From Convolutriloba macropyga (Eukaryota): a stretch of 64,000 nucleotides of DNA. The notes below the pieces were generated by a model. That model saw only the letters and a program-made list of their open reading frames with translations. It was not told where the DNA came from and ran no database searches. This document shows, piece after piece, positions 1 through 64,000 of the stretch (position 1 is the first letter of the stretch; the number at the start of each line of letters is the position of its first letter). The stretch lies in NCBI RefSeq assembly GCF_964194025.1, contig NC_134480.1, positions 13,950,001 to 14,014,000 on the forward strand. The letters are read 5' to 3'. Position numbers and translations under genes: made by a program.

Positions 1-1368
1 TTATATTTTCTCACCTCAACCATCATTGGTTTTCCTGAAACCAGAGCAACAACAATAATCCTGTGGATTTTTTCCATTTGTGCCCCCAGTACCTCGTGTT
101 ACAGAGCACCCCCAGTTACAGAGCACGTGTCATTACACAGTATACTATTATGTAAAAATATGGCACGTGCGTCGGTGGTGCAAATAATATGCACCCACTG
201 AACTGGAGGGGGGGGGGGCAGAAGCAGAAAAGATCCAATCCTGTGTTGAAAAAAAACATCACTGTGACAGGAATGTTTCCATTGATAGCCAAAACGCCCG
301 GTCATGAAACTCTATCATGAGCTCTATTATTTGCCATACATATTCATTTTGACGTATTCGAAGCACTGAACTTTGGGAACTATTCCGTTTCCTCCCTAAG
401 TGTTTTATGACCTCAATTATTAATTATGTGTTGTTATAGAGCTCGTTACTATGTAAAAAATAGCACGTGCGCACGGGTGCGTAAAAATTAAATGCCCAAT
501 AAGCTGGAGGGAGAGGCAGAGACTCAGGGAAACAATGAGTTTCCCCTCGCTTGTATGAAATTTGCTCTTGGAAAAGACATCGAAGTTAGAGTGGAACCGC
601 ATTGTTTTCATGAAGATTCTTAAGCCGAAGAACTGTTTTGGTACTTTTTTTGTACAAGAATTTTGCACTAATCCAGAATTTGTGGATTTTGAACATAAGA
701 AAATTGTCGGTATTTGTAGTTTTAGTTAGACAAAAAGAGCAAAAGGCCGTTCCTTACTTTCTTGGATGTGCTTGGTGTTTTTTTCAAGCATAGAAAATTG
801 TTGATGTTTGATTTTCATTTCTAGCAAATTGTTGGATTGTTCATTTTAGAATATAAAAATCGTCAGAATGCCCAATTACAAACCGCAAAAATAAACAAAA
901 AATAATTTTTGTATCGTCACATCAAAACTAATTGAGTGTAAATTAATTAAGTGGGCCTCTGTAATTGCTCAAAATATGTAATACAAATTTTAGACAAAAA
1001 AGTAAACAAAAACTTTGAACTTGTTCAATTAGGATTGAAATAAGAGAAAAATCAATAAAGTTTTTGCATCTCAGGAAGTTATTTTTTTACAAAAACTACG
1101 ATCGGAGCTGGTGAAAAAACACACTTAATACCTTTTAAGGCAAACAAAAGGCCCTTTTTCTACTTCTTATATGGAACATAGTGACGCTTTTTATGTTTTG
1201 AAACTCTTCACATTGAATTCTTTTTTTCCGAAATCAAGAATCAATGATATCGACAAAATTGTACATTCACTGGACTTTTTCAACTTGATACCAAACAAAA
1301 CCAAAATAATTTTGATTTTTTTGGCGCTTCATACAGTATGAGCCCAAGAGCATTTTGTAGAAGCCAAC

Positions 1369-1505
1369 CAAATTTGCGGTCTTTCCCATTATTGCCCCCG
1401 TTAAAAATGTAGCCCCCATTATGCTATATTTACCATGATTGTGGGGCTATAGGTTATCTGACCACTAAGCTGCGGGGGGCTATTATGGGAAAGACTCCAA
1501 AATTG
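1369..1505. mobile_element. Short MITE-like inverted-repeat element
   Basis: caaatttgcggtctttcccattattgcccccg at 1369 is the imperfect reverse complement of cggggggctattatgggaaagactccaaaattg ending at 1505; inner agccccc/ggggct arms. Confidence 0.6.
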
Positions 1506-4189
1506 CAACCAGAACAGTTTATCGAATTTTTATGTAACCTCAAATTGAGAAACTTTCCACAGACAGATGTGAAAGGGGAAAGTAGAAATTGGGGACGCAG
1601 AGTGTTGGGAGGGGTTGATAAGCGGGTCTCACCCTTAAAAAACGCTTTGAGTTAAGCTTGCAAAGCAGCTTTGATAAACTATTTTTTTTGGAGCGTTTTA
1701 AAACTCTGCGAAGTCTGATCAAACAATAAATATATTTGCGTCATACCAAATTCACCCCATTTTTGATGACGGACAGTGGATAAAACCGCTCAAGCTAGCG
1801 AAATGAGTATCTACGGAAAAAATATAGAACAACACTTGACTAAAACATGAAAATGACAGTGTGTACAGAAAAAAATGAAATTAGTGAAATTAGTACTATT
1901 CTGCCTAGTATTACTCAAAAAATGTTTATAGGTACCCTAATTTGTCAAAAATTACCATGTTAATATTTTGGATTATAATAGAAAATAATGCTTTTTGAAG
2001 ATTTTTTTTATGTCGCGCTGTTAAGTGACGTCCGAGTGGAAGTAATTGATAATGTAGTATGGGTACGTGGTAGGGGACGGTTGGGGAGTAATTCCTATAA
2101 AAAGTAATGGGCATATGAGCAGATTGGGTAAAGGAGGGACTGTGAATTTTTCGTATCTTCTCATTGTATTCTATTCACCTTGAATATGATAAAAAGTTAC
2201 CAACTACTAAATATTAGCATAAAACGTTTTCTCTAATTGCTTCTGTCAAATGGTTAAAAACAGAATTCACTATTCAAAAAGACAAACGGAAAGAAAGAAA
2301 GTCAGAGCTAAAGTTATGGTTAGATATGCTTAGCTGAAAAAAAACTATTAAATTTTTATAGTCCATTTCGAATCTTTAAAAGGCGAATCTAAAAAATGAT
2401 CATTGAGTTGCAATAATTGCCTCATATGTTGTTCTCGAGCAGTTAATTAATTAGTAAATATTATCAGCAACGGGATGTAAAAAGCAATACCACAATCAAA
2501 TAGCAAAATGTTTTATTGAAGAAGACTTTTTACTTCCGTGGAAAAATGATGTTGCAATCAAAAAATTATAATTGTATGTCCACTACACAAAGAAACTCAA
2601 TAATTTTGTCCATATTAGTCCTGGGTTCATTTTCTGGCACTGCGCATAAATTTATACCATCATCAAAATTTTCATCCGGGTTGTCAAGCAACTTTTTATT
2701 TTAAAGCAACAATAAATTGCTAAAGCGATATTTAACCAATTATCATCTAGTTTTCGGAAATTGAAAGTATATTTAAATTGCTCTGGAAAATGAAAAACAC
2801 GACAAAAATATGGAATTAAGGAATAACAAAAAAATTGACAAAATTTGATTGAGAAAAAATAAATTCGAACTATTTTGCCTTATTTTACTTTAAAAAAACC
2901 TCCGCAAAAAATGTTAAAAATTCACATTTTTTATTAATGATAATTTTAAGAACGTTATTTGAGGAGTTATTCGTGGGTTGTGTCAATGTCGGGTTAAATG
3001 TTGTAAGTGCTGAAGTATTTGGTGTAAAGGTTAAAGGGGATTAAAAAGGCTAAGTATACATAATCGTGTGGTGGGAGCTAGATGGATAGTTAGGAAAAAG
3101 TTTGGGGGTGGGGGCAGGGCTAGGTGACGATAGTCGGGGAAGCGCTAGCTATGACTTGGCGGTTAATTATATGAAATGTGATGATTATATGAGAAAATTG
3201 GGTAGCTGGACTCTTAATGTATCATGCCTTATCAACACAGCTTTTTCAGTTTGAGTAATAAAAAGGTTCTCAATATTAAAATGGGAATCAAGCTGTGTTA
3301 TCTTTATGCTTCGGTCAAAAAATTTAAAACAGAAATAATTGTTCGAGAAGAAAGAAGTCAGAACTTTAAGTTAATGTCAGATACTCCACTTCAACTTTTT
3401 GGCTAATTCAACAATGTAATTTATTGAATTATTCCTCGTCACGGGTCCTCGTTTCGGCAACATGTACAAAACATTTTTTTTAAGAAGAAGCTGACATTTT
3501 TGTCTTGGCTTATCAAACCACTTTTTCCCCAAATAATCTTAAAACGATCTATCCAACAATCTTAAAATTAAAATATAATGCTGAAGCAACGTAATGTTCA
3601 GTTAAATTAGAAAAATTTAGAAATCAAAAAGATATCCTCAGTGACTCAGGGAATTTTTTCTAGTCTTGTTGCGATAAGATTTTGATAAAAGGAAAGTTTT
3701 CTGTTCAAAGTTTCATCAAAACTTACACAAGAAAATTTGAAATTTCAATTAAAACTTTTGGCGTCAGATATATATATATATATCACATCCTATATATAAA
3801 TTTAAAATTTTTTATTTATTATCTAAATGACTCTCAAAAGATGTGTATTAGAGTCATTAAGATCCTGGAAGAACTCATGACACAAATTACTCGTTTGTAA
3901 AGAACTTTTTTCCTGTAAGATTATTTAAAATATTTTTATTTGCACGAAAATAACAAGGCATTGCATATAGCGCCGTTAAGTTTACAAAAATTGTTCACTT
4001 TTTCTATAAAAGGTAACAGACTTGTTATCTAACTTAACAAAATTTAAAAATTACATTTGACGTTGCTTTACAAAATTTTCCTGAAAAAATAGAATAGCTT
4101 ATATCCAAAAACCTGTCGAGAATAATTCAATGCCCAGAATGAGGTCTGCAACACAAGACAGATATTGGCGTGATTGGCTTGGGTCGCAG

Positions 4190-4914
4190 ACAGGGGGGTC
4201 GGGTGCAACCCAACTCAATGGTCTGGAAAAAAATTGGGTGGCGCCCTCCCTCTGGCCAATACCAATTTTTGGTCCATACGTTCTATCATATACCCACATT
4301 CTGGTATCTTTGGTCTGGCCAATACCCACATTTTGGTCTGTTTGGTCTGGCCATAGCGCATATTCAAGTTCTGTAGGTCCAGTAAAAAAGCCGGTCCTCT
4401 ACAAATTTTATAAAAATATTGGCCAATCATTGGTAACCAACATCAACTTCTAGATGATTATTTACTTCATCAAAATAATTTCTGAAATCCGCATTGGTCT
4501 TCAAATCGGCTTTTTAACTAATTTTTTAAAATTCTTATTTTCATTTCTCGTTCAGAAATAATTTACAAACTTTATTGGATGCTTCTGCACGTTTAAGTAA
4601 GTGTAGCTAATGGTGTGGCTCAGGGTCTGTTCCGTCTCGCGAGAGGTTTGCACAATGGTCTGGCCTAAGGTCTGCTCCGTTTGGCCAATGATCTGGACGA
4701 CGGTCTGGCCAATGATCTGGACGATGGTCTGGCCTAGGGTCCGTCCCGTCTGGCCAATTGTCTGGACAAACTCTGTTCAGTCTGACCAATGGTGGCCAAA
4801 CTCTGTTCGGTCTGGTCAATACCTATTCTTGGGTATGGTCAGTCTAGAGCCCTACTGTGCGCGACCCAAGTCGATCTGGCCAATACCTGTCTCGGGTGGT
4901 GGACCTTATCCTGT
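4190..4914. mobile_element. Non-autonomous element with internal ggtcTGGCCAAT(AC) tandem repeats
   Basis: Many ggtctggccaat motifs at ~21-bp spacing; imperfect terminal inverted repeats (acagggg..gggtgcaaccc / gggtggtggacc..cctgt). Confidence 0.5.
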
Positions 4915-5299
4915 GTATACTCTTTCTTGTTGTCTAGAGCTAGTGCAGTTTATGTTATTCAACTCTTCTTTGATTGGCTGAGAATTTATACATTACAGAC
5001 CATTGCCAGGGACGATTCGAAATATTTAAAAGGGTAAACTGGCCATGGTAAACTAAATTATTTGCTACCTTCGATCAATGATTACCATATCAGGGAACTG
5101 AGAATACTGACGCTATATGTATTAGTTTAGAGTAAATCTCCTTGAAATGATATGGTATCGACGCAATTAACAGGTAATTATAAAAGCAATTTTGATAAGC
5201 AAAACCCAGTTTTTTTCTAAAAGAATTTAGCCAGCATATACCAGGTACTATGGGCGTTAGTCTTAGTGTTTGAGATATATAACTTTTGAAATAACCAAC

Positions 5300-5540
5300 T
5301 TTTGCGTGTATAGATGCAGTGAGCTGCAGTTATGACCCAATAAGGACTCAAAATAGCCCCTCCGCAGAAGTCCATTCTGTCAAACAGAACCCGAACATAG
5401 AAAGGCCTATCTGGACTGTCAATCCCATTGATAATGTTAGTACGCAAAACACTGCTGAAGTTTCGACACAAAACTGTCGATTGTTGGCATAAAATTGTGA
5501 AATAAACCAATAGTTTTCTGAAATCTAATTCAACTTTCAT
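5300..5540 (-). CDS. Trypsin/chymotrypsin-family (S1) serine protease, first coding exon (rest of gene not identified in window)
   Basis: ATG at 5540; hydrophobic signal-like N-terminus; IING mature N-terminus; CGGAILSPYWVITAAHC catalytic-His motif; phase-1 donor A|GTTGGT just after AAHC. Confidence 0.85.
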
Positions 5541-6068
5541 AACTTTCAAGACAGTAACTCGTCAATTGAGCAGTATTTATTTAACGTAAAGTTCATGATA
5601 GCAAGAGCCTAATGTTTTGGAAAATTTTCTTTCATTTCGAACTTTTACAGTGCGAGATTGATGAACAACAATTTGTTGGTCGGACCGTAGCGTTTCTTAT
5701 TTCATTACGAATCAATTATTCTGCGCTTATTATTTGACAATGAACATTTACTTGTTTATTGATTGTTTTAATTTGTGAAAACCGACATTAGAACTCTTCA
5801 AGGCTTAATGTAGTACAATCGTTGAACTAATTGAACTTCGATTTTGGGTGGTCATGCTACTAGCCTTTAAACTTCGCAAAAAATGCTGTTGTAAAAAACG
5901 AGCATGCAAACTAAAGCGGAATCAAATAACAGAATTTTAATAATTAAGTTGAATTCTTGCACGTCTGTTCAGTCAAGCATTTTAGTTTCGTTCAGAGGAG
6001 TACATACGCGACGAATCCTTTGGTGTAGTTAGAATATAGCGTATCAACTCGGATTTATCTATTAGTAT

Positions 6069-6366
6069 TGTAGCAGTAGAAATACTGGATGTACACCTCC
6101 ATCCAACCAGAGACTGAGAAGACACTATTTTCTTTTATATAGAGAGAACTTCACTAACTATAACCAGTCTATTAGTTAGATACACCATGTGTATACTCTT
6201 GACTCCGGTGCTGTACTTTAAGAAGTATTAATAGAAGTTTATCTTCAGTGTTTATTGAGTCGGTTAGTCTGAGAGATATAGGTAAGCCTACTTCGCGCGC
6301 AGAAATAAGTAGCCCAAACTCTTTACACCTTAAGGCTGTAAAAGAAGCCCATCTCGGACTGCCTTA
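6069..6366 (+). mobile_element. 5' LTR (duplicated copy), 298 bp, TGTAGCAG...CTGCCTTA
   Basis: Matches 17986-18283; ~93% identical by eye to 29265-29568; preceded by GTAT (6065-6068). Confidence 0.9.
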
Positions 6367-6569
6367 ACTTGTGCGACCAGTGAGTTAACAAACTGAGTTA
6401 ACAATCCGTAAAAAGAACTCACACAAAACACCCCTTTCTCTATTGAGAAAGAAACTTAGAACTAGATTACATAGTTTTTTACTCTTTATCTACTTAAAAC
6501 TTAAGAAAAGTGGGAACACAAGACAAATAAAACAAAAACTACTAATATTTAAACAAAGAAACAAATAAA

Positions 6570-9500
6570 ATGGATCATCACGTTGATCAACCCTCCTCCC
6601 ACGTACCGACACACTCGAATGAATTACAACTAGTTGTTCTTACACAACAGAACAAACGTCTAATACGCGAAATTTTACCTTTTGAAGTTAAACACTATAG
6701 GCACCAGGACAAGCTAAACATACTCCTAAGCACAGCAAAACAGGTCAAAGGCCACTATTTTGCAGTAGAGCAACGGCCTCTCCTTTCATTATCAGAAAAG
6801 GTATCACAGGTTTCACGAACCGCCTTTCTTTCATATTTAGCTGAAATTTACGGAGCTCAACTCACAAAGGGCTCAGTTCTTTTCATTTGTGATCTTTTAA
6901 CAAACACATATACTTCTCTCATATATGACACTTTATTTAATCCACTATCTGATACACTATTTGAATTCCAGAACGGAGTATGGTCAGAAATGCAAACCTC
7001 GGATAGAGAAGTGGTATTTCGAAAAAATTCTTTTGAATTTCCCTAACGTCTCGCATCCACACTTAATGCTAATGCATCACAAGCACGGAAAAAAAGCGTA
7101 CACAAGATCGCTCGACAAGAGATAGAGGGCTTCACCCACCTTCTTACAAAAATATAACTTCTGTAAAAGATGCAGACCTAGACGATAAAGAGATTCTCGA
7201 TTCTCTTAACTTTTCTCTTGGTATATACACAGATATTGGAAAAGTTTGGTAAGACACATTTTTCCTACCACAAAGCTAAAAGCAGACACATTCACACAAA
7301 CACTACCTTAACAACCTGAGACACACCATTATATTTATGATTCACGCTGGTTTCCACAAAACTTTGTAAATTTTCCGGAAATACCCTCTGAAAATATTCA
7401 AAAACTCACCATTAATCGCCAAAATATAGAAAAAAACCATAACGCAGAAACTCAAACATTTACTTGTACAAACATTCCAGAAAATACAAACACTTCTCTG
7501 CAGGCTTAACCAAAAGAGAAAATGGATAATAAAATTCATTCTCAACAAACAGACATCGGTCTAATTGAGACTACAAAAACAGATTTTAAATCAGAATTAT
7601 TAGATGATGGAACACTTTTTTCATCACATACGGTAAATACACTAATTGACCTTGAAAGTAAAGATCAAAACAAAAATCAGAATAACAATAATAATAATAT
7701 TACAAGCAATACTACTAACAACACACATAATTATCAAAATCACCAACACAGACAACCCGTGAATTCGACTGAATTAACACAAAATTCAGATCCACTAAAC
7801 ACAGTCGTACCTACATTACCAATTATGACTACACCCCTACCATTTTAACTCTGAACCAATTATTCTAAATATTTCAATGTAACCTACACTAACTACTAAT
7901 CAATATATACAGATAACTCCACAACAATTCGTAAATATTTTTAGACAATTAAACTCACAAAATACACAACAAACCACAAATGCACCGACCCCTTTTTATT
8001 TACAAGCAGCGTCTACACAAACGATATCAGCTGTAATTCGCAGAAATAACCAAATGATGTACCCTTACCTGAGAGGCTCGATACCCATGCAACAATCTTT
8101 GACTATTAAGACCATTTGATGGTACTGACCCTATTTACACAACAGAAGATTTTTTAAATGCTATCACAGCAAATATGTTAATGACAGCATGACCAGAACA
8201 GACTGATTCATCATATCACGAAGCCTGGATCATGAAACGAATTGCCATGATTCAAGCAGTCCTAATTGGACCAGCACAACAATAGCATTCACACCTTCCA
8301 CTCGATATAAAAAGAATTGGCAAGCGTTTTACCGTGAACTCCAAAAAATCATTTGATAATCAACAATCGCAAACACAAGCGAAATTATTCTTAGAGAGCA
8401 TAACACGTGCCTCCGGTGAACTAATTAAAACATAAACATTTCCAATTGAACAAATGACTCGAAAAGCATATGATAATAGTGCTCCAGATAAGCGCAATGC
8501 ACAAATGAATGACGCACTTGTCAAACCACTCGATCCGCAAATAGCCTGAATAGCACTAAAAACGATTGCAAATCACAAATCAACTGCTTAGGAACCACAG
8601 CGTTAATTCGCACAATTGTTAGAAAAAATACACCAGGAGGATATCACAAGAACACAAATAAACAGACATAAACTTAATAAAAATTCCACCTTTTCTTCCT
8701 CAATTAATAAACTTTCCTTAGAAATTGATAACCTCACAGTAGACGATGTACATATGATGGAACAGGATATCGTTCACGGGATCAATGTAATACGACACAA
8801 GTAATCAAATGATTCAAATTTTAAAGGAAAACCACTATTCTTAAAATTTTGCAAGAAATGTTCACGCTCAGGACATAGTTTTTCTACATGCCCTCATAAA
8901 AGATACTCGAAACCACTTTACAAACCAAATTTTCAAAAACAAACCTTTAATCAAGCAATGAAAGGTAATCAGAAGCTTCCAAACAGACAAGTCACGTCAA
9001 ATAATATGACGGGTAAACCATTACCCTTCTCACACCGTTCTAGAAGCAAAAGTAGAGAACATCGTCATAATTCACGACATAGAAGCCCAATTAAATTTTC
9101 ACAACCTAACTCAAAACCTTACTATAAATAGCAATTTTAAACCACCGATTAGAAGTGGTTACCATACCCAAGAACATCAAACTCACAAAATACCCCTAAC
9201 TATAATTCTAGACCACAATAACCTCACTATAATAGAGATCGGAATCGTTCACGACAACTCTTCTCACGTAATCAACTTCGTAATGTTTGAAACTAAATTT
9301 ATTCACTTCTAGATCAAGAACAAACAGACAACACAACGTCTAATACTGAAAATACAGACACACTGAATGTCTCTGAGGAAACACTACTCGAACAACAGTT
9401 TAATGATTTACTTTTAGAATTAAATCAGGATACCCAGGACGAATATTTCAATTGCCATGAGGAATGTAACACTTTCACAGAAGAATACATTCTTTCTAAT

Positions 9501-12500
9501 TCATCTAAAAGCAATATTTGGGTACTCCCACTAACAATGTATACACAACAAACAACCGATCATACAAAAACAATTTCTCCACCACCTCTTGAAACAGATT
9601 TTCTATTAGATTCTGGCGCAACACTTAATATATTAATCAGCGACAATTCGAATGAAATTAAAAATATCACAAATTACAACTAAAAGCATCAACAATTGTT
9701 CTCTCAGCAGCAAATAATTCTAAACTACAATCAAACAGTACAGTAAAACTTAAGTTATATCCAGATGTAGCAGAGAGTAGAACTATCACGAACACCTCTT
9801 TTACATACACCTTTCATGTATCTCAAACAAAATTGAATTTTCTGGGTACACCTTTCCTGCAGAGATATATTGACTCAATTAATTGTTCATCTCACACGCT
9901 CGAGAGTTAAAAAAAAATGATACAAAATTAATAAAATTTTATGATTCTTCAACTAAACTACTCCCGTTCTACTCAGTTAAATTTTTGGAACACCAAACAC
10001 GAAATAATCACATACTACCACTCAAATCCATGATAGACGGATTTCTCAAATTATAACCACCGAAAGGAAGAAGAAATCCATAACTATGTAGGATTTCTTA
10101 TGTTTTTTTCAAAATATTTCTATAATTTACAAGTCATTTTCAGATCTTTTTATTTCCAACTCCGGGATACTACAGATTTCAATTGGACACCCGAATTACA
10201 ACACACATTTGATAGATTAAAAAAGGAACTTACAGTCGCAAAACTTCGCCTCGCAATTCCTAATTCAAAAAACCTTTCTATATCCTCTGCGATGCCTCTA
10301 ATTATGGCATTGAAGCCGCATTTCTCCAAAAAAATCAATTTGGGAAAATGGAGCTAGTGTCAACAAACTAGCTAGTGTCAGACTTTCAACCATTCTTCGA
10401 GAGTGCTATGCAATAATTCATGCGCTCTCCGAATATGAGTTCCTTATTCAAGGATCAAACATCCAATTATACTATATACCGATCACAAACCACTTCTCTT
10501 CCTATTCACACAAAAGAATAAAACAAATCACAGAGTTTACAAATTTCAACTAATATTAATGGAACTTCCAAACTTACACATAGTTTGGACAAAGAGGAAA
10601 ACCTTTCACTTCCGGATCTATTAGGTCGTTCACTCACGACCAAAACACAAGACGAACACCGTTATAGAACAGTTGAGATTCCAGAATCTAAAAAATTCTT
10701 TATGAAACACAATCAAAACACACAACCTATACAGTGCCAATATTCTGTATCAAAAAAATACTTTAATACAGTATCCACAGACACTAATGTAGAGTCACCA
10801 CACTTTCCAATCTATTTGCAGATTAAAGATAACTATTTTAAAGTACAATTAGAAAATGATCTCTATCTTCTTGTTTCGTATCACGAATTTCAAACCAAAG
10901 CACAATCTTTGGAACACATGCATCAACACAAAATCACTTCTTTCCAGAAACTTACCCTATTATACAACACACGGATGTTACATTAAAAATAAATAAAAAA
11001 GAACCCTTTAACCAATTTAATCAAGATGCCAACAACGCCGAATTAATAAACAACATAAAATTTTCACTACCAGTAATGGATAACTTTACACCAAAAACCC
11101 CCACCATTTACAACTATTTTTAAAATGAACAGACAGAGCCAAATGATACACTCATATATGAAGCACAAAAACGAAACCCAGAAATTAGACAACTCTTTAG
11201 AAACGTTACAAAAATTAACCTTCCACCCCGTCATTAACTATCCGTGCAAACAAGGGACTGCTACACTATTAGCGACGCTTCGAAAATTTAAGCGTAAATG
11301 AAGCCAATCACCTCTTGTATTATATACAAGAAACAACATCTTCAAAAATCAGTTTACCACTCTCCCTTGTTTGAGTAATATTTTACATTGAACATTCTCA
11401 CGATCTCGCAGGTCACCATGGCCGCGAAAAAACACACGCTACTATTACACACAATTAAATCCATGCCAAACCTCCTCATGGCTCCACAACAGCCATTCTT
11501 AGAAGTTTCACCATACCTCAATCACCGTATTTCAATGGACGCAAAAGACCCAATCTCCCCGTCTTCTGATGGGAAATCTTACGTGTATGTCATTGTAGAC
11601 GCATTTACACTCTATATTGTATTTCACCCTTCCCCCAGAAATGATGCCACTAAAGCACTCACTGTATTATTTGACCACTGGGTTGTAAAATTTGGAATAC
11701 CAGAGATTTTAGTAACTGGTAAATGAAATGAATATATTAACGGAGAATTTGCACACTTCTGTCGCACATATAATGTACAATTCAAACCACGAACACCATA
11801 CGCACCATGTTCTAATGGACGTGTAGAAAACAGCAATCGCCAAATAAATACATTTCTCCGCACAGTTCTAGACTCAAAAAATGACACACGGTCAGAAAAA
11901 ATAAAATATTTCCCTTTGCATTCAACTCACAAGTTCGAACCAATATGAATTTTTCATCATGTGAACTTAAGTTTGGCCAAAAATCAAAAAACCCATAATG
12001 TTCAATCTATCTTCCGCTACAGATAGCTTTGGAAATTGTAAACCTCTTTTACATACACCTTTCATGTATCTCAAACAAAATTGAATTTTCTGGGTACACC
12101 TTTCCTGCAGAGATATATTGACTCAATTAATTGTTCATCTCACACGCTCGAGAGTTAAAAAAAAATGATACAAAATTAATAAAATTTTATGATTCTTCAA
12201 CTAAACTACTCCCGTTCTACTCAGTTAAATTTTTGGAACACCAAACACGAAATAATCACATACTACCACTCAAATCCATGATAGACGGATTTCTCAAATT
12301 ATAACCACCGAAAGGAAGAAGAAATCCATAACTATGTAGGATTTCTTATGTTTTTTTCAAAATATTTCTATAATTTACAAGTCATTTTCAGATCTTTTTA
12401 TTTCCAACTCCGGGATACTACAGATTTCAATTGGACACCCGAATTACAACACACATTTGATAGATTAAAAAAGGAACTTACAGTCGCAAAACTTCGCCTC

Positions 12501-14752
12501 GCAATTCCTAATTCAAAAAACCTTTCTATATCCTCTGCGATGCCTCTAATTATGGCATTGAAGCCGCATTTCTCCAAAAAAATCAATTTGGGAAAATGGA
12601 GCTAGTGTCAACAAACTAGCTAGTGTCAGACTTTCAACCATTCTTCGAGAGTGCTATGCAATAATTCATGCGCTCTCCGAATATGAGTTCCTTATTCAAG
12701 GATCAAACATCCAATTATACTATATACCGATCACAAACCACTTCTCTTCCTATTCACACAAAAGAATAAAACAAATCACAGAGTTTACAAATTTCAACTA
12801 ATATTAATGGAACTTCCAAACTTACACATAGTTTGGACAAAGAGGAAAACCTTTCACTTCCGGATCTATTAGGTCGTTCACTCACGACCAAAACACAAGA
12901 CGAACACCGTTATAGAACAGTTGAGATTCCAGAATCTAAAAAATTCTTTATGAAACACAATCAAAACACACAACCTATACAGTGCCAATATTCTGTATCA
13001 AAAAAATACTTTAATACAGTATCCACAGACACTAATGTAGAGTCACCACACTTTCCAATCTATTTGCAGATTAAAGATAACTATTTTAAAGTACAATTAG
13101 AAAATGATCTCTATCTTCTTGTTTCGTATCACGAATTTCAAACCAAAGCACAATCTTTGGAACACATGCATCAACACAAAATCACTTCTTTCCAGAAACT
13201 TACCCTATTATACAACACACGGATGTTACATTAAAAATAAATAAAAAAGAACCCTTTAACCAATTTAATCAAGATGCCAACAACGCCGAATTAATAAGCA
13301 ACATAAAATTTTCACTACCAGTAATGGATAACTTTACACCAAAAACCCCCACCATTTACAACTATTTTTAAAATGAACAGACAGAGCCAAATGATACACT
13401 CATATATGAAGCACAAAAACGAAACCCAGAAATTAGACAACTCTTTAGAAACGTTACAAAAATTAACCTTCCACCCCTTCATTAACTATCCGTGCAAACA
13501 AGGGACTGCTACACTATTAGCGACGCTTCGAAAATTTAAGCGTAAATGAAGCCAATCACCTCTTGTATTATATACAAGAAACAACATCTTCAAAAATCAG
13601 TTTACCACTCTCCCTTGTTTGAGTAATATTTTACATTGAACATTCTCACGATCTCGCAGGTCACCATGGCCGCGAAAAAACACACGCTACTATTACACAC
13701 AATTAAATCCATGCCAAACCTCCTCATGGCTCCACAACAGCCATTCTTAGAAGTTTCACCATACCTCAATCACCGTATTTCAATGGACGCAAAAGACCCA
13801 ATCTCCCCGTCTTCTGATGGGAAATCTTACGTGTATGTCATTGTAGACGCATTTACACTCTATATTGTATTTCACCCTTCCCCCAGAAATGATGCCACTA
13901 AAGCACTCACTGTATTATTTGACCACTGGGTTGTAAAATTTGGAATACCAGAGATTTTAGTAACTGGTAAATGAAATGAATATATTAACGGAGAATTTGC
14001 ACACTTCTGTCGCACATATAATGTACAATTCAAACCACGAACACCATACGCACCATGTTCTAATGGACGTGTAGAAAACAGCAATCGCCAAATAAATACA
14101 TTTCTCCGCACAGTTCTAGACTCAAAAAATGACACACGGTCAGAAAAAATAAAATATTTCCCTTTGCATTCAACTCACAAGTTCGAACCAATATGAATTT
14201 TTCATCATGTGAACTTAAGTTTGGCCAAAAATCAAAAAACCCATAATGTTCAATCTATCTTCCGCTACAGATAGCTTTGGAAATTGTAAACCTTCTTTAG
14301 ATTCACCTTGTAATACTTTACCTAAACTTACACAAACTGACCATTTAGGTCATCGCCCAAAAATTAAAAGAATACAGAAAACAACCTTTACACATTGGTT
14401 TCTCAATCGTGAAAAGATATACTCGGAAGTTTATAATGAAGTCCACCATTACTTAAATCAAAATAAACTTTTACGCACATTTATTTATCGCCCTTTTGGA
14501 ACGGCACAAACATTTAAAATTAATACGTACGTTTTAGTTGTAAATGAAACAAATTGGAATATCCAAAAAGATCCAACCACAAAAAATGGACCTTGAAATA
14601 ATTGACACCCCCACGTCAGGTACTTATAAACTAGAAGATTTTTCTGGTAAACAAATCACTCGCCATAGAAGTAACATTGTACCATATTACCTGAAAGAAC
14701 TTCTCATTCAAGAACAAGTGGAAAAGTATTTCTCGGATAACTCCTTATTAAA
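6570..14752 (+). pseudogene. Decayed gag-pol, copy 1 (stops, frameshifts, RT core absent, RH-IN part doubled)
   Basis: CKKCSRSGHSFSTC knuckle; FLLDSGA protease; CDAS/YTDHKP RNase H; HSHDLAGHHG, ISMD, IVDAF, SNGRVENSNR integrase. Confidence 0.9.
9794..14293. repeat. Internal 2248-bp tandem duplication (9794-12041 / 12042-14293)
   Basis: ORFs 10100/12348, 10585/12833 and 11388/13636 encode identical proteins at offset 2248; 4-bp ACCT microhomology at the junction (12042-12045). Confidence 0.95.
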
Positions 14753-16131
14753 GTTAGGAATAACAAAAAAATTGACAAAATTTGATTGAGAAAAAATAAA
14801 TTCGAACTATTTTGCCTTATTTTACTTTAAAAAAACCTCCGCAAAAAATGTTAAAAATTCACATTTTTTATTAATGATAATTTTAAGAACGTTATTTGAG
14901 GAGTTATTCGTGGGTTGTGTCAATGTCGGGTTAAATGTTGTAAGTGCTGAAGTATTTGGTGTAAAGGTTAAAGGGGATTAAAAAGGCTAAGTATACATAA
15001 TCGTGTGGTGGGAGCTAGATGGATAGTTAGGAAAAAGTTTGGGGGTGGGGGCAGGGCTAGGTGACGATAGTCGGGGAAGCGCTAGCTATGACTTGGCGGT
15101 TAATTATATGAAATGTGATGATTATATGAGAAAATTGGGTAGCTGGACTCTTAATGTATCATGCCTTATCAACACAGCTTTTTCAGTTTGAGTAATAAAA
15201 AGGTTCTCAATATTAAAATGGGAATCAAGCTGTGTTATCTTTATGCTTCGGTCAAAAAATTTAAAACAGAAATAATTGTTCGAGAAGAAAGAAGTCAGAA
15301 CTTTAAGTTAATGTCAGATACTCCACTTCAACTTTTTGGCTAATTCAACAATGTAATTTATTGAATTATTCCTCGTCACGGGTCCTCGTTTCGGCAACAT
15401 GTACAAAACATTTTTTTAAGAAGAAGCTGACATTTTTGTCTTGGCTTATCAAACCACTTTTTCCCCAAATAATCTTAAAACGATCTATACAACAATCTTA
15501 AAATTAAAATATAATGCTGAAGCAACGTAATGTTCAGTTAAATTAGAAAAATTTAGAAATCAAAAAGATATCCTCAGTGACTCAGGGAATTTTTTCTAGT
15601 CTTGTTGCGATAAGATTTTGATAAAAGGGAAATTTTCTGTTCAAAGTTTCATCAAAACTTACACAAGAAAATTTGAAATTTCAATTAAAACTTTTGGCGT
15701 CAGATATATATATATATATATATATCACATCCTATATATAAATTTAAAATTTTTTATTTATTATCTAAATGACTCTCAAAAGATGTGTATTAGAGTCATT
15801 AAGATCCTGGAAGAACTCATGACACAAATTACTCGTTTGTAAAGAACTTTTTTCCTGTAAGATTATTTAAAATATTTTTATTTGCACGAAAATAACAAGG
15901 CATTGCATATAGCGCCGTTAAGTTTACAAAAATTGTTCACTTTTTCTATAAAAGGTAACAGACTTGTTATCTAACTTAACAAAATTTAAAAATTACATTT
16001 GACGTTGCTTTACAAAATTTTCCTGAAAAAATAGAATAGCTTATATCCAAAAACCTGTCGAGAATAATTCAATGCCCAGAATGAGGTCTGCAACACAAGA
16101 CAGATATTGGCGTGATTGGCTTGGGTCGCAG

Positions 16132-16856
16132 ACAGGGGGGTCGGGTGCAACCCAACTCAATGGTCTGGAAAAAAATTGGGTGGCGCCCTCCCTCTGGCCA
16201 ATACCAATTTTTGGTCCATACGTTCTATCATATACCCACATTCTGGTATCTTTGGTCTGGCCAATACCCACATTTTGGTCTGTTTGGTCTGGCCATAGCG
16301 CATATTCAAGTTCTGTAGGTCCAGTAAAAAAGCCGGTCCTCTACAAATTTTATAAAAATATTGGCCAATCATTGGTAACCAACATCAACTTCTAGATGAT
16401 TATTTACTTCATCAAAATAATTTCTGAAATCCGCATTGGTCTTCAAATCGGCTTTTTAACTAATTTTTTAAAATTCTTATTTTCATTTCTCGTTCAGAAA
16501 TAATTTACAAACTTTATTGGATGCTTCTGCACGTTTAAGTAAGTGTAGCTAATGGTGTGGCTCAGGGTCTGTTCCGTCTCGCGAGAGGTTTGCACAATGG
16601 TCTGGCCTAAGGTCTGCTCCGTTTGGCCAATGATCTGGACGACGGTCTGGCCAATGATCTGGACGATGGTCTGGCCTAGGGTCCGTCCCGTCTGGCCAAT
16701 TGTCTGGACAAACTCTGTTCAGTCTGACCAATGGTGGCCAAACTCTGTTCGGTCTGGTCAATACCTATTCTTGGTTATGGTCAGTCTAGAGCCCTACTGT
16801 GCGCGACCCAAGTCGATCTGGCCAATACCTGTCTCGGGTGGTGGACCTTATCCTGT
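16132..16856. mobile_element. Duplicate of the 4190-4914 repeat element
   Basis: Near-identical copy carried by the segmental duplication. Confidence 0.5.
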
Positions 16857-17241
16857 GTATACTCTTTCTTGTTGTCTAGAGCTAGTGCAGTTTATGTTAT
16901 TCAACTCTTCTTTGATTGGCTGAGAATTTATACATTACAGACCATTGCCAGGGACGATTCGAAATATTTAAAAGGGTAAACTGGCCATGGTAAACTAAAT
17001 TATTTGCTACCTTCGATCAATGATTACCATATCAGGGAACTGAGAATACTGACGCTATATGTATTAGTTTAGAGTAAATCTCCTTGAAATGATATGGTAT
17101 CGACGCAATTAACAGGTAATTATAAAAGCAATTTTGATAAGCAAAACCCAGTTTTTTTCTAAAAGAATTTAGCCAGCATATACCAGGTACTATGGGCGTT
17201 AGTCTTAGTGTTTGAGATATATAACTTTTGAAATAACCAAC

Positions 17242-17458
17242 TTTTGCGTGTATAGATGCAGTGAGCTGCAGTTATGACCCAATAAGGACTCAAAATAGCC
17301 CCTCCGCAGAAGTCCATTCTGTCAAACAGAACCCGAACAATCCTATTGATAATGTTAGTACGCAAAACACTGCTGAAGTTTCGACACAAAACTGTCGATT
17401 GTTGGCATAAAATTGTGAAATAAACCAATAGTTTTCTGAAATCTAATTCAACTTTCAT
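17242..17458 (-). pseudogene. Duplicated serine protease exon 1 with an in-frame 24-bp deletion
   Basis: Same as 5300-5540 except IINGIDSPDRPFYVRV has become IINRIVRV. Confidence 0.75.
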
Positions 17459-17985
17459 AACTTTCAAGACAGTAACTCGTCAATTGAGCAGTATTTATTT
17501 AACGTAAAGTTCATGAAAGCAAGAGCCTAATGTTTTGGAAAATTTTCTTTCATTTCGAACTTTTACAGTGCGAGATTGATGAACAACAATTTGTTGGTCG
17601 GACCGTAGCGTTTCTTATTTCATTACGAATCAATTATTCTGCGCTTTTTATTTGACAATGAACATTTACTTGTTTATTGATTGTTTTAATTTGTGAAAAC
17701 CGACATTAGAACTCTTCAAGGCTTAATGTAGTACAATCGTTGAACTAATTGAACTTCGATTTTGGGTGGTCATGCTACTAGCCTTTAAACTTCGCAAAAA
17801 ATGCTGTTGTAAAAACCAGCATGCAAACTAAAGCGGAATCAAATAACAGAATTTTAATAATTAAGTTGAATTCTTGCACGTCTGTTCAGTCAAGCATTTT
17901 AGTTTCGTTCAGAGGAGTACATACGCGACGAATCCTTTGGTGTAGTTAGAATATAGCGTATCAACTCGGATTTATCTATTAGTAT

Positions 17986-18283
17986 TGTAGCAGTAGAAAT
18001 ACTGGATGTACACCTCCATCCAACCAGAGACTGAGAAGACACTATTTTCTTTTATATAGAGAGAACTTCACTAACTATAACCAGTCTATTAGTTAGATAC
18101 ACCATGTGTATACTCTTGACTCCGGTGCTGTACTTTAAGAAGTATTAATAGAAGTTTATCTTCAGTGTTTATTGAGTCGGTTAGTCTGAGAGATATAGGT
18201 AAGCCTACTTCGCGCGCAGAAATAAGTAGCCCAAACTCTTTACACCTTAAGGCTGTAAAAGAAGCCCATCTCGGACTGCCTTA
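17986..18283 (+). mobile_element. 5' LTR
   Basis: Starts TG after GTAT; TATA-like tttatatag ~18051; similarity to the 3' LTR ends at CTGCCTTA. Confidence 0.9.
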
Positions 18284-18486
18284 ACTTGTGCGACCAGTGA
18301 GTTAACAAACTGAGTTAACAATCCGTAAAAAGAACTCACACAAAACACCCCTTTCTCTATTGAGAAAGAAACTTAGAACAAGATTACATAGTTTTTTACT
18401 CTTTATCTACTTAAAACTTAAGAAAAGTGGGAACACAAGACAAATAAAACAAAAACTACTAATATTTAAACAAAGAAACAAATAAA

Positions 18487-21400
18487 ATGGATCATCACGT
18501 TGATCAACCCTCCTCCCACGTACCGACACACTCGAATGAATTACAACTAGTTGTTCTTACACAACAGAACAAACGTCTAATACGCGAAATTTTACCTTTT
18601 GAAGTTAAACACTATAGGCACCAGGACAAGCTAAACATACTCCTAAGCACAGCAAAACAGGTCAAAGGCCACTATTTTGCAGTAGAGCAACGGCCTCTCC
18701 TTTCATTATCAGAAATGGTATCACAGGTTTCACGAACCGCCTTTCTTTCATATTTAGCTGAAATTTACGGAGCTCAACTCACAAAGGGCTCAGTTCTTTT
18801 CATTTGTGATCTTTTAACAAACACATATACTTCTCTCATATATGACACTTTATTTAATCCACTATCTGATACACTATTTGAATTCCTGAACGGAGTATGG
18901 TCAGAAATGCAAACCTCGGATAGAGAAGTGGTATTTCGAAAAAATTCTTTTGAATTTCCCTAACGTCTCGCATCCACACTTAATGCTAATGCATCACAAG
19001 CACGGAAAAAAAGCGTACACAAGATCGCTCGACAGGAGATAGAGGGCTTCACCCACCTTCTTACAAAAATATAACTTCTGTAAAAGATGCAGACCTAGAC
19101 GATAAAGAGATTCTCGATTCTCTTAACTTTTCTCTTGGTATATACACAGATATTGGAAAAGTTTGGTAAGACACATTTTTCCTACCACAAAGCTAAAAGC
19201 AGACACATTCACACAAATACTACCTTAACAACCTGAGACACACCATTATATTTATGATTCACGCTGGTTTCCACAAAACTTTGTAAATTTTCCGGAAATA
19301 CCCTCTGAAAATATTCAAAAACTCACCATTAATCGCCAAAATATAGAAAAAAACCATAACGCAGAAACTCAAACATTTACTTGTACAAACATTCCAGAAA
19401 ATACAAACACTTCTCTGCAGGCTTAACCAAAAGAGAAAATGGATAATAAAATTCATTCTCAACAAACAGACATCGGTCTAATTGAGACTACAAAAACAGA
19501 TTTTAAATCAGAATTATTAGATGATGGAACACTTTTTTCATCACATACGGTAAATACACTAATTGACCTTGAAAGTAAAGATCACAACAAAAATCAGAAT
19601 AACAATAATAATAATATTACAAGCAATACTACTAACAACACACATAATTATCAAAATCACCAACACAGACAACCCGTGAATTCGACTGAATTAACACAAA
19701 ATTCAGATCCACTAAACACAGTCGTACCTACATTACCAATTATGACTACACCCCTACCATTTTAACTCTGAACCAATTATTCTAAATATTTCAATGTAAC
19801 CTACACTAACTACTAATCAATATATACAGATAACTCCACAACAATTCGTAATTATTTTTAGACAATTAAACTCACAAAATACACAACAAACCACAAATGC
19901 ACCGACCCCTTTTTATTTACAAGCAGCGTCTACACAAACGATATCAGCTGTAATTCGCAGAAATAACCAAATGATGTACCCTTACCTGAGAGGCTCGGTA
20001 CCCATGCAACAATCTTTGACTATTAAGACCATTTGATGGTACTGACCCTATTTACACAACAGAAGATTTTTTAAATGCTATCACAGCAAATATGTTAATG
20101 ACAGCATGACCAGAACAGACTGATTCATCATATCACGAAGCCTGGATCATGAAACGAATTGCCATGATTCAAGCAGTCCTAATTGGACCAGCACAACAAT
20201 AGCATTCACACCTTCCACTCGATATAAAAAGAATTGGCAAGCGTTTTACCGTGAACTCCAAAAAATCATTTGATAATCAACAATCGCAAACACAAGCGAA
20301 ATTATTCTTAGAGAGCATAACACGTGCCTCCGGTGAACTAATTAAAACATAAACATTTCCAATTGAACAAATGACTCGAAAAGCATATGATAATAGTGCT
20401 CCAGATAAGCGCAATGCACAAATGAATGACGCACTTGTCAAACCACTCGATCCGCAAATAGCCTGAATAGCACTAAAAACGATTGCAAATCACAAATCAA
20501 CTGCTTAGGAACCACAGCGTTAATTCGCACAATTGTTAGAAAAAATACACCAGGAGGATATCACAAGAACACAAATAAACAGACATAAACTTAATAAAAA
20601 TTCCACCTTTTCTTCCTCAATTAATAAACTTTCCTTAGAAATTGATAACCTCACAGTAGACGATGTACATATGATGGAACAGGATATCGTTCACGGGATC
20701 AATGTAATACGACACAAGTAATCAAATGATTCAAATTTTAAAGGAAAACCACTATTCTTAAAATTTTGCAAGAAATGTTCACGCTCAGGACATAGTTTTT
20801 CTACATGCCCTCATAAAAGATACTCGAAACCACTTTACAAACCAAATTTTCAAAAACAAACCTTTAATCAAGCAATGAAAGGTAATCAGAAGCTTCCAAA
20901 CAGACAAGTCACGTCAAATAATATGACGGGTAAACCATTACCCTTCTCACACCGTTCTAGAAGCAAAAGTAGAGAACATCGTCATAATTCACGACATAGA
21001 AGCCCAATTAAATTTTCACAACCTAACTCAAAACCTTACTATAAATAGCAATTTTAAACCACCGATTAGAAGTGGTTACCATACCCAAGAACATCAAACT
21101 CACAAAATACCCCTAACTATAATTCTAGACCTCAATAACCTCACTATAATAGAGATCGGAATCGTTCACGACAACTCTTCTCACGTAATCAACTTCGTAA
21201 TGTTTGAAACTAAATTTATTCACTTCTAGATCAAGAACAAACAGACAACACAACGTCTAATACTGAAAATACAGACACACTGAATGTCTCTGAGGAAACA
21301 CTACTCGAACAACAGTTTAATGATTTACTTTTAGAATTAAATCAGGATACCCAGGGCGAATATTTCAATTGCCATGAGGAATGTAACACTTTCACAGAAG

Positions 21401-24400
21401 AATACATTCTTTCTAATTCATCTAAAAGCAATATTTGGGTACTCCCACTAACAATGTATACACAACAAACAACCGATCATACAAAAACAATTTCTCCACC
21501 ACCTCTTGAAACAGATTTTCTATTAGATTCTGGCGCAACACTTAATATATTAATCAGCGACAATTCGAATGAAATTAAAAAATATCACAAATTACAACTA
21601 AAAGCATCAACTTCATCTCACACGCTCATCTCACACGCTCGAGAGTTAAAAAAAAATGATACAAAATTAATAAAAATTTATGATTCTTCAACTAAACCAC
21701 TCCCGTTCTACTCAGTTAAATTTTTGGAACACCAAACACGAAATAATCACATACTACCACTCAAATCCATGATAGACGGATTTCTCAAATTATAACCACC
21801 AGAAAGGAAGAAGAAATCCATAACTATGTAGGATTTCTTATGTTTTTTTCAAAATATTTCTATAATTTACAAGTCATTTTCAGATCTTTTTATTTCCAAC
21901 TCCGGGATACTACAGATTTCAATTGGACACCCGAATTACAACACACATTTGATAGATTAAAAAAGGAACTTACAGTCGCAAAACTTCGCCTCGCAATTCC
22001 TAATTCAAAAAAACCTTTCTATATCCTCTGCGATGCCTCTAATTATGGCATTGAAGCCGAATTTCTCCAAAAAAATCAATTTGGGAAAATGGAGCTAGTG
22101 TCAACAAACTAGCTAGTGTCAGACTTTCAACCATTCTTCGAGAGTGCTATGCAATAATTCATGCGCTCTCCGAATATGAGTTCCTTATTCAAGGATCAAA
22201 CATCCAATTATACTATATACCGATCACAAACCACTTCTCTTCCTATTCACACAAAAGAATAAAACAAATCACAGAGTTTACAAATTTCAACTAATATTAA
22301 TGGAACTTCCAAACTTACACATAGTTTGGACAAAGAGGAAAACCTTTCACTTCCGGATCTATTAAGTCGTTCACTCACGACCAAAACACAAGACGAACAC
22401 CGTTATAGAACAGTTGAGATTCCAGAATCTAAAAAATTCTTTATGAAACACAATCAAAACACACAACCTATACAGTGCCAATATTCTGTATCAAAAAAAA
22501 ACTTTAATACAGTATCCACAGACACTAATGTAGAGTCACCACACTTTCCAATCTATTTGCAGATTAAAGATAACTATTTTAAAGTACAATTAGAAAATGA
22601 TCTCTATCTTCTTGTTTCGTATCACGAATTTCAAACCAAAGCACAATCTTTGGAACACATGCATCAACACAAAATCACTTCTTTCCAGAAACTTACCCTA
22701 TTATACAACACACGGATGTTACATTAAAAATAAATAAAAAAGAACCCTTTAACCAATTTAATCAAGATGCCAACAACGCCGAATTAATAAGCAACATAAA
22801 ATTTTCACTACCAGTAATGGATAACTTTACACCAAAAACCCCCACCATTTACAACTATTTTTAAAATGAACAGACAGAGCCAAATGATACACTCATATAT
22901 GAAGCACAAAAACGAAACCCAGAAATTAGACAACTCTTTAGAAACGTTACAAAAATTAACCTTCCACCCCTTCATTAACTATCCGTGCAAACAAGGGACT
23001 GCTACACTATTAGCGACGCTTCGAAAATTTAAGCGTAAATGAAGCCAATCACCTCTTGTATTATATACAAGAAACAACATCTTCAAAAATCAGTGTACCA
23101 CTCTCCCTTCTTTGAGTAATATTTTACATTGAACATTCTCACGATCTCGCAGGTCACCATGGCCGCGAAAAAACACACGCTACTATTACACACAATTAAA
23201 TCCATGCCAAACCTCCTCATGGCTCCACAACAGCCATTCTTAGAAGTTTCACCATACCTCAATCACCGTATTTCAATGGACGCAAAAGACCCAATCTCCC
23301 CGTCTTCTGATGGGAAATCTTACGTGTATGTCATTGTAGACGCATTTACACTCTATATTGTATTTCACCCTTCCCCCAGAAATGATGCCACTAAAGCACT
23401 CACTGTATTATTTGACCACTGGGTTGTAAAATTTGGAATACCAGAGATTTTAGTAACTGGTAAATGAAATGAATATATTAACGGAGAATTTGCACACTTC
23501 TGTCGCACATATAATGTACAATTCAAACCACGAACACCATACGCACCATGTTCTAATGGACGTGTAGAAAACAGCAATCGCCAAATAAATACATTTCTCC
23601 GCACAGTTCTAGACTCAAAAAATGACACACGGTCAGAAAAAATAAAATATTTCCCTTTGCATTCAACTCACAAGTTCGAACCAATATGAATTTTTCATCA
23701 TGTGAACTTAAGTTTGGCCAAAAATCAAAAAACCCATAATGTTCAATCTATCTTCCGCTACAGATAGCTTTGGAAATTGTAAACCTTCTTTAGATTCACC
23801 TTGTAATACTTTACCTAAACATACACAAACTGACCATTTAGGTCATCGCCCAAAAATTAAAAGAATACAGAAAACAACCTTTACACATTGGTTTCTCAAT
23901 CGTGAAAAGATATACTCGGAAGTTTATAATGAAGTCCACCATTACTTAAATCAAAATAAACTTTTACGCACATTTATTTATCGCCCTTTTGGAACGGCAC
24001 AAACCTTTAAAATTAATACGTACGTTTTAGTTGTAAATGAAACAAATTGGAATATCCAAAAAGATCCAACCACAAAAAATGGACCTTGAAATAATTGACA
24101 CCCCCACGTCAGGTACTTATAAACTAGAAGATTTTTCTGGTAAACAAATCACTCGCCATAGAAGTAACATTGTACCATATTACCTGAAAGAACTTCTCAT
24201 TCAAGAACAAGTGGAAAAGTATTTCTCGGATAACTCCTTATTAAAACTCAATTCGAAAAAGCGGACAATCACCAAGTGTCTCGTTTATTCTAGACAACCT
24301 AGACATACCATCCACAGATGACCTTTGCCGCCCGACACCTTATAACCTGTATGAAATACCCAAAAACACTTCGGAAAACTACACTACTAGAGACACTCGT

Positions 24401-24481
24401 CTTAGACGCCAACCGATGAGAGACTACAGAGTCTTTATACCACAATCAAAAATTTCGGCTTCACGAACGACGAATTTGTAA
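18487..24481 (+). pseudogene. Decayed gag-pro-pol, copy 2
   Basis: CCHC 20767-20808; RS-rich tract ~20950-21005; DSG 21526-21534; RT C-terminal/connection (VKFLEHQ...FNWTPELQHTFDRLKKEL); RH LCDASNYG ~22030 and YTDHKP; IN core ~23130-23620; C-terminal tail to TAA 24479-24481. Confidence 0.9.
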
Positions 24482-25336
24482 AAACATTCACACTTTACTG
24501 TTAAACGCACAAAATCACACTCCTCGCTTTCATTAGCAGAACACAACTTAGCATAACACGCTAAATACCTAGTAAATATAAATATAATATAAATAGATTT
24601 CTCTCGTTCTCTTATACGAGAGAGAAAATTCGGATAGATCTTTCACTCCTCTCCCCCATAATATAATTACTTTCATTGGGAAAATTATTCAAACTCTTTA
24701 ATATTGTAAACAAAGCACACGGAATATCTTTTCACCTGCTACTCTAGAAGAACCACAAAACCCCTCCATCAGGAAATGAAAGGAAGGGAATCACAGGCCA
24801 TTCCCCACAAAAATATTAGGAAGGAAACTAACTAAAAATTAAGTTAACAACCGAACCACAGCTCGGTCTGGGAAGAATTCCCTAATCTCAATTATTTGCC
24901 AAGATATGATTCGATAATTTTTTTCTGCCGAACAAAAAGTCGTGGTCAGGATAGATCATATCGTCTAAAATCACTTCTTAGTCCACCGCTCTTGCAACCT
25001 ATTTGTTTCTTCCTCCTTCACATCTCTTTGCAATACTTCATCTTGCATTTTCTCTCTTCTATATACACTTAGAAAAAATTTCTTCTGAGTTCTTTCTTCA
25101 ATTCACCACTTGAAGAAATTTTCTTTTCTACGCTTCTCAATAACTTTCACTTCTTCTCTTTCATCTTAGAAGAACTGTCTCACAGTACAGTTTTTTCCTC
25201 TAATCGTCAACCAGCAAATCAGTTTTTACTTCGTGCAGCACTTTAGCTGAAAACAGGCACACCAACTATACTCCAATTCTCCACTTTCAGTCTCACAGTA
25301 CTGTAAGCCACCCTGTAGCCTAAATCTAACACAGGT

Positions 25337-28300
25337 ATGCACATTACTTCACAGCACAGACTGGAAGTATTATTTGAAAAAACACCATACGCGAAAACTT
25401 TTCGTTATTTTCAGATGTTTAAACCTAAACAGATCCGTTTTGAAGAAATTGTTTACAATCTAGACCATATTTTATACTCACACACTTGTTGTGAATGGGT
25501 TTTCCCTATTAGAGACTTTAATAACGAACATATAGCTTTTTTCTAACTTCCAATATTTCCACCGCAAGGCCACACCAAAACTCTCTGAGATTCTGTATAC
25601 GGATATTGTATACAGATTAATCTTGACCCCATTCCAGCCTCTTACGATATAAAATATATTACAGAAACTCTTAGGTTGGATGAACCATAACAACAACTCG
25701 CAAAGCAGCAACAGCAACAACTCACAAAATGAAACTGTATATCCGCACACTATCTTTTCTTTCGAACGCAAAGACTATGCAATTGCTGAATTAATAACAG
25801 TCTTTTCTGCTGATTTTTTAGATCTAATCCATCTCCATAATGTCATCCCACCAGAGTAATCCTTCGCAGAAATCAGAGTTAGTGGTAGTGTTCCTACTTT
25901 AAATCTATTAATATTTGTTATCCCCACCTCCACTGACTACAAAATTTGTTACTGCGATAATTGCCCCACTTTGGGCCAGAGATTATCGTCACAATTGCGT
26001 CCTCTAATCAGCAAACCAACACTAACCCAAGTGCTCCCCCGTCTCAGAATCACCTAGTTGCTCACACACCGAAGCAACTAAACAATCCACCCCCAAAATC
26101 ATCATTTAAACTTAATAAAAAATCGCAAACACAAGAAACAGAGGAACACCCATACTCAGTCATTACTACTGCCAACTCTATAGATAGGCCTTGTCCTACC
26201 GGACACTCCCCCCACTTTACCCCACAAACAGTAATCCCGTATCCCCCATCAAAAACAAACGCACAAACACCAAACGCAAACACAACAACACCTCTACCAA
26301 TTAAATACACAGACTTTATTACCCTATTCTGGTTTTCTAACGTACACAACACGTCAACCACCAACAATTATACCACCTCCATCACGAGCGCCACAACCCA
26401 AATTGCTTAATAGTTCAAAGACTCTACGATTCTCCAAACAACCTATAAATTTTGCAAACACAAATAAAACTCATAGCTCTGAATTGCCACAGCCAATTCA
26501 AACTGTTTCAAATGTTATTGATACACCACAAGACATCAGCTTAATTTCCGAGACTTCTATATTGGACCTACTCAATTCTCATTTTTCTTCACCTACTATA
26601 TCACAAATTGCGAATAATCCTCTTAATTCGCCACAGGGACCAATTTCTGATTTTGAAGGCTTACTCTCACAAGCATATTGGAATCACTCTTTTATTATAG
26701 TCAACTCATCACCATTCTTTCAAAATTCACTACCACTCAATTTAAAAGTTAGAACACCCATAACCACACTCAGCTCTAGTTCACCAACATCTAATCCCGA
26801 TCAAAATTCTCACCATTGTATCGGAAATTATCCAGATACTACTAGAACTTATCCAAGTTTACCACTGAAACTTGATCCAAATTTTTTTGTTCCCCCTCCT
26901 GCCCTTTTCGGAGACCACAATAAAGGCGAACAACTCCATAATTGCGCTAAACAAAAAATTTCTAAATCAGATAAGATCACACCAGTACAAAAACAACGAG
27001 CATAGGACCTAATAAAACAATCGAAAATTACTTTTTCGGTTGAAATTGTTGTAGAACAAGACAAGTTAATTTTTCACGCACAAGCTGCCGCACCGCCTAT
27101 TTTTGGAGGAAAAACAAATCCTTCACCAGTTATTTGTCAAGAAATTCACTATAAATTTGATAGATATACCAAAAACACGGCAGGATATTTTGTCTTCTAC
27201 AACCAATTAAAGTAGATCAACACAATATTTCCACACCTAAAACAGGCGTACAAGAACTGATAGTCACACATTATGACTCTTCCCCAAAGCACATCACAAA
27301 TATGCAGTATTACAAGATCAATAAAATAGGCGAATGAAATAACAAACCAGCAGAATTCCAAACCCTTTCCGGCCAAGTGCAATTCTTTTCTCAAATTTGC
27401 AGACTCCATGGACGCGCTTATGCCATACACGCTAAACTTAGTGATAAAGAAAGCTTCTGTCACAAAATCGAAATTAAAAGAGGCTTTAAGTTTGATCACG
27501 ATAATTGGTATGTCAACAATATGGAAAGACAATTCTTTCCCACAGAAATAGAAACTCGTAGAAAACTTGCAGAGATTAGTCTCATTAGTAAACATTACTA
27601 TCACACACAAATAATACAATTTGATATACTCGACGACCCACGCTGGCAAGCGAATATCGAAGCCAAACAAAGCCATTTTCAACTTGATCGCTACCGACCT
27701 TTTGCATTCCAACACGTAAGCATGGTCAATAATCCAAGGGACCATGAAGGGATCCCAAACGCCACACAAGGAATTACCCACCGGTTCCAAGGAACCAACT
27801 TCCGGTTTCATGAATTCACCAATCCTCTCGCTATTAATACCCTCCAAGAAATTCATGTGCCGGAACGTATTAATTATACCTCAACTCCACCTCAGTATAC
27901 ACTCAAACCCACAGCAAGTTCTGCCCTCTTGGAGAACTCAAGAACGAATATGTTCATGAGGTGCGGGATAGCGATCTTCCACTAGCATGTCTCCACTTCC
28001 CTATTAATCATTGTTTCACAGAATGATTCTGGCACCAGTCAAAATACATCTTTGCTCTTGCAGATCGCCCGAATGACTACCTTAATACCTCAATGCTTCA
28101 CACAATGCACAACTATCTATTCGTGCAACACCACCTTCACCGAACTAATCCAATCATCCACATGAATTGGCGTCTACAGTACGCCAACACCAAATTAACG
28201 TCACCTTACTACATGAATTACAACTACATAATTCAACCCAAATTACGCGAAAACCAACCGCCCCATCCTCGTTCCAATCGAATACCTACAGTGTGTAGAA

Positions 28301-28623
28301 GGAGGCTCCACGAAGTGTACCCATGGCCACACGTTCAATCTCCTCTACAGGGATTGGTTGGCGGATAAACTAGATAATCGCAAACCCTCCCACAAAGAAA
28401 CCCAGATTTTAAACCAACTCCTTGCTTTGCACTCCCACTGCAACGTTGACCTCTGTAACCGTCTCCTCGCTGCTTGTTTGGAGCTGATCCGGAATTTGTA
28501 GCATTCTTCCCCGATCCAGTTAATCGAGCTCCAGACTTTGAGTTCGAGTACCGGACGTAGGTCACAGCCCTACACCACATATCGGGCTCACAAACCCTCC
28601 AATCCGAGACTCACAATTCTTGA
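25337..28623 (+). pseudogene. Degenerate long accessory ORF (ORF3) of the Gypsy element, unknown function
   Basis: Chain of same-strand fragments 25337-25546, 25961-26410, 26403-27005, 27377-27985, 28093-28368, joined by protein-like frames broken by isolated stops and frameshifts; central P/S/T-rich linker. Confidence 0.6.
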
Positions 28624-28838
28624 AAGACTCCTTTAAACTCTTAATATTGTCTTTTTTTTCTTTAATATTTCTTTCTGTATCACTTCTATATAACTTGTTT
28701 CTTGTATATATTCCTTTCTTCCTTTACACAATTAAAGATCAGGATCAGTTCTTTTGTTCTTCCTCTCGGTCGGGACCTACTAAAGAAAGCATTAAATATA
28801 ATTTATAGATTTAATAGGGAAAGGAGCTCCCACGGTAG

Positions 28839-29375
28839 CTAAATGATGGATTTCCACCAGAAGGTAAGCTGGTAAATCCGACCGGTTCAAACCTTGTACC
28901 AGGTGGAGATAAACAGAAATCCCCCCCGTCCAAACCAGACAGAGACTACGGACTACAAGCGATCCTCCAACTGGGAACAAATTCTCACTACTTGAGAGCA
29001 GTTGGGCATACTCTAACAGGACAGACGTCACTGGCCAGCACACCCTGTAACTGGCACCCTAACTGGTTCAACAATCCAGATGAACCCCTCACTGACACCA
29101 CCAGTCATCACTTACTGACGAGGACATTAGACGACGACACAAGTCTCAACTTCACTTCAGAGAGGACACAACTCTTCACCCAACCTTTCAACGAGGATGA
29201 CACATCCAACGTATTTCTGCTAGAGTTCACATATTCGGATTTAGAACTCTCGACCCCGGATGGATGTAGCAGTAGAAATACTGGATGTACACCTCCATCC
29301 AATCAGAGACTCAGAAGACACTATTCTCTTTTATATAGAGAGAACTTCGCTAACTATAACCAGTCTATTAGTTAG
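28839..29375 (+). CDS. Accessory frame (ORF4, 178 codons, no ATG) overlapping the first 111 nt of the 3' LTR
   Basis: Stop-free from 28839 (after TAG 28836) to TAG 29373-29375: LNDGFPPEGKLVNPTG...WHPNWFNNPDEP...ELSTPDG|CSSRNTG. Confidence 0.5.
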   Translation, partial: LNDGFPPEGKLVNPTGSNLVPGGDKQKSPPSKPDRDYGLQAILQLGTNSHYLRAVGHTLTGQTSLASTPCNWHPNWFNNPDEPLTDTTSHHLLTRTLDDDTSLNFTSERTQLFTQPFNEDDTSNVFLLEFTYSDLELSTPDGCSSRNTGCTPPSNQRLRRHYSLLYRENFANYNQSIS

Positions 29376-29568
29376 ATACACCATGTGTATACTCTTGACT
29401 CCGGTGCTGTACTTTATTACCACCGTATTAATAGAATGTTATCTTCAGTGTTTTACTGAGTCGGTTAGTCTGAGAGATATAGGTAAGCCTACTTCGCGCG
29501 CAGAAATCAGTAGCCCTAGCTCTTTATACTTTAAGGCTGAAAAAGGAGCCCATCTCGGGTCTGCTTTA
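29265..29568 (+). mobile_element. 3' LTR, 304 bp
   Basis: TGTAGCAG...CTGCTTTA followed by GTAT; ~16 substitutions and 3 indels relative to the 5' LTR. Confidence 0.9.
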
Positions 29569-30849
29569 GTATCGTCGGCTGGTAATATGATCACCGGTAT
29601 ACTTATTGAAGCTTGTATGAGCGATCAAAATTTTTTTATGCTAACTAGGTCTCATATTTCTTGATATACTTTTACGTACAAAACAGCGCCCATAATACGT
29701 TTGCTGAATTAATAGGACGGTATACGTGAGAATTACTTTTGCACATTATGCATAAATTATAAAACGCAATTTCTAAAGACTATTATAAATATTTTTCACT
29801 TAAAATGTTTTAGTCCAATCCGAAGGGGCAAGGTTTTTAATTAAGTTCTGAGATCTCAAATCGGACAGTTCAATGGATAAAACGAGCTTTAAAAATTTAT
29901 TCATAATGAGGCATGATGACTTAAAACAATTATTGAGTATTCTTTAGACTGGCATTAAGTATTTTTTTAAAAAAAAATTTTGTTGCCATTTGTCATTAGT
30001 GACAGAGTGACCGTGCGAAGTAAAAAAAATAACTAGATTTTTTCATTCGTTTTTTTTTGTGTTTTCCAATTTTTCGCCAGTTAGGCCTTAACAAAAGTTG
30101 AGCCAATTGGTGTCGCAATACTTTTCAGAACCATTTATACTTAATCAGCGTCAAAACACAGCATCGTGAAAAAGCAATTGTCGTCAAAGTGCATTTAAAA
30201 AATCCGTACACTTGAATAACAATAATTAAAGTAAAGTTCAATATAATTTCAATGCTTATTGCAACGAAAAATCAATTGAAGCAGTTTTGTGAATCTTTCT
30301 GCTTGTTTTGTCAAAAATGTGTTATTTATTTTACTGACGGAAATATTTGTTCTTACATTGTTCAAATACTCCTCTGTTTTGTCTACAAAATTCTGCAGGA
30401 GTATTTTTAATGAAAAATTTTTCAAACTCAAACCAAAGAATAGCAAGTTATTCTCCAACGCAGATTTTACTATATATCATAAAACACAAATTGCTCTTCA
30501 AATTGATGCGTCTATTTTTGAAAACGTCTGAATTAAAAATATAAATGATGTCTATGATTCAACTCTAAAAGTATTTTGCTTCCAAAAACTACGAAATGCT
30601 CAAGAGGCTCACAAAGTAACAGAAATTCATAAATCAAATCTTATTTTTCGATTACAATAAATTCAGTTATCACTGGCCACTGGTGCTAGGAAACAAAACT
30701 AAAAAAACAATTCGTTCTATAAAAGGATCTCACAATGAGCAAACGAAAAACTTTTTTTAAATAAATTATGAGCCTCTTGGGCTCTAAGTCACACAGGAAA
30801 CAGTAGAACAATTTGTTTAAAGAACAAATTTTTCCATATAAAATACCAA

Positions 30850-31300
30850 AAAAGTTTTTCCGATCTATTTAGATTGTATAAGCGTTTTGGTCGTACCATC
30901 CAACTCATCAATTTAATTATGAAAACTAATAACATAGTTGCTGGCCACTTTGTGACCGCCTAAACTTTGAATCTGCACTCTGCCCACTTTTTCTGAACTT
31001 TTAGGAAGAGCTCAGAATATTTTTTTCCCGGAAGAAACTTCAATAATTTAAAAAAATACAATATTTAGGTATTTAGAAGGTTTCGGTACATGACTTGATA
31101 TCCGTTTACTTGGCTTGATATCTGTTTGCCATTATTTCAATATATAATCCTTAACTGTTTTTTTTCAGCATTACATGAACCTATATAAAAAAGATTGAAC
31201 TTATTGTGGCATTTTTATCTTTTGATCAGTCTATTAAAATCAACTCTTTGCAATTGTATTGTGATAAAAATCCATTACATAAAATCAACGCATGATTTCT
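30850..31300 (+). pseudogene. Possible Polinton/Maverick adenain-like cysteine protease relic (second copy ~33535-33985)
   Basis: Broken frames read VFP..LIMKTNNIVAGHFVTA..SAHFF.TF..SEYFF and later Q...STLC.LYC..IHY, matching the adenain His, FFD and Q-x-C motif order; heavily decayed. Confidence 0.35.
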
Positions 31301-32147
31301 ACAGGTTAAGTTCCCGATACCTCACTTCAACCCAATCGTGTGAACGCAATCTTAAACACATTGAAATTTTTCATCATTAGATTTGGAAAACTATATAAAT
31401 AAATATGGTTCACGTTTTAATCGTTTGACTTATCTTTACATTTTTGTAGTCAAAATTGTTAACAAGCTCAAATCTTTGAGCTTAAATGTAATCCACAAAA
31501 GAAATGAAGAACACACTTGCAAACATAGTCTTTGATCATTGTTTACGTTCAAGTGCGAATTTTTACAAACTTTCTGGAAGAAAAAATCGTGAAGTAGATA
31601 TTATTGGTTTTAAAAAAACCGTTTTGTGTTTTTTCTGCAATAATGCCAGCATGTAATACCCAAAACAATAACAGCTTAATGAGATTTCACTGATTCTCCC
31701 GTTTTGATCAATTTTTGTCGTTTCATTTGCGAAATACTCTTTATGTATTAACACATGGGTTCTTAGTTCGTAGCAATTCCCTTACCCTCAAACAAATTAC
31801 GGCTACAAAGTTTCTGTTTCCATTTTTAGTTTGAATATATTCAGAATATAGTTTCCGTGTTTTCCGGATACGTCAAATCTTGTGTTTTGAAATTTATGAA
31901 AGTTGTGAATTTTAATTCGTGGCAACTTTATGGAAAACTTTTGAGGCAACATTATTGATTTATTATTATTAAGTAACATTATTAAGTAACAAAATAACAA
32001 GAAATAAAGAGTTTGTTTATAGTTACAAAAGAGAACATGGAGAAGAATTTCATCAAAATAATGGATTGAGATTGCATAGTTTGTTTTGGATCCAACCATA
32101 GCTAGTGAAAACATTTTCTTATATTTACAGTTTCTGTTTTTTTGTTT

Positions 32148-32260
32148 CTGAGTCGGTTAGTCTGAGAGATATAGGTAAGCCTACTTCGCGCGCAGAAATC
32201 AGTAGCCCTAGCTCTTTATACTTTAAGGCTGAAAAAGGAGCCCATCTCGGGTCTGCCTTA
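32148..32260 (+). mobile_element. Partial LTR (3' 113 bp) created by the tandem duplication
   Basis: ctgagtcgg...ctgcctta followed by the same GTAT flank. Confidence 0.85.
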
Positions 32261-35142
32261 GTATCGTCGGCTGGTAATATGATCACCGGTATACTTATTG
32301 AAGCTTGTATGAGCGATCAAAAATTTTTTATGCTAACTAGGTCTTATATTTCTTGATATACTTTTACGTACAAAACAGCGCCCATAATACGTTTGCTGAA
32401 TTAATAGGACGGTATACGTGAGAATTACTTTTGCACATTTTGCATAAATTATAAAACGCAATTTCTAAAGACTATTATAAATATTTTTCACTTAAAATGT
32501 TTTAGTCCAATCCGAAGGGGCAAGGTTTTTAATTAAGTTCTGAGATCTCAAATCGGACAGTTCAATGGATAAAACGAGCTTTAAAAATTTATTCATAATG
32601 AGGCATGATGACTTAAAACAATTATTGAGTATTCTTTAGACTGGCATTAAGTAATTTTTTAAAAAAAAATTTTGTTGCCATTTGTCATTAGTGACAGAGT
32701 GACCGTGCGAAGTAAAAAAAATAACTAGATTTTTTCATTCGTTTTTTTTTGTGTTTTCCAATTTTTCGCCAGTTAGGCCTTAACAAAAGTTGAGCCAATT
32801 GGTGTCGCAATACTTTTCAGAACCATTTATACTTAATCAGCGTCAAAACACAGCATCGTGAAAAAGCAATTGTCGTCAAAGTGCATTAAAAAATCCGTAC
32901 ACTTGAATAACAATAATTAAAGTAAAGTTCAATATAATTTCAATGCTTATTGCAACGAAAAATCAATTGAAGCAGTTTTGTGAATCTTTCTGCTTGTTTT
33001 GTCAAAAATGTGTTATTTATTTTACTGACGGAAATATTTGTTCTTACATTGTTCAAATACTCCTCTGTTTTGTCTACAAAATTCTGCAGGAGTATTTTTA
33101 ATGAAAAATTTTTCAAACTCAAACCAATGAATAGCAAGTTATTCTCCAACGCAGATTTTACTATATATCATAAAACACAAATTGCTCTTCAAATTGATGC
33201 GTCTATTTTTGAAAACGTCTGAATTAAAAATATTAATGATGTCTATGATTCAACTCTAAAAGTATTTTGCTTCCAAAAACTACGAATTGCTCAAGAGGCT
33301 CACAAAGTAACAGAAATTCATAAATCAAATCTTATTTTTCGATTACAATAAATTCAGTTATCACTGGCCACTGGTGCTAGGAAACAAAACTAAAAAAAAC
33401 AATTCGTTCTATAAAAGAATCTCACAATGAGCAAACGAAAAACTTTTTTTTATAAATTATGGGCCTCTAAGTCACACAGGAAACAGTAGAACAATTTGTT
33501 TAAAAAACAAATTTTTCCATATAAAATACCAAAAAAGTTTTTCCGATCTATTTAGATTGTATAAGCGTTTTGGTCGTACCATCCAACTCATCAATTTAAT
33601 TATGAAAACTAATAACATAGTTGCTGGCCACTTTGTGACCGCATAAACTTTGAATCTGCACTCTGCCCACTTTTTCTGAACTTTTAGGAAGAGCTCAGAA
33701 TATTTTTTTCCCGGAAGAAACTTCAATAATTTAAAAAAATACAATATTTAGGTATTTAGAAGGTTTCGGTACATGACTTGATATCCGTTTACTTGGCTTG
33801 ATATCTGTTTGCCATTATTTCAATATATAATCCTTAACTGTTTTTTTTCAGTATTACATGAACCTATATAAAAAAGATTGAACTTATTGTGGCATTTTTA
33901 TCTTTTCATCAGTGTATTACAATCAACTCTTTGCAATTGTATTGTGATAAAAATCCATTACATAAAATCAACGCATGATTTCTTCAGGTTAAGTTCTCGA
34001 TAACTCACTTCAACCCAATCGTGTGAACGCAATCATAAACGCATTGAAATTTTTCATCATTAGATTTGGAAAACTATATAAATAAATATGGTTCACGTTT
34101 TAATCGTGTGACTTATCCTTAAATTTTTGTAGTCAAAATTGTTAACAAGCTCAAATCTTTGAGCTTAAATGTAAGCCACAAAAGAAATGAAGAACACACT
34201 TGCAAACATAGTCTTTGATCATTGTTTACGTTCAAGTGCGAATTTTTACAAACTTTCTGGAAGAAAAAATCGTCAAGTAGATATTATTGGTTTTAAAAAA
34301 ACCGTTTTGTTTTTTTCTGCAATAATGCCAGCATATAATACCCAAAACAATAACAGCTTAATGAGATTTCACTCATTCTCCCGTTTTGATCAATTTTTCT
34401 CGTTTCATTTGCGAAGTACTCTTTATGTATTAACACATGGGTTCTTAGTTCATAGCAATTCCCTTACCCTCAAACAAATTACGGCTACAATGTTTCTGTT
34501 TCCTTTTTTAGTTTGAATATATTCAGAATATACTTTCCGTGTTTTCCGGATACGTCAAATCTTGTGTTTTGAAATATATGAAAGTTGTGAATTTTAATTT
34601 GTGGCAACTTTATGGAAAACTTTTGAGGCAACATGATTGATTCATTGTAAGTAACAAAATAACAAGAAATAAAGAGTTTGTTTATAGTTACAAAAGAGAA
34701 CTTGGAGAAGAATTTCATCAAAATAATGGATTGAGATTGCATAGTTTGTTTGGGATCCAACCATAGTTAGTTAAAACATTTTCTTATATTTACAGTTTCT
34801 GTTTTTTTTTCATCTTCATTTTCGTTATTTGTTCAGAACAGTTCAACTCCAATTTTTTTTGCAGCATTTTGATCACACAACTTTGATTTGAAAGCACTTC
34901 TGAAAATCTTACCAACAACAATGTAAAACAAGCAATTAAAAAATACGTCAGCCATAGCTGCTGCCTCTGCGGTACAACCAACATACTTCAAATACTACAT
35001 TGTATTTCGAACTGGTGTTATGCAAAACCTAAAGCCTTCTCTTCCGTTAATTGGTTAAAATATTTAATTTAATGTCTATTGTAAAAAGCTGTTAACCTTT
35101 TTTTACTAATATACAGTATATACAGCCGACATTTGTTAGCTG

Positions 35143-35900
35143 ATGTTCCTGTCGAATGAACTAGGAATAGTTCATGACATCACGCAACCATTTGCGATAG
35201 AAAATGCCAGAACACTTTTGGGAACAGAGTTTTCTGGGAATGACAAACACAGAAAAGCGCTTGCGAATTCATGGGAGAAATGGAGATCCAGCGCAAAATT
35301 TGTCTTACTAGTGAGCAATTTATCAACACTCGCGGCCCTATCCCAAAAACGGTAACCTTCCCAACGGAACCAATTTAAGAGGATCCAATACCAGATATCA
35401 ATCCAACCTTTTATCGTGAATGAAGAGCTCGAATTATGCAACTATGAACGAACTAGGAAAATTGATTTTTGAACTAGGACGCAAGAGCGGCAAATAATGT
35501 TTGGGGGTGAATCTGGAAACCATTTGATCAAAAATTTAGCCTACAGTTATTACTAAGCATGGGAAAATGGGGTCCCAAATAGTTAAGTAGTCAGGAAGTT
35601 TACGTGAATAATGAAACAATAGGAGTCAGAGAATTATGAGACCTGCTGAAAAAAATTGCCAGACAACGAAATATCACTTTTGATAGATTCACTGAGTGAA
35701 GCCGTTTTCAAAGCAGGAACGAAGCAACGGATCAATTCTACGGAGCAATTACAGAAATTGCAGAAACCTGTTGATATCATTTAAAGAATGAGTTCATTAG
35801 TTAAAATTTTTTTTGAATGAGAAACAGGGACATCCAATTTGAACTGCTAAAAGAAGCGATACCACACAAACGCGCAACACAGATTGCAGAGGTTTCCCCC
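35143..35900 (+). mobile_element. Old Ty3/Gypsy gag relic
   Basis: RQRNITFDRF...FQSRNEATDQFYGAITEIAETC...RNRDIQFELLKE is a retrotransposon capsid-type pattern, with stops and frameshifts. Confidence 0.6.
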
Positions 35901-36054
35901 ACTTAGCATCCAGAACGAATTCGCACTAGAGAGCGCCCACGAGAAATTTATCCCCTCACAATTGCTAAACATGGAAACGATATCAGCATTGAATGCGCTA
36001 TCATCAGGTTTTACAAGAACAATATTTTAAGTATTGTTATAGGACCAAATCAGG

Positions 36055-36236
36055 TCAACCTCTGATAGCTGAAACATGTATGTTTAACGGTCGTTATTGC
36101 TTTCGAGATGGAACATGGCAAAAATTGAGAAAAAGCTCCAAAAAATGAGAATAATAGGTAAGCGAATGAAACTAGCAGAAGTATTCTGATGATCACTGAG
36201 TGTCTTTAAGATCTGCTGACGATGCCGTTATTTGAC
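36055..36236 (-). pseudogene. Relic of a paralogous GPCR last exon (TM6 region)
   Basis: Acceptor ttttag|GTCAAAT and SN..S*R.S.I..ILLLVSFAYLLFSF...AMFHLESNND.*.YMFQLSE align to the 38372 exon; contains stops and a frameshift. Confidence 0.8.
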
Positions 36237-38008
36237 CTAAAATAAAATTTTTGGTTAATGGCGAGTTAAAATTTCAAGACATTTTTTGGGTTTTTTGGAT
36301 CAGCTCCTTTTCATAAGGAAAAGCTAGGCAATAGGTTTACAAAGTATCTTCCAATCATCCTATTATACTTTGTATAGTTTATCAAGAAAATTTAAAAGAT
36401 AAAATTGACATCAACTCCTCAAGATTTATTTGATTTTTGAACGAAGCTGCCGCCAAGTGAATATAGCTGCTTAAAATTGTCAATGCGAGAGCAGTCTTCA
36501 TCAAGCAATAATCAAAAAGTCAAACCTGGTCAAAGTCACTGCAATCTTCAAAATAGTCACGCAAATAGAGCACTTGCAGAGAAGGATGCACGCGAGTATA
36601 AAACTTGCTCCGATCTTCAATTGAGAGTAATCTTACAATTCAAAAACCTGTATGAGTTTTTAGGTTTGTGCCACCAACTTAGTCAGGGCAGGTTTTTTGC
36701 ACCACAAGAACACCTGCCATATTCATTGATTCACTATATGCACGTTGAGCTTAACCGTGGGAGTATAACACACTGGAGGGAAATCAAACAGAAAAGATAC
36801 CAAATTTCCACCAATTAATGCTGTTTATCATTAACTGATGAGCTCTTCACATTTTTTAAACCGGAGATACGGTTTTTTTTCAGTTTGCAAATGATTAAAC
36901 TTCAAAAAACCAAAAACCTAGAAAAAGTGAACCTAAAATGTTTTTAATATTGATTAGCATTACTAGATTTCAGTGAAAAAATATCTAGTTTACAATGTCT
37001 ACCGTGCATTTTTTTTGTCTCGTTTTCGTATGGATTTTTAACTAATTTTTTGAATCCATTACTACCGAATGAAACAACCTTTTCATCAAGTTCAAAAAGA
37101 AGAATTCTCATGATAGAAGTTTTGTTTTTGGGCATACCCAACATAAATAAACACCTTTGCTCTCCTATGATTTTTTGTCGAGACTGCCAAATCTTTTTTA
37201 ACTTCATATTTTACAGTATCTCCTAGTTTTTTTCAAAAAGTTTTTATTAAAAAACCCGATTTCAGGGAATAGTTAAATGAGATTTTGTTCGAGAGTTTTG
37301 TGCTTGAGAGGCACACAAAATCTCACAAACACACAAAGATCTGTGACAGCCCGAACTCGGTCGAATTTGAACAGGACGAGTGTGAATTTGGTTGCATAAA
37401 AAGAGGCGGAGTTAATAAAACTCATCACTATGTTGTTAATGAGAGGCTACTATTTCCGTACATCTTTAAGTTCTTTTTTTCGTTGGACAAAGTTTTCCAA
37501 TATATCATTTTTCGTTTTTCAGCAAATTTAAGCGTTAACTTGCTTTTTTTCAGCTTGATTTTTTAACCCAGTGTTTTGATCCGGTTCATTTTTTGTCTAT
37601 GCTAGTAAAGACAAATAAAAGCAAATAAAGACAACCAACTTCATTAATATATCAGTCTATTTGCGTTTGAGAATCCATCAAGTATCTTTGAGGTTCCATT
37701 GCTCTGTTTTGTATCAAAATTTTCTCATCTCTGCTTCATATGCAGACAATTAAAACTGGAATGTTAATAAGTGGGTTCGGAACATTATCAGAAAACACTC
37801 AGTACCACGCCCCTTTGTTTGTCAATTGATCGCAAAACTGTAGCCTGATAAAAAAAATGTCATAAAAATGGGGTTTTGTTAATTCTAAAGAGAGGATTCT
37901 AATCTATAAAGTTTCAGGAGAATGGTATATGAACTGAATATCAGGATAAAACATTTCATTCAGAAATTGATCACAGGATTTGATCTCGTGATTTGATCTC
38001 ATTTGGTC

Positions 38009-38372
38009 TTATGATTTGATCTCTGGGTTTTTAGCGGTGTCTGTATTTTTCGACTCGACTGTATTTATTTTCTCATCAACAGCCTTTCTTCGCAAAAACT
38101 TTTCACAAAACATTGCCTTGAAGTGGTCCCTGAACACTTTACTGCCTATAATATAGAAGAGAAAGTTGAAAGACACGTTAGCCGTGGCTGTCAACTCCGA
38201 CATGTGAAACATGTGAATGTATAGATCGTCGTCGTTTTCGAGTTGAAACATTGCAATGTATTGTGGCGTGATACTGCAAAATGAGAAGAATAAGTAGGCG
38301 AATGAAACTAGCAGAAGCATTTTGGTTATTGTCGATTGTCGTCCCGATTTGTTGAAGTTGGTCGCATTTGAC
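38009..38372 (-). CDS. Class A (rhodopsin-like, peptide-receptor type) GPCR, last exon (TM6-TM7, C-tail)
   Basis: Acceptor ttttag|G; TKMLLLVSFAYLFF (TM6); ANVSFNFLFYIIGSKVFR (TM7 NFxxY variant and helix 8); stop at 38009. Confidence 0.9.
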
Positions 38373-38799
38373 CTAAAATTGATTTTAAAAAGAAATATTA
38401 AACGTTTTCACATCAATTTTTTCTTTACAATTGCGTTCTCGTTTTTTAGAGTTGAAAACCAACGCAGTTTTTTGCATGTTCATAGCTGATGGTTAAATGA
38501 ACGTTCCTGAAACTTTGAATCAAATGAAGTTTGATAAAAAACAAAGACAACTGCATAAATTATCGTAATTTTTTCCCAATTTTTTTTTTCGTAATTTGGT
38601 GGGTTGGGAGCTTACATAACTTTTTCTGCCGAGTTTTAGTGAGTTGGGATTTACAGTTGAAATCTTTCCTTTTATATTACGAAAAACCTAATATCATGTC
38701 AGCCACATGATTTGATTCGCTCTTTAATACATTTTGATCTTCAGTTTTGACTACTTAAATTTAACATTACAGTTATAAACTTAAACTCACCCCAGGCTG

Positions 38800-38998
38800 A
38801 GGTCTCAGACCAAAAGTTATCGAGTCCAGACCATCCCACAAGGGTCCCTATGTCCAGACTTTTGTCCATTACCTATGACCAGACTACCTATTACCTCTCA
38901 GTGCGATCATTTGTGATTCCATCCTGTAATTTTGAACGCACGACGCACCCTTGTGGGTTCATTTTGGTCTGGACAAACTAACTTTTGGTCTGAGACCT
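38800..38998. mobile_element. MITE in GPCR intron 3
   Basis: TIRs aggtctcagaccaaaagtta..gtccagacc / ggtctggac..taacttttggtctgagacct. Confidence 0.7.
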
Positions 38999-39034
38999 GT
39001 TCAAAAAGATAACCGGGTTGTTAATCTAACTGAC

Positions 39035-39253
39035 CTGAGTTTGAACAAAATAGCAAAATTGAAGAAAAAGAGAACAGAGGCTGGTACGAAACAGTAGAGA
39101 GACCACTGCCACAGATTGTAAAGTTTCTCACGAAAAGCAGTGATGTCAGACCGCGTGACACACTTTCCATCTTCAAGGTCAACCATGAACAGATTGTCTG
39201 TTACTACAGTGAAGATTAGCAGGTAGTTGGTGATCACACATTTTACAGGATAC
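39035..39253 (-). CDS. GPCR exon 3 (TM4, ECL2 Cys, TM5)
   Basis: tctttag|G acceptor and AG|GTCAGT donor, phase 2 compatible on both sides; YCFVPASVLFFFNFAILFKL. Confidence 0.9.
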
Positions 39254-39763
39254 CTAAAGAAATTGACAGAATTGGTAATGAAAATTAATTTTCAGTGAAT
39301 TGCAAACTGTTTAATATGAACTGAAACAACCAGAACAAATGTTTGCGGTACCAATCGTAAGAATTCATACTACCCAGCGGATGGGGTTTTCCAGATTTTG
39401 TCTTATTACGACACAAACTTGTGGTCTTTTTTGGGGGGGGGGGGGGTGTGAGTGGGGGTTGAGAACCTTCGAGTACAATGCAACCCAAAAATATATGCTC
39501 TGGATAAACCATGCTCATAGAATACACAAACGGTCTAGACTATCGGGTCCTGAGAGGGGTCTGCCCTAATGGGGCACACTCTTCTAGTCTGGAATTGTGG
39601 TTTAATTATAGAACAAAGGCTGGAAAAGGTACCTGTTGCTGTTAGTATCTGCTGCAGGTTCTGCAGGGTTTCTTTAATATGAGCAGCTACTGCCCATTTT
39701 ATTTCTGACATGATGATAAATTTTCAGAACACGTCAGATTTCTGTTATTCAACTGACACTTAC

Positions 39764-39940
39764 ATCATATTGTGTTTAAGTGTTCTGTACGTGAAGGGAG
39801 CATAAAGAGCCAGCACTCGGTCGAATGTGAATAAAACCAGAGTGAATTGAGTCGAGTATGTGGTGGCATAGTTGATGTATGTCATCAATTTGCATGACAT
39901 GCTGCTCAAATTGTAGAGGTCAATCACCCAGTAGTGAAAG
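39764..39940 (-). CDS. GPCR exon 2 (ECL1, TM3 with DRV = DRY-like motif)
   Basis: tttttcag|C acceptor, AT|GTAAGT donor; SCKLMTYINY...FTFDRVLALYAPF. Confidence 0.9.
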
Positions 39941-40001
39941 CTGAAAAAGGTCATAAGAAATTACCAATAATATTAAAAATAATCATAAATCACCCTTAGA
40001 T

Positions 40002-40500
40002 ATGGATGGAATCCCGTATTATTTCATCAACATGCGGATGTGGCGAAGACTTTAAAAAAGAGCACGCTCTACATTGCACAAAATTAGCTATACCCACTTC
40101 AGACACAATGGCATCCGTGAATATTTTGCCAGTCTACTCAAATGATGTTTGCGATACTTTCGAAAAAGAGCCATGTAGCCAGACTTCGCAAGGTGAATCT
40201 TTTGCAAATACAAGTACCGCTACGGATGACCATGATCAAATAGATATCAAAGCTTACAGCTTCTTCAGATAACGTCTCAGCAGAACGTTTTTTGTTGTGA
40301 AAAGGTTTAATCCAGATGCTATGAGTTGCCTTAGAAGCATACTGGATTCCTACCATTATCAGGAGTCCACCAAGAACACGTGAGAACCGTAATTGAAGAC
40401 GAGAAAGCTACTTTCTGTCCGTTAATTTTCTCATAGCGCCATATTCCTTTTCATTCGCAGTCTTGTTGCGCAGTCTTCATTCTCCGTCGCCCTACAGTAG
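40002..40500 (+). mobile_element. CRE-like non-LTR retrotransposon 3' fragment (zinc motif + restriction-like endonuclease) in GPCR intron 1
   Basis: CGCGEDF..EHALHC, NDVC..EKEP..QGESF...TDD..QIDIKA, RTF.VVK.FNP.A.SC, IE.EKATFCPLIFS pattern, decayed. Confidence 0.7.
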
Positions 40501-42287
40501 AAGCCTCAACAGGATCAACAGGAGCCAGTGCAGTGGATGGGCGGCTACTGTCTTAAATGTTTCCATAAAGTTATTTGAAATATTGATTCAATTTCATTGC
40601 ATATTATTTAATATTACTTTTTGATTTCTGATTCTCATGTCTATTTTTCTCAAAAATATGCTATTTGTCTTTCTGGCTTTCGATGTTTCAATTTCTTGCC
40701 ACTATCAAGATTTAAGGTTTATTCATTTTTATTCAGATTTTTTTCTGATCATAGTCGCACAATTTTGAATCGTCAAACTTTCGAATCATAGTGGCATTAG
40801 TTTGCATGGTCTGACAGAGTCAAGACTTGAACGCGTTCTTTCAAATTACTCCTCACTGATTCGCTCTAAGTTGCAGAGGTTCGAATCGTGGCCAAATTCT
40901 TGTCTGGATCTTCTGATCATGGTCAGTTTTTGTTTGGCTCAGCTGGTTCATACTTCCAACACCTCACCCTGGTTTGGCGAGCTTTGGTGATCAGAGGTAG
41001 CAAATTCTTTTGCTATTTTCTTCGGAAATATCCCAACAAACCTTCATTTGTGAATTAACTAAATTGGCATTATATAATATTCTGCTTGAAATGCAATGGC
41101 GTTAAACATATTCTTGGCATAAGTCAGCCTAATAACGTCATTTCTGATTTTTTGCTCAATCATTTTTGAAATACTCTCTACATGCTCTTGTTTAAAGTTC
41201 TCTTCAACTTATTGAGTTTCAAAATGTACCAAATATGATTAAAATTTTGTCATGAGCATAATCTAGAAAAAAGAGTAATTGGGCTGGTAATCAAATATAT
41301 AAAAAAGACTAAATCCTTAGTGGTGGGAAGCTTTAAATGGAATCCGCATTTAGCTAGATATTGTTATCTTTAAGTTCAAAATTACTTATAATCAAATCAC
41401 CAAAAGACAACTGAGGTTAGGAAGGTTTAAATTTTTTCGGACTTGGATTAGTTCTGAGAGCGAATTAAAGTCTAATCACTGCGAATTTTTAACGAGAAAA
41501 ACGCAGATCATGGTGAAAACTGAACAAGTTGAAGTCTGATCCTGCGTAAAAGCGAACAAGTTCGTGCAGGAGTTGGATCAAAATTTTTATAAGTTTTTAC
41601 CACTTGACCAATTAGAATTATGAAAAGAAGTTTTTACGAAAATTTAGGTCTAACACGTTGCTGCTAATTTAAGCATTTTTCAACGACTGGGATATCTTGC
41701 AATCTACTCATAATTGAAACCTTTACCGCTGAAACTTTCTTGAAAAATAGGAGAATACCTTTAATCCTCCAAAAATTGTACTATCTACAGTTCCTTTGCT
41801 CAGTTTAGAAAATGAGTACATTATGGATGTTTTTAGGACTTTAGGAACAATCAACTACAAAATTAGATGATGTATGATTTTGAAAAAGGCAAAAATTGTC
41901 TCTATGAACGAGAATGAAGTAGGCGTTAATAACGGCTAAGTCAAAAACAAACAAGAAAAATCAGACAAACTGACCAAAGAAGAATCTCAACGAGCTGATA
42001 AATTAAAAAACCATTTTGAGCGAATCAAAGTCTTATCATAGGTTTTGATTATTTGGATGGATTAATAACCTGAGCTGTCAAACGAATGGATAATAACAAG
42101 GATGTAAGATTTCACGAACTAGAGAATGTTTGGATCTTTACCTCAAAACTGCCACAAAATTCTTTAAAAAAAGAAAAAAATTGGTGCAAGTTTCACTGGA
42201 ATCCAAATTATCAACAACTTCATTTGACACCTTCTATCACCGCGTGAAGGTTGAGCAACAAATCATTTTTTATAAAAATGAACTCAC

Positions 42288-42576
42288 AAAACGGTCAATA
42301 TTGAGTCCACAAATCCAGACACAATGTCCCCAATACATAGAATGACCATGTACACCATAGATGAACTATCCACTCCCATATGCAGAATGGTCAATATTCC
42401 CAATCCATTCAACACGAATCCTTCACAGACAAGACAATCAAGATTTTGACATAACTGTTTCGATTCGATAATTCATTTGCTTCAGGACGTAACAAGTGCC
42501 TACCGTTACAGAAGAATTTTTGCGCGAATTCAGTCGTTTTTAGATCAGCTTTCCTTTTTTTGGTATCTTAATACAT
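42288..42576 (-). CDS. GPCR exon 1 (TM1-TM2); 5' part appears disrupted
   Basis: GFVLNGLGILTI...SSMVYMVILCIGDIVSG; donor TT|GTGAGT joins exon 2 in frame. The upstream frame ATG-TAT-TAA...YVKILIVLSV is offset by one base at ~42422. Confidence 0.65.
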
Positions 42577-45500
42577 TGTAAAAGTTGACAGTACTTACCT
42601 GTACTCTATAATTTTATAATTTCATTAGTCTGTAAATCGCAGCAACTTTCTTCAACTAGGTTCATTTCGGTAAGCCGGTAGATAATTGTATTGTTTATGA
42701 CTTTAAGAAAAATTATTCAATTTATGTAACTCAAATTTGATTCAATTTGGACTAATTGTTGAAAACACTGGAAATCAAGTTTCCAAAATTAAATTTCTTC
42801 CAATTAAAGAATAAAACACCAAAACAAAGTTTGAAAAACAAGCTTTTTAGGCGAAGAACCACTTTTTGTCAATGATATGTATACTAATATTATTCGATGT
42901 ATACTCTATAACTTCATTTAAATGCCGCCCTACACCTTATTATTTACATAATGAATGTCAATTGATGTCAAAATCCTGCCGATGACGCCAATAATTGGAA
43001 TCAAGAACGAGTTTATGTTAAGGAAAATTGTATTTATAAAACTGTCCGATGTTATTTCTATTTCATCAATTTCAAATTCTGTAAAATTCTCCATTTTAAT
43101 GTTTCAATAACAAACCGACCTGGTGATTCTTAATTTTGAGTTACAGATTATGGTCTCTTTTAGAAAGTACTATTTTTATTTAATCTTTGATTACGTTGTT
43201 TTAAAAAGTCTTGCAATGGGTAATTCTTAAGATAAATTCGGAAGGGCTTTTGAAAAAGATAGTTGCATTTTCAAAACACTTATTTCAAGGTTTTTGACTT
43301 TTATCGTTTCAGTTTATCAGCGTTGGCGCCTACCACAAAACTTGGAAGTCAATTTAGGCAGTTAATTTATCATCGCAACTACATTTGATGAAATTTGCAT
43401 CGTCAAATATTCTTGTCGTTGACATTGAAAAACTGCACTTGAACAGAGATTTCAAAGTTGTTTCATCAGTTTTGAAAGTCCACAATTAATTAATTTAGTG
43501 CCGCCTTGCACTTTGTGCCACGCCTTTGTCCTCCTTCAGCCCCCCTCCCCCACTCTCGTTGGTAGGCTTTGGAGAATATTGCTATTTGCAAAACGCTTCA
43601 AAACCTAAGTTTATTGCACCACAAATTGTACACTTTGCTGGTATTTTTGAACAGCACTCGCGATAACTTCAACATCCCGCGGCCAAAAATTGTTTCTTCA
43701 ATTTTCTTATTACATTCTCAATAAAAAACATTTCTTTATTTAGAAACCAAATTTTTTCGACAGCCTTCTTATGAGAAATGCGAGTAAAGTCACTCGAGCA
43801 GAACGTACGTTTTAAAGCTTTATTGTGCAATTTTTAGAAACCAGTAGAACAGGATTTGCCATGTTGATGTTTTACTAACTTACAGTACCAAAAATGCCTT
43901 ACATAGAAAAAGGAGGATAAAATGTTGAAATCGAACTCAAAATCTGCTCTTTTTGAAGGCTATATGAGTATATCAACCAAAAAATTTTTGCAATAAACTT
44001 TCTAATTTACAAATAACTTTCGAGGGCATGAAAACTTATCGGAAAAAAGCCAGGCTGACCGGAAAAGCTAGAACGAAACACAACAAATTACTTCATTTAA
44101 CATTTTTGCTCCCACTTCATTTCAAATGACTGAAAAAAGGACAGTGCTTGCAAAATAATCACTCGGTATGATTGAAGTCCGAAGGATAAGTCGAAAGGAG
44201 AAATCTAAAGGAAAGTGCTTTTTAGCACATATCTCTGATTTTAAGTGACACTTATGAAAATATCCACTAGAAAAAAAATGTAATTCACAATTTAAAAAAG
44301 TCTGAATTGAAAAAAAAATTGGATTATAGAAAAACAAATTAAAAGAAAGATTACTCATAAGAAATTTTTAGGTACCAGACAAAATTATTAATCATCAGTT
44401 ATAAAAAGGACATCTATTAGCCTAAAAAATTATTATATTCTAAGTTATATTTTAGACATGGTTTTTGAATACCCGGTCTAAAAACAGTCGTTCGTTTAAA
44501 TTGGGCTTTTGAACGGTAACGTGCTAAATGATATAACTATTCTGCAATCTGCAAACACTCTAATATACCAAAAATCTTTGCCAATTCGATTTTTTTATGT
44601 TGAAAAAACATCAGCCCCTATAATTCCTCAAAACAGAGGGGCATTAATGCCCACAAGGGAATTATTAATTTTCCAGAAAATTTTTTAAATCTCTTTTTGG
44701 TTATTTGAACCCGTCTTGAGTATCAAATACTGCTGTGGAACAGTAGAAGAGAACAACCGAGTTCAAATTGATGGCAAAATCTTGGAAATATTCAATGCTG
44801 CGAAGGATTATAGAACAAAAGTAGGAATAAATGACCCGACAGAAAGATTTAAGGAAAAATCCGACTTAGAGGAAAAAAGGTTTGCTCAACATTGGACATA
44901 AATGAAACTCTCCGAGAGCAACAACGGTACTCAAGGTATGAGTGACCCTGAAAACTTTTCATTGGATGCAGACAATCAGGTCAAACTTTTTGTAAAAGTG
45001 CGAGATTTTAATTAAGGAATTTTTGAAAGATGATGAGCTAAACGCCAACCATTTTCATCCCTCTCGCGCTGAGTTGCCTAAGAGTTGGACCGCCCAGTGA
45101 CTATCGATGTTGACAAAATTGCGCAAGAGGATATGTTGTAGAAGCAACGCAAACATCTTCGTGCTGATGCAAAAACAATACTAAACAAAAAACGTCTTGA
45201 TCGTAAAGGGACTATACGCCAACTAAATGTTGCCACCAATGTGGACGTTGATCAAAATTTTATGAGAAGAAAATCGAGTCTACATATATAAATTATAAAG
45301 AATAAAACTTTTGCGCACGAGATGCTGGTGATATCTATTTAATTCCAAAATTGTGATTAAAAACACCGTGTAGTAAGTGCACATTGTCCTACCCCAAACC
45401 AAATGACGCAAGCTAAATCAAGCACCTTTATTGTGCTGTGAATTTGTATTCTAAAGCCCAGACAGATGAAATCCTCTAATCATCTGCAAAAACGTCTGAT

Positions 45501-46259
45501 AGGTTATAAAAAACACTGCTATTTGATGTTGTTATGGCAGCCATGCTTGACTTAATCTTAAATTTTCTGTTCTTCTTTGAATTTCTGTAATTTTAATACG
45601 AGATTTTTTTATTCAAAATCCCCGAGTTTTTTTTGCAAAGATTTTCAAAAAAGGAATTGCAGTATCTCTAAATAGGAGCTGGTGGTCCAACTGGACGTGA
45701 TTTGAAACTGAAGGTTTGCATTTCCCTAGCTCTCGCACTTATCTACTTTTTGAATTGTTCTCAGTATTATTGTCTAAAATTTTCTTTCATGCTTCCTACT
45801 CAAGACCAAATCGTCGCCCTTTTCAGTTCAAAATGAATTTTCTCTGAAGGCTAAATAGGTTTTTTCAAAATTCTGTAGTTTTATTTGCAACTGGAAGCGG
45901 CGAGTATGCAGCGACAGTTTGAAAAAAAAACATAAAACTAAAAATATTGAATCATAAGTCATTCATAGTTTGAGGCAAAGCTCTTGTTCAACCATAGCTA
46001 GATTGAATAAAAATAACTTTAGAAACACTGGCTTGTTTTCTGTTCTTTGGTCTACTTCTGAATTCCTAAAATTCAATGCACTAGCAATAATTTTTGTATC
46101 GGAAACGCTTTAAGTGTACAGATTGATCAGTGTCAGTGGGTTGGTACTTAGACTACGACAAAGACTACGGTAATTTTGATTACTAATTCTTTTTCCTTTC
46201 AAAGTTTTTTGAAATGACAACAACAAATTGTGTTGGAACAAAACCGATCATTTTCTTTT

Positions 46260-47150
46260 TTTAATTGCAAAACTTTCTTTCATTACGTCTTAGCTTCAAT
46301 TAAATTGATATTTCATTTCTGGTGATAAGCCGTTTTTAGTTGTCACAAAACATGGATTCGTGAGCATTCAAACCTAATTGTTTTCCGCCCACAATGATGG
46401 CGAAACACTAAAATCTGCAACCGGAGACACAGTTATCCAGTTCTCAGTTTAGGAGAAAATAGTCTGACTACTATTGAGAAGATGAGTTACGAATATGTAC
46501 AGATCCTTACCGTTCTAGCAAATGGTTCGAATAACAAAAAAAAAACATTTGTTTTATGTTGTCTATAGAGCAACTAAAAGACATTTTTGAGCTCAAGGAC
46601 ATTCTTTTGAAACATTTGCTTGAAATAGGAGGACAAAGCAAAAGTAACCACACTGTTTGTCGCGACTTCAAAATAGACATCTCCCTTGAGCCAGATCCAG
46701 ATGAAACGCTTTTCATATTTTATCACTTAATTACATAAAGCATAACCAACACAAAAACGAATATCGTGAAAAGCAGTTTCTTTTCCAAAAGTAGAAAAAA
46801 AACTAAAACAATCTAGAGACCAAACCCTAAGTAGACAATAATATTCGAGAAGGATTTGACAACATACAATCTTACAGAAACAAAATTTTATCAGAATTTT
46901 TGAAGAATTGTTCGATTAATTTATACGTCAGAAAAGCATCACTTTAAGTAAAAAAGAGATGAACCACTAATGGAGAGAAGAATCGTGGCAGCAGAAGAAC
47001 AAAATGTGGAAGTTTTTAGAGACCAAATATCCAGAAGCTGAAGAGCACTTAAACTGCAGCGCAACAAAAGTTTGCCGTTAGTTCACCCAAAAAGCAACAA
47101 AACACTTTGAAGAAAAGTTGAAAAAGCAAAGAGTTCTCAAATTCAAAAAT
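46260..47150 (+). mobile_element. LINE (CR1/L2-like) ORF2 AP-endonuclease relic
   Basis: VTKTWIRE (VTETWL-like), VYRA, TVCRDFKIDI (CGDFNID-like) and a later QRNK motif; many stops. Confidence 0.5.
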
Positions 47151-49790
47151 AATCTGACTACGGAAAAAGAGTATACGCTTTAACCAACATCACAAAACAG
47201 ATATATACGCACAGAAGCTGAAAATTTTTTGTTTTAATAGAACCGAATTTGGCGACAAATTTTAGTAACATTTTTGGTAGCATAGCACGCAAAAGAAATT
47301 AATGTTTCTCAGGGAAACAGACAAAGCATAACTGTATAAGGAAATAGAAATAACAGAGTTGGACAACAACTGAAGCCTAGATTTTTTGGACTATTAAGTT
47401 TTTTTCTCAAAAAGTCACCAAAATTATCAAAACTGCCTGGACAATTTTCCCAAATTTTCAAATTATTTCTAAATTAATACTGTACTTAAAAAGAGATCAT
47501 AGAATGAAGCTGGAAAGCACCGATTTATCTTTTGTTACCACTAGTTGTAAAATTTCCTTGAAAAATGTACAAAAACAATCTTTGTCTTCCTAATAAAATA
47601 AAAGTTCTTGTCAGGCAGGCAGTTAAGGTTCCTCAAACTTTCAACAGTTGATGCGACAATGGACAACGAAGACCTTCGAAACATTGCCTTAGCAAAAGGA
47701 AGAAAATAAAGCAGTTAAATATTCAATGCAAGATTTATCAAAGTCCTCCTAGTTGGTCAATCACTAATTGCTTGTAGCTAAATTTGGAAGTTGTGGTCCC
47801 AGAAGTACAATAAAACGGTCGTTAGATTCTTTTCTACCAGACTGCAAGCAATTTGTGATGTTCTCCAACAGGTCTTGAGATACGAGAAACATAAGTTTTG
47901 TTTTTCCACAAGAATCTGTTCTGGGGCTACTGTTCTAGAAGAAAGCATTTGATTTTTTTTATTTTTTGAGGTGCATTACTGCAATCATTTTCCCTCCAGC
48001 TGCTTCTGGAAATCATTTATCAAATGTTTTTCTTTGGAAGTCGAAAAGCGCTTGTTAAAAAAGTTTCCCAGGACACTTTCCAGATATATTCGAAAACAAT
48101 TAGAATTTCATTTTACAAGACATGAGATCAATTAGTTTCGAGAAGCAGAAAGGCACAAAAGGTTTCCAAGAAAAGACGTTTTCATTTCGAGTCAAGTAAA
48201 GGCATCATTACTTAGAGAAATTCAAGCCATAATAATTCATTTTGTAGCAATTCAGAATTTTAAATCATCGTAATGAAAATGATTTTTCAATTTAGCTTTG
48301 GGTAGGTGAAACTTTTCATTTAAAATGCCATCATTCAATTTTGTCCCTTGTGCGTATTTCTGTTAGGCGGCTCTCCTTTCGCAGAGGCTACGAAGATTTG
48401 ATTGTTGATTCGCACCGTAAATCGAACTGCCAAACACCATTTCTACATATGCATCCGAAATGCCACAATCCAATTTCTGCCCAACTCGTAGCGCAAAATC
48501 GATTGACCCAATTCTCAACCCCCCCCCCCCCCAGGACTGATTGGTATTATCTATCAAACCCATATACGCACGAGAAATTGACAATAAACTGCTTATACAG
48601 AACGCAACGCCCAATTGAAAAATTATGCGCAATGCATACTTTGTGCAGATAAACCACTATAAATGTCTTACTAAAAAGTTGCAACCACTTCTTTTTGCCG
48701 TTTCTTAATAAGCAAGTGACCATATTGAACACCGAAATTCTTCATGCTAATGTGAATCGCAAAACAGTTGGCGAACTTTCAGAAGTTATTAATCGTGTAT
48801 TTGTCAGATACCGAAATATTACTGTTAAGTGGTATCCATAATAGTTAAGGAAAAAAAGCTAAATGGTTGAAAAACGTGTTTGGTAGTCCAAAAGAACCCG
48901 CAGACAATGGTGATCCAAGAGATAGCGAAGATTCGATTGTCAGAGATGTCTTTCTTGCAACCGTGTTCCAGACTAAGAGATCAAACCCACAACTGTTGGC
49001 CCTAAGAACAAGATAGGACAACCAATGCGGAAATCAAAATTCAGCGCTAATTTAGAGTGCCGTTTAGACATACAGCATGTAGTTGCAGTTGCCGACTGCA
49101 GAGAGGAGTTACAGTCAATTTTTTCACACGCAACAGCAGCGCGGACACAAAAAACTTGCTATTATAGATTGTGACGACAAACAAAATAAGACCAGGCTGA
49201 AACTTAAGACCACCTTTGGATTTTCAACAAAAGAAAATCATGTCTACTGCACAGAAAAACTAGCCTTAAAAGCAGTTTGCTTAAGTTTGCTTAAGTGTGC
49301 AGCAGAGACAAAGGTTGGGCACAAAAAACCTCTCCTCTCTTTAGCTGACGACAAAGCACAACAAATAAAACAGTAAACACATTAAAAGAAATTGCAAAAA
49401 AAAAAATTCCACACTGGTTCAAAATACGTTTCATCTCTCGACAGTTATAAAGCCAAATGGTGCCTTCTATAGCTAATTGACGGCACCCCAAAAACAGAAG
49501 TTTAAAACCGGTAAAAAAGAATTGAAACTGATGTTAAGTTCGGGAGTTTTTGAACTACCTGTCGTACAGAATCGTTTACTGTAGTCGAATTAATTTGCGG
49601 AGCGAAATTAAGATAGTTTTTGTTACAAAAGTATTAGTGATTTCGCAGAGCGAATTTGCTATTTAATTTGTGCCTTGAATTTCCGTTTTTCTAGGTTCCA
49701 CCCTTTTTTTAGAGTGATTTTAGCGTCGCCAAATCAGCGTTAACTTATACACTAGTATTTCGCTGAGCGAAAATAGGCTTATTCTGGTAT

Positions 49791-50723
49791 TATGAAATTG
49801 AATGATTTACGGGATGAAATTCGGATTGAAAAGAGTCAACTAAACTTGAATTCAGATTCGAGAAGAATGAATTAAATAAAACTACCAAATTGTGATCAGC
49901 AATTTGATCATAACTAAAATTGGAAATTGCGGCAAACAGAATAACTAGACAGTATGAACAGACAATTATTTCACAAAATTTGATCAACAAATTTAATAGG
50001 CATGAATGAGGAAGATTTGATCTTCAAACAGGATTTGAACAAATTAGAACAAAAGGATGAAAATGAACCAAATTAAAGATTCAGTAAAATTAAGAGAACT
50101 AAAATGATGAAATTGAACTAAATCAAAGATAAAGTAAATTAGGGGATTTTGCACTACAATATCAATAGCCCAATGTATACTATATCACATTTCCCCCTCA
50201 ACAAAAATAAACAATGAAGTAGTTTATCAGATTATTAATAAAATATGTACTGGTTACTATAAAAATTAATATAATGCTTGTAAGGAGTTTAATCAGAGTC
50301 GCTTTCGTAGATGCGTTCCGCCTCGCCAACTGTCATTGATGTTTCGGGTCCTTCATAATTTGGAGAGATGTAGTATTGAGTTGGGAATGATTTTACCGGC
50401 CAACAGGGGCCTACTGTGAAATCGGACTCTACATTTTGATTATTGGTGGCTGCTTTTTGGATCGTAGATACAATCGATTTGTTCTGTATTTGCTGTTGTT
50501 TAATCAATTGTTTTCGTTTTTGGCGTGAAAGTGCCGAAGTTGATGAAGTGGTTGGTGGACATGTTTGTGTGGATGTCAATGATTCATCAGATTAGGTTAT
50601 CGATGGGGATGAGCGTTTTATTTTCTGAGTCAGTTGTAATGCTTCAGTTGCTTTGGTTGCTGCCTTCCGCATGTGTCGGGTTGGTGGCTCCGCTTTCTTG
50701 ATGAAAATCTTTTTTCGAGTCAT
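49791..50723 (-). mobile_element. 3' end of a different LTR retrotransposon: low-complexity ORF tail, polypurine tract and LTR
   Basis: Minus-strand frame 50723-50289 with one internal TAA, then PPT GAGGGGGAAA (50199-50190) abutting TGTGATATAG (LTR start 50189); LTR far end ~49791 is approximate. Confidence 0.55.
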
Positions 50724-52542
50724 GATACTGTAGAAGATCGATAAAAATTGCATCTAAATTCTTCGGGAAATGGGACGCTAATAAAATGAGGAGATTTTTT
50801 CAAATGACTTTTTCCCAAATCTGAGATAAAAACTTGGTTATCGTTCACTCAAACAAGACTTTTTTCACTAGAATTCAAAACCTCTGCCATTTAATTACTC
50901 AATTTCTCAAAAAAAAGTGAAACAGTTACGTTCAATCATAAGAATCTGAACATTACCTATGTTGTTTGAACCGTATTTTAGCTTTAAATTGTCGTCCACT
51001 TCCAAACAAGAACAAAAAATCAATTGAAAATTCGATTGTCGAATACATTTGGAACTGATAGAAAAACGAATGTGTTTTTAAGCCTTTAATGCTTTTAAAA
51101 CAGTCCACTGATATTCCTCGTCATCGTGCTCTTTTGAAAGAAAGCTGTTCCAACAAAACCTATATTAGCAAATTGAAAAACTGTATTGACAGACTTCTGC
51201 CAATGTACTTTAATTTTAAGGACAATCACAGCGAAGAAGTTTGACACGTTAAATAATTTTTTCTTGCCGACTAGGAAATCGAAAGGGCACATTTTGGACG
51301 CAGCCGGGATTTGCCTTCACCAAATAGAAGCAGTGTGAGAATCAAACAAAAAATTGTAACAAATTTGGTGATCGAAAAAAGTTCGTTAAATCAAAAGACT
51401 GTTCCGGTGGTTAATTAATTCGAGGATATTCACTGGATCTTTTTGAACAAGAGATACAGACTTTCAAAAAAAGCCATATGCGAGTCGCAAACTGACGCCG
51501 GGTGACGACACTGCAAAACTGTTGATGATGAGTCCCCCTTCCTCGAAAATTAGAAAAACCTGTGGATAGCTAACAGAAAAAATTTCCTAAAAATTGGACG
51601 GTTTATATGAGACAGCAACTCAAAAGAACAAGATTCTTCTTATCTTCAGCTAAAAGATGAAGACAATGAGCAAGACATGTTCCTGTGTACCCAAAGGAAA
51701 TTTGGCAAATTTGGAACAGCCGTGGTGCATTTTGATACTCTTTACGCTTATACACACATATACTTCTCCTTACATCCACCGCACCCTGCCACTGTCCAGC
51801 AAAACATTCAATCTACGGTTTCAGAGACAATCCAGGATGAAAAAACTTAGCATCGCAAGTTCAATCATCGGATTTCACGTGACATTCCACCATTGGCCCA
51901 GTTTCATGTACAGACCCCAGAAACTGCTGCTTGAGTGACCTTATCTCAATTGACATTGTCGAGAGGTAAATTTGTCTTTGGAATCCACAAGACATTTAAA
52001 TATATCAGCATAGCTATATATGGCATAGCTAGCGCATTTTACTCATTGATATTACCAGCGATGATAATATAACCAGAGAAAACATTGTTTTAATTATAGT
52101 AACCGTCGAAACGTTTATGATTTATACTCCATAATGATATTCTAGTTTCAAACTTCGATTTTTAAGCACAATTTTTTAAATAAATGATTAAAGCTTGTGC
52201 CGAGGCATTTAGTTCCATGAGATGAACGCCAAACGTTCTTATAAGAGTTCAACTTATAACCTTGCCTCTAATGTCTCGAGAACTTTTCGTTGAATAACCA
52301 GAATTCTGCGTATTTCTAAAAACTCGATGAAAACCAAGGAAAAGAGTCAAGTTAAAACGATATCAAATCAATTTTAACAGGGCAACATACTTAACAGCTT
52401 ACGCAAAAAGCAGTTTAATTATACAAGTTTAATGCCAAAATTTAAAGTTTAAGTTAACAGAAAAATCACATAATAAAGGTTTAAATTAACATTTAACTCA
52501 GTTAATTTGGAAAAAGATTAACAATTTTCTCGCAATGAGTTT

Positions 52543-53000
52543 TCAGTGTTCGCAGATTTCGATCGCATTTTCCTCCTTAACAGAACTGGAGCTGGATCTG
52601 GAGCAAATAGAAGACGCCGGCGACAATGACATCTCGGGTCGTTCCGTCTCGTGTTCTAGGTTGAACTCGGCGCTGATTGGGTGCATTTGAGGAGCAACTG
52701 AAACTTGAGAAATGGGAACGTTGATTGTCGTCGAGGTGTTGTTGTTGTTATTATTGTTGTTGTTTTTAGTGGAACATTTTGGATGTTTCTTCAAGATCTC
52801 CGACGCCTCCTCGGATGTGAGTTTGTGTTTGTGTAAGTAGTGAAGCTTCAAGTTCTGTTTCTGTTTGCATCTGTGTTCGCAAAGGGTGCACATAAAAGGT
52901 CGAGCATTGACATGGTCCGCTAGTTCGTGTTCGATCAAGCCGCGTCTGTTTGAGGCAGTGAAGTTGCACAGGGTACATGCAAAACATTTGGGCTCGCCAT
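52543..53000 (-). CDS. C2H2 zinc-finger transcription factor, exon 2 (two fingers); spliced product 423 aa
   Basis: tttcag|AT acceptor is in frame with exon 1: CTLCNFTASNRRGLIEHELADH and CTLCEHRCKQKQNLKLHYLHKH, poly-Asn, Ser-rich tail. Confidence 0.88.
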
Positions 53001-53381
53001 CTGAAATTAAAATTTAAATTTTACCAAGTGTTTTACTATTTTTAGCCCCCCCGCCCCTGGGCCGCTTAATAATTCACAATTGGGTGCTATTTTTGTGGGT
53101 GGGTAGGTGGGTGGGTGGGTTGGTGGGAGGGGGGGCAGACTAATGTGAAAACTTTTGAAAACCGTAAAAGTAAGCAGTTTTTGATAATTTTTGATAAGGT
53201 TGGTTCTCTTATTCTCAATTATTTAACTCCAAACCACTGTCATTGGAAAAATTAACAGCTTAAGTATCGATTTTTCATGAACACCTTTCTAATGATCAAT
53301 GACTAGAGCAAATAGAGGCGGGAGGGGGGGTATTATGGATATTTTTGAAAAATCAAATAAACGTTCTGTCACTTTACGTAC

Positions 53382-54195
53382 TTTTCTTGGAATCTGTTAA
53401 GTTTCCGGTCAAATGTTTGCTGGGCTTGGGACCCCGTCGTTTAGCTGGCTGTTTGTCCCCACCATCAACGATAACCTTGGGATCATTATTGTTATCGAGC
53501 GACTTTTCGGCGTGCATTTGAATAATCTGTTCAGGTGATAATTCCTGCTCCTCTTCAATTTTCGCAGTAACTGGGGGAATAACTTTGCGGTTGGGGTCTT
53601 CCGTCGGAATTAAAGGCGCTCGTTCTTGCTTAACTCCAGCACCGGCTTCTGAATTTGGCTCGGTCGGTTCTTTTTCACTGGACTCGTTTGGTTTTTTGAC
53701 CGGTGCAGTAGACAAGTCAAGCGGCACATTTTCGCTGATAGACAGAGCAGCTTCCGATTGAGAAACACTTTCGTCCTCGTTTGAAGCTTTTTCGTCTTCC
53801 GAACTTTTTGTCTCGGCTGCTTTTGTTGACAGATCCAACGGCTGGGGGAGTTCTAAAGTCAATTCTTCTTGTAGGGAAACCGATTGTTCAACTGTTTTGG
53901 GTCCTTTCGCCTGTTGTACCATTTTTAACATCGTGCAGGAATCAACGGGTTTTCGTTTTCGTCCTCGTTTCTTCGGGCTTTTACAGTCGCGTAAACTGCC
54001 GGCTTTGTTTACTGCATTCTGCTCAATGACGGGGTTGCTAATAGCCACGGAGCCCACGCATTCTTTTCGGGGGTCGTTTTTAACAATCATTAAATTCTCG
54101 GCGAACGTCGGGTAGTCTTGCACGTTTTTGACGAAGGATTTATTGAGCTTGAGGGTAAATATTATTTCCAAATTTTCCTCTTTCGATATTTCCAT
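53382..54195 (-). CDS. C2H2 zinc-finger transcription factor, exon 1 (two PLDLS CtBP motifs, basic KKRGRKRK and KRRGPKP motifs)
   Basis: ATG 54195; donor A|GTACGT at 53381 (phase 1); PLDLS at 53841-53827 and 53724-53710. Confidence 0.85.
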
Positions 54196-55703
54196 TGTTT
54201 CGTGATTTTTAGAGGTACGTTTTTTTATGTGGCTAGAAAGTGAGCAAGTTTATTTTGTGTGATAAAAAGCACACTGTGCAATACAATGAATATATGATGA
54301 AATGGTTTAAACAATATTTCACTTTTGAAACCACTTTTGTGTTGTGAAAAAATTAAGTCACAAATAGCACAACGATGAAAAATCAGAATGAATTTTTTGA
54401 GTGATGATGGCGCTTTGTTCTAAAAACATGCACTAAATTATTGCTCATCGAAACTATATATGCGATAAAAATGAACCACAATCGCCGCAAATGTAGCAAA
54501 ATTGATGATTAATTGTGTTAAAAATCAAGATGACTTGTTTTGAGCAACTAATTTTTAGCTGATATATGCGTGCGTTATAAACTAAATCGGAGAAAAATGT
54601 CACTTTTGATATGAAGCAAATCGTTGCAAATCAAATTCGCAACAAAACAACATTGAGTGAAATTGTTAACAGGCAAAAACTTCAAGGCAATTATTCCATT
54701 ATTAGAAACTGAAACAGTATTAAATTATATGGCGTGATTTATTGAACAGAAAGTTAACAGAAATACATTGAATGTTATTGAAGAAGTTATTGAAGAAAGG
54801 TTAATCTGCTTAAAATTGAAAGATCATTCACGCCTCAAATATAAAATGAAGTATATATTATTAAGTACATTATAAATTAATGTGTTATAATACCATTCAA
54901 CAAATCGAATGAATTAATTGTTCAGCTCTTTTACTATTAATGTAGCCTTTGTTACAGTTACAAGTAAAAGCCGAGTACGCGTTATTAATGTAATACTAAT
55001 AAGTTGGCGTGTCGGTTTCTCAAATTCCCCAGAAACTATTAACCGTTTAACGAATTAAGAAAATTTTAGTTCACACTAATGAGGGTTTAAACAGTAACAC
55101 TTGAATTGCCGCCTTGCCGACATACAGTTTCTCTATTAATGGGTCAAAAGTGTTCTTGAAAATATTTCTTTCAGAACCCGGTACTTGAAAGGATTCAAAG
55201 CTTCGGTTTTAGCCAGTAAAGTACTCAAAAATTAAAAGTAAGTCAGCTGGAAGTTTAGGATCATTTCCAAGTTTTGAAATCCCTTTTTAGCAAATGTTTG
55301 AGTAATCGATAACGGTGAGCAAGAAAGAAAATGTCCGGAACGAAATTCCGATCAATTGTTTCCCGGTTTTTATAAACTTGTCTGGTGATTTATGTAACCA
55401 AAAGTCACCTTTGTAATTTTGAGGATCGAATGAGTTCTTGATGAGGGCCCGAGAAAGGGAAGGCGGGAGGGGCTTTCATTTTTAGACATTTTTTCCCTAA
55501 ACATCTAAGTATTCTAAAATTCTAGAATCAATTACTCGGATGCCAAGTCAAAGTACGAGAAAAACCAGGAAAAGTTGCCAGCCGACGCAATTTACCCCCC
55601 CCCCCCCCCCCTCCTCCTCCTCCCTTCCCCCTCAACTAGTCGACTAGCAGCAAATTTTTCCATTAAAAACCCGTTTAGCTTATCGATATTTCTCTTACAG
55701 AGA

Positions 55704-56943
55704 TACACAGAAAAAAATTAAGGTAAATTTATCTGAAAAAAACCTTAACCTACCTAAAACGTTAAGGTTATTTTGTCTTACATTAACTTACATGAAATTT
55801 AGCTTAAAATTACCCTAAAAGTTAAGGGGGAACCACCTTAAATTTTACCTTGTTTCACTTTGAAAACAAAATTACTGTTAAAATAAAGATAAAAATTAAG
55901 TTAATAGCTAAGGCATTCTTAAGGGAAAATTAAATTAACTTAATGTGGTGCCCCTTAATTTTCTGCTAATTTAAGATGTTTTGGGGTAGATTCAAGGAAA
56001 AATAGGAATGGGCCTATTTTTGCTCAATATATAGAAAAGTTTTTTGAAACTGTATCTAAAAGCGCCTTTGATCCACTTCTATCTCTTTTTTTATAGATCT
56101 TTACAAGTCACAATTTCGTCAATGTCGGAGCCCCAATTAATACTAAAAATAAGTTGAAATAAAATGAAGTGATTTTTGCGAGTCTAAGAGTAGTTTTGCT
56201 AATGCATTACCAACAGAAGCAGATTAAAATGTTTCTTTAATGCACAAAATCGAAAATGTTTCTTTAATGCACAAAGATCTTTTGAAAAGTATAACGTTGA
56301 TAAAAAAAAAACAATCTTTACCTTCTGATAGTTTAATAAAACCCCGTGTTAAGAAAATTAATATTTTTTGTATGCTAGTAGTTCAAATAATTGCCATTAA
56401 AAAGAGCTCAGGACAAATGAGTTTAGAATAATTTTCTAAGATACAATAACCGTACAAGGCTGATTTGAAAACAAAAAGTCTGTAATCTTAATGAAACATC
56501 TAAATTCGATTTTTGTCAGAGAAATGGAGATGTCTTAAGACCATATTTTTGCGCCTTGAATAATAGAAAAATTTTTGAGTTTATTTTTTGTTGAGAGGAG
56601 TATTTGCTCCACATTACCCTCACTTATATAGAGACTATCATTAGTTTCAATTTTTTGAATTTTCGTGCCCCAATTAATATTAAAAATGAGTTGAGGTGAA
56701 CAAAATTGTTTTCTACTGTTCTGAAAAACAGTTTTGTTGATGCTTGACCAATAGAAACGGAATTATGAAACCGAGGACAAAACAAAGAAAGTTAAAATAA
56801 TTTAATGTCCTTTTACTCTAAAAAGAATAATGTAAATTTTTATGTTAACTCAACTTAAGGTAAAGTTAAGGTGAATGTTACCTTCACTTTATTTTACCTT
56901 TACTCAAATTAGGTAAATTTACTTTAACTTTGTTCAGTTTGTA
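55704..56943. mobile_element. Non-autonomous DNA transposon/MITE (~1.24 kb)
   Basis: Imperfect TIRs tacacagaaaaaaattaaggtaaattta / taaatttactttaactttgttcagtttgta, subterminal AAGGT/ACCTT repeats, internal ~110-bp direct repeat (~56110 and ~56650). Confidence 0.55.
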
Positions 56944-57180
56944 TGAGTCGCTACGAGCTCATTGATCTAAAGTCATTTCAATATAATTTGTAGTAAATTG
57001 GCCATCTGTATTGTATTTTTTGGCAATCAACTACCTATTTTTTACATCTAAATTTAAGATGAAGCTGCAAATTCAAATTGAAATTTACAACGGCAAAAAA
57101 ATACGTTTGAATGCTTTAAATAGGTTTGTTAGGAACTAAATTCTATTAGAAATTCGGAAACAATAATTTTTGATATTATG

Positions 57181-57184
<4 letters not shown>

Positions 57185-57219
<35 letters not shown>
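57185..57219. repeat. (TA)n microsatellite
   Basis: 17 TA units. Confidence 0.95.
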
Positions 57220-57223
<4 letters not shown>

Positions 57224-58882
57224 AGTCTGTGAAATTTTCCTTTTTGTTTAAAGACTGTATTATCTATTAGCAATCACGTTTCGCCTCGCAGTAACAAGCT
57301 TTAATTATGTCCAAGCAAAAAATTTCTTATCAAAGAGAACAAATTGTAATGCATATGAGATGATGATTGCTTCATAATTGTACCTAGAAATTTGAACACG
57401 TATCATTTGTTTTTATGCTACTTGAAGGCGTCTTCATCATGTCTTCTAGAGTTATTTTTTAATCACTTCATTTAGTTGGTTGCGAATAGTTGAATTTGTT
57501 GACAAGATTCCGTTTTTTTTCGGAAACCACTTATTCTCCTAATTCCACGAAAATGGTTTAATTCTAGTGCCTGAAATATTTGATTGATCGACCACAAGCT
57601 CCAACGTCTATATTTTCCCTGATTGCATAAAAAACCAAGAGACTGCATATTTGTAAAAAAAATTGAAAAAAATCTCGGAAAGTGCCGGTTGAAATAGTGT
57701 TCCGTAAATCATTTCTCTTGTTACCGGTCTGCTAACTCCATCAACATATCCTGACAGCGTTTATATAAGTTTTCGAGCTTAAGGGACCAGCTTTCTGTGT
57801 GATTTGTTTCCTTTTGACTTTTTTGCCTTATTGAGGTCAAGAACAAGATGAAGCGGTCGCTTCCAAATTCACACTGGGAAAAAATTCTCTCTGTCGTTCT
57901 CGAAAAATACCTCTTCAGTTGAATTGAGAGCATTTTTTGGTGCATTTTTTTTTACTAGTTGTGCTAATGGCATGACTAAAAGAGTTTTCACTTACGAGGA
58001 GTACGTATCTTCTTTCGTTGTGATGAACAGCATCTTGAGGGCGTTAAAGAACTCAACAATTTTTGTTTTGTTTTTTTTATTGTGATGTTTTAATTGTAAG
58101 TGTTTTTAGGTCGAAATTTTCCCCATGTTCACTCAAAATATCCTATATTTTCTCCTGCTTTTGAGAGTCTAGAAAAATAGAAAAGTTTAGGTCGTCTCTT
58201 CTAATTCATGTTATTAGCCCTTTTGGCATTTTTTTTCAATTTGGTATTCCCTCGTCAAAAACAAAACTGTTTTTGCGGTCGGGTCTTCTTTTTTTCCAAT
58301 ATTTCAATTGGGTAGGTAAAATTGAACGCAATTATTCCAAGGTAACGCAGTGTTTTCCGCTCCAACAAAAAACATGCGAAGATAATGTAACTAAAAAAAA
58401 TTGTCAGCAGCGTAATTTCGACGGCTTGCATGGTTTCGAGTTTCACCACTGGAGTATTTTAAAATCCAAAGCAATCAATATGGTAATCGTCATAGTGTTT
58501 AATTTTGATAAACCTATGAACATGTGCTAGTAACATCTCGTATTGAAAATAGAGTTCCGCAACCCTAATCAGGAAATTGCTACTAGACTCATTTTGGGTG
58601 GTCAATTAATGAGTGTATTTTAAAGATGTTTACATTATCGATTGAAAAATGTATCAAATTCAACTGCTCTAGGCAAGAATTTGATATATACCATTTTTTG
58701 GCTACGTTGAGGATGTAAAAAAAAACTATATCTTGATTAGAACAAAATATGTCACTTATGTTGTTTTTGCCTATTCCTTTGTCTGCTCGTGTTCTTCTTA
58801 TTTCTTAAAATAACAGATTAATAGCTAAAATTGAAGAGATCTGAGAAAAAAAATTGCGGATTTGTTTTACTAAAAAATGCTG

Positions 58883-59070
58883 AAGAGCATTCCAAATTAG
58901 AAAACAAGGAGTTAAAATCTCTACAGGAATAATCCTTATAGCAGAACGCAAAAATTGGACTATTGAGGTTCTTCCTGTGACATTTCGAATAACCATTTTT
59001 TGCGTTCTGCTATAAGGGTTATTCCTGTATTGATATTTTATCTCCTTGTTTTCTCATTTGGAATGCTCTT
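58883..59070. repeat. Foldback inverted repeat (~82-bp arms, ~23-nt loop)
   Basis: aagagcattccaaattagaaaacaaggag...ccttatagcagaacgcaaaaa pairs with tttttgcgttctgctataagg...ctccttgttttctcatttggaatgctctt. Confidence 0.85.
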
Positions 59071-59505
59071 TGCCAACTGGGAATCTGCATCTCGTGACGA
59101 TTTCAATATTCAATGAAGTTTTTCCCCTGCATAATTGCTGTGCTGTGAGAAGAAAAATGAAAAAATATAGAAGATTTCATTAAAACAGGGATTTAGAGAT
59201 TTTCTCCTTTCATTAAGGTTTTTTTATAAGGAGCTAAATGTAATAGTGACAAACTTTGCTTGATCCTTGTTGTTAACTCTCTCATAGAGCAATACCTGTT
59301 GATTTATCCACTGCTATGATTTGATCAAAGGTTTTAATCTGCTCATTGAAGCAGACCTTTTTGGTCAATTAAAGTTATAAAAGTAAACGCATTCCTTTTC
59401 TTTAATATGAGAAGTGGAACTTTCTCATATGTCATTTAATCATCTCAAAATTTTAAAGCATTTAATTAGCTAGGTGGGTTTATTTGCAAAAGCAACCAAC
59501 GACTG

Positions 59506-59801
59506 CCCAGGCCTAGGTACAGACTTATGAAAAGACCATACTCGACTCATTTGAACTATGAAAAGATTTTAGCTGGACTTTAAGACATTTTGGACTTTAG
59601 CTCGACTCAGATTTTTCACAAGAAGACTTTTGCTCGACTCAAAATTTTCAAAAAGATTTTAGCTCGAACCAAAATTAAGGCTGGACTTTAGCTCGACCCA
59701 ATGTCGCGAAAAATGTTTCTGCGTTGTGTATTTATAGCCAATAACGAATCCCCCCTACTAGAATTATAAAATCTTTTCATAAGTCGAGGTGTAAACCTGG
59801 G
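59506..59801. mobile_element. MITE with CCCAGG termini and internal ~31-bp repeats
   Basis: cccagg..gacttatgaaaaga / tcttttcataagtc..cctggg TIRs; repeated gactttagctcgact units. Confidence 0.7.
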
Positions 59802-62650
59802 TTATCAAAATTAGCGCTATGAACTTGAATAGCAAAATGCAATTGAGGAGTCTGTTAATGAAAAAATGAATAGAAAAAATTGTTTTCGGAATTGCTCGCG
59901 TTGCTCATGTGTAGCTCAAGTTATGCTGCTAGATTGAGTTTTGCAATCAATAGATCATTATTGTTTCAAATCAGTGAGTCCTGTTTTGTCTTTTGAATGA
60001 TCCAAATGTTTTCGTGCGGGGAGCTGAAGCTGGCGTCTATCGGCTGGTACTTCCTACAACTTTACTGACGTTTATGTCTTTTTCTTCACAGTTTGGTGCA
60101 ATTGAACATTGCGCTATTTTTAACGTATTCAATTTTTGCAGAATTAATAAAAATGTTTAATTATAACAAAGATATTTCTGGTTATGGTTTTTTGATCTGT
60201 CTGTTTTTAAGTTGTCTTTTTCACCAGAAAATACCCGGGCATCTTTTTATTCAACTCAATGTTGGTTCATTTTAAATCTTAGGCTCAATGATGTTGCATT
60301 TATGTAGGATTGTGTTGTTGTTTTTTCTGCTGAATCGGGTCATAGCCGTCTCTTCAGCTGCTATTGGATGGGTTTGTTTTCTGCGGACTCTTTTGTTTTG
60401 CTCTGGTTCGTTACAGACTTGTGGCAGTCGTGGGTTAACTTTTGCTGGCCTCTTTGGGTTGATTTCTGCCTGGCTGCTGGCTTTTCTGTGTTGGACTTTT
60501 TGGCGGCTTTTCTATTTTTGTTGGGCTCTTTGCCGGCTCTTCTGGACTGGCCCGGCTCGTTGTTTGCCAAATACCCTCTCTGGCAGTTTAACTCAGCTGC
60601 TTGCAGTGGTTGAAAATTGATTGATCAAACAAAATCTGTTATGGAAAATTTGAAGTGCAAGAACAGAAGTTCTGAAAATTAAAAAAAAGCTAATTCTAAA
60701 ATAAACTTGTGAACTCAGAAAATCAAGTGGATAACTATACTTGAGACACTTTTCGGTGATATATTCGTAAAAACTCTGCTTCTCTAAATTTTTTTCTCTG
60801 GTTTTGTCCAAAAAAGAATTGAATCTATAGATTTTATGTTCACAATTCATCAAACCACGAAAAACTATGAAATATTTTGTTTTCTGAATTTCGGTTGGAT
60901 TTCGGTTCAAAGTTAGTTTTAAAAAGCTTCTATTAAGCATTAACTGAAATTTGCTTAAATATTGTATTACTTTTAAATAATTTTTGCAATTCAATTTACA
61001 ATGTTTAGAGGCCAGCCTTTGGTTTCCATGAGTTGCCTCAAACTATAATTAGAAATTGCTGTTCATAACTTTGGCGGATTCTTAACGTTAAATAATTTTA
61101 TAATTCTTGTGTAGAATTGTTGTTCAGTTTGTCAGTTTGATACCTAATCTATTGTTGCCCAGCGATTTTTCTTATAATCTTGCCTGGACACGTAGTCAAG
61201 ATACCCTACCACAATAAACACTGTTTGGGCTAGCTAGGCCGCTAACTGGCCTATGATCAAGTGGGTTTTGAATCTCCAAAGTTATTTATATTTCGATTTC
61301 TCCTGATTAAAATAACGTTGACAGCACCTCCTGACATTGCTAAAATTCTTTAGTCAAATTGAGTTTTGAGCGAAAGCAGGAATTGGCTAATTGATCAAAT
61401 TGGAAAAGTGGGGAGTGCAGGTCAAGCTCCCGATCTCATCTGAAGAGAAGACAAACGCTTCCCAAAAAGTCAGAGACAAGCCGCAGAATGATAGACTACC
61501 CATGGAACACGTCTACAAGTTTCAGTTCAACCACAAAAAAGAGCGTTAAGGAGATGCGCAATTCACAATTCAGTCACCCTTGCGAGAATCAATGCCATAT
61601 CAAAGTTTACAGAGATTAGGATTCTCTGCGGCGACAAACCCTCACGATTCTGTGGAACCAAAAATGCTTCGCTTTCGTAATTGAAAGTAGTGACCGAATG
61701 ATGGAGTTTGTTTAGCGGAACAAATTTTGACAGTCATATTTACAAAATTTCAACCAAAAAAATATTGAGGTTAATCAATTTTACAGAAATTTTTAGAACA
61801 TACTTTCTGCTTTTTGTCTTTTCTCGTCTAATGAGATACTAAAACAACTGACAGCAGAGGAAGTTTTTGATTTATATATCAGTCTTCATTAACTAGAAAC
61901 AGCAATATTTTAACAACCCAAGATTCAGATGAGTCATAAATTTGCTTATTTTGTTCCCTTTACTTTTTATGCTCCATTGCTTGGTAGTTAAAGTTCGTTG
62001 GTCGTTCTTCTCTGTTCAATGCCTTCATTTAAGTCAAAAAATGAACACGTTTTGATAACATATTATGGAAATCTTCTGAGGCGGAAAAACTCTCAACCTA
62101 GATTGTATATTAATTTCAATTTCATTGTTCTGATTTTTACTCAATGTCAAGCCGACAATTTGAAAAAACTTTTTCCACTCAATTGTTACTAAGTTCAAAA
62201 CTTAGAGAAAACAAAGTAAATGAACTAAGTGTATTTAATAATTAGACTCAGAAATTTTTCTGGTAACTTTTTTTGATAAAACACAGGTCAAGCCCATGCG
62301 TATAGATGAGTTTGAGTTTTAAATAATAGTTACGGGTCGGGTTGCAAGGTTGGTGACAGAGATTCCTAAACTCCATCCCCTTCAACAATTAGACCACCTT
62401 TTGAAAAAAGTTGTCTTCGAATGATATTTAGCACAAATTGTATTATAACTTATCACTTTATTCTGGAGATTAAAATAATATAACCATAAAGTTGCAGCGT
62501 AACCTATATTGCTTTCGCCTACCTTCTAAATGAAAATTTGAGAAATTTTTGTGTTCCTTGGCGGAAGCAATCAAACAATTTTAAGTGCCGGGCAATTAGT
62601 GGTATTTGGTTCGCAACCAAACGTAAAACGAACGAACGCCGCGTGGCAAG

Positions 62651-64000
62651 ATGGCCACCTGAACGGATACCGCTGGCATGCTTTTGCCGGAACCTTTTAA
62701 CCGCACGGGAGATACATCGGCATAAATAATTAAACTAGAGCAATTAAGTAATTTGCAAAGCTGATTGGCGCCTCGTAGAGATGCTGACGGTAATCTTGAG
62801 CTGAATGGTGATGGTAATCAGCTATACACTGATAAAAAACATCAGATTTTTTCACTCAGGTTAAGAGCTGGTTCAAAAAAAATTTATCAATCGCTGGACA
62901 ATGTTAACAGAAATAACTACAAAAGCCTTCAGAAGGCCTTTGAGAAACAATATCTAGAACCCCGAAATGTTTACGAGAAGCACTTAGAAAACGAACTCAG
63001 AGAGAGTCAGAGAAAGTTACCGAAATCTTGGCAGATCTAAAATTTCTCGAAGTAAAAGCATAAATTGATGATTCCGAGGAATTCAGAGAACATATTGTTA
63101 TGCAAGATTTTTTGGACGAACTGCTCTAAATAAGAAATCGGGAGAGAAAAAAAATATCCCTGGCTGGAGTTTTACAAAAAGCTGTACAATTGGATGCATT
63201 CTACAGTTTAGAGATTCTAAGCCACAGGTGGCGTTAATAATGGTTTAAATAGTGGTCCTCACCGAGTAGGATCCATTGGTATACTTCTCAATCGAATTGA
63301 TTTGATTGTGAATAAGGTGGGATCATTCAAATTTACTCTAATTCTGGGAGAAACTTCGGCCAATCAAGTATATCATATAAGCCAAACAAGTTTTTTCAAT
63401 CACCGAGACAGGGTTTTTGCTCGCAATCACTATAACTCTAGGGAGAGAGAGTACCAATACATATCAAAGTAAAAATGCACTTTCCTTGTCATCCGCATTT
63501 CGCAGAAACTCTTTTCGCTATCTCCTCCAAGGATTCTCTCTAATTCATCCCTCTCTCTAAGCGTCAATTGACGTTTTAATTTCAAAAAAGAAATTGTTTG
63601 CAACCGTAAAAGGCACACTGAAAACAATTTTCGCAACTGTTGGTCATGTGGATCTAGTTTTCATACAAGAAGAATCTGTCCACCAGCCAACACGTAATAA
63701 AAAATATATAGAATGTACATTGTCTCGTCGTGTTTACCAAAATGACACAACCGGAGCCAATATATGGGATTCAATCCCATTAGACTCGTCTTAAATCTTC
63801 CAAAATCCTCTTAACCGCTCAAATAGATTTTGGGGCCTTCATCAGTGTTATATGAGAATTAACTCGCGCGATGACGGACTCCTCCCTCGTTTGCTTTGTG
63901 TCATCTGACACTAAAAGAGGTGCCGCTTTGGTTTGTGGAAAAAACTCGTTTTTTGTGAACGGTTTCACGGCAGCGCAAAGGCTGTTGAAACTTTTTATGT
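62651..64000 (+). mobile_element. Decayed Ty3/Gypsy gag-protease relic (runs off window)
   Basis: Capsid-like YQSLD..RNNYKSLQKAFEKQY..QRESEKVTE; CCHC CWSCGSSFHTRRIC at 63638-63679; IDFGAFISVI (DSGA-like) at 63823-63852. Confidence 0.75.

Follow-up and report, generated by a model that had tools for sequence, protein, structure and literature searches.

Separate accessory genes to either side of env, leader exons and a two-gene env RNA (compare vpu-env) are traits met among complex retroviruses (foamy viruses, lentiviruses, epsilonretroviruses), and to have env flanked on either side by accessory genes under selection counts as a hallmark of the complex retroviruses of vertebrates. Env-bearing gypsy elements, too, are already known. 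The closest described systems are the HSV/gB-type 'ancient errantiviruses', gag-pol-env elements collected in a screen whose prefilter accepted pol–env distances up to 1 kb and regions up to 10 kb, which were extended manually by 3–5 kb (Chary and Hayashi, PMC13524379). The element described here, which lies in a window (the whole stretch of DNA analysed) of 64,000 nucleotides from Convolutriloba macropyga, shares with them, as far as that account describes them, a Ty3/gypsy Pol with a canonical RNase H, a class III env located behind pol, presence in many copies, a tRNA-type primer-binding site and an invertebrate host. It and its relatives differ in having 2.8–5.5 kb and two to four genes between pol and env, another gene after env, and a size of 16–19 kb; this comparison is one of layout, and a related entry may be present in their catalogue (PMC13524379). 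Length-filtered env surveys can miss elements of such dimensions.

Some of these features recur elsewhere. The divergent gypsy-like Tor3 and Tor4 of Oikopleura express env from a subgenomic RNA that is either spliced from the LTR or started at an internal promoter downstream of pol, but as described they have a third ORF only, with no accessory genes around env (PMC4402516). Bdelloid Juno, Vesta and TelKA are likewise invertebrate gypsy-like LTR elements with extra ORFs behind pol; their ORF3 is reported as an env or a GDSL/DEDDy enzyme, whereas here orphan genes with no Pfam match flank env (PMC5408684). Planarian Burro and plant Ogre are giant gypsy elements with surplus coding capacity, and Burro has env homology and an accessory ORF, but its 4,873-aa polyprotein, with host-derived domains and env, is placed between gag and pol, in contrast to the short LTRs and separate genes behind pol found here (PMC6431247). 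A first-pass annotation of our DNA had taken it as a rule that ordinary Ty3/gypsy elements end after IN or add only an env, which is an overstatement in the light of these extra ORFs, internal env promoters and giant sizes (PMC5408684; PMC4402516; PMC6431247). Lokiretroviruses are, like our element, a divergent animal LTR lineage, with an env resembling the fusion protein of negative-strand viruses (PMC9040795), and two more such lineages, Odin (PMC9040795) and Troyka (PMC12440569), are described as env-less.

A decayed copy of a 16.5-kb gypsy-type family

The element spans 11,583 bp, with all its features on the forward strand. Its LTRs (17986–18283 and 29265–29568) are 91.8% identical and its TSD is GTAT (17982–17985 and 29569–29572), so that the paired LTRs and TSD seen at first pass are borne out. 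We give a probability of about 0.7 to the view that this is a dead, deleted copy of a 16.5-kb Ty3/gypsy-type family in which three to four conserved accessory genes lie around a class III env and are likely to be expressed by alternative splicing, as in complex retroviruses. The window copy is decayed, with five internal deletions, and it is the sibling copies that reveal the intact plan of the family (F1): gag-pol, leader, A1, A2, A3, env, ORF-C. Two young F1 copies (16,469 and 16,619 bp), with LTRs 100% identical, have the complete gene order, with a few breaks in each. The family is abundant; the genome gave 768 first-look candidates, and 4-bp TSDs flank most sibling insertions. Among copies picked by their match to IN plus the 3' region or to env, a choice that over-represents long copies, the part before env was collinear in 20/20 siblings and the part after env in 19/20.

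The decayed gag-pol (18487–24481) stops at 24479–24481, where the first-pass annotation had placed its end, and specifies a long Gag with a CCHC knuckle, PR, RNase H and an IN with a GPY/SH3 tail. Comparison with a young copy confirms that the RT core is missing (deleted at 21614/21710; residues about 1139–1564 in young-copy numbering). The order Gag-PR-RT-RH-IN, the CX2CX4HX4C knuckle, the GPY/F tail, the paired LTRs, the primer-binding site (18286–18300, one base off its form in siblings and in the sister family F2) and the short TSD are those of Ty3/gypsy elements (Metaviridae), except that the ends are TG...TA instead of TG...CA. The best solved-structure match of the RT is Ty3 RT (7e-29), followed by foamy and caulimovirus RTs (about 1e-17), and in a FastTree tree built without curated GyDB references or an outgroup F1 forms a long-branched lineage, probably of gypsy type. 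Immediately after RT comes a single RNase H of the gypsy type, with its catalytic motifs present, and sequence comparison gave no match to a second RNase H before IN, the 200-aa bridge included. The degenerate tether and acquired second RNase H of Retroviridae, and of lokiretroviruses and Odin as described (PMC9040795), have no counterpart here, nor do the CG..CG ends, 3-bp TSD and CX2CX8-10HX4C knuckle given for Troyka (PMC12440569). Our elements resemble complex retroviruses in carrying accessory genes before and after env and, by analogy, in their predicted leader exons and predicted two-gene env RNA; they differ in the Ty3-closest RT, the one canonical RNase H after RT and the class III env, and they showed no homology to tas, bel2 or nef. 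A metagenome scan with a related Pol gave no matches; databases hold relatives of Pol, A3 and ORF-C.

Env and accessory genes behind pol

Between the pol end and the 3' LTR the window copy has 4,783 bp, in agreement with the approximately 4.8 kb first estimated. This had been described as a 'non-env' region holding a single long decayed ORF3; it consists of fragments of five genes, env among them. A non-coding leader (24482–25336; pN/pS 0.72–1.5), in which the hairpin noticed earlier is present as a conserved imperfect one near 24600, is followed by a remnant of the small accessory gene A1 (25337–25732, with premature stops), the small overlapping frame A2 (25680–26036), A3 (25994–27203; frameshifted, its C-terminus lost in a 90-bp deletion), and remnants of env (27203–27766) and ORF-C (27764–28560; residues about 294–620 of 622, with two further small deletions). 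The 3' non-coding region (28561–29264) contains the pyrimidine tract also noticed earlier (near 28640–28770), a conserved donor-like motif at 28859 and most of 'ORF4' (28839–29375), which had been read as a gene overlapping the LTR. This frame runs for 178 codons from stop to stop and lacks any Met; it has no third-position excess against any of the 14 copies compared and a dN/dS of 0.53–1.12, and neither of the two youngest copies has an open frame of at least 100 aa there. ORF4 being non-coding, the element has no nef-like ORF overlapping its LTR.

The env remnant matches residues 24–211 of the family's 881-aa Env at 69%; its leader and body are gone from the window copy, about 3 kb of env and ORF-C having been deleted at 27765. 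F1 Env is a class III (Monjiviricetes/gB-type) fusion protein, with a match to PF24664 above cut-off (E 9e-14), as have F2 Env (6e-14) and the Env of a further family, F4 (2e-38). Env combines a signal or leader helix with spaced cysteines and a single TM helix near the C-terminus, and it is encoded downstream of a gypsy pol, as in the gB/chuvirus-type errantiviruses. The three ORFs of those elements, in which env follows pol at no more than about 1 kb, have no parallel here: the gap contains genes and measures 2.8 kb in F1, about 3.6–5.5 kb in F2 and, in F4, about 3.9 kb.

Are the accessory frames genes? When computed against up to 7 copies, pN/pS was 0.13–0.22 for A1 (128 aa in the young copy), 0.17–0.58 for A2, 0.07–0.35 and 0.03–0.12 for the N- and C-parts of A3, and 0.21–0.30 and 0.07–0.20 for those of ORF-C, compared with 0.08–0.15 for RT-RH and 0.69–1.5 for non-coding controls. 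Purifying selection acts on A1, A3 and ORF-C as it does on pol, and is weaker on A2; the genes of F2 show the same pattern. Accessory genes under purifying selection beside gag, pol and env are a property of complex retroviruses. The earlier proposal of a Metaviridae lineage with accessory genes stands to the extent that there are several of them, under selection, in a long-branched and probably gypsy lineage, but fails in that env is present.

In the young copy A3 comprises 430 codons from ATT, with a PSAP motif, an S/T/P-rich linker and a conserved C-terminal domain of about 140 aa; its late-domain motifs are PSAP and PPxY. It is Met-free over 424–434 codons in F1 and 376 in F2, against 1.2–1.9% Met in other ORFs. 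In Pfam, neither the single proteins A1, A2, A3 and ORF-C nor alignments of them had a match above cut-off; PDB sequence profiles gave no significant match, the ESM Atlas no usable match for ORF-C or A3, and a profile comparison of the A1 family with A3 no match. The A3 model reached pLDDT 69 and pTM 0.60, and the single-sequence fold of ORF-C pLDDT 32. A1-type proteins, A3 and ORF-C are three orphan protein families with many intact natural copies.

Sister families and the extent of the design

The same logic is found in two other families. F2 (19.3 kb; RT 59% identical to that of F1) shares the order A1-A3-env-ORF-C, with identities to F1 of 41% for A3, 28% for env and 35% for ORF-C, and ORF-C is stop-free in 71 of 80 scored F2 copies. 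F4 (18.3 kb; RT 40%) has five A1 paralogues placed around env. F1 A1 matches F4 d2 (z 8.7) and F2 A1 matches F4 u1 (z 8.1), in each case with 0/500 shuffles, and on these sequence comparisons A1 belongs to a paralogue family common to F1, F2 and F4. A3 directly precedes and overlaps env in both F1 and F2. The env-bearing F4 has no detectable A3, and its post-env ORF, which by eye looked like ORF-C, failed HMM and HHalign tests. Since the most distant family thus has no detectable A3 or ORF-C, neither is universal in the clade.

It may be, though we hold this tentatively and at somewhat less than even odds, that these families represent an undescribed clade of 'complex' enveloped metaviruses, endogenous RNA viruses in which a gypsy engine independently became lentivirus- or foamy-like in complexity, with leader-exon splicing, an AUU-initiated matrix-like protein for budding co-translated with class III env, a post-env regulator and an expanding set of small counter-defence paralogues. 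One family looks recently active. An earlier description of the accessory repertoire was not found in the literature, the repeat catalogues Repbase, Dfam and GyDB lying outside the comparison. The conservation of selected accessory genes around env over 40% RT identity in 16–19-kb gypsy elements would show that this design evolved convergently outside Retroviridae. The elements also make it testable how the Gag of a retrotransposon, with no matrix domain known in it, is coupled to a class III env.

Expression and origin of the genes behind pol

How might so many genes be expressed from one element? The donor motif AGGTAAG occurs in the LTRs of F1 (at 18196 in the window copy, the predicted major splice donor), F2 and F4 (shuffles 55, 126 and 149 of 5000), and is absent from a fourth LTR. 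A predicted acceptor at 25289–25290 and a predicted donor at 25334/25335 would bound a short leader exon, and an acceptor-like site, 63 nt ahead of A1, persists in 10/10 other copies aligning there (21 tried). A further conserved predicted acceptor (25820–25821) lies inside A2, and in F1, F2 and one F4 copy a TTTTAG acceptor-like site immediately precedes the first ORF after env. The ATT at the A3 start is kept in 19/20 mapped F1 copies (22 tried) and also in F2, and the corresponding AUU, the predicted start, is in strong context. Out-of-frame ATGs are rarer than expected in 4/4 A3 frames (codon-shuffle P 0.0002–0.01; 0/5 controls below 0.05), while under a stricter synonymous-shuffle null the depletion persists in F2 (P 0.001–0.004) and is lost in F1 (P 0.30–0.39). 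The conserved splice-like sites, the AUU of A3 and the shortage of AUGs suggest subgenomic RNAs that are spliced and undergo leaky scanning. The ATT context in F1 overlaps the A2 frame, so its conservation could have another cause. In F2 a selected frame of 115 codons precedes A3 in frame across one TGA, which makes read-through possible.

Gag-Pol would then be made from unspliced RNA, and the 5' LTR donor would be joined to the short leader exon before A1. Retention of the next intron would give A1, whereas splicing to the acceptor inside A2 would give a two-gene RNA for A3 and env, on which A3 would start weakly at AUU and ribosomes would scan onward as far as the env AUG; use of the acceptor immediately downstream of env would give ORF-C. 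Env may let the particle enter neighbouring cells. A3, with its late-domain motifs and its fixed coupling to env, is most likely a budding adaptor replacing a matrix protein. For ORF-C and the small A1-type proteins, the most likely role is in regulation or in countering host defence.

The env and accessory RNAs might instead start at an internal promoter behind pol, as the first-pass annotation implied. Such a promoter would have room in the non-coding DNA there (0.86 kb in F1, about 3 kb in F2 and F4), which has conserved blocks and a hairpin, and Tor3b/4b env RNAs are reported to begin at one (PMC4402516). We nevertheless think this unlikely, if well worth keeping in mind: the TATA-like tract is not conserved, being carried by an AT-rich variable stretch in which TATAAA is lost in most of 21 copies, and the acceptor-like site before A1 and the LTR donors of three families weigh against it. 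An internal promoter and splicing can coexist, as in foamy viruses.

The origin of A3 and env is another matter. Negative-strand RNA viruses of the type concerned have the gene order M-G, and A3 could be a diverged M taken together with env as a matrix-glycoprotein module. The position of A3 directly before and overlapping env in F1 and F2 is like M-G order, its late-domain motifs would suit a matrix protein, and among the top 50 viral Foldseek rows obtained with the A3 model, 8 carry the name of a rhabdovirus matrix protein. These rows are not significant, however (E 0.12–0.69, TM about 0.2, rmsd 16–19), chance alone gives such motifs in P/S/T-rich proteins, and F4 has env with A3 undetectable, so that we regard joint capture as improbable. 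That the 3' region is made of nested insertions, host DNA captured at this locus alone, or neutral cargo has next to no probability. All its frames in the window copy are broken and Pfam is silent above cut-off, but collinearity among the siblings, the many genomic candidates, a strong third-position bias and homologous genes in the sister families make the region a family trait, as had first been supposed; local cargo is refuted for A1, A3, env and ORF-C, and holds only for the non-coding 'ORF4'.

Accessory genes around env

F1, the family of the Ty3/Gypsy copy at 17986-29568, is a novel variant among env-bearing Ty3/gypsy elements, with a gene set like that of complex retroviruses (the errantivirus catalogue being compared by description only), and was revealed by a window copy that is itself a dead fragment. 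Its gag-pol (~2,530 codons) is followed by a 0.87-kb non-coding leader, the accessory genes A1 (128 aa), A2 (~115 aa) and A3 (430 codons from ATT, without a Met), env (881 aa), a further accessory gene, ORF-C (~620 aa), and 0.7 kb of non-coding DNA before the LTR. Two young copies (16,469 and 16,619 bp) have 100% identical LTRs and a few breaks each. Natural proteins mapped on the window place A1 at 25337-25684, A2 at 25743-26036, A3 at 25994-27203; what is left of Env (residues 24-211) lies at 27203-27766, and of ORF-C (residues 294-620) at 27764-28554. The single long ORF3 of the first-pass annotation is thereby resolved into five genes, one of them env, so the 3' region cannot be called non-env: F1 Env matches Pfam Monjiviricetes_fusion (9e-14, exceeding the family cut-off), and its features include a leader helix and a TM helix as well as spaced cysteines. 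The proposed ORF4 is not a gene, as it has no Met and shows no codon-position bias against 14/14 copies, and neither young copy has the frame open.

The accessory genes of F1 are real genes. In pairwise comparisons against up to seven copies, the window copy included, pN/pS was 0.13-0.22 for A1, 0.17-0.58 for A2, 0.07-0.35 and 0.03-0.12 for the N- and C-parts of A3, and 0.21-0.30 and 0.07-0.20 for those of ORF-C (env, 0.14-0.28; RT-RH, 0.08-0.15); two non-coding controls gave 0.69-1.5. The claim of accessory genes therefore stands, and overall the earlier observation is confirmed in part and its interpretation supported in part. Protein representatives include 191 relatives of ORF-C (identity as low as 28-36%), of which the two distant full-length ones likewise combine a disordered N-half with a conserved C-domain; A3 has 133, down to 34%. 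Database relatives of Env and A3, and close ones of Pol, carried no informative names. In one young copy (L082), Gag has ~550 residues N-terminal to the capsid domain that evolve under purifying selection and match no Pfam family, and gag-pol has unannotated inserts of ~250 aa (PR-RT) and 200 aa (RH-IN).

Sister families and placement

F2 (19.3 kb), reached via a distant ORF-C relative, lies in the same genome and is 59% (RT-RH), 41% (A3), 28% (env) and 35% (ORF-C) identical to F1. Gag-pol, a long spacer, A3 or pieces of it, env and ORF-C were seen in 7/8 regions, ORF-C is stop-free in 71/80 scored copies, and one full element (19,330 bp) has 99.7% identical LTRs. In the F2 regions L125-L140, LTRs are near-identical and many genes open; the stretch from A1 to A3 holds very small ORFs for hydrophobic products (50-60 aa) and a selected frame of 115 codons that has no Met and is divided from A3 by a single TGA. 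A 6.3-kb copy (L132:3030-9326; LTRs 99.5% identical) is internally deleted, with its junction at the PBS, not a splice site, and retains only ORF-C and the C-terminal half of env.

F4 was reached via a distant Pol relative (RT-RH 40% identical to F1). Three of four regions are 18.2-18.4 kb elements with env (PF24664, 2e-38) flanked by up to five small paralogous ORFs; the fourth is a related 12.8-kb element with env and one 172-aa ORF only. The small ORFs are homologous to A1 of F1 (z 8.7, 0/500 shuffles; phmmer 8e-5 among 1,541 frames) and of F2 (z 8.1), with pN/pS of 0.08-0.42, resting on few changes; neither A3 nor ORF-C was detected in F4. In regions L147-L154 the five paralogues measure 104-131 aa (three upstream of env, two behind a 274-aa post-env ORF), gag and pol are in separate frames, and Env has a long hydrophobic leader of several helices.

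LTRs of all three families end in TG...TA, not TG...CA, with 4-bp TSDs. In a FastTree RT-RH tree without curated references (62 rows, after 35 of 97 near-redundant ones were dropped), F1, F2 and F4 join unnamed database relatives in a single long-stemmed clade (SH 100), outside which fall the named gypsy-like matches (25-31% identity); the nearest solved RT structure is Ty3. A gB/chuvirus-type env is found widely in gypsy elements (PMC13524379), and there are precedents for extra ORFs (PMC5408684) and for giant size (PMC6431247). The element is neither Odin nor loki (PMC9040795) nor Troyka (PMC12440569). In the literature searched we found no gypsy lineage in which a class III env has several orphan genes under selection both before and behind it, a design common here to families 40-59% identical in RT.

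Likely mode of expression of the 3' genes

F1, F2 and F4 LTRs contain an AGGTAAG donor motif (reached in 1-3% of shuffles each), which is absent from that of the 12.8-kb element. An acceptor-like site lies 63 nt upstream of A1 in F1 and is conserved in 10/10 other aligning copies (21 tried); also in F1, the A1 start is overlapped by a donor-like CAG|GT, and TTTTTAG lies within A2. Immediately before the first ORF behind env stands TTTTAG, in F1, in F2 and in one F4 copy. The two F1 copies, and one of the two F2 copies listed, lack any TTTYAG site from the A3 start to env. In F1 and F2, A3 overlaps the env ATG, is Met-free and begins with ATT (purine at -3, G at +4), the ATT itself being kept in 19/20 mapped F1 copies; its out-of-frame ATGs are scarce (codon-shuffle P 0.0002-0.01; under a stricter null, significant in F2 only). 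The splice-like sites, the overlap, the Met-free A3 and the few ATGs fit a scheme, predicted from sequence, in which the accessory genes and env would be made from spliced RNAs and A3 would start weakly at AUU, ribosomes leaky-scanning on to env. An internal promoter driving the 3' genes, as in Tor4b, is a live rival; env internal promoters have gypsy precedents (PMC4402516).

Late-domain-type motifs in A3 (PSAP and PPxY in F1, PPxY in F2) make a budding adaptor our best guess for this candidate; among the top 50 structure matches of its model (pLDDT 69) were eight rhabdovirus matrix rows, none significant.

The window copy and its surroundings

The LTRs (17986-18283 and 29265-29568, 91.8% identity), the 4-bp TSD, the stop codon closing pol at 24481 and the loss of the RT core agree with the first annotation. 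A search of the 1.18-Gb eukaryotic assembly, presumably of an animal, with 27200-28500 gave 768 first-look candidates; among the 40 scored, the main matches other than the window all end near query base 566 (27765). In 20 sibling regions (10 picked via IN or 3' matches, 10 via env), the pre-env stretch is collinear with the window in all and the post-env stretch in 19, these 19 having 1.7-3.9 kb extra at 27765, where the window copy is deleted relative to them. Also missing are ~1.5 kb of RT and three shorter stretches, at 27200 (~90 bp), 28090 (130 bp) and 28243 (64 bp).

A tandem duplication (2819-14752 and 14756-24245, 99.3-99.7%) spans the insertion's 5' flank, LTR and gag-pol; its second LTR, at 6069, has a flank identical to that of the 17986 insertion, and ~270 bp behind PR, missing from the 17986 copy, are kept in the upstream duplicate. 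The segment 29453-32143 recurs at 32145-34808 (97%). Neither is an independent insertion: both arose by local duplication or from an artefact of the assembly. A frame at 17159-17479 (- strand) carries what we take to be a trypsin-like serine protease motif, and the element may lie inside an intron of that host gene.
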